Source: a virus
Taxonomy: Duplodnaviria > Heunggongvirae > Uroviricota > Caudoviricetes
Reading direction: 5' to 3' (one strand)
Length of the DNA: 43,035 nucleotides
Virus record (IMG/VR): IMGVR_UViG_2690316195_000004
Shown here: piece after piece, positions 1 through 43,035 of the stretch
Position numbering within the stretch: position 1 is the stretch's first letter
Layout of the letters: every line of letters begins with the position of its first letter
The notes under the pieces: generated by a model
Seen by the model: the letters and a program-made list of their open reading frames with translations, nothing else
Databases searched by the model: none
Told to the model about the DNA's origin: nothing
Program-made: the position numbers and the translations under genes

Positions 1-1164
1 TTACGCCTTCTTTATATCCTCCATAATTCCAGAGTGGGACATATTTGGGACATTATCACCAAAAATGTCGTCTATTTTCCTCGCATGCTCTGTCAAATGA
101 TTAGGCGCAAGGTGAGCATACCTACGAACCATTTCTATGGACTCCCATCCGCCCATTTCCTGAAGCACTGATAATGGGACGCCTGACTGAATCAGCCAGC
201 TTGCCCAGGTGTGTCTGAGGTCATGGAAACGGAAATCTTCAATTCCTGCACGACGACAAGCTGATAGCCATGATGTCTTGCTGTCGATGCGCATCTTCCT
301 GACCGCAGGCGTTGATGTTCCATCTGCTCGCTTAGCCGCCTTGGTATGTACAAACACCCATTTGTGATGCTTGCCTATTTGATCACGCAACACTTTACAG
401 GCGGTATCGTTCAGCGCCACACCAATGGCGCGGTTTGATTTGCTCTCTTCTGGATTCACCCAGGCAACTCGTCGCTGCATGTCGATTTGTTGCCATTCCA
501 GATTTATGATGTTCGACTTTCTCAGACCAGTTGCCAGCGCAAACTTGACGACAGATTTCAGTGGTTCGGGGCACTCATCAATAAGGCGTTTTGCTTCCTC
601 CTTTTCCAGCCATCTGACTCGCTTGTTTCTGACCGCTGGTATCTTGATGACAGGCGCTTTTTCCAGCCACTTCCAGTCGCGTTCTGCAGCACGGAGAATG
701 GCCTTTATCATGGCAAGATGCTTTGCCTTTGTCTGAGTTGATACTGGCTTTGGTTCATAAACAGGCGGTTCTTTACCTTTCCTGATGGCGGCCTGAACTT
801 TCTGTTTCCATATTTCTTTCGTCTTTCTGTTATGCATTCTGCTTACAGCAGAGTAAATCTTTGCCTCCGAGATATCTTTAAGCCTTATACCCTCAAAATG
901 TTCAAGCCAGAACTCAATCCGGCTTTTATCTGAATCGAGAGATTTTTTATCAGCTTTTTCCTCAAGCCATCTTAGGCAGGCCTCTTCAAAAGTGACATCA
1001 GGTAAATCCCCTAGCTTTTCTACTCGCCAGAGTTCTGCTTTTCGCTTGTCGTGCAACTCCTGAGCTTGCCGCTTGTCCTTTGTGCCAAGAGATTCCTTAA
1101 TTCGTTTCTCGCCCGGGAGCGAATACGAGGCATACCATATTTCATTTCTGCGGAAGAGTGACAT
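1..1164 (-). CDS. int: Tyrosine site-specific integrase (Rac IntR-like)
   Basis: 387-aa ORF; C-terminal tyrosine-recombinase catalytic motifs ([27 protein letters not shown]); close to Rac IntR as I recall it; stop codon is the first three bases of the window. Confidence 0.95.
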
Positions 1165-1391
1165 TTTCTTTCCTCTGTTATGCCATCACCCGCGCTCACC
1201 TGGACAGTATGCAGCGGAGACTGAAGCGCCGCAATGCAGGCTTGCCGTGTTGTGAGGTAAGGAGATTTTGGCTTGGTTGGATCTTTACGTGTTGCCTGTA
1301 GGCGGCCTGTTCGTATCCAGTTGGTGGCGGTTGGTCTGGATATCTTAAGAAACTGACAGGCCTCATCGAGTGTGAGGCTGTATGATTCCAT
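1020..1391 (-). CDS. xis: Excisionase (HTH, AlpA/Xis-like)
   Basis: ORF starting [29 protein letters not shown] with SD GAGGTAACC upstream; overlaps int start as in lambda xis/int; 3' extent uncertain (overlaps int by about 145 nt in another frame). Confidence 0.6.
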
Positions 1392-1641
1392 GGTTACCTC
1401 TGCTTTTTGAACGCATGTCACGTAACTTCTTAATGTGTTCTGCCGTTTCGATCTCTTCTGCTATCCGATCTGCATCAGCTTTATTCACAGGTTCAAAGTC
1501 ATGATTAAAGCGGAACATGCTGGCGATACATGTTCTGCCTTTTCGGATGTAGTGAACTTTGTTGTGGGTAGAACGCAGGATTTTGCAGGGAGTGCCGTGG
1601 TGGTCGACGTACCAGGTGTTAGGAAAAATGATTCTGAACAT
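1363..1641 (-). CDS. Hypothetical protein (early-left accessory gene)
   Basis: 92-aa ORF co-oriented with the int-xis-exo operon; no family confidently recognised. Confidence 0.4.
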   Translation of the reverse strand: MFRIIFPNTWYVDHHGTPCKILRSTHNKVHYIRKGRTCIASMFRFNHDFEPVNKADADRIAEEIETAEHIKKLRDMRSKSRGNHGIIQPHTR

Positions 1642-1697
1642 TTTTACACCTCAGTTGGACGATGTTGAAATTTGCTGCTTTGAGGCCATCACAGTCC

Positions 1698-1907
1698 CTA
1701 TTGTTTGTTCTTAAGTTCGATCTCCTCCTGGCAACTCGCACAAGTCCGACAACCCTGAACAGCCAGGCGTCTTCGCTCATCTATCGGATCGCCACACTCA
1801 CAACAATGAGTTGCGGATACAGTCTGGTAGTTCAGACGACGCATTTTTATTGCTGTATTGCGCTGTAATTCTTCGATTTCTGATGCTGAATCAATGATGT
1901 CTGCCAT
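1698..1907 (-). CDS. TraR/DksA-family C4 zinc-finger protein
   Basis: 69-aa ORF with CCECGDPIDERRR...CRTCASCQ, the four-Cys zinc finger typical of phage TraR-like proteins. Confidence 0.65.
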   Translation of the reverse strand: MADIIDSASEIEELQRNTAIKMRRLNYQTVSATHCCECGDPIDERRRLAVQGCRTCASCQEEIELKNKQ

Positions 1908-2005
1908 CTTTCATTAATCCCTGAATTGTTGGTTAATACGCTTGAGGGTAAATGCGAATAATAAAAAAGGAGCCTGTAGCTCCCTGATGATTTTGCTTTT
2001 CATGT

Positions 2006-2287
2006 TTACCGTTCCTTAAAGACGCCGTTCAACATGCCGATCGCCAGGCTTAAATGAGTCGGTGTGAATCCCATCAGCGTTACCGTTTCGCGGTGCTTCT
2101 TTAGTACGCTACGGCAAATGTCATCGACGTTTTTATCCGGAAAATGCTGTCTGGCTTTTTTGATTTCAGAATTAGCCTGACGGGCAATGCTGCGAAGGGC
2201 GTTTTCTTGCTGAGGTGTCATTGAACAAGCCCCATGTCGGCAAGCATAAGCACACAGAATATGAAGCCCGCTGCCAGAAAAATGCAT
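2006..2287 (-). CDS. Hypothetical protein (ea/orf61-region)
   Basis: ORF in the exo-to-xis accessory region; likely true start at internal Met (MTPQQENALR, about 2221). Confidence 0.4.
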   Translation of the reverse strand: MHFSGSGLHILCAYACRHGACSMTPQQENALRSIARQANSEIKKARQHFPDKNVDDICRSVLKKHRETVTLMGFTPTHLSLAIGMLNGVFKER

Positions 2288-2297
2288 TCAGTGGTTG

Positions 2298-2489
2298 TCA
2301 TACCTGGTCTCTCTCATCTGCTTCTGCTTTCGCCACCATCATTTCCAGCTTTTGTGAAAGGGATGTGGCTAACGTATGAAATTCTTCGTCTGTTTCTACT
2401 GGTATTGGCACAAACCTGACTCCAATTTGAGCAAGGCTATGTGCCATCTCAATACTCGTTCTTAACTCAACAGGAGATGCTTTGTGCAT
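2298..2489 (-). CDS. Hypothetical protein (lambda orf63-like)
   Basis: 63-aa ORF downstream of exo, same strand; 28-nt overlap with the next ORF reproduces the lambda orf63/orf60a arrangement. Confidence 0.5.
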   Translation of the reverse strand: MHKASPVELRTSIEMAHSLAQIGVRFVPIPVETDEEFHTLATSLSQKLEMMVAKAEADERDQV

Positions 2490-2650
2490 ACCGCCTCCCG
2501 TTTATTATTTATCTTCTCAGCCAGCCGCTGTGCTTTCAGTGGATTTCTGATAACAGAAAGGCCGGGAAATACCCAGCCTCGCTTTGTAACGGAGTAGACG
2601 AAAGTGATCGCGCCTACCCGGATATTATCGTGAGGATGCGTCATCGCCAT
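2462..2650 (-). CDS. Hypothetical protein (lambda orf60a-like)
   Basis: 62-aa ORF immediately downstream of exo on the same strand. Confidence 0.45.
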
Positions 2651-3321
2651 TGCTCCCCAAATACAAAACCAATTTCAGCCAGTGCCTCGTCCATTTTTTC
2701 GATGAACTCCGGCACCATCTCGTCAAAACTCGCCATGTACTTTTCATTCCGCTCAATCACGACATAATGCAGGCCTTCACGCTTCATGCGCGGGTCATAG
2801 TTGGCAAAGTACCAGGCATCTTTTCGCGTCACCCACATGCTGTACTGCACCTGGGCCATGTAAGCCGATTTTATTGCCTCGAAACCACCGAGCCGGAATT
2901 TCATGAAATCCCGGGAGGTAAACGGGCATTTCAGTTCAAGGCCGTTGCCGTCACTGCATAAACCATCGGGGGAGCAGGCGGTGCGCATACTTTCGTCGCG
3001 ATAGATGATCGGGGATTCAGTAATATTCACGCCGGAAGTGAATTCAAACAGGGTTCTGGCGTCGTTCTCGTACTGTTTTCCCCAGGCCAGCGCCTTAGCA
3101 TTAACTTCCGGAGCCACACCGGTGCAAACCTCAGCCAGCAGGGTGTGGAAGTAGGACATTTTCATGTCAGGCCACTTCTTTCCTGAGCGGGGCTTTGCTA
3201 TCACGTTGTGAACTTCTGAAGCGGTGATGACGCCGAGCCGTAATTTGTGCCATGCATCATCCCCCTGTTCGACAGCTCTCACGTCGATCCCGGTACGCTG
3301 CAGGATAATGTCCGGTGTCAT
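2641..3321 (-). CDS. exo: Lambda-type exonuclease (Red alpha)
   Basis: 226-aa ORF matching lambda Exo as I recall it ([37 protein letters not shown]...); 4-nt overlap with bet. Confidence 0.95.
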
Positions 3322-4103
3322 GCAGCCACCTTCTGTTCAGAGGCTTTCTGTTTCAGGAATCCAAGAGCTTTCACTGCTTCGGCCTGTGTCAGTTCCGACG
3401 ATGCGCGAATGTCGCGGCGAAATATCTGGGAACAGAGCGGCAATAAGTCGTCATCCCATGTTTTATCCAGGGCAATCAGCAGAGTGTTAATCTCCTGCAT
3501 GGTTTCATCGTTAACCGGAGTGATGTCGCGTTCCGGCTGACGTTCTGCAGTGTATGCGGTATTTTCGACAATGCGCTCGGCTTCATCCTTGTCATAGATA
3601 CCCGCAAATCCGAAGGCGAGACGGGCACACTGAATCATGGCTTTATGCCGTAACATCCGTTTAGGATGCGACTGCCACGGCCCCGTGATTTCTCTGCCTT
3701 CACGGGTTTTGAATGGTTCGCGGCGGCATTCATCCATCCACTCGGTAACGCAGATCGGATGATTACGGTCCTTGCGGTAAATCCGGCATGTGCAGGATTC
3801 ATTGTCCTGCTCAAAGTCCATGCCATCAAACTGCTGGTTTTCATTGATGATGCGGGACCAGCCATCAACGCCCACCACCGGAACGATGCCGTTCTGCTTG
3901 TCAGGGAAGGCGTAAATTTCTTTCGTCCACGGATTAAGGCCGTACTGGTTGGCGACGATCAACAATGCGATGAACTGCGCATCGCTGGCATCACCTTTAA
4001 ATGCCGTCTGGCGAAGAGTGGTGATCAGTTCCTGTGGGTCGACAGAATCCATGCCGACACGTTCAGCCAGCTTCCCTGCCAGCGTTGCGAGTGCTGTACT
4101 CAT
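3318..4103 (-). CDS. bet: Red beta single-strand annealing recombinase
   Basis: 261-aa ORF matching lambda Bet ([66 protein letters not shown]...). Confidence 0.95.
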
Positions 4104-4108
4104 CCGTT

Positions 4109-4405
4109 TTATACCTCTGAATCAATATCAACCTGGTGGTGAGCAATGGTTTCAACCATGTACCGGATGTGTTCTGCCATGCGCTCCTGAAACTTAACAT
4201 CGTCATCAAACGCACGGGTAATGGCTTTTTTGCTGGCCCCGTGGCGTTGTAAATGATCGATGCATAGCGATTCAAACAGGTGCTGGGGCAGGCCTTTTTC
4301 CATGTCGTCTGCCAGTTCTGCCTCTTTCTCTTCACGGGCGATCTGCTGGTAGTGACGCGCCCAGCTCTGAGCCTCAAGACGATCCTGAATGTAATAAGCG
4401 TTCAT
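4109..4405 (-). CDS. gam: Gam (RecBCD inhibitor), short form
   Basis: 98-aa [24 protein letters not shown]... matching the lambda GamS sequence; SD CAGGAG 8 nt upstream; the lambda long-form N-terminal extension is absent. Confidence 0.9.
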
Positions 4406-4480
4406 GGCTGAACTCCTGAAAATGGCTGTGAAAATATCGCCAGCGAAATGCCAGGCTGATTAGGAAAACAGAAAAGGGGA

Positions 4481-4687
4481 TTAGTGATTCAGGCCGTTAC
4501 CGCGTCCGTCGAGAAAAACTTCCACGAGCAAATCACGGGTATAAGTGCGCTCGATGCCGCGATGCAGATATAGCCGTCCGCGTAAATTAGCTGATGCAGT
4601 CCAGGTACCATCTTTGTGTTTGACCAGCATTCCTGGCATGACCGCGCCGCGATTAACGGTCTGCGTTCCGTAATGTTGATGAACCAT
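4481..4687 (-). CDS. kil: Kil-family host-killing protein (KilR-like)
   Basis: ORF with strong SD (AGGAG-5nt-ATG) at MVHQHYG...; resembles my recollection of Rac KilR (TASAN, FLDGRG segments); maximal ORF extends to 4771. Confidence 0.5.
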   Translation of the reverse strand: MVHQHYGTQTVNRGAVMPGMLVKHKDGTWTASANLRGRLYLHRGIERTYTRDLLVEVFLDGRGNGLNH

Positions 4688-4959
4688 AAAAACTCCTGCC
4701 CGTAAGCTGGGCTGCTGAACATATAGAGACTTCTGCGCGTATTCAGGCGGTGGATGGCCGCCGGTTGCCATAACTAAGCCGCCTCGTTGAAGCGACTAAG
4801 GTATGAAATGTTGAGTTGATTTCAGCTGGTCACACCGACGTTCACGCGTCCGTTTCATCCCTCGCACTCCCCGAAGCCTGCTGAAATTCAAGCTGCGGAT
4901 CTAAGCGGTCATCGCAACGGTGAATCAGGTGGTTGCCGTATCGTTGTGTTGTTGCGATA

Positions 4960-5015
4960 TGGTGATAATAGCTATTGCTATTGGTGATATCAATACTTAT
5001 TGCTATTAGTAGATG
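4960..5015. promoter_or_regulatory. Putative left operator (OL) / pL region
   Basis: Repeated TTGCTATT(G) cores and a perfect 10-bp palindrome AATAGCTATT, the same motif family found between cI and cro. Confidence 0.45.
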
Positions 5016-5130
5016 TGTTTTGATATTAAATGTTTGATAGCAAAAAGAATTAATTTTGTGACTTGCATCGCATAGCGATAACTGAAGTGAGGTCGTGGTG
5101 GTTTTTTGAACGGTGTGTGATGAGGGGAGG

Positions 5131-5160
5131 GCAAAAGAAAACCCGGCACGGTGGCCGGGT
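5131..5160 (-). terminator. Rho-independent terminator of the cI/rex-slot operon
   Basis: GC hairpin CCCGGC-ACGGTG-GCCGGG immediately after the stop of the 149-aa gene, followed by a U-run on the minus-strand transcript. Confidence 0.6.
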
Positions 5161-5609
5161 TATTGTTCTTGATTGATCTTATCGAAGATATCATGACTTA
5201 ATTTTTGCACATTTAGGAAATTTACTATGAAGAAGACAATTGCGTAAATTATTAATGTGAAAAAAAGTATTGAAGGAGAGAATTTTAGTATCAGGGATTT
5301 AAATTCAAAGCTGAACTCATACTCTTTTAAATATTCACTAAGCACAAGACATAAAGTAGAAAGAGTGAAAAAGCGCAAAAAAGAATTTCGTATAGATACC
5401 AATTCTTTTCTGATAACTTTAACATAATTAATGTTTTTAATGCCAGACATGTTAAAAGTTACAATCAACCCTAACCCGATAGAAAACATTATGCCACAGA
5501 CAGAATACAATGTAGAAATCAAAAACTGATCAGGCCTCCAAGCTAAAAATGATGGAAGCCCGATAGTAATTATCAGAACAATTAGCAAGCTAGCTATTTG
5601 TCGCTTCAT
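5160..5609 (-). CDS. Small membrane protein in the RexB position (four predicted TM helices)
   Basis: 149-aa ORF with four long hydrophobic segments; very AT-rich; last gene of the cI operon, topology analogous to lambda RexB. Confidence 0.6.
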   Translation of the reverse strand: MKRQIASLLIVLIITIGLPSFLAWRPDQFLISTLYSVCGIMFSIGLGLIVTFNMSGIKNINYVKVIRKELVSIRNSFLRFFTLSTLCLVLSEYLKEYEFSFEFKSLILKFSPSILFFTLIIYAIVFFIVNFLNVQKLSHDIFDKINQEQ

Positions 5610-6615
5610 TTTCTATCTCTTTTAAATATCTGCTCATTTCTTGAAATACCTCTTGTTCTACAAGCTTGCCTGAATCAGTAACCTCAATTGTTACATTTTT
5701 AATCTTAAGAAGATCTTTGCCTTTTATTTCTGAGCGACCATCACTTCGTTTGAATACAATGTTATCAAGATCACTAACAGGTTTTAATGTTGCACCTAAT
5801 AGTTTAGCATAACTATCTTCATCCATGCTCCTTGGTTTACTAAACTTTATCAACAGTTCAGCTGATACTATTTGATTGTCAATTATTTCTTTTAGATTTG
5901 GGAAATTTGGTACAGCTGATTTCAATGCATTTAAAACAGCGTGTGAAAGTTTTATTTTTGTATTTTTTTCTTCAATTTCTGATGGTGGCGATTTCATATC
6001 GGATGACTGAACCAATACTTCTTTTGGAAGAGGAGATGGATCTCTCACAGAAATTGATTTTATATCCTTAAGCTGAACTTTATTACCTTTAACAATCATC
6101 GGTGTGAATTCAATCATTTCATTCCCAACCAGCCAGCGTATATAAGTTTGTAGAGATGATATAGTCCTATTCATCTGCAGATTGGTAACTAAATAATTAT
6201 CACTTATACAGAAGTAGAAATGGTTTTTGCATACGACCTCTGTATCAATGTCAGCATTATGGAGATCACTAATTGTAAATGATTTTTTGTTAAAAAGTTG
6301 ATCGGGAATCTTTTCAACTCCCTCGCTTGGGGCAATTCTAACCATTGTACAAAAAACAGAATTACTGTTGTCTGATGTCTGATAGAACGATATCAAATCT
6401 TGTTCTTGCCTAAGATCGTCAGAGTTTAAAACCATGCAACGTTCTTTTACGGTAGATGAGTCAACTAGCTTTTGTAATAAAAGCTTTTTCGCGGGGCTAG
6501 ATTTTTCTGTTAGATTATTGTTTTCTATCTTAAAAGCTCTTAATTTCACTTGTTTAGGTTTATTATATTTTTTATTTACAGAGCTGCTATTTTCACTATT
6601 CATAGAATCAACCAT
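5590..6615 (-). CDS. Unknown soluble protein in the RexA position
   Basis: 341-aa Lys/Asp/Ser-rich ORF directly downstream of cI, overlapping the membrane-protein gene by 20 nt; AT-rich; no recognisable domain. Confidence 0.6.
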   Translation of the reverse strand: MVDSMNSENSSSVNKKYNKPKQVKLRAFKIENNNLTEKSSPAKKLLLQKLVDSSTVKERCMVLNSDDLRQEQDLISFYQTSDNSNSVFCTMVRIAPSEGVEKIPDQLFNKKSFTISDLHNADIDTEVVCKNHFYFCISDNYLVTNLQMNRTISSLQTYIRWLVGNEMIEFTPMIVKGNKVQLKDIKSISVRDPSPLPKEVLVQSSDMKSPPSEIEEKNTKIKLSHAVLNALKSAVPNFPNLKEIIDNQIVSAELLIKFSKPRSMDEDSYAKLLGATLKPVSDLDNIVFKRSDGRSEIKGKDLLKIKNVTIEVTDSGKLVEQEVFQEMSRYLKEIENEATNS

Positions 6616-6708
6616 TGATTATGTGTAGTTTTATAATGTAGTAAGCATCAAGTATTTTTATAATTTGAGTTTGGTTTATCACACAAACATTTAAACCAAC
6701 TTGCTAAG

Positions 6709-7401
6709 TCATCCATGTTTTCTGTATGTCTGCGGCATGCTCCCAATAACTTTCCCGAAGATAAACACCCGGTTCATCTCGTCTTTCTCGATCGGGTCCC
6801 ACGGTGAGTAGCTCTTGTTATCAGAGATAACCAGCAGCTTATCCTTCATCATTTGCAGGCGCTTTACATGGGCTGTGTCGTCATACAGAAACGCATAGAT
6901 ACCATCACCGTCGAAAGATTTAACCGTGATATCAACGAACAGAAGATCACCTGGTTCGATCGTTCCTGACATGCTGTCACCACGCACGTTAATGATGCGG
7001 ATATTTTCCGCCTTCCTGCCATCGAACATGTGACGAGCATCGTCAAACGAGTACTCAACCGAGCGTAGAACTTCTACAAACTCACGGTTGATTACACCCG
7101 GCCCGGCACTGACTTCTATATCAAGAACGTCAATCTTGAAGTATTTTGAATGGCTGACAGCAGGCTTCCCTGATTGTTGACCGTCATTTCTCATCGGGCC
7201 TATGCCTGATGAGAGCCATTCTGTTCGAACACCCAATGCATTAGCTATTTCAACAATTTTTGTTGAGCCGCGCGCGTTGCCGCTTGTCAGTCTCCAGATT
7301 GTGGGTTGAGCTACGCCAGACGCCTTTGCAAGAGCGCCTTGAGACATTCCAGATTGTTCCATCGCTAGGTTTAAGCGATCAGCAAGAGTTTCTTTTTTCA
7401 T
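6709..7401 (-). CDS. cI: CI-type prophage repressor (XRE HTH + S24/LexA-like peptidase)
   Basis: N-terminal HTH (MSQGALAKASGVAQPTIWRL) and C-terminal S24 autocleavage domain (GDSM...KRL); divergently oriented to cro; maximal ORF runs to 7437 (TTG); an ATG at 7401 has no SD, consistent with a leaderless pRM-type transcript. Confidence 0.85.
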   Translation of the reverse strand: MKKETLADRLNLAMEQSGMSQGALAKASGVAQPTIWRLTSGNARGSTKIVEIANALGVRTEWLSSGIGPMRNDGQQSGKPAVSHSKYFKIDVLDIEVSAGPGVINREFVEVLRSVEYSFDDARHMFDGRKAENIRIINVRGDSMSGTIEPGDLLFVDITVKSFDGDGIYAFLYDDTAHVKRLQMMKDKLLVISDNKSYSPWDPIEKDEMNRVFIFGKVIGSMPQTYRKHG

Positions 7402-7505
7402 AAGTTTTAATTTATACGCTTGCGTATTGATGGTCAAAACACGTTTTGCTATTGCTTGGATTAATACGCATTGCTATTATTCATTCATTGCAATACCAAT
7501 AGGAA
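7402..7505. promoter_or_regulatory. Putative right operator (OR) with divergent pRM/pR
   Basis: Intergenic region between divergent cI and cro with three TTGCTATT/TTGCAATA motifs and the inverted repeat ATACGC-TT-GCGTAT. Confidence 0.55.
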
Positions 7506-7511
7506 TTGATA

Positions 7512-7739
7512 ATGACAAATCAAACCATTCAACTCGCAATCAGTATTACAGGTAGTCAAAAACGACTGGCAGATCTATGCGGTGTAGCCCAACCCACAGT
7601 TTGGCGTTGGCTACACGGTGGCGGAATTGATGCCCGCTATGTAATGAAAATTGTCTCAGCCACTGGTGGAAAGATTAAACCAGCAGATATTCGTCCCGAC
7701 CTCGCACCATTGTTTAACGCGAGTAATTCTGCCGCCTAA
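7512..7739 (+). CDS. cro: Cro-like HTH regulator (YdaS family)
   Basis: Small HTH protein (RLADLCGVAQPTVWRWLHG) first on the rightward operon, divergent from cI. Confidence 0.8.
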   Translation: MTNQTIQLAISITGSQKRLADLCGVAQPTVWRWLHGGGIDARYVMKIVSATGGKIKPADIRPDLAPLFNASNSAA

Positions 7740-7763
7740 ACTGCGGCGTTAACTGATAAGGCA

Positions 7764-8309
7764 ATGACTATGCAACCACTTACATACCAACAGACTAGCG
7801 GATTTAGCCCGACTGCGGTGATAAATCGTTCTCAAACAAAACAGGCGCCAGGCCACGAAAAAATCCGTGATGCCGTTCGCGCCTGGTCGGCTGCAGATAA
7901 TCAGGATGTTGTTGCCGCACTCATTGTGAATGAGTATCGGGAGCAGGGCGGCGGCACCATCGATTTCCCTGATGATGTCAGCCGTGCACGCCAGAAGCTG
8001 TTCCGCTTCCTCGATAACAAATTCGATTCTGAAAAATACCGAAATAACGTGCGTGAACTGACCCCGGCAATTCTGGCGGTACTACCGCTGGAATATCGCG
8101 GCCACCTGGTTGAGCAGGATAGCTACATGGCTCGGCTGGCTGAAATGGAAAAGGAACTCAGTGAGGCAAAACAGGCTGTCATTCTCAACGCACCACGCCA
8201 CCAGAAACTGAAGGAGATGAGTGAAGGCATTGTGTCGATGTTTCGTGTGGACCCGGATTTGGCTGGTCCACTGATGGCGATGGTCACCACCATGCTGGGG
8301 GCAATATGA
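7764..8309 (+). CDS. CII-position regulatory protein (possible YdaT-like)
   Basis: 181-aa ORF between cro and O, the slot occupied by cII in lambda; family assignment tentative. Confidence 0.45.
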   Translation: MTMQPLTYQQTSGFSPTAVINRSQTKQAPGHEKIRDAVRAWSAADNQDVVAALIVNEYREQGGGTIDFPDDVSRARQKLFRFLDNKFDSEKYRNNVRELTPAILAVLPLEYRGHLVEQDSYMARLAEMEKELSEAKQAVILNAPRHQKLKEMSEGIVSMFRVDPDLAGPLMAMVTTMLGAI

Positions 8310-8395
8310 CAGGTTCGGAAATGGCGAAAGCCGGTCTGCGCGAACAGAACCGACTTTCAGGTGCAAATCGTAACACACTCATTGCGGGAGGAATT

Positions 8396-9325
8396 ATGGC
8401 AAACACTGCTGAGATATTCAATTTTCCAGTGCCGGATGTGGCACAAAAGGAGCCGCGTGTGGCAGATCTCGATGATGGTTATACGCGCATTGCAAATGAG
8501 TTGCTGGAAGCTGTGATGCTGGCCGGATTAACACAGCACCAGCTTCTGGTCTTCCTGGCTGTCATGCGCAAAACATATGGCTTTAATAAAAAACTGGATT
8601 GGGTGAGCAACGAGCAACTTTCCGAGTTGACCGGGATATTGCCGCACAAGTGTTCTGCTGCAAAAAGTGTTCTGGTAAAGCGTGGGATTTTTATTCAGAG
8701 CGGGCGGAATATCGGCATTAATAATGTGGTCAGTGAATGGTCAACATTACCCGAATCAGGTAAGAAAAATAAAGTTTACCTGAAAGAGGTAAATTTACCT
8801 GAATCAGGTAAGAAAAGTTTACCCAAATCAGGTAAAGGCACTTACCCGAATCAGGTAAACACAAAAGACAAACTAACAAAAGACAATATAAAACCTTTTT
8901 CGTCCGAGAATTCTGGCGAATCCTCTGACCAACCAGAAAACGATCTTCCTGTGGAGAAACCAGATGCTGCAATTCAGAGCGGCAGCAGGTGGGGGACAGC
9001 AGAAGACCTGACCGCCGCAGAGTGGATGTTTGACATGGTGAAGACCATCGCGCCATCAGCCAGAAAACCGAATTTTGCAGGGTGGGCTAACGATATCCGC
9101 CTGATGCGTGAACGTGACGGACGTAACCACCGCGACATGTGCGTGCTGTTCCGCTGGGCATGCCAGGACAACTTCTGGTCCGGTAACGTGCTGAGTCCGG
9201 CCAAACTCCGCGACAAGTGGACCCAGCTCGAAATCAACCGAAACAAGCAACAGGCTGGCGTGACAGCCGGCAAACCAAAACTCGACCTGACGAACACTGA
9301 CTGGATTTACGGGGTGGATTTATGA
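8396..9325 (+). CDS. O: Replication initiator O
   Basis: N-terminal region similar to lambda O (VADLDDGY...RKTYGFNK), iterons embedded mid-gene, C-terminal FRWACQDNFWSGNVLSPAKLR matching the P-interacting domain; SD GGGAGG before ATG 8396. Confidence 0.85.
   Translation: MANTAEIFNFPVPDVAQKEPRVADLDDGYTRIANELLEAVMLAGLTQHQLLVFLAVMRKTYGFNKKLDWVSNEQLSELTGILPHKCSAAKSVLVKRGIFIQSGRNIGINNVVSEWSTLPESGKKNKVYLKEVNLPESGKKSLPKSGKGTYPNQVNTKDKLTKDNIKPFSSENSGESSDQPENDLPVEKPDAAIQSGSRWGTAEDLTAAEWMFDMVKTIAPSARKPNFAGWANDIRLMRERDGRNHRDMCVLFRWACQDNFWSGNVLSPAKLRDKWTQLEINRNKQQAGVTAGKPKLDLTNTDWIYGVDL
8748..8900. repeat. Replication origin: four iterons plus AT-rich region inside O
   Basis: Direct repeats TACC(C/T)(G/A)AATCAGGTAA at about 8748, 8795, 8818, 8842, then an A-rich tract. 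Confidence 0.85.
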
Positions 9326-10023
9326 AAAACATCGCCGCACAGATGGTTAACTTTGACCGTGAGCAGATGCGCCGGATCGCCAACAATATGCCGGAACAGT
9401 ACGACGAAAAGCCGCAGGTACAGCAGGTAGCGCAGATCATCAACGGTGTGTTCAGCCAGTTACTGGCAACTTTCCCTGCGAGCCTGGCTAACCGGGATCA
9501 GAACGAACTGAACGAAATCCGCCGCCAGTGGGTTCTGGCTTTCCGGGAAAACGGGATCACCACAATGGAACAGGTTAACGCAGGAATGCGCGTAGCCCGT
9601 CGGCAGAATCGACCATTCCTGCCATCACCCGGGCAGTTTGTTGCCTGGTGCCGGGAAGAAGCATCCGTTACCGCCGGGCTGCCAAACGCCAGCGAGCTGG
9701 TTGATATGGTTTACGAGTATTGCCGGAAGCGTGGCCTGTATCCGGACGCAGAGTCTTATCCATGGAAATCAAACGCGCACTACTGGCTGGTTACCAACCT
9801 GTACCAGAACATGCGGGCCAATGCGCTTACTGATGCGGAATTACGGCGCAAGGCTGCCGATGAACTGACCTATATGACAGCGCGAATTAACCGTGGTGAG
9901 ACGATACCTGAACCAGTAAAACAACTTCCTGTTATGGGCGGTAGACCTCTAAATCGTGCACAGGCTCTGGCGAAGATCGCAGAAATCAAAGCTAAGTTTG
10001 GGCTGAAAGGAGCAAGTGTATGA
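9322..10023 (+). CDS. P: Replication protein P (DnaB helicase loader)
   Basis: 233-aa ORF essentially matching lambda P as I recall it (MKNIAAQMVNFDREQMRRIANNMPEQYDEKPQVQQVAQIINGVF...). Confidence 0.95.
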   Translation: MKNIAAQMVNFDREQMRRIANNMPEQYDEKPQVQQVAQIINGVFSQLLATFPASLANRDQNELNEIRRQWVLAFRENGITTMEQVNAGMRVARRQNRPFLPSPGQFVAWCREEASVTAGLPNASELVDMVYEYCRKRGLYPDAESYPWKSNAHYWLVTNLYQNMRANALTDAELRRKAADELTYMTARINRGETIPEPVKQLPVMGGRPLNRAQALAKIAEIKAKFGLKGASV

Positions 10024-10226
10024 CGGGCAAAGAGGCAAGTATTCATTATGAGAAACTTTCTAAATTTTTTGAGCCAGATTAGTGGTCTTGGATTCAGTTT
10101 ACGTCTCAGATACTGAGAAAAATAACAATTTGTGATACATGTTAACATTATGACTTTTCAGGCTTTCACCAAATTTTTTTAAGAGTATTCTGACCCTTTC
10201 GTATCAATGCATGAACAGGAATCTAT

Positions 10227-11246
10227 ATGTGTTATAGCAATGTTACAGATCGTGATCTTATGGGGCAAATTGCTACTAAATTAAATGACTATCGAAACCC
10301 TCCTCAAGGTGGCATGAGCATTGATCATGTTAATCGATGGATTAATCAATTTGAGTTAACCGATAGGCGATTTGTCTTAGAGGAAACGGACCGATTAATG
10401 GGGATTGGATACTTCTCTGAGAGCGACTATCGCAGAGTTATTAGTAGTATCGCCAATGATGAGCAAAATGAAAGGTTCTTTCAAACCGCAGCGTTTCTCG
10501 ATATCCAGAACCAAGGCACCAGTCAATCTGAGTTTTTGGATTTGCTTCGCGAAGATTGTGTAGAAGAATTCAACGTTGTGACCAGACTGTCACAACGTCA
10601 AAGAGTTAGTTCATTCCGTGAATTTATTTACCTTGACGATGTTTCATTCTCAGGAGCTAAGGCAATCAATGATTTAACTTGGTTTATTGAGCACTTTGAA
10701 CTCCAAAATATTACAATATTGGTGTACTTTTTAGGCGGGCACACGTATTCAGCATGGAATATAAAAAAACAACTTGAACGAAAATTTGCTGATAGGAATA
10801 TTTCAGTTTGCGTTGATGGTGGTGAGTTTGCAGTTGTTGAAAATCAACGCCGAAACAGTTCGAGTTCTGAGGTTTTTTGGCCAAAAGCGCAAAGTGTATC
10901 AATACCTGAATGGGCTGACGGTCAAGTACATTATTTAGGAACATATCGTGACGGTTACGTCGCGAATAATTTTTTCCCTAATGAGCAGAGACGAGATCGT
11001 TTTGAAGCAATTATGACAAAAGTTGGGTTTGATATCCTTGGTCAGAGTCAAAATCCTTCTGATGCTATAAAGCCTTTAGGCTTTTCAACTTTCAATGGTG
11101 TTGGGTTTGGTGGAACTATCTTTACTTTCAGAAACTGCCCCAATAATACCCCTCTAGCGTACTGGTGGGGAACTTATCTTCGAACGGGAAATAGAGCTCT
11201 GGATTGTTGGTATCCACTTATGAAGCGTAATGTGTATAATCGGTGA
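10227..11246 (+). CDS. Unknown protein with phosphoribosyltransferase-like motif (candidate effector/toxin)
   Basis: 339-aa ORF in the ren/nin moron slot; FIYLDDVSFSGAK resembles the PRPP-binding motif of type I PRTases; stop overlaps the start of the NADAR gene; AT-rich. Confidence 0.55.
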   Translation: MCYSNVTDRDLMGQIATKLNDYRNPPQGGMSIDHVNRWINQFELTDRRFVLEETDRLMGIGYFSESDYRRVISSIANDEQNERFFQTAAFLDIQNQGTSQSEFLDLLREDCVEEFNVVTRLSQRQRVSSFREFIYLDDVSFSGAKAINDLTWFIEHFELQNITILVYFLGGHTYSAWNIKKQLERKFADRNISVCVDGGEFAVVENQRRNSSSSEVFWPKAQSVSIPEWADGQVHYLGTYRDGYVANNFFPNEQRRDRFEAIMTKVGFDILGQSQNPSDAIKPLGFSTFNGVGFGGTIFTFRNCPNNTPLAYWWGTYLRTGNRALDCWYPLMKRNVYNR

Positions 11247-11860
11247 TCATGAGCTATAGACTATACCTGTTTCACAACACAGTTTCTTTCAGGAAAACCA
11301 CCGAGAAATGGGGTGGTCTTTCCAACATGGCCAAAGGATATCCGCTCTTAGTTAATGGTATACCCATTCAATCGAGTGAAATTCTTTACCAAGCATGCCG
11401 ATATCCAGACTATCCAGATATCCAAAAGGCTATTATTACCCAAGGCAACCCTTATGAAGCTAAACAAACCGCCAGATCTTTCGAAGCCAAAACCCGTGCA
11501 GGTTGGGAAAAAAATCGAGTTTCGGTAATGAAATGGTGTGTCTGCGTTAAGCTTTGCCAGAACTGGGAATCGTTTTTCGCGCTCCTGGATAGCACAGGAG
11601 AGCATGACATTGTTGAGCACTCAGAGAAGGACCAATTTTGGGGGGCTAGTAAAGACTCCGAAGGTAACTTTTATGGTATGAACGTGTTAGGTCGTATCCT
11701 TATGGATGCGAGAGATGTTGCAAGAAAGAAGGGGCTTTCAGGGTTTGCTACGATACCGCCGCTACCCTTGGATAGGTTTCTTCTGCTCGGGGAGCAAATA
11801 CGTGATGTTACTTTCTCTCCACTACCGATGAATTCGGGGCAAAGCTTATCGCTTTTTTAA
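11243..11860 (+). CDS. NADAR-domain protein (YbiA-like N-glycosidase / ADP-ribosyl hydrolase)
   Basis: WGGLSNM...SSEILYQACRY...FWGASKDSEGNFYGMNVLGRILMDAR aligns with NADAR hallmark motifs; start GTG 11243 or ATG 11249, coupled to the upstream gene. Confidence 0.8.
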   Translation: MIMSYRLYLFHNTVSFRKTTEKWGGLSNMAKGYPLLVNGIPIQSSEILYQACRYPDYPDIQKAIITQGNPYEAKQTARSFEAKTRAGWEKNRVSVMKWCVCVKLCQNWESFFALLDSTGEHDIVEHSEKDQFWGASKDSEGNFYGMNVLGRILMDARDVARKKGLSGFATIPPLPLDRFLLLGEQIRDVTFSPLPMNSGQSLSLF

Positions 11861-11897
11861 TGTGGCGTTGTTCCTTTCACTGTCGTGACAGATCTGC

Positions 11898-11921
11898 AAA
11901 CCCGCTTTGGCGGGTTTTTTA
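11898..11921 (+). terminator. Rho-independent terminator after the NADAR gene
   Basis: Hairpin AAACCCGC-TTTG-GCGGGTTT followed by T-run. Confidence 0.7.
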
Positions 11922-12113
11922 TAAATTATGCAACTTATTGACTTGCTACCGATATGTCAGACTTTAACATAGCAGCTAAAATCTAGTACGAAGCCGACAA
12001 GGTAAACATTGACTTGGTGGCATCTAGTAAAGCGTACAATGAGTGCCTGAAGTTTTATTTCGAGAAGTCGATAACTTTACCTAAAGGTAGCGATCGGTAG
12101 CGATCCGGTTTAT

Positions 12114-12338
12114 TTGAAAACAGGAGGGTTGAAAGTGACGATAGAATTTGAATCTACCCCAGAAGGGGCAAGGCAGGGAATGACACATCATCAGCGAAAA
12201 ATTAGAGAACTTTTGGAAGAAGAAACTGCTATATGCGAGGACGCTCTTGAAGGTGAATACAATCAAGGTCGTCTGGATGAAATACATAAAGAGATAGCCT
12301 ATCGAGAAAGCCAAATCGAAAAATTGAAGGTTATTTGA
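12114..12338 (+). CDS. Small hypothetical acidic protein
   Basis: 74-aa ORF; SD AGGAGGG before an alternative GTG start at about 12135. Confidence 0.4.
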   Translation: MKTGGLKVTIEFESTPEGARQGMTHHQRKIRELLEEETAICEDALEGEYNQGRLDEIHKEIAYRESQIEKLKVI

Positions 12339-12535
12339 AGACATGAAAGCAATTTGATTTCCAGCTATCAACCCGCCATAATCATGTCATCGGAGCCTGA
12401 ACAACTCCGGTGACTTCTGCGCTAAACGGGGACGTTTATGCGCACATACAATCCAAACTCTCTTCTCCCTTCACAGATGCAGAAATGCACCTGCGATTTT
12501 TTGCATCCAGCGCCTGACCTCTGCGGAGGTGAAGC

Positions 12536-12991
12536 GTGAACCTACCACAAGATGGCATCAAACTGCATCGCGGTAACTTCACCGCTATCGGCCAGCAGAT
12601 CCAGCCTTATCTGGAGGACGGAAAATGCTTTCGCATGGTGCTTAAACCGTGGCGTGAGAAACGCAGTCTTTCCCAGAATGCACTCAGCCACATGTGGTAC
12701 AGCGAAATCAGTGAATACCTCATCAGCAGGGGGAAATCGTTCGCTACCGCAGCATGGGTAAAAGATGCTCTCAAACACACATACCTCGGTTATGAAACCA
12801 AGGACCTGGTTGATGTCGTAACCGGCGAAATCACTACTATCCAGTCGTTACGCCATACCTCCGATCTTGATACCGGAGAGATGTATGTCTTCCTGTGTAA
12901 GGTTGAAGCCTGGGCGATGAATATTGGCTGCCACCTGACTATTCCACAGAGCTGCGAGTTTCAGCTGCTGCGCGACAAGCAGGAGGCGTAA
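12536..12991 (+). CDS. ybcN: YbcN-like nin-region protein
   Basis: 151-aa ORF matching my recollection of DLP12 YbcN; GTG start with SD GGAGGTG. Confidence 0.7.
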
Positions 12992-13161
12992 TGGCTACAC
13001 CGCTTATTCGTGTCATGAACGGACACATCTACAGAGTACCAAATCGTCGTAAGCGTAAACCTGAGCTGAATCCATCCGAAATACCAACACTGCTCGGATA
13101 TACCGCCAGCTTGGTTGATAAAAAATGGTTGCGACTGGCAGCAAGGAGGAATCATGGCTGA
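12991..13161 (+). CDS. ninE: NinE
   Basis: 56-aa [28 protein letters not shown]..., NinE-like; SD AGGAGG upstream. Confidence 0.75.
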   Translation: MATPLIRVMNGHIYRVPNRRKRKPELNPSEIPTLLGYTASLVDKKWLRLAARRNHG

Positions 13162-13444
13162 TTTGAGAAAAGCAGCGCGTAGTCGGGAATGCCAGGTAAG
13201 AATCCCTGGCGTATGTAATGGCAACCCTGAAACGTCTGTACTGGCACATATCCGGCTGACTGGATTGTGCGGCACCGGTACCAAACCGCCAGACCTGATT
13301 GCCACCATTGCATGTTCTGCCTGCCACGACGAAATCGACCGCCGCACACATTTTGTCGATGCTGCATATGCAAAAGAATGCGCGCTGGAAGGTATGGCGA
13401 GAACACAGGTTATCTGGCTGAAAGAGGGGGTTATTAAGGCGTGA
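13154..13444 (+). CDS. ybcO: YbcO-like putative nuclease (Cys-rich, DUF1364-type)
   Basis: [34 protein letters not shown]... with conserved Cys/His; SD AGGAGG; maximal ORF begins 13115. Confidence 0.75.
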
Positions 13445-13803
13445 ATACCTACAGCATCACATTACCCTGGCCTCCGAGCAATAATCGCTATTACCGCCAT
13501 AATCGCGGGCGCACGCACGTCAGCGCAGAGGGGCAGGCATACCGCGATAACGTCGCCCGAATCATTAAAAACGCAATGCTGGATATCGGCCTGGCTATGC
13601 CTGTGAAAATCCGCATTGAGTGCCACATGCCGGATCGCCGTCGCCGTGACCTGGATAATCTGCAAAAAGCCGCTTTTGACGCACTCACTAAAGCAGGTTT
13701 CTGGCTGGATGATGCTCAGGTCGTTGATTACCGCGTTGTGAAGATGCCTGTTACCAAAGGTGGGAGGCTGGAACTGACCATCACCGAAATGGGGAATGAA
13801 TGA
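13441..13803 (+). CDS. rusA: RusA Holliday-junction resolvase
   Basis: 120-aa [26 protein letters not shown]...DLDN, RusA family. Confidence 0.9.
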
Positions 13804-13940
13804 TGTTTGAGTTTTATATGGCAGAACGTCTTCGCCACCGCTGGGGGCGTCTGCGCTTATATCGTTTCCCCGGTTCTGTTTTGACCGATTACCGAATACT
13901 GAAGAATTACGCCAAAACCCTGACAGGAGCAGGAGTATGA
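13800..13940 (+). CDS. ylcG: YlcG-like small protein
   Basis: 46-aa [49 protein letters not shown] overlapping the rusA stop. Confidence 0.65.
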
Positions 13941-14025
13941 AGTCAGAGATAACAATCAACTAATACTGTTTCGTTGATTTTTGCTTGTAATTGGCGTTCT
14001 GGTCTGATTTTTGTGGAGTAAGTTG

Positions 14026-14409
14026 ATGCGTGATATTCAGATGGTTCTTGAGCGTTGGGGAGCGTGGGCGGCTAATAATCATGAAGATGTGACCTGGTCG
14101 TCCATTGCCGCCGGTTTTAAGGGATTAATTACTTCAAAAGTAAAATCTCGCCCGCAATGTTGTGACGATGACGCGATGATCATTTGCGGGTGCATGGCCC
14201 GTCTGAAAAAGAACAACAGCGATTTGCACGATTTATTAGTAGATTATTATGTAGTCGGTATGACATTCATGTCACTGGCAGGTAAGCATTGCTGCTCTGA
14301 TGGTTATATCGGGAAAAGGTTACAGAAGGCTGAGGGCATAATTGAAGGGATGTTAATGGCATTAGATATCCGGTTAGAGATGGATATCGTTGTTAATAAC
14401 TCTAATTAA
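14026..14409 (+). CDS. quuD: Late antiterminator Q (QuuD-like)
   Basis: 127-aa ORF from ATG 14026 ([22 protein letters not shown]...) with Cys-rich zinc-binding segment; precedes the lysis region. Confidence 0.85.
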
Positions 14410-14442
14410 TACGCCAATTATTTACTAAAAGTTATTAAAAAT

Positions 14443-14587
14443 GGGGCGTTGAAACGCCCCCAAAAATAAAGGGTAATATATAACAGAAGGTTTGTATAGT
14501 TAGAAGCAAGGTTGTGCTTCTAAAGGAAGTGGCTTGAGGGAGCCACTTATATGTTGGGGAGGCAAAGCCTCCCACAACATATCTTTT
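14443..14587. terminator. Stem-loop cluster between Q and the porin gene (putative pR'/qut/tR'; bidirectional terminator)
   Basis: Four GC hairpins (14443-14461, 14503-14520, 14529-14546, 14553-14576); the last is a 10-bp stem followed by T-rich sequence on + and lies just past the stop of the convergent porin gene. Confidence 0.5.
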
Positions 14588-14597
14588 AGTAATCAAA

Positions 14598-15680
14598 TTA
14601 GAACTGGTAAACCATACCTACAGCAACGATATCATCGGTAGCAACGCCAGATGCTTTCGTGAAATCGCTCTTATCAATCAGGTTGATTTTGTAGTCAACA
14701 AAAGTGGACATATTTTTGTTGAAGTAATAGGTTGCACCTACATCAACATATTCAACCAGGTCCTGATCACCCCAAACACCCAAGTCTTTTCCTTTAGAAT
14801 GCAGGTAAGCAACGGATGGACGCAGGCCGAAGTCGAACTGATATTGTGCAACAGCTTCGAAGTTTTGTGCTTTGTTGGCAATATGGTTATTACCAAAAAC
14901 AGTCATGTTCTGGGTTTCAGAATAGGTGGTGGCCAGATAGATGTTGTTCGCATCATATTTCAGACCAGCTGCCCATACTTCAGCATTTTGACCAGAAGCA
15001 TTCAGACCGTTGTTACCGTAGATAACCTGATTATTAGTGCGATCAGATTTAGCATAGGTTGCACCCACGCCGAATCCTTCATACTCATAAGTAGTTGAGA
15101 AACCGAAACCATCGCCATTAGCTTCAGTTACTTCATTTCGGTCATTTTTGCCCTGATACTGAGCTGCAAAGTTCAGGCCATCAACCAGACCAAAGAAGTC
15201 GTTGTTACGATAAGTTGCAACACCTGTGGTGCGACCAGTCATGAATACATCTGTTTGGGTCCAGGTATCGCCACCGAATTCTGGCAGAACGTCAGTCCAC
15301 GCACCGATGTCGTATGCTACACCGTAGTTACGGCCGTAATCGATTGAGCCGTAGTCACCGAATTTCAGGCCTGCAAATGCAAGACGGGTTTTGTCTTTGG
15401 AGGAACCTTGAGATTCAGCGCGGTTGCCTTTGAATTCATATTCCCACTGACCGAAACCAGTCAGTTGATCGTTGATTTGGGTTTCACCTTTGAAGCCAAG
15501 ACGGGCATAAGTAGTATCACCATCATCTGCATCATTAGAGGAGAAGTAGTGCTTAGCATTAACTTTCCCGTACAGATCCAGCTTGTTACTGTCTTTATTA
15601 TAAATTTCAGCTGCCTGAGCAGACATCGCCATCAGTACTGATGCAGCTACAGCAGAAATTGCCACTGTTAATTTTTTCAT
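14598..15680 (-). CDS. nmpC: Outer-membrane porin (OmpC/OmpF/NmpC family), prophage-encoded
   Basis: 360-aa ORF with signal peptide ...AMSAQA, porin motifs and C-terminal ...VYQF; between Q and holin as in DLP12. Confidence 0.9.
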
Positions 15681-16107
15681 CGTGAGCCCTTTTTTTTGAA
15701 CTATTATTAAAAAATGATGTCACTGCGCGATAAATATTCATCTAATCAATGTGATTATTTCAAGATGTAAGTTTTAGTTTCTCATTTAATTTGTGAAGTA
15801 GATCTCTATTTTTATCTGAACTTTTTCTATCGAAACCTATTCATGGATCTTGGCTGAATAAAAATAAATCTATTAGCCAATTTATATTAACGGCTGTTAT
15901 TTATAAGTGCTCTGTAATTTGAAGGTTCAATTTAAATCGGCTAAAAATAACACTGGAAATTATTTGTTGGTTATTTGTTGAGATTTGCTTATGTATTTGT
16001 AGTGGTGTTTTCAATACTCGGTAGCATTCTCGCAAATATCATTTTGTGGTTTACGTACGTAAAAAATTGGTTATGCTGTTAAGAGTGGTTACTTCGTCAC
16101 ACAGCTT

Positions 16108-16140
16108 AAACCCGCCGTCGAGCGGGTTTTTCCATTTTTT
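16108..16140 (+). terminator. Rho-independent terminator upstream of the lysis cassette
   Basis: Hairpin AAACCCGC-CGTCGA-GCGGGTTT followed by TTTTCCATTTTTT. Confidence 0.6.
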
Positions 16141-16268
16141 GAGTCTCGATATTAGCTGATAACCCAATACCTGAGTTATTCACTGACTCCGAGTCTGTTA
16201 CGTTTCTGCTTTTTTGCGATACGTTGTATTCCCTCAATTTACACCCGCTTTGTCTGCGAGGTGGGGTT

Positions 16269-16484
16269 ATGAAATCCATGGATAAGTTAACAACGGGTGT
16301 CGCCTATGGCACCTCAGCAGGTAGTGCCGGTTACTGGTTTTTACAGCTGCTCGATAAAGTCACGCCCTCACAGTGGGCAGCAATAGGTGTGCTGGGTAGC
16401 CTGGTATTTGGCCTGCTGACGTACCTGACAAACCTTTATTTCAAGATTAAAGAAGATAAGCGCAAGGCTGCGAGAGGTGAATAA
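16269..16484 (+). CDS. essD: Holin (EssD-like)
   Basis: 71-aa [29 protein letters not shown]... with TM segment and charged C-terminus; directly precedes the endolysin. Confidence 0.85.
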
Positions 16485-16981
16485 TGCCTCCATCATTACG
16501 AAAAGCCGTTGCTGCTGCTATTGGTGGCGGAGCAATTGCTATAGCATCAGTGTTAATCACTGGCCCAAGTGGTAACGATGGTCTGGAAGGTGTCAGCTAC
16601 ATACCATACAAAGATATTGTTGGTGTATGGACTGTATGTCACGGGCATACAGGAAAAGACATCATGCTCGGTAAAACGTATACCAAAGCAGAATGCAAAG
16701 CCCTCCTGAATAAAGACCTTGCCACGGTCGCCAGACAAATTAACCCGTACATCAAAGTCGATATACCGGAAACAATGCGCGGCGCTCTTTACTCATTCGT
16801 TTACAACGTGGGTGCTGGCAATTTCAGAACATCGACGCTTCTTCGCAAAATAAACCAGGGCGATATCAAAGGCGCATGTGATCAGCTACGTCGCTGGACA
16901 TATGCTGGCGGTAAGCAATGGAAAGGTCTCATGACTCGTCGTGAGATTGAGCGTGAAATCTGTTTGTGGGGTCAGCAATGA
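16484..16981 (+). CDS. rrrD: Endolysin (phage lysozyme, SAR-type N-terminus)
   Basis: 165-aa ORF with hydrophobic N-terminal SAR-like segment and lysozyme-family core. Confidence 0.9.
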
Positions 16982-17439
16982 ACAGAGTAACCGCGATTAT
17001 CTCCGCTCTGGTTATCTGCATCATCGTCTGCCTGTCATGGGCTGTTAATCATTACCGTGATAACGCCATTACCTACAAAGCCCAGCGCGACAAAAATGCC
17101 AGAGAACTGAAGCTGGCGAACGCGGCAATTACTGACATGCAGATGCGTCAGCGTGATGTTGCTGCGCTCGATGCAAAATACACGAAGGAGTTAGCTGATG
17201 CGAAAGCTGAAAATGATGCTCTGCGTGATGATGTTGCCGCTGGTCGTCGTCGGTTGCACATCAAAGCAGTCTGTCAGTCAGTGCGTGAAGCCACCACCGC
17301 CTCCGGCGTGGATAATGCAGCCTCCCCCCGACTGGCAGACACCGCTGAACGGGATTATTTCACCCTCAGAGAGAGGCTGATCACTATGCAAAAACAACTG
17401 GAAGGAACCCAGAAGTATATTAATGAGCAGTGCAGATAG
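16978..17439 (+). CDS. rzpD: Spanin inner-membrane subunit (Rz)
   Basis: N-terminal TM helix then coiled-coil; contains the embedded Rz1 frame. Confidence 0.85.
17198..17380 (+). CDS. rzoD: Spanin outer-membrane lipoprotein (Rz1), embedded in Rz in another frame
   Basis: 60-aa ORF with lipobox LVVVGC and Pro-rich body. Confidence 0.8.
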
Positions 17440-17470
17440 AGCTGCCCATATCGATGGGCAACTCATGCAA

Positions 17471-17764
17471 TTATTGTGAGCAATACACACGCGCTTCCAG
17501 CGGAGTATAAATGCCTAAAGTAATAAAACCGAGAAATCCATTTACGAATGTTTGCTGGGTTTCTGTTTTAACAACATTTTCTGCGCCGCCACAAATTTTG
17601 GCTGCATCAACAGTTTTCTCCTGTCCAATTCCCGAAACGAAGAAATGATGGGTGATGGTTTCCTTTGGTGTTACTGCTGTCGGTTTGTTTCCAACAGTAA
17701 ACGTCTGTTGAGCACATCCTGTAATAAGCATTGCCAGAGCGGCAGAAAACAACATTTTTTTCAT
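17471..17764 (-). CDS. bor: Bor lipoprotein (serum-resistance moron)
   Basis: MKKMLFSAALAMLITGCAQQTF... matching lambda Bor with lipobox. Confidence 0.9.
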   Translation of the reverse strand: MKKMLFSAALAMLITGCAQQTFTVGNKPTAVTPKETITHHFFVSGIGQEKTVDAAKICGGAENVVKTETQQTFVNGFLGFITLGIYTPLEARVYCSQ

Positions 17765-18124
17765 CTTATTATCCTGCATTGTTAAAAACGGCAGAATCCT
17801 ATGTGACAACAATTAAACGATAGTTAAATGGATTGATGAAAATTAAAACTATATAGGTGGATGCTCAGCCTATTGGAGGAGGGGGGGCACTCAGAATCCT
17901 GTGGAATGAAATAAACCGCTCTATCTGTCCATTACCCTTTTAGCTGCGCTGTATCGTCGCCGTATTCCCGCATTAACCATGACCGTAGCCCGACGGGGAA
18001 TTCCTTCTGCGTGAGTGTGCGGGAATAATCAAAAACGATGCACACCGGGTTTTACTGTGCTGACAGACGCAGGGTTACCCTCATAGTCGCTTTTCCGGTG
18101 CGATGGTGGAAGAAACCGGGATGT

Positions 18125-18319
18125 TCATCCATCATCACTTTGGATTGATGTATATGCTCTCTTTTCTGACGTTAGTCTCCGACGGCAGGCTTCAATGACC
18201 CAGGCTGAGAAATTCCCAGACCCTTTTTGCTCAAGAGCGATGTTAATTTGTTCAATCATTTGGTTAGGAAAGCGGATGTTGCGGGTTGTTGTTCTGCGGG
18301 TTCTGTTCTTCGTTGACAT
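18125..18319 (-). CDS. Small basic hypothetical protein (YlcI-like) near the right genome end
   Basis: 64-aa ORF MSTKNRTRRTTTRNIRFPNQMIEQINIALEQ..., Arg-rich N-terminus. Confidence 0.5.
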   Translation of the reverse strand: MSTKNRTRRTTTRNIRFPNQMIEQINIALEQKGSGNFSAWVIEACRRRLTSEKRAYTSIQSDDG

Positions 18320-18519
18320 GAGGTTGCCCCGTATTCAGTGTCGCTGATTTGTATTGTCTGAAGTTGTTTTTACGTTAAGTTGATGCAGATCAATTAATAC
18401 GATACCTGCGTCATAATTGATTATTTGACGTGGTTTGATGGCGTAGATGCACGTTGTGACATGTAGATGATAATTATTATCATTTTTGCGGGTCCTTTCC
18501 GGCGATCCGACAGGTTACG

Positions 18520-18531
18520 GGGCGGCGACCT
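18520..18531. other. cosN cohesive-end site (GGGCGGCGACCT); cosB follows to about 18700
   Basis: Exact match to the lambda 12-nt cohesive end and to the downstream lambda left-end sequence preceding nu1. Confidence 0.85.
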
Positions 18532-18708
18532 CGCGGGTTTTCGCTATTTATGAAAATTTTCCGGTTTAAGGCGTTTCCGTTCTTCTTCGTCATAACTTAA
18601 TGTTTTTATTTAAAATACCCTCTGAAAAGAAAGGAAACGACAGGTGCTGAAAGCGAGCTTTTTGGCCTCTGTCGTTTCCTTTCTCTGTTTTTGTCCGTGG
18701 AATGAACA

Positions 18709-19224
18709 ATGGAAGTCAACAAAAAGCAGCTGGCTGACATTTTCGGTGCGAGTATCCGTACCATTCAGAACTGGCAGGAACAGGGAATGCCCGTTCTGCG
18801 AGGCGGTGGCAAGGGTAATGAGGTGCTTTATGACTCTGCCGCCGTCATAAAATGGTATGCCGAAAGGGATGCTGAAATTGAGAACGAAAAGCTGCGCCGG
18901 GAAGTTGAAGAACTGCGGCAGGCCAGCGAGACAGATCTCCAGCCAGGGACTATTGAGTACGAACGCCATCGACTTACGCGTGCGCAGGCCGACGCACAGG
19001 AGCTGAAAAATGCCAGAGACTCCGCTGAAGTGGTGGAAACCGCATTCTGTACTTTCGTGCTGTCGCGGATCGCAGGTGAAATTGCCAGTATTCTCGACGG
19101 GATCCCCCTGTTGGTGCAGCGGCGTTTTCCGGAACTGGAAAACCGACATGTTGATTTCCTGAAACGGGATATCATCAAAGCCATGAACAAAGCAGCCGCG
19201 CTGGATGAACTGATACCGGGATAA
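18709..19224 (+). CDS. nu1: Terminase small subunit Nu1, C-terminally truncated by about 10 aa
   Basis: MEVNKKQLADIFGASIRTIQNWQEQGMPVLRGGGKGNEV... matches lambda Nu1 but ends ...DELIPG at a deletion junction (lambda Nu1 is 181 aa). Confidence 0.85.
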   Translation: MEVNKKQLADIFGASIRTIQNWQEQGMPVLRGGGKGNEVLYDSAAVIKWYAERDAEIENEKLRREVEELRQASETDLQPGTIEYERHRLTRAQADAQELKNARDSAEVVETAFCTFVLSRIAGEIASILDGIPLLVQRRFPELENRHVDFLKRDIIKAMNKAAALDELIPG

Positions 19225-19234
19225 CACGCTCACT

Positions 19235-22503
<3,269 letters not shown>

Positions 22504-22523
<20 letters not shown>

Positions 22524-23823
22524 TCTCCCGCATATTGCCAGCATGGCTTTTAATGAGCCGCTGATGCTTGAACCCGCCTATGCGCGGGTTTTCTTTTGTG
22601 CGCTTGCAGGCCAGCTTGGGATCAGTCGCCTGACGGATGCAGTATCCGGCGACAGCCTGACTGCCGGAGAGGCACCCGCGGCGCTGGCGTTATCCGGTGA
22701 TGATGACGGACCACGACAGGCCCGCAGTTATCAGGTCATGAACGGCATCGCCGTGCTGCCGGTGTCCGGTACGCTGGTCAGCCGGACGCGGGCGCTGCAG
22801 CCGTATTCGGGAATGACCGGTTACAACGGCATTATCGCCCGTCTGCAACAGGCTGCCAGCGATCCGATGGTGGACGGCATTCTGCTCGATATGGACACAC
22901 CGGGCGGGATGGTGGCGGGAGCATTTGACTGTGCTGACATCATCGCCCGTGTGCGTGACATAAAGCCGGTATGGGCGCTGGCCAACGACATGAACTGCAG
23001 TGCAGGTCAGCTGCTTGCCAGCGCCGCCTCCCGGCGTCTGGTCACGCAGACCGCCCGGACAGGCTCCATCGGCGTCATGATGGCTCACAGTAATTACGGC
23101 GCTGCGCTGGAGAAACAGGGCGTGGAAATCACGCTGATTTACAGCGGCAGCCATAAGGTGGATGGCAACCCCTACAGCCATCTACCGGGTGATGTCCGGG
23201 AGACACTGCAGTCCCGGATGGATGCAACCCGCCGGATGTTTGCGCAGAAGGTGTCGGCATATACCGGCCTGTCCGTGCAGGCTGTGCTGGATACCGAGGC
23301 TGCAGTGTACAGCGGTCAGGAGGCCATTGATGCCGGACTGGCTGATGAACTTGTCAACAGCACCGATGCGATCACCGTTATGCGTGATGCACTGGATGCA
23401 CGTAAATCCCGTCTCTCAGGAGGGCGAATGACCAAAGAGACTCAATCAACAACTGTTTCAGCCACTGCTTCGCAGGCTGACGTTACTGACGTGGTGCAAG
23501 CGACGGAGGGCGAAAACGCCAGCGCGGCGCAGCCGGACGTGAACGCGCAGATCACCGCTGCGGTTGCGGCAGAAAACAGCCGCATTATGGGGATCCTCAA
23601 CTGTGAGGAAGCTCACGGACGCGAAGAACAGGCACGTGTGCTGGCCGAAACCCCCGGTATGACCGTGGAAACGGCCCGCCGCATTCTGGCAGCTGCACCA
23701 CAGAGTGCACAGGCGCGCAGTGACACTGCGCTGGATCGTCTGATGCAGGGGGCACCGGCACCACTGGCTGCAGGTAACCCGGCATCTGATGCCGTTAACG
23801 ATTTGCTGAACACACCAGTGTAA
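22504..23823 (+). CDS. C: Head maturation protease / scaffold C (S49 ClpP-like)
   Basis: GTG start (VTAELRNLPHIASMAF...), 439 aa as in lambda gpC; overlaps B end. Confidence 0.9.
23218..23823 (+). CDS. nu3: Scaffolding protein Nu3 (in-frame internal start within C)
   Basis: In-frame ATG (MDATRRMFAQ...) at the position corresponding to lambda nu3. Confidence 0.6.
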   Translation: MDATRRMFAQKVSAYTGLSVQAVLDTEAAVYSGQEAIDAGLADELVNSTDAITVMRDALDARKSRLSGGRMTKETQSTTVSATASQADVTDVVQATEGENASAAQPDVNAQITAAVAAENSRIMGILNCEEAHGREEQARVLAETPGMTVETARRILAAAPQSAQARSDTALDRLMQGAPAPLAAGNPASDAVNDLLNTPV

Positions 23824-23832
23824 GGGATGTTT

Positions 23833-24165
23833 ATGACGAGCAAAGAAACCTTTACCCATTACCAGCCGCTGGGCAACAGTGACCCGGCACATACGGCAAC
23901 CGCGCCCGGCGGATTGAGTGCGAAAGCGCCTGCAATGACCCCGCTGATGCTGGACACCTCCACCCGTAAGCTGGTTGCGTGGGATGGCACCACCGACGGT
24001 ACTGCCGTTGGCATTCTGGCGGTTGATGCTGACCAGACCAGCACCACGCTGACGTTCTACAAGTCCGGCACGTTCCGTTATGAGGATGTGCTCTGGCCGG
24101 AGGCTGCCAGCGACGAGACGAAAAAACGGACCGCGTTTGCCGGAACGGCAATCAGCATCGTTTAA
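23833..24165 (+). CDS. D: Head decoration protein D
   Basis: 110-aa [30 protein letters not shown]... matching lambda gpD. Confidence 0.95.
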
Positions 24166-24183
24166 CCTTACCCTTCATCACTA

Positions 24184-24207
24184 AAGGCCGCCTGTGCGGC
24201 TTTTTTT
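24184..24207 (+). terminator. Terminator-like hairpin between D and E
   Basis: GGCCGC-CTGT-GCGGC followed by seven T. Confidence 0.4.
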
Positions 24208-24220
24208 ACGGGATTTTTTT

Positions 24221-25246
24221 ATGTCGATGTACACAACCGCCCAGCTGCTGGCGGCAAATGAGCAGAAATTTAAGTTTGATCCGCTGTTTCTGCGTCTCTT
24301 TTTCCGTGAGAGCTATCCCTTCACCACGGAGAAAGTCTATCTCTCACAAATTCCGGGACTGGTAAACATGGCGCTGTACGTTTCGCCGATTGTTTCCGGT
24401 GAGGTTATCCGTTCCCGTGGCGGCTCCACCTCTGAATTTACGCCGGGATATGTCAAACCCAAGCATGAGGTGAATCCGCAGATGACCCTGCGTCGCCTGC
24501 CGGATGAAGATCCGCAGAATCTGGCGGACCCGGCTTACCGCCGCCGTCGCATCATCATGCAGAACATGCGAGACGAAGAGCTGGCCATTGCTCAGGTCGA
24601 AGAGATGCAGGCAGTTTCTGCTGTGCTTAAGGGCAAATACACCATGACCGGTGAAGCCTTCGATCCGGTTGAGGTGGATATGGGCCGCAGTGCGGCGAAC
24701 AACATCACACAGTCCGGTGGTACGGAGTGGAGCAAGCGTGACAAGTCCACGTATGACCCGACCGACGATATCGAAGCCTATGCGCTGAACGCCAGCGGCG
24801 TGGTGAATATCATCGTGTTTGATCCGAAAGGCTGGGCGCTGTTCCGTTCCTTCAAAGCCGTCAAGGAGAAGCTGGATACCCGTCGCGGCTCTCATTCCGA
24901 GCTGGAGACAGCGGTAAAAGACCTGGGCGAAGCGGTGTCCTATAAGGGGATGTATGGCGATACGGCGATCGTCGTGTATTCCGGACAGTACGTGGAAAAC
25001 GACGTCAAAAAGAACTTCCTGCCGGACAACACGATGGTGCTGGGGAACACTCAGGCACGCGGTCTGCGCACCTATGGCTGCATTCAGGATGCGGACGCAC
25101 AGCGCGAAGGTATTAACGCCTCTGCCCGCTACCCGAAAAACTGGGTGACCACCGGCGATCCGGCGCGTGAGTTCACCATGATTCAGTCAGCACCGCTGAT
25201 GCTGCTGGCTGATCCTGATGCGTTCGTGTCCGTACAACTGGCGTAA
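24221..25246 (+). CDS. E: Major capsid protein E
   Basis: 341-aa ORF MSMYTTAQLLAANEQKFKFDPLF... matching lambda gpE. Confidence 0.95.
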   Translation: MSMYTTAQLLAANEQKFKFDPLFLRLFFRESYPFTTEKVYLSQIPGLVNMALYVSPIVSGEVIRSRGGSTSEFTPGYVKPKHEVNPQMTLRRLPDEDPQNLADPAYRRRRIIMQNMRDEELAIAQVEEMQAVSAVLKGKYTMTGEAFDPVEVDMGRSAANNITQSGGTEWSKRDKSTYDPTDDIEAYALNASGVVNIIVFDPKGWALFRSFKAVKEKLDTRRGSHSELETAVKDLGEAVSYKGMYGDTAIVVYSGQYVENDVKKNFLPDNTMVLGNTQARGLRTYGCIQDADAQREGINASARYPKNWVTTGDPAREFTMIQSAPLMLLADPDAFVSVQLA

Positions 25247-25287
25247 TCATGGCCCTTCGGGGCCATTTTCTCTCTGTGGAGGAGTCC

Positions 25288-25683
25288 ATGACGAAAGATG
25301 AACTGATTGCCCGTCTTCAGGTGCTGGGTGAGCAACTGAACCGTGATGTCAGCCTGACGGGGACGAAAGAAGAACTGGTGCTCCGTGTGGCAGAGCTGGA
25401 AGAGGAGCTTGATGACACGGATGACGCTGCCGGTCAGGACACATCTGTCAGCCCGGAAAATGCGCTGACCGGACATGAAAATGAGGTGGTATCAGCGCAG
25501 CCGGATACCGTGATTGATACGGCTGCTCTGGTCACGGTCGTGGCACTGGTGACGCTGCATACTGATGCACTTCACGCCACGCGGGATGAGCCTGTGGCAT
25601 TTGTGCTGCCGGGAACGGCGTTTCGTGTCTCTGCCGATGTGGCAGCCGAAATGACAGAACATGGCCTGGCCAGAATGCAATAA
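25288..25683 (+). CDS. FI: DNA packaging protein FI
   Basis: MTKDELIARLQVLGEQL... with SD GGAGG; matches lambda gpFI. Confidence 0.85.
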   Translation: MTKDELIARLQVLGEQLNRDVSLTGTKEELVLRVAELEEELDDTDDAAGQDTSVSPENALTGHENEVVSAQPDTVIDTAALVTVVALVTLHTDALHATRDEPVAFVLPGTAFRVSADVAAEMTEHGLARMQ

Positions 25684-25694
25684 CGGGAGGCGCT

Positions 25695-26048
25695 GTGGCT
25701 GATTCCGATAACCTGTTCGATGCTGCCATTGCCCGCGCCGATGAAACGATACGCGGGTACATGGGAACGTCAGCCACCATGACATCCGGTGAGCTGTCCG
25801 GTGCTGTGATACGTGGTGTTTTTGATGACCCTGAAAATATCAGCTATGCCGGACAGGGGGTGCGCGTTGAAGGCTCCAGCCCGTCCCTGTTTGTCCGGAC
25901 TGATGATGTGCGGCAGCTGCGGCGTGGAGACACACTGACCATCGGCGAGGAAAACTTCTGGGTGGACCGGATTTCGCCGGATGATGGCGGAAGCTGTCAT
26001 CTCTGGCTTGGGCGTGGCGTGCCGCCTGCCGTTAACCGTCGCCGCTGA
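25695..26048 (+). CDS. FII: Head-tail connector FII
   Basis: 117-aa ORF (GTG start) matching lambda gpFII. Confidence 0.9.
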   Translation: MADSDNLFDAAIARADETIRGYMGTSATMTSGELSGAVIRGVFDDPENISYAGQGVRVEGSSPSLFVRTDDVRQLRRGDTLTIGEENFWVDRISPDDGGSCHLWLGRGVPPAVNRRR

Positions 26049-26059
26049 AAGGGGGATGT

Positions 26060-26638
26060 ATGGCCATAAAAGGTCTTGAGCAGGCCGTTGAAAACCTCAG
26101 CCGTATCAGCAAAACGGCGGTGCCTGGTGCCGCCGCAATGGCCATTAACCGCGTTGCGTCATCCGCGATATCGCAGTCTGCGTCACAGGTTGCCCGTGAG
26201 ACAAAGGTACGCCGGAAACTGGTAAAGGAAAGGGCCAGGCTGAAAAGGGCCACGGTCAAAAATCCGCAGGCCAGAATCAGGGTTAACCGGGGGGATTTGC
26301 CCGTAATCAAGCTGGGTAACGCGCGGGTTGTCCTTTCCCGCCGCAGACGTCGTAAAAAGGGGCAGCGTTCATCCCTGAAAGGTGGCGGCAGTGTGCTTGT
26401 GGTGGGAAACCGTCGTATTCCCGGCGCGTTTATTCAGCAACTGAAAAATGGCCGGTGGCATGTCATGCAGCGTGTGGCCGGGAAAAACCGTTACCCCATT
26501 GATGTGGTGAAAATCCCGATGGCGGTGCCGCTGACCACGGCGTTTAAACAGAATATTGAACGGATACGGCGTGAACGTCTTCCGAAAGAGCTGGGCTATG
26601 CGCTGCAGCATCAACTGAGAATGGTAATAAAGCGATGA
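26060..26638 (+). CDS. Z: Tail completion protein Z
   Basis: 192-aa ORF matching lambda gpZ. Confidence 0.9.
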   Translation: MAIKGLEQAVENLSRISKTAVPGAAAMAINRVASSAISQSASQVARETKVRRKLVKERARLKRATVKNPQARIRVNRGDLPVIKLGNARVVLSRRRRRKKGQRSSLKGGGSVLVVGNRRIPGAFIQQLKNGRWHVMQRVAGKNRYPIDVVKIPMAVPLTTAFKQNIERIRRERLPKELGYALQHQLRMVIKR

Positions 26639-27030
26639 AACATACTGAACTCCGTGCAGCCGTACTGGATGCACTGGAGAAGCATGACACCGGGGCGACG
26701 TTTTTTGATGGTCGCCCCGCTGTTTTTGATGAGGCGGATTTTCCGGCAGTTGCCGTTTATCTCACCGGCGCTGAATACACGGGCGAAGAGCTGGACAGCG
26801 ATACATGGCAGGCGGAGCTGCATATTGAAGTTTTCCTGCCTGCTCAGGTGCCGGATTCAGAGCTGGATGCGTGGATGGAGTCCCGGATTTATCCGGTGAT
26901 GAGTGATATCCCGGCACTGTCAGATTTGATCACCAGTATGGTGGCCAGCGGCTATGACTACCGGCGCGACGATGATGCGGGCCTGTGGAGTTCAGCCGAT
27001 CTGACTTATGTCATTACCTATGAAATGTGA
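26635..27030 (+). CDS. U: Tail terminator protein U
   Basis: 131-aa ORF matching lambda gpU. Confidence 0.9.
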
Positions 27031-27037
27031 GGACGCT

Positions 27038-27778
27038 ATGCCTGTACCAAATCCTGTAATGCCGGTGAAAGGTGCCGGGACCACCCTGTGGGTTTATAAG
27101 GGAAGCGGTGACCCTTATGCGAATCCGCTTTCAGACGTTGACTGGTCGCGTCTGGCAAAAGTTAAAGACCTGACGCCCGGCGAACTGACCGCTGAGTCCT
27201 ATGACGACAGCTATCTCGATGATGAAGATGCAGACTGGACTGCGACCGGGCAGGGGCAGAAATCTGCCGGAGATACCAGCTTCACGCTGGCGTGGATGCC
27301 CGGAGAGCAGGGGCAGCAGGCGCTGCTGGCGTGGTTTAATGAAGGGGATACCCGAGCCTATAAAATCCGCTTCCCGAACGGCACGGTCGATGTGTTCCGC
27401 GGCTGGGTCAGCAGTATCGGTAAGGCGGTGACGGCGAAGGAAGTGATCACCCGCACGGTGAAAGTCACCAACGTGGGCCGTCCGTCGATGGCAGAAGATC
27501 GCAGCACGGTGACGGCGACAACCGGCATGACTGTGACGCCTGCCAGCACCTCGGTGGTGAAAGGGCAGAGCACCACGCTGACCGTGGCATTCCAGCCGGA
27601 AGGCGCAACCGACAAGAGCTTCCGTGCGGTGTCTGCGGATAAAACAAAAGCCACCGTGTCGGTCAGTGGTATGACCATCACCGTGAAAGGTGTTGCTGCA
27701 GGCAAGGTCAACATTCCGGTCGTATCCGGTAATGGTGAACTTGCTGCGGTTGCAGAAATCACCGTCACCGCCAGTTAA
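27038..27778 (+). CDS. V: Major tail protein V (with C-terminal Ig-like domain)
   Basis: [36 protein letters not shown]... matching lambda gpV. Confidence 0.95.
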
Positions 27779-27793
27779 TCCGGGGAGTCAGCG

Positions 27794-28216
27794 ATGTTCC
27801 TGAAAACCGAATCATTTGAACATAACGGTGTGACCGTCACGCTTTCTGAACTGTCAGCCCTGCAGCGAATTGAGCATCTCGCCCTGATGAAACGGCAGGC
27901 AGAACAGGCGGAGTCAGACAGCAACCGGAAGTTTACTGTGGAAGACGCCATCAGAACCGGCGCGTTTCTGGTGGCGATGTCCCTGTGGCATAACCATCCG
28001 CAGAAGACGCAGATGCCGTCCATGAATGAAGCCGTTAAACAGATTGAGCAGGAAGTGCTTACCACCTGGCCCACGGAGGCAATTTCTCATGCTGAAAACG
28101 TGGTGTACCGGCTGTCTGGTATGTATGAGTTTGTTGTGAATAATGCCCCTGAACAGACAGAGGACGCCGGGCCCGCAGAGCCTGTTTCTGCGGGAAAGTG
28201 TTCGACGGTGAGCTGA
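27794..28216 (+). CDS. G: Tail assembly chaperone G
   Basis: 140-aa ORF matching lambda gpG; slippery GGGAAAG at 28192-28198 near its 3' end. Confidence 0.9.
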   Translation: MFLKTESFEHNGVTVTLSELSALQRIEHLALMKRQAEQAESDSNRKFTVEDAIRTGAFLVAMSLWHNHPQKTQMPSMNEAVKQIEQEVLTTWPTEAISHAENVVYRLSGMYEFVVNNAPEQTEDAGPAEPVSAGKCSTVS

Positions 28217-28632
28217 GTTTTGCCCTGAAACTGGCGCGAGAGATGGGGCGACCCGACTGGCGTGCCATGCTTGCCGGGATGTCATCCACGGAGTATGCCG
28301 ACTGGCACCGCTTTTACAGTACCCATTATTTTCATGATGTTCTGCTGGATATGCACTTTTCCGGGCTGACGTACACCGTGCTCAGCCTGTTTTTCAGCGA
28401 TCCGGATATGCATCCGCTGGATTTCAGTCTGCTGAACCGGCGTGAGGCTGACGAAGAGCCTGAAGATGATGTGCTGATGCAGAAAGCGGCAGGGCTTGCC
28501 GGAGGCGTCCGCTTTGGCCCGGACGGGAATGAAGTTATCCCCGCTTCCCCGGATGTGGCGGACATGACGGAGGATGACGTAATGCTGATGACAGTATCAG
28601 AAGGGATCGCAGGAGGAGTCCGGTATGGCTGA
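28198..28632 (+). CDS. T: Tail assembly chaperone T frame (expressed as G-T by -1 frameshift)
   Basis: ORF in the -1 frame overlapping the G end, matching lambda gpT. Confidence 0.85.
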   Translation: MFDGELSFALKLAREMGRPDWRAMLAGMSSTEYADWHRFYSTHYFHDVLLDMHFSGLTYTVLSLFFSDPDMHPLDFSLLNRREADEEPEDDVLMQKAAGLAGGVRFGPDGNEVIPASPDVADMTEDDVMLMTVSEGIAGGVRYG

Positions 28633-31204
28633 ACCGGTAGGCGATCTGGTCGTTGATTTAAGTCTGGATGCGGCCAGATTTGACGAGCAGATGGCCAGAG
28701 TCAGGCGTCATTTTTCCGGTACGGAAACTGATGCGAAAAAAACAGCGGCAGTCGTTGAACAGTCGCTGAGCCGACAGGCGCTGGCTGCACAGAAAGCGGG
28801 GATTTCCGTCGGGCAGTATAAAGCCGCCATGCGTATGCTGCCTGCACAGTTCACCGACGTGGCCACGCAGCTTGCAGGCGGGCAAAGCCCGTGGCTGATC
28901 CTGCTGCAACAGGGGGGTCAGGTTAAGGACTCCTTCGGCGGGATGATCCCCATGTTCAGGGGGCTTGCCGGTGCGATCACCCTGCCGATGGTGGGGGCCA
29001 CCTCGCTGGCGGTGGCGACCGGTGCGCTGGCGTATGCCTGGTATCAGGGCAACTCAACCCTGTCCGATTTCAACAAAACGCTGCTCCTTTCCGGCAATCA
29101 GGCGGGACTGACGGCAGATCGTATGCTGGTCCTGTCCAGAGCCGGGCAGGCGGCAGGGCTGACGTTTAACCAGACCAGCGAGTCACTGACGGCGCTGGTG
29201 AATGCCGGTGTGCGTGGTGGTGAGCAGTTTGAGGCGATCAGCCAGAGTGTGGCGCGTTTCTCCTCTGCATCCGGCGTGGAGGTGGACAAGGTCGCTGAAG
29301 CCTTCGGGAAGCTGACCACAGACCCGACGTCGGGACTGACAGCGATGGCACGTCAGTTCCATAACGTGACGGCGGAGCAGATTGCGTATGTTGCTCAGTT
29401 GCAGCGTTCCGGAGATGAAGCCGGGGCATTGCAGGCGGCGAACGAGGCCGCAACGAAAGGGTTTGATGACCAGACCCGCCGCCTGAAAGAGAACATGGGC
29501 ACGCTGGAGACCTGGGCAGACAGGACAGCACGGGCATTCAAATCCATGTGGGATTCGGTGCTGGATATTGGTCGCCCGGACACTGCCCAGGGAATGCTGG
29601 AGAAAGCAGAAAAGGCTTTTGATGAGGCGGACAAAAAATGGCAGTGGTATCAGAGCCGGAGCCACCGGCGCGGTAAAACCTCAGCATTTCTTGCCAATCT
29701 CCGGGGAGCATGGGAGGACAGAGCGAATGCGCAACTTGGGCTTTCAGCCGCCACGTTGCAGGCCGATCTTGAAAAGGCCAGAGAGATGGCAGCAAAGGAC
29801 TGGGCCGAGTCTGAGGCATCACGGCTGAAATATACCGAAGAGGCGCAGAAGGCTTACGAACGGCTGCAGACGCCGCTGGAGAAATATACCGCCCGTCAGG
29901 AAGAACTGAACAAGGCACTGAAAGACGGGAAAATCCTGCAGGCGGATTACAACACGCTGATGGCGGCGGCGAAAAAGGATTATGAAGCGACGCTGAAAAA
30001 GCCGAAACAGTCCGGCGTGAAGGTGTCTGCGGGCGATCGTCAGGAAGACAGTGCTCATGCTGCCCTGCTGACGCTTCAGGCTGAACTCCGGACGCTGGAG
30101 AAGCATGCCGGAGCAAATGAGAAAATCAGCCAGCAGCGCCGGGATTTGTGGAAGGCGGAGAGCCAGTTCGCGGTACTGGAGGAGGCGGCGCAACGTCGCC
30201 AGCTGTCTGCACAGGAGAAATCCCTGCTGGCGCATAAAGATGAGACGCTGGAGTACAAACGCCAGCTGGCTGCACTTGGCGACAAGGTTACGTATCAGGA
30301 GCGCCTGAACGCGCTGGCGCAGCAGGCGGATAAATTCGCACAGCAGCAACGGGCAAAACGGGCCGCCATTGATGCGAAAAGCCGGGGGCTGACTGACCGG
30401 CAGGCAGAACGGGAAGCCACGGAACAGCGCCTGAAGGAACAGTATGGCGATAATCCGCTGGCGCTGAATAACGTCATGTCAGAGCAGAAAAAGACCTGGG
30501 CGGCTGAAGACCAGCTTCGCGGGAGCTGGATGGCAGGCCTGAAGTCCGGCTGGAGTGAGTGGGAAGAGAGCGCCACGGACAGTATGTCGCAGGTAAAAAG
30601 TGCAGCCACGCAGACCTTTGATGGTATTGCACAGAATATGGCGGCGATGCTGACCGGCAGTGAGCAGAACTGGCGCAGCTTCACCCGTTCCGTGCTGTCC
30701 ATGATGACAGAAATTCTGCTTAAGCAGGCAATGGTGGGGATTGTCGGGAGTATCGGCAGCGCCATTGGCGGGGCTGTTGGTGGCGGCGCATCCGCGTCAG
30801 GCGGTACAGCCATTCAGGCCGCTGCGGCGAAATTCCATTTTGCAACCGGAGGATTTACGGGAACCGGCGGCAAATATGAGCCAGCGGGGATTGTTCACCG
30901 TGGTGAATTTGTCTTCACGAAGGAGGCAACCAGCCGGATTGGCGTGGGGAATCTTTACCGGCTGATGCGCGGCTATGCCACCGGCGGTTATGTCGGTACA
31001 CCGGGCAGCATGGCAGACAGCCGGTCGCAGGCGTCCGGGACGTTTGAGCAGAATAACCATGTGGTGATTAACAACGACGGCACGAACGGTCAGATAGGTC
31101 CGGCTGCTCTGAAGGCGGTGTATGACATGGCCCGCAAGGGTGCCCGTGATGAAATTCAGACACAGATGCGTGATGGTGGCCTGTTCTCCGGAGGTGGACG
31201 ATGA
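28625..31204 (+). CDS. H: Tail tape-measure protein H
   Basis: 859-aa ORF matching lambda gpH (coiled-coil-rich, Gly-rich C-terminus). Confidence 0.95.
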   Translation: MAEPVGDLVVDLSLDAARFDEQMARVRRHFSGTETDAKKTAAVVEQSLSRQALAAQKAGISVGQYKAAMRMLPAQFTDVATQLAGGQSPWLILLQQGGQVKDSFGGMIPMFRGLAGAITLPMVGATSLAVATGALAYAWYQGNSTLSDFNKTLLLSGNQAGLTADRMLVLSRAGQAAGLTFNQTSESLTALVNAGVRGGEQFEAISQSVARFSSASGVEVDKVAEAFGKLTTDPTSGLTAMARQFHNVTAEQIAYVAQLQRSGDEAGALQAANEAATKGFDDQTRRLKENMGTLETWADRTARAFKSMWDSVLDIGRPDTAQGMLEKAEKAFDEADKKWQWYQSRSHRRGKTSAFLANLRGAWEDRANAQLGLSAATLQADLEKAREMAAKDWAESEASRLKYTEEAQKAYERLQTPLEKYTARQEELNKALKDGKILQADYNTLMAAAKKDYEATLKKPKQSGVKVSAGDRQEDSAHAALLTLQAELRTLEKHAGANEKISQQRRDLWKAESQFAVLEEAAQRRQLSAQEKSLLAHKDETLEYKRQLAALGDKVTYQERLNALAQQADKFAQQQRAKRAAIDAKSRGLTDRQAEREATEQRLKEQYGDNPLALNNVMSEQKKTWAAEDQLRGSWMAGLKSGWSEWEESATDSMSQVKSAATQTFDGIAQNMAAMLTGSEQNWRSFTRSVLSMMTEILLKQAMVGIVGSIGSAIGGAVGGGASASGGTAIQAAAAKFHFATGGFTGTGGKYEPAGIVHRGEFVFTKEATSRIGVGNLYRLMRGYATGGYVGTPGSMADSRSQASGTFEQNNHVVINNDGTNGQIGPAALKAVYDMARKGARDEIQTQMRDGGLFSGGGR

Positions 31205-31530
31205 AGACCTTCCGCTGGAAAGTGAAACCCGGTATGGATGTGGCTTCGGTCCCTTCTGTAAGAAAGGTGCGCTTTGGTGATGGCTATTCTCAGCGAGCGC
31301 CTGCCGGGCTGAATGCCAACCTGAAAACGTACAGCGTGACGCTTTCTGTCCCCCGTGAGGAGGCCACGGTACTGGAGTCGTTTCTGGAAGAGCACGGGGG
31401 CTGGAAATCCTTTCTGTGGACGCCGCCTTATGAGTGGCGGCAGATAAAGGTGACCTGCGCAAAATGGTCGTCGCGGGTCAGTATGTTGCGTGTTGAGTTC
31501 AGCGCAGAGTTTGAACAGGTGGTGAACTGA
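31201..31530 (+). CDS. M: Tail tip protein M
   Basis: 109-aa ORF matching lambda gpM. Confidence 0.9.
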   Translation: MKTFRWKVKPGMDVASVPSVRKVRFGDGYSQRAPAGLNANLKTYSVTLSVPREEATVLESFLEEHGGWKSFLWTPPYEWRQIKVTCAKWSSRVSMLRVEFSAEFEQVVN

Positions 31531-32228
31531 TGCAGGATATCCGGCAGGAAACACTGAATGAATGCACCCGTGCGGAGCAGTCGGCCAGCGTGGTGCTCTG
31601 GGAAATCGACCTGACAGAGGTCGGTGGAGAACGTTATTTTTTCTGTAATGAGCAGAACGAAAAAGGTGAGCCGGTCACTTGGCAGGGGCGACAGTATCAG
31701 CCGTATCCCATTCAGGGGAGCGGTTTTGAACTGAATGGCAAAGGCACCAGTACGCGCCCCACGCTGACGGTTTCTAACCTGTACGGTATGGTCACCGGGA
31801 TGGCGGAAGATATGCAGAGTCTGGTCGGCGGAACGGTGGTCCGGCGTAAGGTTTACGCCCGTTTTCTGGATGCGGTGAACTTCGTCAACGGAAACAGTGA
31901 CGCCGATCCGGAGCAGGAGGTGATCAGCCGCTGGCGCATCGAGCAGTGCAGCGAACTGAGCGCGGTCAGTGCCTCTTTTGTACTGTCCACGCCGACGGAA
32001 ACGGACGGTGCCGTTTTTCCGGGACGTATCATGCTGGCCAACACCTGCACCTGGACCTATCGCGGTGATGAGTGCGGTTATCACGGTCCGGCGGTCGCGG
32101 ATGAATATGATCAGCCGACGTCCGATATCACGAAGGATAAATGCAGCAAATGCCTGAGCGGCTGTAAGTTTCGCAATAACGTCGGCAACTTTGGCGGCTT
32201 CCTTTCCATTAACAAACTTTCGCAGTGA
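31530..32228 (+). CDS. L: Tail tip protein L
   Basis: 232-aa ORF matching lambda gpL. Confidence 0.9.
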   Translation: MQDIRQETLNECTRAEQSASVVLWEIDLTEVGGERYFFCNEQNEKGEPVTWQGRQYQPYPIQGSGFELNGKGTSTRPTLTVSNLYGMVTGMAEDMQSLVGGTVVRRKVYARFLDAVNFVNGNSDADPEQEVISRWRIEQCSELSAVSASFVLSTPTETDGAVFPGRIMLANTCTWTYRGDECGYHGPAVADEYDQPTSDITKDKCSKCLSGCKFRNNVGNFGGFLSINKLSQ

Positions 32229-32977
32229 ATCCCATGACAGAGACAGAATCAGCGATTCTGGCGCACGCCCGGCGATGTGCGCCAGCGGAGTCGTGCGGCT
32301 TCGTGGTGAGAACACCGGAGGGGGAAAGATATTTTCCCTGCGTGAATATCTCCGGTGAGCCGGAGGCGTATTTCCGGATGTCGCCGGAGGACTGGCTGCG
32401 GGCAGAGATGCAGGGTGAGATTGTGGCGCTGGTCCACAGCCACCCCGGTGGTCTGCCCTGGCTGAGTGAGACCGACCGGCGGCTGCAGGTGCAGAGTGAT
32501 TTGCCGTGGTGGCTGGTTTGCCGGGGGGCGATTCACAAGTTCCGCTGTGTGCCACATCTTTCCGGGCGGCGCTTTGAGCACGGGGTGACGGACTGTTACA
32601 CGCTGTTCCGGGATGCTTACCATCTGGCGGGGATTGAGATGCCGGATTTTCATCGCGAGGATGACTGGTGGCGTCACGGTCAGAATCTCTATCTGGATAA
32701 TCTGGAGGCCACAGGGCTGTATCAGGTGCCGTTGTCATCAGCACAACCGGGCGATGTGCTGCTGTGCTGTTTTGGTTCATCGGTGCCGAATCATGCCGCC
32801 ATTTACTGTGGTGACAGCGAGCTGCTGCACCATATTCCTGAACAACTGAGCAAACGAGAGAGGTACACCGACAAATGGCAGCGACGCACACACTCCCTCT
32901 GGCGTCACCGGGAATGGCACGCATCTGCCTTTACGGGGATTTGCAACGATTTGGCCGCCGCATCGACCTTCGTGTGA
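32225..32977 (+). CDS. K: Tail assembly protein K (JAB/MPN + NlpC/P60 domains)
   Basis: HSHPGG JAMM motif and NlpC/P60 Cys; 103-nt overlap with I as in lambda; N-terminal extent uncertain. Confidence 0.85.
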   Translation: MNPMTETESAILAHARRCAPAESCGFVVRTPEGERYFPCVNISGEPEAYFRMSPEDWLRAEMQGEIVALVHSHPGGLPWLSETDRRLQVQSDLPWWLVCRGAIHKFRCVPHLSGRRFEHGVTDCYTLFRDAYHLAGIEMPDFHREDDWWRHGQNLYLDNLEATGLYQVPLSSAQPGDVLLCCFGSSVPNHAAIYCGDSELLHHIPEQLSKRERYTDKWQRRTHSLWRHREWHASAFTGICNDLAAASTFV

Positions 32978-33546
32978 AAACGGGGGCTGAAGCCATCCGC
33001 GCACTGGCCACACAGCTCCCGGCGTTTCGTCAGAAACTGAGCGACGGCTGGTATCAGGTACGGATTGCCGGGCGTGACGTCAGCACGTCCGGGTTAACGG
33101 CGCAGTTACATGAGACTCTGCCTGACGGCGCTGTGATTCATATTGTTCCCAGAGTCGCCGGGGCCAAGTCAGGGGGCGTATTCCAGATTGTTCTGGGGGC
33201 TGCCGCCATTGCCGGATCATTCTTTACTGCCGGAGCCACCCTTGCAGCATGGGGGGCAGCCATTGGGGCCGGTGGTATGACCGGCATCCTGTTTTCTCTC
33301 GGTGCCAGTATGGTGCTCGGTGGTGTGGCGCAGATGCTGGCACCGAAAGCCAGAACTCCCCGTACACAGACAACGGATAACGGTAAGCAGAACACCTATT
33401 TCTCCTCACTGGATAACATGGTTGCCCAGGGCAATGTTCTGCCTGTTCTGTACGGGGAAATGCGCGTGGGGTCTCGCGTGGTTTCTCAGGAGATCAGCAC
33501 GGCAGACGAAGGGGATGGTGGTCAGGTTGTGGTGATTGGTCGCTGA
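32875..33546 (+). CDS. I: Tail assembly protein I
   Basis: 223-aa ORF matching lambda gpI (Gly/Ala-rich hydrophobic centre). Confidence 0.9.
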   Translation: MAATHTLPLASPGMARICLYGDLQRFGRRIDLRVKTGAEAIRALATQLPAFRQKLSDGWYQVRIAGRDVSTSGLTAQLHETLPDGAVIHIVPRVAGAKSGGVFQIVLGAAAIAGSFFTAGATLAAWGAAIGAGGMTGILFSLGASMVLGGVAQMLAPKARTPRTQTTDNGKQNTYFSSLDNMVAQGNVLPVLYGEMRVGSRVVSQEISTADEGDGGQVVVIGR

Positions 33547-33605
33547 TGAAAAACGTTTATGTGAAACCGCCTCCGGGCGGTTTTGTCGTTTATGGAGCGT
33601 GAGGA

Positions 33606-36600
33606 ATGGGTAAAGGCAGCAGTAAGGGGCATACTCCGCGCGAAGCGAAGGACAACCTGAAGTCCACGCAGTTGCTGAGTGTGATCGATGCCATCAGCGA
33701 AGGGCCGATTGAAGGTCCGGTGGATGGATTAAAAAGCGTGCTGCTGAACAGTACGCCAGTGCTGGACAGTGAGGGGAATACCAACATCTCCGGCGTCACG
33801 GTGGTGTTCCGGGCCGGTGAGCAGGAGCAGACACCGCCGGAGGGATTTGAATCCTCCGGCTCCGAGACGGTGCTGGGTACGGAAGTGAAATACGACACGC
33901 CGATCACCTGGACCATCACGTCGGCAAACATTGACCGACTGCGTGTTACCTTCGGCGTGCAGGCACTGGTGGAAACCACCTCAAAGGGGGACAGGAATCC
34001 GTCGGAAGTCCGCCTGCTGGTTCAGATACAGCGTAATGGTGGCTGGGTGACGGAAAAAGACATCACCATTAAGGGCAAAACCACCTCGCAGTATCTGGCC
34101 TCGGTGGTGGTGGGTAACCTGCCGCCGCGCCCGTTCAGTATACGGATGCGCAGGATGACGCCGGACAGCACCACAGACCAGCTGCAGAACAAAACGCTCT
34201 GGTCGTCATACACCGAAATCATCGATGTGAAACAGTGCTACCCGAACACGGCACTGGTCGGTGTGCAGGTGGACTCGGAGCAGTTCGGCAGCCAGCAGGT
34301 GAGCCGTAATTATCATCTGCGCGGGCGTATTCTGCAGGTGCCGTCGAACTATAACCCGCAGACGCGGCAATACAGCGGTATCTGGGACGGAACGTTTAAA
34401 CCGGCATACAGCAACAACATGGCCTGGTGTCTGTGGGATATGCTGACCCATCCGCGCTACGGCATGGGGAAACGTCTTGGTGCGGCGGATGTGGATAAAT
34501 GGGCGCTGTATGTCATCGGCCAGAATTGCGACCAGTCGGTGCCGGACGGCTTTGGCGGCACGGAGCCGCGCATCACCTGTAATGCCTGGCTGACCACACA
34601 GCGCAAGGCGTGGGATGTGCTCAGTGATTTCTGCTCGGCGATGCGCTGTATGCCGATATGGAACGGGCAGACGCTGACGTTCGTGCAGGACCGACCATCA
34701 GATAAGGTGTGGACCTATAACCGCAGTAATGTGGTGATGCCGGATGATGGCGCGCCGTTCCGCTACAGCTTCAGCGCCCTGAAGGACCGCCATAATGCCG
34801 TTGAGGTGAACTGGATTGACCCGGATAACGGCTGGGAGACGGCGACAGAGCTTGTGGAGGACACGCAGGCCATTGCCCGTTACGGTCGTAACGTCACGAA
34901 GATGGATGCCTTTGGCTGTACCAGTCGGGGGCAGGCGCACCGCGCCGGGCTGTGGCTGATTAAAACGGAACTGCTGGAAACGCAGACCGTGGACTTCAGC
35001 GTGGGTGCGGAAGGGCTTCGCCATGTACCGGGGGATGTCATTGAAATCTGCGATGATGACTATGCGGGTATCAGCACCGGCGGGCGCGTGCTGGCGGTGA
35101 ACAGCCAGACCCGGACGCTGACGCTCGACCGTGAAATCACGCTGCCATCCTCCGGTACCACGCTGATAAGCCTGGTTGACGGAAGTGGCAATCCGGTCAG
35201 CGTGGAGGTCCAGTCCGTCACCGACGGCGTGAAGGTAAAAGTGAGCCGTGTTCCTGACGGCGTTGCCGGATACAGCGTGTGGGGGCTGAAGCTGCCGACG
35301 CTGCGCCAGCGACTGTTCCGCTGCGTGAGTATCCGTGAGAACGACGACGGCACGTATGCCATCACCGCCGTGCAGCATGTGCCGGAAAAAGAGGCCATCG
35401 TGGATAACGGGGCGCACTTTGACGGCGACCAGAGCGGCACGGTGAATGGTGTCACGCCGCCAGCGGTGCAGCACCTGACTGCCGAAGTCACCGCAGACAG
35501 CGGGGAATATCAGGTGCTGGCGCGCTGGGACACACCGAAGGTGGTGAAGGGCGTGAGCTTCCTGCTCCGTCTGACCGTAACAGCGGACGACGGCAGTGAG
35601 CGGCTGGTCAGCACGGCCCGGACGACGGAAACCACATACCGCTTCACACAACTGGCGTTGGGGAACTACAGGCTGACAGTCCGGGCGGTAAATGCGTGGG
35701 GACAGCAGGGCGATCCGGCATCGGTATCGTTCCGGATTGCCGCACCGGCAGCGCCGTCTCGGATTGAGCTGACACCGGGCTATTTTCAGATAACCGCCAC
35801 GCCGCATCTTGCGGTTTATGACCCGACGGTACAGTTTGAGTTCTGGTTCTCGGAAAAACGGATTGCGGATATCAGGCAGGTTGAAACCAGCGCGCGTTAT
35901 CTTGGTACGGCACTGTACTGGATAGCCGCCAGTATCAATATCAAACCGGGCCATGATTATTATTTTTACGTTCGCAGTGTGAACACCGTTGGCAAATCGG
36001 CATTCGTGGAGGCTGTCGGTCAGCCGAGTGATGATGCATCAGGCTATCTGGATTTTTTCAAAGGCGAGATAGGGAAAACCCATCTGGCTCAGGAGCTGTG
36101 GACGCAGATTGATAACGGTCAGCTTGCGCCTGACCTGACTGAAATCAGGACGTCCATAACGGATGTCAGCAATGAAATAACACAGACCGTCAATAAGAAA
36201 CTGGAAGACCAGAGTGCAGCGATCCAGCAGATACAGAAGGTTCAGGTTGATACAAATAATAACCTGAACAGCATGTGGGCAGTGAAGCTGCAGCAGATGC
36301 AGGACGGACGCCTTTATATTGCGGGTATCGGTGCCGGTATTGAGAACACCCCTGACGGCATGCAGAGTCAGGTGCTGCTGGCAGCAGACAGGATTGCGAT
36401 GATTAATCCTGCGAATGGCAACACAAAGCCGATGTTTGTTGGTCAGGGCGATCAGATATTCATGAATGAAGTGTTCCTGAAACGCCTGACGGCCCCCACC
36501 ATTACCAGCGGCGGTAATCCTCCGGCATTTTCCCTGACATCAGACGGGAGACTGACGGCGAAAAATGCGGATATCAGTGGCAGTGTGAATGCGAACTCAG

Positions 36601-37103
36601 GAACGCTCAACAATGTCACGATTAACCAGAACTGTACGATTAAGGGCATGCTGGAGGCGACCCAGGTCAGAGGAGATTTCGTTAAAGCTGTATCAAAAGC
36701 CTTCCCGAAAAAAGTCGGTACGTGGGGTAACACGGAAACACCAAACGGTACGGTTACAGTCACCATCAGCGATGATCATAACTTTGACCGCCAGATTATT
36801 ATTCCGCCCATTATTTTTAACGGTATAGCGTATGACGATCCGGGGAGCGGAAATAACCCAGGAGGCACGCGATACACGGGTTATGGTTTTGAAGTTCGCA
36901 AAAACGGCGTATTAATCGCATCCAGAGAAACTAAAGGGGCCATTCCCGGTAGTTACAGTGCAGTTATTGATATGCCGAGTGGCAGGGGAAGCGTCACTCT
37001 GGAGTTTAAGATTTTCCAGAAAGGCAATCAGGGGGCAGGCAATATCACCGACTGTACGGTGATTGTGACCAAAAAAGCCGCTTCCGGCATCAGTATTCGT
37101 TGA
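33606..37103 (+). CDS. J: Central tail fibre / host specificity protein J with divergent C-terminal receptor-binding region
   Basis: 1165-aa ORF; N-terminal about 800 aa colinear with lambda gpJ; C-terminal third differs from lambda J. Confidence 0.9.
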
Positions 37104-37122
37104 AATATTTATAACCCCAATA

Positions 37123-37150
37123 AAGGGCGTCAGGAATGACGCCTTTTTTA
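37123..37150 (+). terminator. Rho-independent terminator after J
   Basis: Hairpin GGCGTCA-GGAA-TGACGCC followed by T-run. Confidence 0.7.
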
Positions 37151-37173
37151 TTGCAGAAAAGCGAGAGGTAATT

Positions 37174-37773
37174 ATGCGTAAAGTTTGTGCAGCAATTTTG
37201 TCCGCAGCCATTTGTCTGGCCGTATCCGGTGCGCCTGCATGGGCGTCTGAACATCAGTCCACGCTGAGCGCGGGGTATCTTCATGCCTCGACGAACGTCC
37301 CCGGCAGCGATGATCTGAACGGGATTAACGTGAAATACCGTTATGAGTTTACGGACACACTGGGGCTGGTGACGTCATTCAGCTATGCAGGAGACAAGAA
37401 TCGCCAGCTGACCCGTTACAGCGATACCCGCTGGCATGAAGATTCCGTTCGTAACCGCTGGTTCAGCGTAATGGCGGGGCCGTCTGTGCGCGTGAATGAA
37501 TGGTTCAGCGCGTATGCGATGGCGGGTGTAGCTTACAGCCGTGTGTCGACTTTCTCCGGGGATTATCTTCGCGTAACTGACAACAAGGGGAAAAAGCACG
37601 ATGTGCTGACCGGAAGTGATGACGGTCGCCACAGCAACACGTCTCTGGCGTGGGGGGCTGGCGTGCAGTTTAACCCGACCGAATCCGTGGCCATTGATAT
37701 TGCTTATGAAGGCTCCGGCAGTGGTGACTGGCGCACTGACGGTTTCATCGTGGGTGTCGGTTATAAATTCTGA
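37174..37773 (+). CDS. lom: Lom outer-membrane protein (Ail/Lom family)
   Basis: 199-aa ORF with signal peptide and beta-barrel C-terminus ...GFIVGVGYKF; SD GAGAGG. Confidence 0.9.
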   Translation: MRKVCAAILSAAICLAVSGAPAWASEHQSTLSAGYLHASTNVPGSDDLNGINVKYRYEFTDTLGLVTSFSYAGDKNRQLTRYSDTRWHEDSVRNRWFSVMAGPSVRVNEWFSAYAMAGVAYSRVSTFSGDYLRVTDNKGKKHDVLTGSDDGRHSNTSLAWGAGVQFNPTESVAIDIAYEGSGSGDWRTDGFIVGVGYKF

Positions 37774-37796
37774 TTAGCCAGGTAACACAGTGTTAT

Positions 37797-37827
37797 GACA
37801 GCCCGCCGGTTCAGGCGGGCTTTTTTG
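37797..37827 (+). terminator. Rho-independent terminator after lom
   Basis: Hairpin GCCCGCC-GGTTCA-GGCGGGC followed by six T. Confidence 0.7.
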
Positions 37828-37837
37828 TGGGGTGAAT

Positions 37838-40800
37838 ATGGCAGTAAAGATTTCAGGTGTACTGAAAGACGGCACAGGAAAACCGGTACAGAACTGCACA
37901 ATCCAGCTGAAAGCAAAACGTAACAGCACCACGGTGGTGGTGAACACGCTGGCCTCAGAAAATCCGGATGAAGCCGGGCGTTACAGCATGGACGTTGAGT
38001 ACGGGCAGTACAGCGTTATTCTGTTGGTGGAGGGATTCCCGCCGTCACATGCCGGGACCATCACCGTGTATGAAGATTCCCGACCCGGTACGCTGAATGA
38101 TTTTCTCGGTGCCATGACGGAGGATGATGCCCGTCCTGAGGCACTGCGCCGTTTTGAACTGATGGTGGAAGAGGTGGCGCGTAACGCGTCCGCGGTGGCA
38201 CAGAACACGGCAGCCGCGAAGAAGTCAGCCAGCGATGCCAGCACATCAGCCCGTGAGGCGGCAACCCATGCGACTGATGCTGCAGATTCAGCACGTGCAG
38301 CCAGCACGTCAGCCGGACAGGCCGCTTCGTCGGCTCAGTCAGCGTCTTCCAGCGCAGGAACGGCATCAACAAAGGCCACTGAAGCCTCAAAAAGTGCTGC
38401 CGCTGCAGAGTCCTCAAAAAGCGTGGCAGCTACCAGTGCCGGTGCGGCGAAAACGTCAGAAACGAATGCCGCAGCGTCAGAACAATCAGCCGCCACTTCT
38501 GCATCCACCGCGACCACGAAAGCGTCAGAAGCTGCCACCTCAGCCCGGGATGCGGCGGCCTCAAAAGAGGCAGCGAAATCATCAGAAACGAACGCATCCT
38601 TGAGCGCCAGTAGCGCAGCTTCCTCGGCAACGGCGGCAGGAAATTCCGCGAAGGCGGCAAAAACGTCCGAGACGAACGCCAGGTCTTCTGAGACGGCAGC
38701 GGGACAGAGCGCCTCAGCTGCGGCAGGCTCAAAAACAGCGGCTGCGTCGTCTGCCAGTGCCGCGTCAACAAGTGCCGGGCAGGCCTCAGCCAGTGCCACC
38801 GCCGCCGGAAAATCGGCAGAAAGCGCCGCATCATCCGCTTCAACAGCCACAACGAAGGCTGGCGAAGCCACTGAGCAGGCCACGGCAGCAGCGAGGTCAG
38901 CTTCCGCAGCGAAGACATCCGAAACGAACGCGAAAGCGTCGGAAACCCGTGCAGAATCCTCAAAAACGGCAGCGGCATCGTCCGCCAGTTCGGCGGCGTC
39001 ATCGGCATCATCGGCGTCTGCTTCAAAAGATGAGGCGACCAGACAGGCGTCAGCAGCGAAGGGCAGCGCCACGACGGCATCCACGAAGGCGACAGAGGCT
39101 GCTGGTAGTGCGAAGGCAGCAGCTCAGAGCAAAAGTACGGCGGAATCTGCAGCAACGCGCGCTGAGACAGCGGCAAAACGGGCAGAGGATATTGCATCCG
39201 CCGTGGCGCTTGAGGATGCGAGCACGACGAAAAAGGGGATAGTACAGCTCAGTAGTGCGACTAACAGCACTTCCGAGTCACTGGCGGCAACACCAAAAGC
39301 CGTTAAGGCCGCGTATGACCTGGCTAGCGGGAAATACACCGCACAGGATGCAACGACAGCACAGAAAGGGATAATCCAGCTAAGCAGCGCGACCAACAGC
39401 ACGTCTGAAACGCTGGCGGCAACGCCAAAGGCAGTAAAAGCAGCCAATGACAATGCTGAGAAACGTCTGCAGAAAGATCAGAACGGTGCGGATATCCCTG
39501 GCAAAGACACCTTTACGAAAAATATTGGTGCCTGCCGTGCCTTCGGTGGGTCAGTAAGCACAACAACAGGAAACTGGACGACTGCACAGTTTATCGAGTG
39601 GCTGGATTCTCAGGGAGCATTTAACCATCCATACTGGATGTGCAAGGGTTCCTGGTCTTATGGCAATAATAAAATCATTACTGATACTGGCTGCGGTAAT
39701 ATTCATCTCGCCGGAGCTGTCATTGAAGTAATGGGGATAAAGTCAGCGATGACGATCCGCATTACCACTCCGACCACATCCAGCGGTGGCGGAACAACCA
39801 ACGCCCAGTTTACCTATATTAATCACGGAACAGATTATTCACCTGGCTGGCGAAGGGACTATAACTCCAGAAATAAGCCAACGGCATCAGAGATCGGGGC
39901 GCTACCGTCAGGTGGAACAGCAGTATCATCAGTTAATCTGGCTTCAAAAGGTCGGGTAGCCGCGCTGACAGACAATACGCAGGGGGCAGCAGGTCTTGAG
40001 TTATACGAGGTGTATAACAACGGATATCCAACAACGTATGGAAATATCATTCACCTGAAAGGGATGACAGCCGTTGGCGAAGGTGAGTTACTCATCGGCT
40101 GGAGTGGTACAAGCGGTGCTCATGCTCCGGCATTTATTCGTTCACGACGGGATACGACCGACGCAAACTGGTCGCCGTGGGCGCAGCTTTACACCTCGGC
40201 TCATCCTCCTGCAGAGTTTTATCCAGTCGGTGCACCAATCCCGTGGCCATCAGATACCGTTCCGTCTGGTTATGTCCTGATGCAGGGGCAGACTTTTGAC
40301 AAATCTGCATACCCGAAACTTGCAGCCGCTTATCCGTCAGGCGTGATCCCTGATATGCGTGGCTGGACGATTAAGGGCAAACCTGCCAGTGGTCGGGCCG
40401 TATTGTCTCAGGAACAGGACGGCATTAAATCGCACACCCACAGCGCCAGCGCATCCAGTACGGATTTGGGGACGAAAACCACATCGTCGTTTGATTACGG
40501 CACTAAATCCACGAATAACATCGGGGCGCATACGCACAGTGTGAGCGGTACAGCCGCAAGTGCCGGAAACCATACTCATAGTGTCACAGGCGCATCAGCA
40601 GTCAGCCAGTGGTCACAAAATGGGTCAGTACATAAGGTAGTGTCTGCGGCCAGTGTGAATACAAGTGCTGCAGGAGCGCACACTCATAGTGTCAGCGGCA
40701 CAGCTGCATCTGCAGGTGCTCACGCACATACTGTCGGTATTGGTGCTCATACGCACTCGGTTGCGATTGGCTCACATGGACACACCATCACCGTTAACGC

Positions 40801-40864
40801 TGCTGGTAACGCGGAAAACACCGTCAAAAACATCGCATTTAACTATATTGTGAGGCTTGCATGA
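37838..40864 (+). CDS. stf: Side tail fibre Stf (long form, Ala/Ser-rich repeats, tail-collar domain and His-box tip)
   Basis: N-terminus [26 protein letters not shown]... as in lambda Stf; central A/S/T-rich repeats; C-terminal collar-like segment and repeated GAHTHSV His boxes. Confidence 0.9.
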
Positions 40865-41763
40865 TTACGCTCATTCTTTCTGCACCAGTAACCGAAATGG
40901 CTGAAGCATTTAAGCGGGTATTTGCAAATGCAGATAATGTGAATATTGTCGGAAAGCCATTTGAAACAATCAGAGAATTTGACTGCATGGTAAGTGCGGC
41001 AAATAGTTTCGGCCTGATGGATGGCGGTGTTGATGCCGCCATTACCACATTCTTCGGTTCTCAGCTACAGGCCCGCGTTCAGAATCATATTCTTCGTGAA
41101 TATCTCGGCGAGCAGCCTGTAGGTTCTGCATTTGTTATTGAAACGGGGCATAATTATCACCCCTGGCTGGTACATGCGCCAACAATGCGTGTTCCGTTGA
41201 CAATTGACGGAACAGACGCTGTATATAACGCAACTTGGGCAGCTCTACTTGCTATCTTTCAGCACAATAAAAACGCAACGACAGACAGGAAAATAAAGAC
41301 GGTGGTATTCCCTGCAATGGGAGCCGGATGTGGTCAGGTGCCGTTTGAAAGCGTTGCCCGGCAGATGAAGCAGGCATGGGATAACTTTAATAAAAAAACA
41401 GAATCAATTAACTGGGAATACGCACAATCCCGCCAGTCGGCAGTATTTGGCACATATGCATACTGTCCGGGTAATTCTGTTTGCCGTTATGCGGATACTA
41501 AATATATTGGATGCGGCGATTATCGGACGTATTGCTCACGTTCCGGGCAGGTCTGTATTAACCCTGAACATCAGGCTGATGATGTACTGATACAACATCA
41601 GGCTAATAACCGGTTTCGCCCTGGTTCGCATATACACCGGATTAATCCAGAAAATCCTGTAGGTAATGTCATCTCTGGCGCACATAGCCACGGAAGTAGC
41701 ATCGTTATTGGTGCTCACACCCATACGCTCAATAAACAATATTCTGTCTCTGATATTAAGTAG
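40861..41763 (+). CDS. Macro-domain protein fused to a tail-fibre-tip-like His-box C-terminus
   Basis: N-terminal about 180 aa carry macro-domain motifs ([19 protein letters not shown]; [14 protein letters not shown]); C-terminal about 110 aa are Cys-rich then [19 protein letters not shown], resembling the Stf tip; ATGA overlap with stf stop. Confidence 0.6.
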
Positions 41764-41771
41764 AGGTGAAC

Positions 41772-42347
41772 ATGGATTTCAGAATGAGTGAACAACCACG
41801 GACCATAACAATTTATAATCTGCTGGCCGGAACTAATGAATTTATTGGTGAAGGTGACGCATACATTCCGCCTCATACAGGTCTGCCAGCAAACAGTACC
41901 GATATTGCACCGCCAGATATTCCGGCTGGTTTCGTGGCTGTTTTCAACAGTGATGAGTCATCGTGGCATCTCGTTGAAGATCATCGGGGTAAAACGGTTT
42001 ATGACGTGGCTTCCGGCGACGCGTTATTTATTTCTGAACTCGGCTCATTACCGGAAAATGTCACCTGGTTATCCCCGGAAGGGGAGTTTCAGAAGTGGAA
42101 CGGCACAGCCTGGGTGAAGGATACGGAAGCAGAAAAACTGTTCCGGATCCGGGAGGCGGAAGAAACAAAAAACAGCCTGATGCAGGTAGCCAGTGAGCAT
42201 ATAGCGCCGCTTCAGGATGCTGTGGATCTGGAGATCGCAACGGAGAAAGAAACCTTGTTGCTGGAAGCCTGGAAAAAGTATCGGGTGTTGCTGAACCGTG
42301 TTGATACATCAACTGCACCGGATATTGAATGGCCAGCCCTACCGTAG
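41772..42347 (+). CDS. tfa: Tail fibre assembly chaperone Tfa
   Basis: [54 protein letters not shown]... matching lambda Tfa. Confidence 0.9.
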
Positions 42348-42444
42348 GGTAAGATATATAAATTCTATAATTAGAAGTATCTTTCCATTTAAGGCTAGGA
42401 AGGGGGGCTTGGAAAACGTAAGGAATCTCACACCGAGATTATTT

Positions 42445-43035
42445 TTATATATCAGGTGTCTGATTTTTTGCTTTAGCTCTTAAAATGGTTTGCCGCGAGG
42501 TTTTGAATTCTTGGGCAATGTCACTTATATTTATACCTGACTTAATTTGCTCTAGTACCCTCTGTATTTGTTCATCATTTAACACAGGTGGGCGACCAAA
42601 TCGCTTTCCTGCGCCCCGTGCTCTTAATATCCCTGAATGAGTACGCTCAAGTAAAAGGTCTCGCTCAAATTCAGCGACTGCTGAAATTACTTGCATCATC
42701 ATTTTTCCAGGTGGACTGGTCAGGTCAACGCCCCCCAATGCTAAGCAATGCACTTTGATACCTGCTTTGGTCAGTTGTTCCACCGTTTTACTGATATCCA
42801 TTGGATTACAACCGAGGCGATCCAGTTTTGTGACAATCAATGCATCACCTCTTTTCAGTCGATCAAGCAACTGGTTAAAACCAGGACGCTCACTGGTTGC
42901 TGCTGAGCCGCTAATTTGTTCTTCAATTATTTGCTGAGATTTGATGTTAAAACCTGCACTTTCGATTTCCCGACGTTGATTTTTGGTTGTCTTTTCCAGA
43001 GTTGATACCCGACAGTAAGCATAAATTCGAGACAT
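42445..43035 (-). CDS. pin: Serine DNA invertase (Pin/Gin/Hin family)
   Basis: [17 protein letters not shown]... with catalytic Ser and C-terminal HTH; start codon is the last three bases of the window. Confidence 0.9.

Follow-up and report, generated by a model that had tools for sequence, protein, structure and literature searches.

A conserved two-part leader with no recognisable N, nut or put element upstream of kil in a DLP12-like lambdoid prophage of Escherichia coli

The closest described systems to the locus reported here are the N-nutL-tL1 arrangement of lambda and phi80, the put RNA of HK022 and HK639, and the YdaS-YdaT immunity region of Rac/CP-933P-type prophages. N proteins are highly diverse, and the N-less lambdoid phages HK022 and HK639 use put, an RNA that in its HK022-type form acts via the zinc-binding domain of the RNA polymerase beta-prime subunit. 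We know of no N described for the Rac/CP-933P-type prophages. Where N is missing, put is routinely suggested by authors; phage LLS lacks N, for instance, and its authors only guess at put (PMC12315714). Our literature searches returned nothing on the leader described below, nor on a lineage lacking both N and put.

The window (the whole stretch of viral DNA that was analysed, 43,035 nucleotides) carries the early region of a lambdoid prophage in its left 17 kb, and positions 4688-5130 are the left control region of this DLP12/Bievrevirus-like prophage. It is surrounded by the following genes:

1-1164, minus strand: int
2641-3321, minus strand: exo
3318-4103, minus strand: bet
4109-4405, minus strand: gam
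4481-4687, minus strand: kil, a KilR-type cell-division inhibitor gene that opens the early-left operon (PHROG 294, E 1.2e-38)
5160-6615: two low-GC cargo genes
6709-7437: S24 repressor gene
7506-7739: cro, YdaS-type (Pfam YdaS_toxin)
7764-8309: cII, YdaT-type (Pfam YdaT_toxin and PHROG 163)

The kil start has AGGAG 5 nt 5' of ATG 4687, and RefSeq annotates the product as a 68-aa cell-division inhibitor. This first gene past the leader belongs to the KilR-type Kil group (PHROG 294 / PF27398), PF27398 being detected in its homologs. O comes after cII, and in the right operon cro, cII, O and P abut, with a cro-cII gap of about 25 nt that is too tight for nutR/tR1. The gam, bet and exo genes are lambda-like. 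The window shares its YdaS_toxin Cro, YdaT_toxin CII and KilR-type kil with the Rac/CP-933P-type immunity, but pairs this immunity with the Red genes of lambda and with a virion module that is lambda-like and complete. HK639 is similar in its S24 repressor, small Cro and YdaT-like CII, and only a left-operon element is annotated in it.

Positions 4400-5200 are 99.9% identical to E. coli MB07081, and 4400-5250 are 98% identical to phage PhiR68_2, which by its gene content we take to be a DLP12 relative that, unlike the K-12 remnant, is intact. The same unannotated gap is seen in two isolated phages, 4A7 and PhiR68_2, and the leader was detected in 2,210 of 5,426 complete E. coli genomes (~40%), with at least 95% identity in all but 9 and no gene called beneath it, so the gap is no assembly accident. 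The layout is viable, since it is found in isolated phages.

The absence of cIII, ral and sieB, as well as N, had been noted in a first-pass annotation of this DNA, and our searches agree. Lambda N, cIII, Ral, SieB and Ea10, phi80 N and HK022 Nun gave a best E of 0.11 by tblastn against the 43-kb window (control, lambda Gam, E = 1.7e-68), and for lambda N, phi80 N and HK022 Nun the best E across the whole window was at least 0.85. Given the diversity of N proteins, one of a wholly new type could escape such a search. The boxA consensus with up to three mismatches gave 58 matches against 57 expected, none of them on the minus strand of 4688-4958, and terminator scans detected no terminator-like site in 4688-4958. 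An N-like protein or nut site elsewhere in the window, which would speak against the first-pass view, was looked for and not found, and in annotated relatives Q is the only antiterminator. With respect to the repressor, OL and pL, the region is placed as in lambda and phi80, and in phi80 the same shared element comes next (see below); it differs from both in lacking an N gene, a boxA-like site and tL1, the terminator that N normally overrides.

The first-pass annotation had offered cis-acting antiterminator RNA of the HK022 type as one explanation. We defined put as a ~70-nt two-stem RNA downstream of pL with the core CGAACGGC...GUCGG...GGCGnGnUCAnGGA...CAAU, and nothing of this description was detected in the window. 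A degenerate pattern scan of viral contigs yielded 59 putR-bearing loci, and all loci together gave 51 distinct put sequences (27 putR-type and 24 putL-type). Since a MAFFT alignment of putL with putR misplaced a gap, we trained the covariance model, R1, on 10 putL sequences only. In each put phage on which R1 was tried, putL scored 95-104 bits and the diverged putR 35-41 bits, and two further loci, L159 and L162, gave new put elements (95-98 bits). With filters off, it scored nothing in the leader; its best match in 1-18000 was 9.8 bits (E 0.31) in cI, with nothing after pR either, leaving the early region empty of put-like elements and the HK022 proposal without a match. R1 was negative also in the relatives of the window, in HK225 and in phi80. 

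Likewise, put, Rfam and boxA searches of 4809-4958 were negative. IS009, at 42115-42313, was the one Rfam match above gathering thresholds in the whole window, and an E-value scan of 4400-5300 yielded nothing but sub-threshold sRNA matches, caused by the terminator at 5138-5201; Rfam silence is uninformative on put, because Rfam holds no put family (the HK022 put regions are unmatched). A second, putR-like copy of the leader downstream of pR was not found in the window (best local alignment E 0.23), and a second copy is not a universal feature of put, since HK639 is annotated with putL only. The 'M3-like RNA' of HK639 had no counterpart in the window by eye, and O overlaps cII. The locus resembles HK022 and HK639 as an N-less lambdoid with a conserved non-coding segment from the pL start; it differs from them in a leader that is twice as long and unlike put by R1, and in having no terminator between the leader and the shared element.

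The early-left promoter lies in an operator region that repeats the right one:

4959-5008: OL operator region, a 50-nt direct repeat of the OR region 7430-7479 (74% identity)
-35 at 4993 and -10 at 4965, minus strand: pL, TTGATA, 17 nt, TATTAT

The OL/OR repeat contains recurring TTGCTATT motifs. The operators exist in at least three immunity versions among relatives (diversity 0.37), and within 1-5200 pL is the sole minus-strand site to match 10 of 12 promoter bases. Locus L080 is of another immunity type, and it aligns with the window from ATCGCAAC (4956) onwards, 6-7 nt past its own -10, which would place the pL transcript start at about 4958 and give a leader of 271 nt to the kil ATG.

It had been claimed that the ~390 bp between OL/pL and kil hold no ORF of N size and only tiny minus-strand ORFs. 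No free-standing ORF of N size was detected; the transcribed leader is, however, 271 nt (4958-4688), not ~390. The minus strand of 4688-5130 has three ORFs, and the 20-codon ORF from ATG 4858, with GGGGAG at 4872-4867, was confirmed inside the first of them:

4796-4891, minus strand: 31-codon TTG ORF, enclosing the 20-codon ORF
4796-4858, minus strand: 20-codon ORF, MKRTRERRCDQLKSTQHFIP
4925-4993, minus strand: 22-codon ORF within the promoter
5006-5194, minus strand: 62-codon ORF that crosses a terminator

None of the three had a match in PHROGs or Pfam, and the 20-codon ORF is probably not a gene. The kil frame is open upstream to ATG 4771, giving a 96-codon ORF (4481-4771). Among 56 distinct versions (viral contigs and other related loci that were fetched), position 4858 is A (ATG) in 4 and G (GTG) in 51, and the TAG stop at 4798-4796 has its T in 13, while 42 read CAG, so that in most relatives the small ORF joins kil in frame as 125 codons. 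This frame passes through ATG 4771 and is of N size with an arginine-rich start.

A cryptic N-like protein could be read from this arginine-rich ORF (from GTG/ATG 4858 or TTG 4891), as a basic protein of 125 residues in most relatives. Its N-terminus, MKRTRERRCDQLK, looks in our reading like an arginine-rich motif, GGGGAG stands 8 nt 5' of the start, the CAG codon opens the long frame in 42 of the 56, some depositors annotated a long Kil across the stretch, and three high-frequency polymorphisms (4874, 4853 and 4808) fall at third codon positions. Nevertheless, we consider such a protein extremely unlikely. The stop is kept in the window and in 13 of the 56 distinct versions, including the isolated, viable phage PhiR68_2, and one relative misses the start codon entirely; PHROG and Pfam were negative, and by tblastn the peptide is confined to 16 related phages. 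The polymorphic sites number 5, 2 and 5 at codon positions 1, 2 and 3, that is, they carry no coding signal; N-terminal extensions of more distant Kil homologs are unrelated, and no boxA or (by eye) boxB partner was found.

Two related candidates were rejected. A long Kil fusion ORF had seemingly divergent 95-aa homologs, which proved to be frameshifted copies, the truly divergent Kil proteins having unrelated extensions. The leader as a remnant of N was discarded, the 150 nt next to pL being absent from every phage with a full N and the arginine-rich peptide occurring only in the 16 relatives.

The leader is a mosaic of two parts, a lineage-specific segment of 150 nt and, after it, a 121-nt element joined to kil:

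4809-4958, minus strand: lineage-specific 5' part of the leader, 150 nt, with homologs confined to the phage group
4688-4808, minus strand: element common to many lambdoid phages, located downstream of the control module and ahead of kil or other early-left genes

The blastn matches to 4688-4808 include HK225, phi80, HK639 and phages of Enterobacter, Klebsiella and Salmonella, and a pattern scan of viral contigs together with other fetched loci gave 128 distinct versions. The element reads in the order CATACCT, a covarying hairpin and the invariant TTATGRCAACCGGCGGCCATCCACCGCC, which the window matches at 4806-4746. What stands 5' of the element separates the phages. In phi80, the T-run of tL1A, the terminator behind N, marks the exact start of the element, and 4748-4808 aligns there. 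In HK639 it comes after the annotated terminators downstream of putL, and nearly all other versions that we read have a hairpin plus T-run directly 5' of it, with exceptions that carry other sequence (e.g., L182, L152 and L198). In L159 and L162 the element starts 9 nt past put. The window has unrelated sequence where other phages carry the hairpin plus T-run.

We favor, as about an even call, the reading that the prophage lacks the N/nut (or put) cassette and the accompanying terminator as one unit, and that the proximal genes need no processive antitermination. The slot between pL and the element holds nutL, N and tL1 in phi80-type phages, and put, two genes and terminators in HK639-type phages; here the entire cassette is absent, the terminator included. 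pL would yield an untranslated leader of 271 nt (150 nt plus 121 nt), and polymerase from pL would transcribe kil, gam, bet and exo unaided, with the first strong stop at 2580-2558. Because the cassette is absent together with its terminator, these four genes should be transcribable without processive antitermination, and termination within the leader is presumably negligible. The anatomy fits the precedent of HK639, with its left-operon element only, since the right operon has no room for nutR/tR1. In the sibling phages L159 and L162, put holds the 150-nt slot, an observation that counts against the missing-cassette reading.

Downstream of pL, no strong intrinsic terminator is predicted on the minus strand until just past exo, and two candidates precede the distal genes:

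2558-2580, minus strand: hairpin just past exo, the first strong terminator candidate after pL (9-bp stem, 6 GC)
1967-1985, minus strand: intergenic intrinsic terminator candidate, upstream of a TraR-like gene, xis and int

The hairpin at 2580-2558 occupies what we take to be the position of the lambda rho-independent terminator tL3. It is identical to lambda within a 220-nt segment of 97% identity, and is kept in N-less relatives despite the orf60a reading frame over it. The candidate at 1985-1967 has an 8-bp stem followed by TTTTATTATT and is similar by eye to a terminator candidate of the put-carrying L159 (12614-12630). The earlier suggestion that left-operon expression does without processive antitermination is partly supported: it fits the anatomy of the proximal part, where no terminator precedes the shared element and no strong one is predicted before 2580, but not as simply that of the distal part, where terminators stand before xis and int. 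On the missing-cassette reading, expression of xis and int would rely on leaky read-through or on another promoter. That the tL3-position hairpin and 1985-1967 still precede xis/int counts against the missing-cassette reading, and distal expression may need help.

Such help could come in trans, from an unrecognised phage protein encoded elsewhere or from a host factor. The terminators retained before xis/int and several early ORFs without known function are consistent with this; however, annotated relatives have no antiterminator-family candidate besides Q, and the Rfam and boxA scans found no recruitment site. We consider a trans-acting antiterminator very unlikely.

The 150-nt part of the leader is well conserved. 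Among viral records, 4809-4958 was found only in 16 related phages. Across 48 distinct loci, which were picked for identical Kil, so that the comparison is relative and not absolute, nucleotide diversity was 0.024 over 4809-4924 and 0.020 over 4688-4808, and that of kil, gam, bet and exo was 0.047-0.062 at third codon positions and 0-0.012 at first and second positions. The leader is about 2.5-fold less diverse than third codon positions nearby, and this holds over three or more immunity types. The leader is under constraint, which a mere spacer would not be. The 35 nt at its 5' end are exchanged in one immunity type. The constraint across at least three immunity types also counts against the reading in which the cassette is simply missing.

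This conservation raises the possibility that 4809-4958 is a cis-acting, promoter-proximal processive antiterminator RNA of a new class, in place of put or N, which would modify RNA polymerase so that it gets past the downstream terminators and into xis and int. Like put in L159 and L162, the segment runs from pL +1 to the shared element; it is conserved over the immunity types, from approximately the transcription start in L080, with a diversity of 0.024 vs ~0.055 at third codon positions, and terminators persist downstream at 2580-2558 and 1985-1967. On the other hand, sequence and structure are unlike put by R1, the right operon has no second copy, one immunity type has a different sequence over the first 35 nt, and recent recombinational spread could equally explain the conservation.

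Folding, which had been proposed as a check for paired stem-loops in the leader, gave z = 0.01 for the full leader and -0.56 to +0.73 for sub-segments of the 150-nt part; only 4740-4812, within the shared element, was significant. Real put RNAs have z = -0.7, -1.1 and +0.3, that is, they too have no thermodynamic signal, so whole-leader folding was discarded as a test and the non-significant z of the leader is no argument against an antiterminator RNA. RNAalifold on 18 low-divergence variants predicted five helices with 54 pairs, among which there were 0 compensatory changes, which would speak against the RNA had the variants diverged enough to decide; one-sided changes were wobble-compatible in 11 cases vs 5 that break the pair (our own count from the per-pair table). 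A 19-mer from the leader core gave 7 matches in species-representative genomes, all unrelated and non-enteric (Streptomyces, Microtetraspora and assorted MAGs), so no cross-genus copies of the leader were available for covariation. Overall, a new antiterminator RNA appears unlikely.

The significant fold belongs to the promoter-distal part of the leader:

4767-4806, minus strand: extended hairpin enclosing AUG 4771
4746-4773, minus strand: invariant 28-mer, UUAUGRCAACCGGCGGCCAUCCACCGCC

The fold of 4740-4812 had z = -3.06, equalled by 1 of 200 shuffles, and was the sole significant fold of the leader. In 71 versions of the hairpin, 84% of cells were paired, with 31 pair types; sliding the 3' partner by 1-3 columns as a control gave 25-61% paired and 17-28 types. 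The 28-mer includes AUG 4771, the codons M-(A/T)-T-G-G-H-P-P-P and a hairpin GGCGG/CCGCC (4762-4746). Synonymous third-base changes were permitted by the search pattern, and one G-to-T was seen in 72 versions. Bases past the 28-mer are conserved as well, in reading frames that differ between phages. The near absence of synonymous variation and the differing frames suggest that the constraint is at least partly on the nucleic acid. This element of hairpin plus 28-mer is seemingly unannotated in all records that we examined.

The first 78 nt of the leader have a C/G ratio of 1.71, at about the 95th percentile of the left operon, and the ratio is 1.4-1.5 over 4830-4740. The leader could accordingly exert negative or conditional control of the toxic kil, with Rho loading on the C-rich untranslated 5' part and translation of the AUG-4771 ORF deciding whether transcription and translation proceed into kil. 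The C-rich composition, the significant and covarying hairpin that encloses the AUG, and the invariance of the AUG and the codons G-G-H-P-P-P, with three proline codons, are consistent with such a gate, and phi80 has an annotated rho-dependent terminator, tL1B, just 3' of the same element. In the Salmonella mgtA leader, a leader ORF with proline codons controls Rho-dependent termination. The mgtA leader is similar by analogy, in a short ORF with consecutive proline codons and a long, structured, C-rich 5' leader before the first gene; it differs in that there is no sequence relation and in that the constraint in the window seems to be on nucleotides. With one synonymous change in 72 versions and the frame lost past codon 9, the constraint may concern the nucleic acid rather than the peptide, and the element could be a mere recombination linker that joins modules. 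We regard a gate on kil as unlikely, to the same degree as the antiterminator RNA. Weak terminator-like hairpins with 5-6 bp stems stand at 4538-4522 and 4454-4440, and these, together with the C-rich first 78 nt (Rho), count against the missing-cassette reading.

The novelty of the locus lies in a very common E. coli prophage lineage with neither N nor put. If the simple reading, in which cassette and terminator are missing, is true, the antiterminator and the first terminator would be gained or lost jointly, as one cassette, and lambda-type Red genes would run from pL without N, which would help prophage annotation and the prediction of induction. If the leader is active, it would represent a second kind of antiterminator RNA or a Rho/translation gate on the toxic kil; in the former case, pL transcripts would pass the tL3-position hairpin and 1985-1967 in ~40% of the sequenced E. 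coli genomes.

The flank upstream of pL completes the region:

5009-5139: AT-rich spacer between the terminator and OL, upstream of pL and outside the early-left transcript
5140-5161: bidirectional intrinsic terminator, which on the minus strand ends the cI-plus-moron operon and is equivalent to lambda tIMM

The spacer has a GC content of 0.38-0.40, no credible ORF and a nucleotide diversity of 0.166, far above that of the leader. The terminator has an 8-bp stem with 6 GC, followed by TTCTTTTGCC on the minus strand, and it is the point where homology stops between relatives with differing cargo genes.

We detected a short element in the untranslated pL leader, upstream of kil, that is shared by many lambdoid phages:
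window 4746-4806, and also loci L005, L006, L007 and L150-L269: in order, CATACCT, a covarying hairpin and the invariant TTATGRCAACCGGCGGCCATCCACCGCC.
The invariant part codes for M-T-T-G-G-H-P-P-P, and in at least 128 distinct sequences the element lies directly 3' of tL1-type terminators or of put, the HK022-type antiterminator RNA. Annotation of the complete element was absent from every record examined; in the record of the put-carrying phage HK639 only its GGCGG hairpin is annotated, as a terminator. Three roles are conceivable for the element: regulatory RNA, leader ORF and recombination linker.

The junction with put takes a compact form in two viral contigs carrying bona fide put RNAs (95-98 bits across the two, scored against a covariance model of putL sequences):
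L159, 6155-6229: put RNA.
L162, 8489-8563: put RNA.
In both, 9 nt separate the put end from the shared element, with neither a gene nor a terminator between them, whereas the HK639 layout is less compact.

The leader also carries polymorphisms. A common one, between stop and sense, affects the triplet at 4796-4798, which is TAG in 13 of 56 versions and CAG in 42, and the start codon at 4858 is ATG in four versions and GTG in 51 of the 56. The combination of these alleles decides if kil is joined to a 125-codon frame, and the long form has been annotated as Kil by some depositors. Near 4820, four related loci (L021, L028, L038 and L059) carry a 5-nt duplication (TCAAC), and the leaders of L010 and L014 have single-base indels. 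Changes in length are tolerated in this stretch. Downstream of kil, the lambda Gam long form aligns as far as 4480, past the 98-aa gam ORF (4109-4405), and the kil-gam spacer (4406-4480) is therefore homologous to the lambda gam 5' extension.

Two structures, a hairpin and a terminator, have been kept in this phage, for which no antiterminator is known:
2558-2580: hairpin identical to its lambda counterpart, at the position that we take to be tL3.
1967-1985: good intergenic terminator, similar to one in the put-carrying L159 (12614-12630).
Lambda has nutR and tR1 at the cro-cII gap, whereas the 25-nt gap of the window has a single structure:
7726-7745: hairpin GCCGC-CTAAACT-GCGGC without a T-run; the stop codon of cro lies within it.

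The rexAB position, between cI and a terminator, is occupied by cargo genes:
5160-6615, minus strand: two overlapping genes (GC about 30%; products of 149 and 341 aa).
The 149-aa product is membrane-like as judged by eye, and neither gene had a match in PHROGs, Pfam or PADLOC. Different cargo was found at the same site in the related locus L008 (a SIR2-family protein) and in the isolated phage 4A7 (an ASCH-domain protein and a hypothetical protein). The site has the appearance of a hot spot for defence or exclusion genes, occupied here by an uncharacterised gene pair.

Close to the right end of the window, a full-length Rfam match was detected:
42115-42313, plus strand: IS009 (RF02111), scoring 218 bits where the gathering threshold is 117.

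Follow-up and report, generated by a model that had tools for sequence, protein, structure and literature searches.

The closest described relative of the locus examined here is DS-32 (WP_000097610.1 and WP_032260665.1), a two-gene system that was found to be anti-phage by experiment in the DefensePredictor study (DeWeirdt et al., bioRxiv 10.1101/2025.01.08.631726; Science 2026, PMC13092281). The homologous clone tested there, NADR/DS-32, gave -log EOP values of 3.7 for Bas26 and 1.6 for RB69, and according to its authors the first protein has no similarity to DarT. A homologous phosphoribosyltransferase (PRTase)-like domain is known from the effectors of type III-A retrons; the PRTase of Retron-Eco11 defends, depletes PRPP on activation and is non-toxic when expressed alone, and a PNNxP motif has been described for the retron PRTases (PMC12746101). 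NADAR hydrolases are found in DarTG1 (DarT1-NADAR) and YarT-YbiA, two-gene anti-phage operons with enzymatic-antidote logic, in which the NADAR accompanies an enzyme adding a ribosyl-type group to a base (PMC11543638, PMC11125620). ShosTA, finally, consists of an anti-phage toxin with PRTase activity (ShosT), which disturbs purine and nucleotide metabolism, and a DprA-like DNA-binding partner, ShosA (PMC11961720).

We analyzed a 43,035-nt stretch of DNA (the window) from a Caudoviricetes virus record, in which a preliminary description had placed two genes at 10227-11860, between P and the nin genes; open reading frames A and B lie at these positions (Table 1). Both proteins passed the NCBIfam equivalog models for DS-32, A with 310.9 bits to NF053875 (DS32_1_antiphage; cut-off 250, E = 9.6e-93, profile positions 2-322 of 322) and B with 259.8 bits to NF053876 (DS32_2_antiphage; cut-off 240, E = 7.5e-78, positions 1-181 of 181), and the RefSeq entries identical to them are already labelled "anti-phage protein." The window pair resembles the assayed DS-32 pair in gene order, the NADAR gene following the PRTase-like gene, in tight coupling, and in the identical slot from P to ybcN/ninB of DLP12-type prophages; B is 85% identical to its assayed counterpart. 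Protein A differs more, with 52% identity overall, 70% in a C-terminal block and 40-48% elsewhere, which counts against the explanation favored below, and the phage range of the window allele may differ. The pair is very probably a DS-32 allele, an anti-phage system of two genes that occupies the P/ninB slot of an E. coli DLP12-type prophage as accessory cargo. The system is thus one already known and published as DS-32, and by analogy with the homologous clone the window allele would be expected to protect against phages.

Domain matches to Phage_rep_O, Phage_lambda_P and NinB flank the pair, and the insertion slot runs from P to ninB/ybcN of the lambdoid prophage. The AT-rich insert and the terminator of its own that had been noted preliminarily were both recovered: the pair has a G+C content of 0.415 and positions 10024-12435 one of 0.41, compared with 0.51 in O-P and 0.505 in the nin genes, and with the downstream hairpin the cassette shows both of these moron-type traits. 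The terminator was overlooked by a consensus scanner and was found as a hairpin by its folding energy. No sigma-70 consensus promoter was seen within 200 nt 5' of A; on the plus strand at 10024-10226, no site agreed with the consensus at 9/12 positions or more, although weak or non-canonical promoters may escape such a scan. A and B are adjacent on one strand with the PRTase first, in the order and tight coupling of DS-32. At their junction (GGTGATCATG), the overlap of stop and start described earlier holds for the GTG start of B (4 nt); with the ATG start chosen in RefSeq there is a 2-nt gap, and GGTGA forms a Shine-Dalgarno-like element. Coupling is tight whichever start codon applies.

Table 1. 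Features of the A-B locus, in window coordinates.
Feature	Position	Strand	Remarks
Intergenic leader, gene P to pair	10024-10226	+	AT-rich, G+C 0.35-0.38; no consensus sigma-70 promoter
Gene A	10227-11246	+	339 aa; PRTase-CE phosphoribosyltransferase-like, DS-32A type, putative effector
LDIQ..G.SQ motif, start of PRTase core	10497-10526	+	Residues 91-100; L91, Q94, G97, S99 and Q100 invariant in family alignment
PRPP-binding-loop motif FIYLDDVSFSGAK	10623-10661	+	Residues 133-145; beta-strand ending in two acidic residues, loop, helix
C-terminal block PLGFSTF.G.GFGG..FTFRNCPNNTPL..W	11073-11165	+	Residues 283-313; common to retron type III PRTase effectors (PNNxP motif)
Gene junction GTGATCATG	11243-11251	+	TGA of A at 11244-11246; B start ATG 11249 or GTG 11243
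Gene B	11249 (ATG) or 11243 (GTG) to 11860	+	203 or 205 aa; NADAR-family N-glycosidase, DS-32B type
NADAR active-site helix SEILYQACR	11378-11401	+	E44 (11378), R51 (11399; Lys in other NADARs)
NADAR motif IVEHSEKDQFWG	11609-11644	+	E123 (YbiA-type catalytic Glu), D128, W131
Intrinsic terminator, hairpin AAACCCGC-TTTG-GCGGGTTT, then T-run	11898-11923	+	8-bp stem; dG -14.9 kcal/mol; z = -2.81

Among E. coli genomes, the pair was present in 63 of 5,426 (about 1% of complete genomes), always in a prophage slot. A collection of phage genomes contained no match to the region by megablast, nor to A by tblastn, and the pair is thus known from prophages and chromosomes, with no sequenced virion in the collection searched.

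Protein A matched the Pfam family PRTase-CE (PF24390; E = 5.9e-39, 134.9 bits against a gathering score of 27) over residues 35-334. Searched against the sequences of the PDB, the profile of the A family returned chance matches only, and the fold was therefore assigned through an AF2 model, a structure prediction having been proposed in the preliminary description. The model has a type I PRTase core, with a five-stranded parallel sheet that superposes on solved PRTases, and its top structural matches were salvage PRTases. The segment earlier likened to a PRPP-binding loop fits this assignment; Y135 and D138 are invariant in the family alignment, conservation reaches 90% or more at D137, F141 and G143, and the model places a strand (132-140) and a helix (144-157) around the motif. 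In the C-terminal block, P283, L284, G285, G293, F294, G295, R302, N303, C304, P305, N306, N307, P309, L310 and W313 are invariant, and the Gx14PNNxP-type signature is present as an invariant CPNNTP (residues 304-309). Family match and model together place A as a type I-fold PRTase of the PRTase-CE clade, that of the retron type III effectors, for which PRPP catalysis is predicted.

With the type III-A retron effectors, A thus has in common the PRTase-like domain, the PRPP loop and the clade-specific PNNxP block, and PADLOC model PRTase_III-A matched it at 5e-10 (residues 34-334), this model and RT_VI being its only PADLOC matches. Unlike the retrons, the window pair has no reverse transcriptase or msr/msd RNA beside it and has a NADAR partner instead of an RT-msDNA complex; the neighbors are O, P and NinB, and Rfam searches of positions 9500-12700 revealed no retron-like or other RNA, the sole match being isrB (23 bits, E = 0.3) on the terminator. 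A winged-helix DNA-binding lobe is absent from the C terminus of A, which stops at residue 339, just past the PNN block. Pfam and PADLOC gave no DarT-type or ART match for A, and no ShosT or ShosA model was among the PADLOC matches at E up to 0.1 (assuming that PADLOC-DB 2.0 includes ShosTA). The predicted PRTase activity of A recalls ShosT; the partner in the window is a NADAR, whereas that of ShosT is ShosA.

Gene B had rightly been called a NADAR (PF08719; E = 5.6e-23, 82.4 bits against a gathering score of 35.1). The catalytic and ribose/phosphate-binding residues of NADARs, in P. nicotianae numbering, are E43, K50, W89, R93, E125, D130 and W133 (PMC11543638). An earlier proposal to check these residues in B was followed, and all have counterparts, namely E44, R51 (Arg for Lys), W86, R90, E123, D128 and W131, which are 91-100% conserved among 82 PRTase-linked NADARs (E44, R51, E123, W131 and also G132 in 100%, D128 in 91%). 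The active site of B is thus intact by sequence, and hydrolase activity is predicted. The nearest solved relative is E. coli YbiA (2B3W; 3e-12), in which LVEHTENDAYWG aligns with IVEHSEKDQFWG of B, and the last-strand residue is Glu as in YbiA, versus Asp in DarT1-linked NADARs or His in phage gp30.3. Assignment to the BC4488 type, which has Asp as its catalytic residue and a DNA-binding extension at the N terminus, was rejected on this Glu and on the weak match to NADAR entry 8BAU (E = 0.0096, against 3e-12 for YbiA). In comparison with DarTG1 and YarT-YbiA, the partner of the hydrolase has a predicted PRPP-dependent PRTase fold rather than being an NAD+-dependent ADP-ribosyltransferase, the NADAR combines the YbiA-type Glu with an invariant Arg replacing the phosphate-binding Lys, and the effector gene comes first.

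In all of 80 loci sampled at species level, drawn from many phyla and for the most part not from phages, a NADAR gene lies directly 3' of PRTase-CE; the projected spacing is at most 30 nt in 70 of them. Single-chain PRTase-CE::NADAR and PRTase-CE::HRDC proteins also occur, and IS insertions were seen in A only, never in B, representing just two or three independent events. The converse does not always hold; a 198-aa NADAR group (45% identity) in an ICE-like context occurs without PRTase-CE. In-frame fusions join the NADAR to the type I R-M specificity subunit (NADAR::HsdS, 45 loci) or to an Hma methylase (NADAR::HmaB, four loci) and stand in place of the ordinary S or M subunit; at these loci the cassette is nested within hsdM-...-hsdR or hmaA-...-hmaC operons. 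We found no earlier literature report of a NADAR fused in frame to a specificity subunit or methylase. The nesting resembles that of PrrC in EcoprrI and of other defense genes that reside in type I R-M or Hma operons; the embedded NADARs differ in being fused to the specificity subunit or methylase, and the window copy in standing alone in a prophage. GmrSD-type, BrxU-like proteins (PADLOC HEC-05), which are modification-dependent nucleases, adjoin the pair at 19 loci. Type I R-M and Hma operons are documented as general hosts of unrelated, embedded defense genes (Payne et al., bioRxiv 10.1101/2024.01.29.577857), so that R-M association was dropped as proof of a DNA substrate; part of it may be uninformative in this respect, and only the in-frame fusions carry weight.

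Other apparent associations were set aside. A BRCT::PRTase-CE protein (P0050), considered as a link to DNA damage, follows a fragmented NAD-dependent ligase gene and is probably a LigA remnant or an assembly artefact. The Macro gene adjoining the pair at four R-M loci, a candidate third ribosyl-processing partner, is a canonical DarG (E = 3.7e-130) belonging to a separate embedded DarTG. PADLOC candidate PDC-M42, which lacks a PRTase component, gave a weak match (E = 2e-4 to 4e-10) to the NADAR alone and is a different system. The macro-domain gene previously noted at 40861-41763 of the window does encode such a domain (PF01661, 5.9e-19), and its product is 24-26% identical to the DarG proteins of the R-M loci.

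Taken as a whole, the best explanation, to which we give a probability of about 0.5, is a DS-32 allele in which A is a PRPP-consuming effector and B an enzymatic-antitoxin-like NADAR. For the substrate, the direction of the antagonism and the trigger we infer, more tentatively and at somewhat less than even odds, a mechanism in which B hydrolyzes the N-phosphoribosyl adducts that A forms, probably on nucleic-acid bases. Protein A would take PRPP and attach its 5-phosphoribose to a nitrogen nucleophile, most plausibly an exocyclic base amine, whether in DNA or in a nucleotide, and this activity would drain PRPP and damage replication. As a YbiA-type N-glycosidase, B would hydrolyze ribosyl-N bonds of that kind and would therefore, like an enzymatic antitoxin, restrain the products of A as long as the cell is uninfected. 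On infection the balance would tip toward the PRTase, and phage replication would be aborted. Two points speak against this scheme: the Retron-Eco11 PRTase is harmless on its own, and the negative promoter scan 5' of A leaves expression from the repressed prophage conjectural.

The covalent PRTase::NADAR fusion is accommodated at least as well by a joint two-enzyme effector as by a toxin/antitoxin pair. In such an effector, which we consider unlikely overall, the PRTase would convert PRPP and a base to a ribotide, which the NADAR would split back into the base and ribose-5-phosphate, a futile cycle that on a phage cue burns PRPP or destroys the nucleotide pool, with both genes required for toxicity and defense and neither acting as antitoxin. 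Strong purifying selection on both catalytic centers and the strict co-occurrence (80/80 loci) are consistent with it; however, it would require an off-switch, because constitutive co-expression would be costly, and it leaves unexplained why IS elements strike A alone and why the NADAR, rather than the PRTase, is tethered to DNA-recognition subunits. This tethering would suit a writer and eraser of a DNA mark that confer direct immunity without cell killing, the PRTase phosphoribosylating bases of replicating or incoming DNA and the NADAR clearing host DNA, with the specificity subunit or methylase delivering the eraser in the fusions and self told from non-self much as in R-M. In E. coli, though, the stand-alone form lacks a domain for DNA targeting, R-M and Hma operons commonly carry GmrSD and DarTG as embedded passengers, and to our knowledge no PRTase modifies DNA, which makes this a doubtful reading, with rather poor odds, in spite of the HsdS and HmaB fusions that replace the ordinary subunit (45 and four loci), the PRTase-CE::HRDC protein and the neighboring GmrSD-type proteins. 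NADARs are, moreover, able to de-ribosylate guanine in nucleic acids and, as a 2026 paper reports, cytidine as well.

The preliminary description was broadly right in seeing a defense pair of a PRTase-like protein and a NADAR. It had also allowed that the NADAR is a counter-defense gene. As such it might serve the prophage, for example, against DarT1-type guanine ADP-ribosylation, beside an unrelated or merely co-transcribed PRTase-like neighbor. That orphan NADARs of T4-like phages are reported to neutralize DarTG1, that all NADAR subfamilies assayed hydrolyze ADPr-guanine in vitro, and that the gene sits in a prophage would all agree with such a role. It is nevertheless very improbable given the strict pairing with PRTase-CE across phyla, the single-chain fusion, the YbiA-type Glu in place of the phage-type His, and the lack of a copy in the sequenced-phage collection; the homologous DS-32 pair, furthermore, protects against phage, and so defends rather than counters defense. 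Hardly credible is a pair engaged in ordinary nucleotide salvage or damage control, or one that is decaying cargo with no role in conflict. YbiA is a metabolite damage-control enzyme and salvage PRTases head the structural matches of A, which would fit such metabolism, but the pair passes defense-specific equivalog models, is mobile and patchily distributed in E. coli prophages, is embedded elsewhere in R-M and Hma systems, and has a homologue with an experimental defense phenotype.

As a DS-32 allele, the pair would represent host defense donated by a prophage, the P/ninB slot of DLP12-type prophages holding exchangeable alleles of the system. We know of no PRTase-plus-NADAR chemistry described in immunity. 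Testable hypotheses on substrate and regulation follow from the strict pairing, the HsdS and HmaB fusions, the single-chain proteins that join the PRTase to NADAR or HRDC, and the Arg that distinguishes the phosphate site of these NADARs. A bolder reading, to which we give a low probability, is that PRTase-CE proteins are the first PRPP-dependent nucleic-acid base phosphoribosyltransferases, which would add a 5-phosphoribosyl group to the bases of DNA or RNA, a "headless" counterpart of ADP-ribosylation by DarT, and that the dedicated NADAR with its invariant Arg for Lys would erase this adduct. About half of the species sampled have the eraser as part of the subunit by which a type I R-M or Hma complex recognizes DNA; on this reading, such an arrangement would tie classical restriction either to a second layer of immunity, based on ribosyl groups, or to a guard against anti-restriction proteins. 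If the substrate is a nucleic-acid base, the pair would carry out reversible DNA modification of a new type.

Pfam searches bore out the preliminary description, which had called the first gene phosphoribosyltransferase (PRTase)-like and the second a NADAR domain: protein A matched PRTase-CE (PF24390, 5.9e-39) and protein B matched NADAR (PF08719, 5.6e-23). Both scored above the curated equivalog cut-offs of NCBIfam models, with 310.9 bits for A against DS32_1_antiphage (cut-off 250) and 259.8 bits for B against "DS32_2_antiphage, NADAR family anti-phage protein" (cut-off 240). In PHROGs the two are present only as families of unknown function; in PADLOC, A had a remote full-length match to retron type III-A PRTase effectors (5e-10). 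The pair is real, but the system is already known: DS-32 has been named, validated as anti-phage and annotated in RefSeq, and the conflict-system logic proposed earlier was judged good.

The source of DS-32 is the DefensePredictor study (bioRxiv 10.1101/2025.01.08.631726; Science 2026, PMC13092281). As presented in the preprint, the system pairs a PRTase with a NADAR protein and "likely functions via a distinct mechanism", which may involve toxin-antitoxin partner swapping; the NADAR is structurally like the "DarG" antitoxin of DarTG, whereas the PRTase lacks similarity to DarT. According to entries in DefensePredictor Table S7, plating fell by 10^3.7 for Bas26 and by 10^1.6 for RB69 on cells with the cloned pair (WP_000097610.1, 343 aa, and WP_032260665.1, 203 aa), while SECphi18, T5 and Bas67 were affected weakly or formed smaller plaques. 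No mechanistic follow-up on DS-32 was found in the searchable literature. Window A shares 52% identity with DS-32A over 338 ungapped residues, and B shares 85% with DS-32B over all 203. The divergence of A is mosaic (residues 1-250 versus 251-338): identity was 40-48% in the N-terminal helical domain, core and insert, and 70% in the PNN block, the C-terminal signature region. The variable N-terminal part may be a surface under arms-race selection.

ORFs, junction, flanks, GC content and hairpin were all located (see the table), so every element of the original observation is present. The pair is an AT-rich insert between P and the nin genes, as described, with a GC content of 0.415 versus 0.51 in both flanks. 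The reported stop/start overlap depends on the start codon of B. At the junction (GGTGATCATG), A stops with TGA at 11244-11246; a GTG start at 11243 gives a 4-nt overlap, whereas the ATG at 11249, the start used in RefSeq, leaves a 2-nt gap and is accompanied by GGTGA, a Shine-Dalgarno-like element. Similarly, the reported terminator exists, but need not be the cassette's own: judged by the lambda map, a terminator in this place could equally be the tR2-type terminator of the early-right operon. No consensus promoter was found upstream of A. A small ORF (phrog_19187, unknown function; 67 aa in RefSeq, WP_000151203.1) lies in the same AT-rich stretch, 3' of the terminator and with a promoter-like site at 11954-11982; because it is missing from the sister-allele locus L082, it is separate cargo.

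Features of the window and of related loci
Feature	Position	Strand	Remarks
Phage_rep_O	8306-9325		5' flank of pair
Phage_lambda_P	9322-10023		5' flank of pair
A, PRTase-CE	10227-11246	+	339 aa
B, NADAR	11243 (GTG) or 11249 (ATG) to 11860	+	strand of A
8-bp hairpin, then T-run	11898-11923		dG -14.9 kcal/mol, z = -2.8
Small ORF	12114-12338	+	74 aa as listed
NinB/YbcN-type gene	12536-12991		3' flank of pair
Tail-fibre gene	37832-40864		5' neighbour of macro gene
Macro-domain protein	40861-41763	+	300 aa
Tail-fibre assembly gene	41766-42347		3' neighbour of macro gene
DNA invertase	42445-43035	-	
NADAR::HsdS examples	L008:7016-9109; L025:6914-9175; L038:7014-9206		related loci
NADAR::HmaB	L017:6875-11071; L021:6897-10556; L046; L066		related loci
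DarG	L010:11637-13001; L011:10850-12163; L031:9725-10909; L033:9872-10921		related loci
PRTase-CE fusions	P0215 (540 aa); P0208 (455 aa); P0307; P0201; P0302		library sequences alone

The C-terminal third of the macro-domain protein has His-x-His motifs (GAHSHG, GAHTHT) like those we associate with tail-fibre tips, which makes a virion- or fibre-associated protein possible. It had no match in PADLOC, and its identity to the DarG-type Macro genes of related restriction-modification (R-M) loci was only 24-26%.

The nearest solved structure to B was E. coli YbiA (2B3W, 3e-12), and the NADAR entry 8BAU matched weakly. Judged by published residue roles (Schuller et al. 2023) and by the subfamily rule for the last strand, where Glu marks YbiA-type, Asp DarT1-linked and His phage gp30.3 proteins (Toxins 2024), B is a YbiA-type enzyme. 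Its catalytic residues are present: across 82 PRTase-linked NADARs, E44, K72, W86, E123 and W131 were 100% conserved, R90 98% and D128 91%, and an invariant Arg (R51) replaces the phosphate-binding Lys of other NADARs. With active-site residues intact and conserved, A and B both look catalytically competent.

Of 5,426 complete E. coli genomes, 63 carry the region, each as a single chromosomal copy. Forty-one copies matched the window at ≥99% identity and three at 94.6%; the other 19, at ~78% nucleotide identity and detectable only across the 3' end of A plus B, are taken as candidates for the tested DS-32 type. NZ_CM149577.1 has identical genes, which already carry an anti-phage protein annotation; they belong to a DLP12-type prophage, located at tRNA-Arg beside fimZ, together with intD, bet/exo/gam, O, P, ybcN, ninE, ybcO, rusA, quuD, essD and rrrD. 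The diverged allele likewise occupies the P/ybcN slot, which thus carries exchangeable DS-32 alleles. Between P and the pair, the sister-allele prophage has a pseudogene of the MT-A70 methyltransferase family (L082:6099-6683), which further supports the P/ninB slot as a hotspot for cargo. The PRTase gene is broken beside an intact NADAR gene by ISKpn26 in ETEC1732/1734 (NZ_CP122823.1 / NZ_CP122801.1) and by ISVsa5 in 23CRST001 (NZ_AP045758.1, L082:7077-9264), and in NZ_OW968011.1 A is reduced to its first 458 nt with NADAR intact; a lost NADAR next to an intact PRTase was not seen among the 63 genomes. This pattern, from small numbers and only 2-3 independent events, is consistent with the PRTase as the costly or toxic member of the pair.

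A pattern scan for relatives of A, with one genome per species, yielded 166 hits. The best 80 loci came from Proteobacteria, Chloroflexi, Acidobacteria, Planctomycetota, Rhodothermales, Spirochaetia, Myxococcota and other groups, and in all 80 a B homologue lay immediately 3' on the same strand, with a projected spacing of ≤30 nt in 70. A diverged faster than B throughout (80/80; median identity to the window ~30% for A and ~46% for the NADAR domain). Searches begun from diverged NADARs also found PRTase-CE directly upstream, in a phage-like element of Vibrio and an integrase-bounded island of Enterobacter. An exhaustive profile search gave 1,237 family representatives at 50% identity, 590 of them below 1e-30. 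By these sequence comparisons, PRTase-CE and NADAR are an ancient, obligate couple. The NADAR subfamily is not exclusively PRTase-linked, since a distant 198-aa group (45% identical to B; L089:5001-5597) had no PRTase-CE in its ICE-like region, where Prok-E2, JAB and ThiF genes were observed. Two PRTase-CE paralogues accompany one NADAR in Enterobacter mori (L003:3901-4932 and 5938-6963) and in L073 (PRT-NADAR-PRT).

Stand-alone NADARs, window B among them, made up 30-32 of the 80 loci, depending on length cut-off. In 45 species-level loci, a type I R-M specificity subunit (Pfam Methylase_S; PADLOC Specificity_I, 1e-53) makes up all of a ~700-aa protein except its N-terminal domain, which is NADAR; the operon has the order hsdM - (GmrSD/BrxU-like HEC-05) - PRTase-CE - NADAR::HsdS - hsdR; no further ORF matching hsdS was seen in these operons. 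In four more, the fusion partner of NADAR is the DUF1156 adenine methylase HmaB, with HmaA and HmaC on either side. The three classes were interleaved in a rough neighbour-joining tree of A, implying repeated capture or release of the cassette. Library representatives included a single-chain PRTase-CE::NADAR, a PRTase-CE::HRDC with HRDC as C-terminal nucleic-acid-binding domain, and PRTase-CE behind LRR, Sel1 or FGE-sulfatase modules.

According to Payne et al. (bioRxiv 10.1101/2024.01.29.577857), type I R-M and Hma operons often harbour unrelated defence genes; a figure legend of that paper lists a NADAR-containing candidate, but the paper makes no mention of a PRTase. Canonical DarG (PADLOC 3.7e-130) was itself co-embedded between NADAR::HsdS and hsdR in four loci, probably with a DarT gene just upstream, placing two ribosyl-type systems side by side. 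Given such nesting, embedding alone proves little; the informative part is the in-frame NADAR::HsdS and NADAR::HmaB fusions, of which no description was found in the searchable literature.

The data show that both active sites are intact, that the genes are obligately paired and tightly coupled, and that a homologous pair defends; the remaining steps of a mechanism are inferred from known chemistry. In type I PRTases, a nitrogen nucleophile displaces pyrophosphate from PRPP to give an N-(5-phosphoribosyl) adduct. The bond between a ribosyl group and an exocyclic amine is what NADARs hydrolyse: YbiA does so in 5-phosphoribosylamino-pyrimidines, and N2-ADP-ribosyl-guanine is a substrate of DarT1-linked or YbiA-type NADARs. 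The products of A would thus belong to the class of compounds that B takes as substrates. We tentatively prefer an effector-antidote pair (probability about 0.4), in which A would consume PRPP and phosphoribosylate a base, and B would remove the adducts until infection tipped the balance; the HsdS, HmaB and HRDC fusions make nucleic acid the probable location of that base.

The single-chain PRTase-CE::NADAR fusion favours a joint, PRPP-burning futile cycle of A and B, which we nevertheless consider unlikely. A DNA writer and eraser conferring direct immunity is somewhat less probable again, while NADAR as a counter-defence gene seems very improbable and plain metabolism the most far-fetched. 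The NADAR-PRTase pairing has a possible chromosomal parallel, set in the context of DNA damage, in the E. coli K-12 operon ybiA-ybiB-dinG: this operon, which is under LexA control, encodes housekeeping YbiA together with YbiB, which binds DNA and is predicted to have phosphoribosyltransferase activity (PMC11125620). For the mechanism of DS-32, the fusions provide a specific lead.

Follow-up and report, generated by a model that had tools for sequence, protein, structure and literature searches.

A 432-bp deletion between ACCGGG repeats truncates nu1 and A in a lambdoid prophage probably of the DLP12 family and very probably abolishes autonomous DNA packaging

Both subunits of the phage lambda terminase, the small one (TerS, Nu1) and the large one (TerL, gpA), are essential for virion production (PMC6379665, PMC9611059). 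The proposed TerL-binding domain of TerS was placed by Feiss and co-workers in the C-terminal ~40 residues, and TerS lacking the last 30 residues bound TerL poorly (PMC9026076). In lambda TerL, the N-terminal domain contains the TerS-binding domain, whereas the C-terminus is the portal-binding end (PMC9026076). The motifs of gpA, including the Walker A sequence KSA-R79-VGYS, are used here as assigned by Ortiz et al.; in that work every change of E179 was lethal, and it is the ATPase that powers translocation (PMC6379665). The structure of gpA was stated as not known (PMC9410871), and no matching structure entry was returned when the PDB was searched by sequence with gpA. The lambda terminase works in trans on A-defective DNA (PMC4856287). 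Among the relatives of lambda, PhiR68.2 has served in published efficiency-of-plaquing assays as a temperate phage that forms plaques (PMC13190303), and the corresponding record, PhiR68_2, is therefore a valid viable comparator for prophages of its kind.

The DNA analysed here, referred to as the window, is the whole 43,035-nt stretch of the IMG/VR record IMGVR_UViG_2690316195_000004 (Caudoviricetes). Its closest relative in the phage collection was Escherichia phage PhiR68_2 (PV340576.1), a lambdoid phage of the DLP12 family. The two were ~98.6–99% identical in nucleotide sequence over most of the window and had the same int-to-pin order. In contrast to the window, PhiR68_2 has an intact nu1 and an intact A; the window also differs from it by another nin-region cassette (10049–12366), an extra Macro-domain ORF and a stop in a TraR-like gene. 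Integrases identical in sequence to that of the window adjoin the fimZ/sfm operon, i.e. the argU/DLP12 attachment locus, in complete genomes. Taken together, the comparisons described below point with good confidence to a defective lambdoid prophage, probably of the DLP12 family, with a single lesion, a 432-bp deletion between ACCGGG repeats, which should leave it incapable of packaging its own DNA and rescuable in trans.

The preliminary description of this locus had proposed a deletion of roughly 0.4 kb at an ACCGGG repeat. Exact extension of the alignment from both sides against the intact E. coli prophage L003 (NZ_CP083585; reference coordinates nohA 2810–3355, A 3330–5255) determined the loss as exactly 432 bp. 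In L003 the lost interval is flanked by ACCGGG at 3316–3321 and 3748–3753; the window retains a single copy, at 19215–19220, which is the junction itself. No bases were inserted at the junction and the flanking matches to L003 were exact. The alignment with lambda nu1-A resulted in the same picture: with positions counted from the Nu1 start at bp 191 (PMC9026076), the two repeats correspond to lambda-equivalent bp 697–702 and 1129–1134, and lambda-equivalent bp 703–1134 is absent from the window. Megablast searches were conducted with window 18400–21000 against 50,697 phage records and with 18900–19600 against 5,426 complete E. coli genomes. Matches were obtained in 104 phage records and in 4,085 of the E. 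coli genomes; all the top ones were in two pieces, with a span in the record that was 431–432 bp longer than in the query.

The chance occurrence of such a repeat was estimated with 200,000 random deletions of 100–1500 bp simulated within nu1-A. A microhomology of at least 6 bp was present in 0.23% of them (P = 0.0023), and among the 2,013 possible deletions of exactly 432 bp in nu1-A only 7 had it. Because one ACCGGG was retained and a 6-bp microhomology is rare among random deletions, the junction is, as far as can be judged from its sequence, the signature of a short-direct-repeat (slipped-strand) deletion and not of random breakage. A spontaneous deletion between the repeats would have taken the end of nu1 and the beginning of A in one event, and we infer replication slippage or another short-homology, RecA-independent pathway as the likely mechanism. 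The event is judged to be recent because the remnant of A shows no differences from PhiR68_2 in 1508 nt.

The truncated nu1 gene occupies positions 18709–19224 (+), as determined from the ORF list, the Pfam match and the comparison of its tail with lambda and L003, and contains 171 of the original 181 codons. The encoded protein ends with AAALDELIPG and has lost the C-terminal LLSEYIEQSG (10 residues) of lambda and L003 Nu1; the earlier reading of a 171-aa Nu1 stopping at DELIPG was thus borne out, the 181-aa length having been checked on both references. The left ACCGGG repeat ends inside nu1 codon 171. The new stop, TAA at 19222–19224 (+), arises where the nu1 frame runs through GATAAC of gene A, and its position agrees with the length of the gene, since (19222−18709)/3 equals 171 codons. 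Apart from the lost end the gene is well preserved. Nu1 1–171 has 3 amino-acid differences from lambda, and 1 nucleotide of 512 differs from PhiR68_2 nu1. The Pfam Phage_Nu1 family (PF07471) covers the protein over 1–164 of 164 profile positions (E = 1.1e-100), and the N-terminal winged-HTH DNA-binding and oligomerisation region is wholly kept. The C-terminal TerL-binding region (~40 residues) is incomplete, Nu1 being 10 residues short, and the missing residues would fall within this region. The published TerS truncations remove 30 residues or more, compared with 10 in the window.

A fusion of the 3' end of nu1 to the middle of A had been described for this locus. At the DNA level the two genes are indeed joined at the junction, whereas the fusion does not extend to the protein, because A is read in the +1 frame with respect to nu1 even though 432 is a multiple of three. 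A Nu1-gpA fusion protein was rejected as a product, as the nu1 frame reaches TAA just past the junction. The rescue of such a fusion by +1 frameshifting was also considered and rejected, the GGA-TAA context offering no tRNA re-pairing.

The remnant of A is an ORF of 495 aa at 19235–20722 (+) starting with MKRFSNGRGFW, which was identified from the ORF list, Pfam and conserved motifs; the intact gpA is 641 aa in lambda and in L003. The first 141 codons of the gene (gpA residues 1–141) are deleted. The A-derived sequence begins at 19215, inside codon 140, and translation could start at Met147 at the earliest. Upstream of the junction the A frame is closed by a TGA read at 19211–19213 (+), which is contributed by the nu1 sequence and lies eight codons before the ATG at 19235, with no ATG, GTG or TTG between them. 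The length of the A ORF and the in-frame TGA before its first Met were therefore as first described. The remnant is identical to PhiR68_2 gpA through to the stop codon, C-terminus included, and the corresponding nucleotides are identical in 1508 of 1508 positions. Compared with lambda, gpA 147–641 has 3 amino-acid differences.

The deleted part of gpA contains several functional elements. The Walker A motif KSARVGYS, residues 76–83 in lambda and L003 gpA, is gone from the 495-aa remnant, and so is the YQEGRW segment (residues 46–51 in both proteins; the Tyr46 region). The TerS-binding N-terminal domain, which is said to have been delimited to about 48 residues by Frackman et al. in 1985, is absent with residues 1–141. 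The comparison with lambda and L003 and the published domain placement (PMC9026076) thus uphold the earlier statement that the missing N-terminus carries both the Walker A motif and the Nu1-interaction region. In contrast, Walker B with the catalytic Glu179 is kept, VAGYDE (gpA 174–179) being residues 28–33 of the remnant (window 19316–19333), and the GST motif (gpA 212–214) is kept as well. The Pfam GpA_ATPase domain (PF05876) is matched by the remnant over profile positions 106–237 of 247, compared with 3–237 in intact gpA, whereas the GpA_nuclease domain (PF20454) is complete (profile 2–286 of 294, E = 9.7e-75).

The ATG of the remnant, at 19235, lies 10 nt past the nu1 stop. A GGGA sequence 13 nt upstream of this ATG forms a duplex of −4.1 kcal/mol with the anti-Shine-Dalgarno sequence, which is weak and at an unfavourable distance. 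Any gpA 147–641 that is produced would most likely come from re-initiation past the nu1 stop; this fragment would be the sole possible A product, probably at a low level. It would have no TerS-binding N-terminus, and ~43% of the ATPase-domain profile, including the Walker A P-loop, would be gone from it. The junction was also scanned for a newly made promoter or terminator and none was found; the promoter-like sequences, which show no enrichment, sit in cos before nu1.

The cos region directly upstream of nu1 (18490–18708, +) is intact according to the alignment with lambda. The cosN cohesive-end sequence GGGCGGCGACCT is located at 18520–18531, and in the pairwise alignment the window is the same as lambda from ~18503 to the ATG of nu1, cosB included. 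The GGGTCCT heptamer upstream of cosN, which we take to be cosQ-like, is also kept. The elements of the region (cosQ-cosN-cosB) are named here after PMC9026076.

The integrity of the other genes was determined by tblastn of all PhiR68_2 proteins against the window. The head and tail genes W, B, C/Nu3, D, E, FI, FII, Z, U, V, G, T, H, M, L, K, I and J (20719–37100, +) gave full-length matches with no stops or frameshifts, in agreement with the structural genes having been called otherwise intact at the outset. Integrase, exo/bet/gam, cI, cro, cII, O, P and Q were full length and uninterrupted in the same search, as were S, R, Rz, lom, stf, tfa and pin. The resulting order in the window is int ... 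cI ... O P ... Q ... S R Rz ... cos nu1 A W B ... J lom stf tfa pin. In place of seven nin-region genes of PhiR68_2, the window has a different cassette. The only other interrupted gene is an accessory one, TraR/zf-DksA-like (1692–1907, −), which has an in-frame stop compared with PhiR68_2.

With both terminase subunits truncated, at least one virion-essential function of the prophage is lost, and it is very probably unable to package its own DNA autonomously, to judge from the motifs lost. The Nu1(2):gpA(1) protomer would not form, the N-terminus of gpA being gone and the C-terminus of Nu1 clipped, and the remnant of gpA without a P-loop would not hydrolyse ATP to translocate DNA. Excision, replication, cell lysis and the assembly of proheads and tails are expected to proceed after induction, whereas cutting of cos and packaging of the prophage DNA are not.

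Rescue in trans would be possible because cos is intact and the lambda terminase acts in trans on A-defective genomes. A terminase of lambda specificity, supplied by another prophage or by a superinfecting phage, could package the DNA of the prophage; homologous recombination with a related phage could restore the 432 bp. The nu1-A segment was found in 4,085 of the 5,426 complete E. coli genomes, at a total of 6,121 places and with as many as 6 of these in one genome, which makes a co-resident lambda-type terminase plausible.

In another reading the truncated genes are more than dead remains. The prophage could be a cos-positive, terminase-minus element that relies on a helper, or Nu1(1–171) and gpA(147–641) could act as dominant-negative proteins against superinfecting lambdoid phages, namely those of the same packaging or Q specificity. 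If the former were true, the prophage would be mobilised only by co-resident or superinfecting phages of lambda specificity. If the latter were true, the clipped TerS and TerL from a trans-activated late operon would poison the terminase of related invaders, resulting in a natural dominant-negative packaging-interference defence akin to the Rpp strategy of PICIs. In favour of this reading, cos is intact, Nu1 keeps its whole DNA-binding and oligomerisation region (Pfam 1–164 of 164), the nuclease domain and portal-binding C-terminus of gpA are present in the fragment, and neither of the remnant ORFs has decayed. The PICI Rpp is likewise TerS-like, with a C-terminus 30–40 residues shorter, and forms heterodimers with the TerS of the helper (PMC9026076). 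However, the missing decay is equally explained by a recent deletion, Nu1 is short by 10 residues and not by 30–40, and a lysogen does not express the late genes. The allele was found in two datasets only, with no sign of spread or selection, and the full set of structural genes is unlike that of satellites. Both versions of this proposal are considered quite unlikely. The classification of the element as a PICI or another satellite was separately rejected, as it has a full head and tail gene set and a cosB that is the same as in lambda, and does not show the defining features of this group. The identity of the window Nu1 as an Rpp was rejected too, the protein being a truncated bona fide TerS and not a divergent Rpp.

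The preferred reading, a recent deletion in an otherwise complete E. coli prophage, presumes that the junction is real. An assembly or sequencing artefact would mean that the actual genome has an intact nu1 and A, and the rarity of the junction is in line with this. A 48-base junction probe, each half of which is shorter than the 28-base word of megablast, did not find the junction in the 5,426 complete E. coli genomes or in the phage records. In plasmids only a 29-nt partial match was detected, which shows that the probe was sensitive enough. The exact 38-mer of the junction was not found in IMG/VR, GTDB species representatives or JGI metagenomes. The terminase genes of lambdoid phages are also often multi-copy in E. 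coli and thereby able to confuse assemblers. Against this, the exact 171-aa Nu1 was found on two public contigs, LIUX01000021.1 (GCA_001419825.1, an NCBI assembly) and contig 152 in the Logan assembly of SRR14011890, a separate SRA run. Both contigs carry the junction with identical flanks and are 100% identical to the window over 6.5–7.5 kb, although GCA_001419825.1 and SRR14011890 may be one strain sequenced twice; no literature on the source accessions (LIUX..., SRR14011890) was found. An assembly artefact is unlikely because the junction recurs in two assemblies from different pipelines. Moreover, the retention of one copy of the 6-bp repeat is a classic signature of a biological deletion (P ~0.002 by chance), and a 6-bp repeat is far below the k-mer sizes of assemblers, for which a collapse there is not expected. 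An artefact of either kind is therefore regarded as highly improbable.

That the short genes still encode a working terminase of unusual organisation is scarcely credible: both ORFs are open with significant Pfam matches, and an ATG just past the nu1 stop makes translational coupling conceivable, but relatives 99–100% identical to the window all have a 641-aa gpA and a 181-aa Nu1, Walker A and the first 102 positions of the ATPase profile are counted as lost, translocation depends on the ATPase centre (PMC6379665), the N-terminus that binds TerS is gone (PMC9026076), and the other public 495-aa gpA calls are independent frameshift or nonsense lesions or contig ends and represent no natural short form.

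The other broken A genes were inspected individually. In the E. coli assemblies GCA_045575735.1, SRR11454326, ERR10711856 and SRR23524054, the lesions are independent of one another and lie in the 5' third of A: 1-nt deletions affect codons 139 (A5 to A4), 122 and 117, and there is one nonsense mutation near codon 135. With any of these, a gene caller returns the same 495-aa product from Met147. Sequencing errors may account for some of the lesions, as the portal and W genes of GCA_045575735.1 are split too. A short natural form of gpA with its start at Met147 was rejected on the grounds that the other exact 495-aa calls come from 1-nt deletions, nonsense mutations and contig ends. Several short public contigs start 0–2 nt upstream of the A Met147 codon. 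These starts are most simply explained as a selection effect of the look-up by an exact 495-aa sequence; a recurrent break of the assembly graph or a mosaic boundary may also be present at this place.

Several accessory genes were observed outside the terminase region. The nin region contains a two-gene cassette (10227–11860, +), in which the gene of a PRTase-CE protein overlaps that of a NADAR-domain protein. The 339-aa PRTase-CE protein matched Pfam PF24390 (E = 6e-39) and PADLOC PRTase_III-A (5e-10), and the 205-aa NADAR-domain protein matched PF08719 (E = 6e-23) and PADLOC PDC-M42C (4e-8). The cassette stands in place of ren/SMR/ybcK/ybcL/ybcM of PhiR68_2, and window 10049–12366 had no nucleotide match to PhiR68_2. 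From these domain matches, it looks like prophage-borne defence or counter-defence cargo. A 300-aa ORF at 40861–41763 (+), absent from PhiR68_2, is located between stf (37832–40864) and tfa (41766–42347). A Macro domain (PF01661, E = 6e-19, residues 44–169) lies in its N-terminal part and is followed by a His-rich GAHTHS-like segment which resembles the C-terminal repeats of stf. An ADP-ribose-binding or hydrolase domain is unusual at this position. The nmpC/OmpD-like porin gene (14601–15741, −) matched both overlapping CDS of PhiR68_2 in the same arrangement, which suggests that the split of this moron gene is a shared frameshift or an annotation split.

The value of these results lies mainly in the annotation and in the prediction of phage biology. 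Tools that score gene content would call this prophage 'intact', yet it is most probably non-infectious alone through one small deletion. In studies of the source strain, the allele would supply natural gpA(147–641) and Nu1(1–171) variants together with a simple system for trans-complementation and marker rescue.

In comparison with lambda, the retained parts of nu1 and A are 98–99% identical in nucleotide sequence, cos is identical, the gene order is the same, and the overlap of nu1 and A is the same in the intact relatives of the window; the difference is the loss of Nu1 172–181 and of gpA 1–141 with the TerS-binding N-terminus, the Tyr46 region and Walker A. The junction resembles the short-direct-repeat deletions of E. 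coli in that two identical repeats are present in the parental form, and one copy and the intervening DNA are precisely lost. Nothing unusual distinguishes it from them, slippage and other RecA-independent routes being alike in sequence. The closest precedent for the defect itself is DLP12 of E. coli K-12 (nohD-aaaD-tfaD), a member of what is probably the same prophage family, in which a deletion likewise disrupts A and the Nu1 homologue is kept. In DLP12, however, nohD is full length, the 5' 309 nt of A (pseudogene aaaD) are fused to tfaD, and the whole head-tail region is gone, whereas the window has lost 432 bp and keeps all its morphogenetic genes. By this comparison of gene content, the window prophage is at a far earlier stage of decay than DLP12. 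With a remnant that has acquired zero further mutations, a probable place in the DLP12 family and the lesion in the same gene, it shows a first step of domestication. The deletion is clean but ordinary early prophage decay, which does not change the views on terminases or on decay, and the element is a defective prophage of a well-known kind that will not surprise specialists.

Follow-up and report, generated by a model that had tools for sequence, protein, structure and literature searches.

What is a macro-domain gene doing between the gene for a side tail fibre and that for the fibre assembly chaperone? The question is raised by a 43,035-nucleotide stretch of phage DNA (the window), the right end of which is a lambdoid late region with the order J, lom, stf, a 300-aa ORF, tfa and a pin-type invertase. 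The initial annotation had placed this ORF between stf and tfa with its start over the stf stop, and both its coordinates and its description of the slot are correct by sequence. Our analysis identifies the ORF as a genuine, selectively maintained, optional accessory gene, which travels inside a gp37/Stf-type 'fibre tip + Tfa chaperone' cassette.

Layout of the stf-tfa locus

The features of the locus are listed by their positions in the window.

33606-37103: J
37174-37773: lom, upstream of stf
37832-40864, plus strand: stf, side tail fibre, 1010 aa (Pfam phage_tail_N, Phage_fiber_2 and Collar)
40852-40864, plus strand: stf/macro junction, with GAGG at 40852-55, the macro ATG at 40861-63 and the stf TGA at 40862-64 (ATGA)
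40861-41763, plus strand: macro-domain accessory gene, 300 aa, identical to RefSeq WP_000631346.1
40861-41448, plus strand: macro domain, aa 1-196, of the Macro2/Ymx7 type, with N48, D58, HAPTMRVP (H105) and the GAGCG loop 154-158
41449-41595, plus strand: Cys-rich linker, aa 197-245, conserved in family alignments; predicted beta-hairpin and helix
41596-41760, plus strand: His-box tail, aa 246-300, with GSHIH, GAHSH and GAHTH (profile-profile comparison, BLASTP)
41772-42347, plus strand: tfa, tail fibre assembly chaperone, 191 aa from the ATG at 41772 (Pfam Caudo_TAP, E 3.7e-44)
42445-43035, minus strand: pin-type serine invertase, 196 aa, a neighbour outside the feature (Pfam Resolvase, HTH_7)

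A GAGG lies 6 nt upstream of the macro ATG, which overlaps the stf stop as ATGA, an arrangement that couples the two genes in translation. On the other side, the macro TAG is followed by a further GAGG (41763-66) and, 8 nt on, by the tfa ATG, a start that was chosen after an annotated homologue in another locus. Promoter- and terminator-like sites showed no excess over the shuffled expectation, and none flanks the macro ORF. Judged by these signals, the macro gene appears to have no promoter or terminator of its own; coupled in translation to stf before it and to tfa after it, it should be made late, along with the fibre. A classical moron was considered and rejected, since such an autonomous unit would bring its own promoter and terminator, whereas neither was found around the macro gene and both its start and its stop are coupled, although its low GC content (45.5% vs 55.7% for stf) does resemble that of morons. 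The position of the gene is that of the gp38 slot in T-even phages, between the fibre gene and the next gene, but the macro ORF resembles neither gp38 adhesins nor Tfa.

A three-part protein

The N-terminal macro domain proposed in the initial annotation was confirmed by both profile and fold. Pfam Macro (PF01661) scores 68.6 bits, above its gathering threshold (cut-off 22; E 5.9e-19), with aa 44-169 matching positions 1-118 of the 118-position profile, and the AF2 model, built from a 68-sequence alignment, adopts a three-layer alpha/beta/alpha fold with pLDDT >93 up to residue 190 and ~84 for residues 191-200. The family profile matches yeast Ymx7 (YMR087W, an ADP-ribose-1''-monophosphatase; 1njr) over the whole domain with an E value of 2.4e-15. 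By profile and structure together, the closest relative is Ymx7, and not MacroD, ALC1/TARG1/DarG, macroH2A, PARG or the viral clades; on this comparison, the phage domain can be assigned to the Macro2/Ymx7 type. The gathering threshold of Pfam Macro_2 (PF14519) was missed by a partial match (aa 42-112, 23.4 bits vs 27), but precomputed PF14519 matches are present in many homologues, which makes this threshold result borderline.

ORF residues N48, D58 and H105 align with Ymx7 N80, D90 and H145. All three are the same in every full-length homologue aligned, and in a wider alignment N48 and D58 hardly vary either. Kumaran et al. in 2005 are said to have proposed Asn80, Asp90 and His145 of Ymx7 as a catalytic triad. 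By alignment, the conserved N48, D58 and H105 together with the glycine loop 154-158 correspond to residues lining the ADP-ribose/phosphate site in the yeast ADP-ribose-1''-phosphatase. Loop 2 reads GAGCGQ and lacks the aromatic residue typical of MacroD hydrolases. Within the Macro2-type clade, Ymx7 alone has been studied: it turns Appr-1''-p into ADP-ribose, and de-MARylating activity is reported to be lacking in the clade (PMC6397177). The likeness has its limits: identity to Ymx7 is ~20%, and the inserts and C-terminal helical domain of Ymx7 are missing from the phage protein, which has the Cys linker and His-box tail. Moreover, Ymx7 is a eukaryotic housekeeping enzyme.

A macro domain of the DarG/AdfM type was rejected. 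The NCBIfam antitoxin_DarG model gives 12.7 bits against a cut-off of 250, the PADLOC DarG model gives 14.4 bits (E 0.005), and DarG structures rank below Ymx7; the PADLOC defence families yielded nothing beyond this 14-bit match. AdfM (PhiKZ gp104, PhiPA3 gp108) is, like the ORF, a phage macro-domain protein, but this jumbo-phage protein stands alone and reverses DarT2 DNA ADP-ribosylation by removing ADP-ribose from DNA (PMC13309987). It belongs to another macro clade (DarG2-like), has no fibre-like tail and lies outside a fibre operon, and the PhiPA3 relative of the macro ORF is gp271 rather than AdfM gp108.

An exhaustive search returned ~1300 representative proteins at E<1e-10, mostly stand-alone proteins of ~200 aa from Chloroflexota, Cyanobacteria, Acidobacteriota and eukaryotes, so the phage macro domain derives from a family of cellular enzymes that is widespread. 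Of the homologues without the tail, the closest (63% identity) is encoded on a phage contig, between ParB_N/methyltransferase genes and terminase. Three more distant stand-alone homologues lie on contigs too short to show an informative gene neighbourhood. A separate scan of genome contigs also recovered mainly cellular stand-alone homologues (Chloroflexota, Cyanobacteria, Acidobacteriota), an observation that informs ancestry and not function.

The linker carries the motif YCPx4C...YIGxGDYRTxCx3Gx2CIx3HQxDD, of which C202, C208, C225 and C232 are conserved in family alignments. AF2 predicts a beta-hairpin and a helix here with moderate confidence (pLDDT ~70-85), and Pfam, PHROG and PDB-profile scans gave no match outside the family itself. 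The Cys-rich motif had been thought to be common to the ORF and the Stf tip; Stf, however, has no cysteine after residue 621.

The other shared motif, the GAHxH His boxes at the ORF C-terminus and the Stf tip, does reflect homology. The tail contains three G[AS]HxH boxes, a number reached in 0 of 200,000 shuffles, and among homologues the number varies from 1 to 4, some Salmonella versions having the 9-residue periodicity of the fibre needle. The last ~145 aa of Stf form a T4 gp37-type His-box needle with seven HxH boxes (aa 868-986); a single type of Stf tip is seen throughout the macro-bearing loci, and its profile matches the T4 gp37 tip 2xgf with an E value of 1.2e-38. In hhalign, the tail matches the fibre tips with 93.4% probability (E 2.5e-7, 38 columns), and BLASTP supports the likeness at E 0.003. 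In that alignment, the stretch from D241 to the ORF end pairs with the final His boxes and NAENTVKNI (NxENTVKNI) segment of gp37/Stf-type fibres, so that aa ~241-300 are homologous to these parts of the T4 gp37, lambda Stf, P2 H and Mu S tips. The tail profile alone found no match in the PDB, Pfam and PHROG scans of the tail matched only its own family, and the tail has pLDDT <50 in AF2 as a monomer. A search of a 5.8-billion-protein set with the C-terminal 115 aa returned only truncated copies of the same gene, and no other N-terminal domain fused to this tail.

The best nucleotide repeat between the Stf end and the ORF tail is 35 nt at 74%, and a recent duplication of the Stf end was rejected on this basis. 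Taken with the profile homology, so short a repeat indicates that the tail is an old, truncated copy of the fibre end; the duplication envisaged in the initial annotation thus stands as an ancient event and falls as a recent one. As far as anatomy goes, the homology of the tail to the His boxes and NxENTVKNI segment of such fibres supports the notion that the macro domain has borrowed its tail from a fibre tip. The shaft, collar, receptor-binding head and AFNYIVRLA of gp37/Stf-type fibres are all missing from the ORF, which has only 1-4 His boxes: no fibre Pfam domain (N-terminal attachment, shaft repeats, collar) was found in it, and its tail ends in ...SVSDIK, short of the AFNYIVRLA equivalent. 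The macro ORF is therefore not a fibre protein. Two thirds of it is an enzyme fold, and no fibre description of such a fold was found.

An optional cassette under purifying selection

Among 5426 complete E. coli genomes, 128 (~2%) carry the gene, and it overlaps the tail fibre gene in every match listed among these carriers. In wider searches, ~1700 clusters at 90% identity were obtained from Escherichia, Salmonella, Erwinia, Citrobacter and Enterobacter, with intact reading frames of 269-300 aa in hundreds of clusters from the five genera. The order fibre-macro-tfa with an overlapping start was present in 12/12 loci examined, down to 51% identity (Izhakiella). Its carriers include the lambdoid Gifsy-1 (STM2588.1n), the P2-like SEN4/SEN5 and Chuche, a P1-like IncY phage-plasmid, an ST131 prophage, and Erwinia and Izhakiella loci; siphovirus, myovirus and phage-plasmid backgrounds all hold the gene, which moves among them with the host-range cassette. 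The homologues of Gifsy-1, SEN4, SEN5 and Chuche share the three-part architecture as well as the position at 63-84% identity, the Salmonella versions being shorter (269-274 aa), with another number and spacing of His boxes and a tfa overlap of 11 nt.

The initial annotation did not regard a macro domain as a usual occupant of this slot. By frequency this holds, but the gene had already been annotated: as a 'macro domain-containing protein' in RefSeq (WP_000631346.1), with its Pfam domain noted in the Gifsy-1 record (STM2588.1n), and as PHROG 2613 ('unknown function'), which covers aa 1-270 at E 3e-147. That phage macro-domain proteins exist was likewise known, and this sequence is correctly labelled in databases. 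We found no functional study of the gene or of its Gifsy-1, SEN4, SEN5 and Chuche homologues in the literature. What looks new is the combination of a Macro2/Ymx7-type domain with a gp37-needle-derived tail, fixed in the stf-tfa junction and mobile along with the host-range cassette.

A query made of the stf tip, the macro gene and tfa matched 5209 genomes, only 116 of them over the full span. In many sampled records the flanks are joined directly, at ~97% nucleotide identity and within ~1.14 kb. For an O157:H7 prophage and a Qin-like prophage, both without the macro gene, comparison with the window gives an identity of 99-99.5% over the last 190 aa of Stf and of 94-95% for Tfa. As Stf tip and Tfa are essentially unchanged without it, the fibre and its chaperone evidently work without the macro gene and are not co-adapted to it. 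The junction of these two prophages reads ...GTGAGGCTTGCATAATGGCATTCAGAATG..., and in macro-less loci the GAGG that precedes the macro ATG in the window is the one used by tfa (...GTGAGGCTTGCATAATGGCA...), the natural macro-less junction carrying GCATAATGGCA. Relative to this junction, the window has the 7 nt AATGGCA replaced by GATTACG...[macro]...GAGGTGAACATGGAT, with clean indel boundaries. By this comparison, the insert is a neat cassette the size of one gene, and it re-establishes translational coupling with both neighbours. One macro copy is split by an IS3 element.

The macro gene is under purifying selection (dN/dS ~0.1). Nei-Gojobori values of dN/dS rise along the protein, from 0.08-0.20 in the macro domain through 0.13-0.5 in the linker to 0.26-0.95 in the His tail. 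Within one pair, the N- and C-terminal parts can differ greatly in dS, evidence that recombination has taken place inside the gene.

These data bear on the proposal that the ORF is a recombination scar or unexpressed fusion artefact, left behind when fibre-tip cassettes were exchanged or when the nearby invertase acted. The likeness of the tail to the fibre end, the mosaic nature of the gene (its two ends differ in dS in the same pair) and an invertase ~100 nt beyond tfa would all fit a scar, but the low dN/dS, the 269-300-aa frames intact in hundreds of clusters, the conserved linker and an architecture shared by the whole family contradict both a scar and an artefact. No inverted repeats of at least 16 nt with suitable placement were found in 37000-43035; an invertible fibre-tip segment of the Mu G, P1 C or e14 P type was rejected, as no crossover repeats flank such a segment there. 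The pin-type invertase is 85% identical to a pinQ-annotated gene at the same position in a Qin-like prophage, and Qin-type prophages of K-12 have the order stfQ-tfaQ-pinQ with no inverted alternative. As crossover sites are lacking and Qin-type prophages show this order, the link to the invertase is coincidental; the same gene order is found with no invertase beside tfa in Gifsy-1, SEN5 and the ST131 prophage. We regard the chance that the gene is a scar or artefact as close to negligible.

Possible roles of the macro protein

The reading that we favour, tentatively and with a probability of about 0.4, is that of a late cytoplasmic hydrolase of ADP-ribose derivatives, trimerised via its fibre-like tail, in counter-defence. 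Seven iron atoms sit along the T4 gp37 needle, coordinated by metal-binding histidines from its three chains, and this needle was produced by co-expression with its chaperones (PMC6957217). By analogy, the tail would most likely make a metal-bridged trimer, and Tfa, encoded directly downstream, would probably help this trimer to assemble, since Tfa/gp38 chaperones act on this kind of C-terminal segment. The enzyme would work in the cytoplasm at a late stage of infection, its target being a metabolite, signal or modification derived from ADP-ribose; by removing a phosphate or an ADP-ribosyl group it would blunt an ADP-ribose-based host response. The macro gene is dispensable for building or using the fibre.

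We favour this cytoplasmic role because macro-domain substrates are intracellular and the active site is that of cytoplasmic relatives, because the nearest tail-less homologue (63%) lies among ParB/methyltransferase genes on a phage contig, because the sole phage macro protein of known role is an anti-DarT2 factor (PMC13309987), and because late structural proteins can trigger ADPR-based immunity, side tail fibres with their chaperones being among the structural triggers (bioRxiv 10.64898/2026.06.04.730250). Several points weigh against it. The strict synteny (12/12) and the fibre-like tail are explained equally well or better if the protein is physically attached to fibre or virion, and late expression fits poorly with defences that act early. 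A Macro2-type phosphatase of a tRNA-splicing by-product offers no obvious counter-defence chemistry (PMC6397177), models of the DarG/AdfM type are unmatched (12.7 and 14.4 bits), and the tail has neither a confident AF2 structure nor a PDB match for its profile.

Association with the fibre or virion is the main rival to cytoplasmic counter-defence, and one that we consider rather unlikely. Here the His-box tail, with or without Tfa, would dock a macro trimer on the side tail fibre, and the enzyme or binding domain at the fibre tip would act on or recognise a cell-surface structure, in analogy to T2-type gp38 adhesins and fibre-borne esterases. Such a role is consistent with the position of the gene and its coupling on both sides, with a synteny that is invariant from E. 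coli to Izhakiella (51%) and across lambda-, P2- and P1-like phages, and with a tail homologous to the fibre needle end including its NxENTVKNI-like segment. The tail also goes with the fibre-locus position, the one close tail-less homologue examined being located elsewhere, and disulfide bonds between the four conserved cysteines would be possible in an extracellular protein. Additionally, Tfa binds the distal fibre, and the Tfa of Ur-lambda and of Mu stays in mature phages (PMC9608196). On the other hand, the active-site residues are those of cytoplasmic relatives, and the ORF has no N-terminal fibre attachment domain, collar or terminal AFNYIVRLA. To our knowledge, no ADP-ribose-like ligand occurs on enterobacterial surfaces, which counts against this role. 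Sampled prophages that lack the gene have virtually the same fibre tip (99% aa) and Tfa (94-95%), which means that a docking surface has not co-evolved. No virion proteomics covering the macro protein was found in the literature. Beyond oligomerisation, the tail might place a trimeric ADP-ribose enzyme on the very Tfa/fibre-tip assembly that is sensed by ADP-ribose-signalling defences, as a 'PAMP-linked' counter-defence moving in one cassette with the fibre tip; this is an improbable arrangement on present evidence, and if true it would mean that the trigger is packaged with its own signal eraser across lambda-, P2- and P1-like phages. An enzyme riding on the virion fibre tip would be an equally unprecedented alternative.

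Two further roles differ from the favoured hydrolase in chemistry or in timing. A non-catalytic binder is a long shot: as a sponge, the trimeric macro protein would sequester gcADPR, His-ADPR or free ADP-ribose. Phage sponges for ADPR-type signals are common and oligomeric, which counts for this role, as does the lack of the MacroD-type aromatic residue in loop 2 (GAGCGQ); macro domains are also known to read His-ADPR in type II Thoeris ThsA (bioRxiv 10.64898/2026.06.04.730250). Very improbable, in our judgement, is a function on the lysogen side, in which the gene would be expressed from the prophage (e.g. by lom read-through) to the benefit of the host, serving in defence, acting like an antitoxin or clearing up metabolites. 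The low GC, as in morons, and the presence of conversion or defence genes in the lambdoid fibre region (lom upstream, and RT-SLATT downstream in ST131) agree with it, but no promoter or terminator signal rises above chance, the ATGA couples the gene to a late structural gene, the gene occurs in phages isolated as free particles (Chuche, SEN4/5), and the PADLOC match does not go beyond 14 bits.

Phage macro-domain counter-defence has only just been shown, with AdfM (2026) of the DarG type, and the present gene is of a different, Macro2/Ymx7 type, joined to a part of the iron-binding gp37 needle and lodged in the host-range cassette that phages exchange. Its function, if shown, would be either an enzymatic counter-defence of a new sort, linked to a structural trigger, or the first case of a macro domain as part of the virion. 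Well-used models have the gene, including Gifsy-1 of S. Typhimurium LT2, ST131/STEC prophages and P1-like phage-plasmids, and because it is naturally present in some phages and absent from others whose fibre and chaperone genes are nearly identical, knockouts and comparisons are easy. Engineered phages with swapped stf-tfa cassettes may carry the macro gene as a passenger.

Module structure of the macro gene

We compared synonymous divergence between the macro part and the tail part of the macro gene within the same gene pairs. The two parts differ several-fold in dS, with values for macro versus tail of 0.11 versus 0.03 for the window and locus L006, and of 0.28 versus 0.03 for loci L002 and L013. 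This within-gene disparity indicates that the gene is internally mosaic, through recombination between the macro and tail modules. The homologue from Izhakiella australiensis (loci L016 and L018), which shares about 51% identity overall, retains the macro domain and the GAHxH boxes, and its linker has a different sequence, far richer in Cys/His (CGC..., CDCGCG..., CRCG...).

Disrupted copies and distant relatives

One copy, from E. coli ST2350 (H96, NZ_CP031321.1 3294811–3298119), is interrupted by an IS3-family transposase; it is 100% identical to the window copy and is annotated as two separate macro-domain CDS fragments. In Salmonella phage SEN34 (L003, 5001–5183), the coding capacity of an isolated fragment is limited to the final part of the macro domain and the Cys-rich linker, matching residues 184–244 of the query at 61% identity. 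Since this fragment stands alone beside an acyltransferase-3 gene, outside any fibre operon, it looks like a recombination remnant. A contig labelled "MAG: Bacillota bacterium" (L012) carries an Escherichia-type stf tip, the macro gene, and tfa at 91% identity, and its label probably stems from mis-binning of a contig from an enterobacterial phage, not from a Bacillota host.

Macro proteins related to the domain of this ORF are also encoded by Pseudomonas phage PhiPA3 (gp271, 246683–247123) and by other jumbo phages akin to it. PhiPA3 gp271 is a second macro protein, different from the characterised AdfM (gp108), which reverses DarT2 DNA ADP-ribosylation. The label "tail protein" that several records give to these jumbo-phage relatives seems to reflect nothing more than annotation transfer.

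The region downstream of tfa and neighbouring sequence features

The window ends with the following gene, whose start coincides exactly with the window end:

42445–43035, (-) strand, pin-type serine invertase, 85% identity to a pinQ-annotated gene

No invertible segment or crossover repeats were found adjoining the invertase. The gene order stf-tfa-pin is common to the window and a Qin-like prophage (L007). The ST131 prophage (L001) otherwise matches the window, and in place of pin, 3' of tfa, it carries on the opposite strand (9609–11508) a defence-like pair, made up of one gene for a reverse transcriptase and one for a SLATT-domain protein. Because the window has pin and L001 has this pair, the site directly 3' of tfa is a variable cargo site.

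Within the 3' half of tfa, window 42115–42313 (+) matches the Rfam family IS009 (RF02111) with 218.5 bits, where the gathering score is 117; the match covers the full model length and lies entirely inside the coding sequence. Upstream, residues ~110–490 of Stf (window ~38150–39300) form a repetitive, Ala/Ser/Thr-rich stretch; as a result, the alternative frames and the complementary strand contain several ORFs that are long but spurious.
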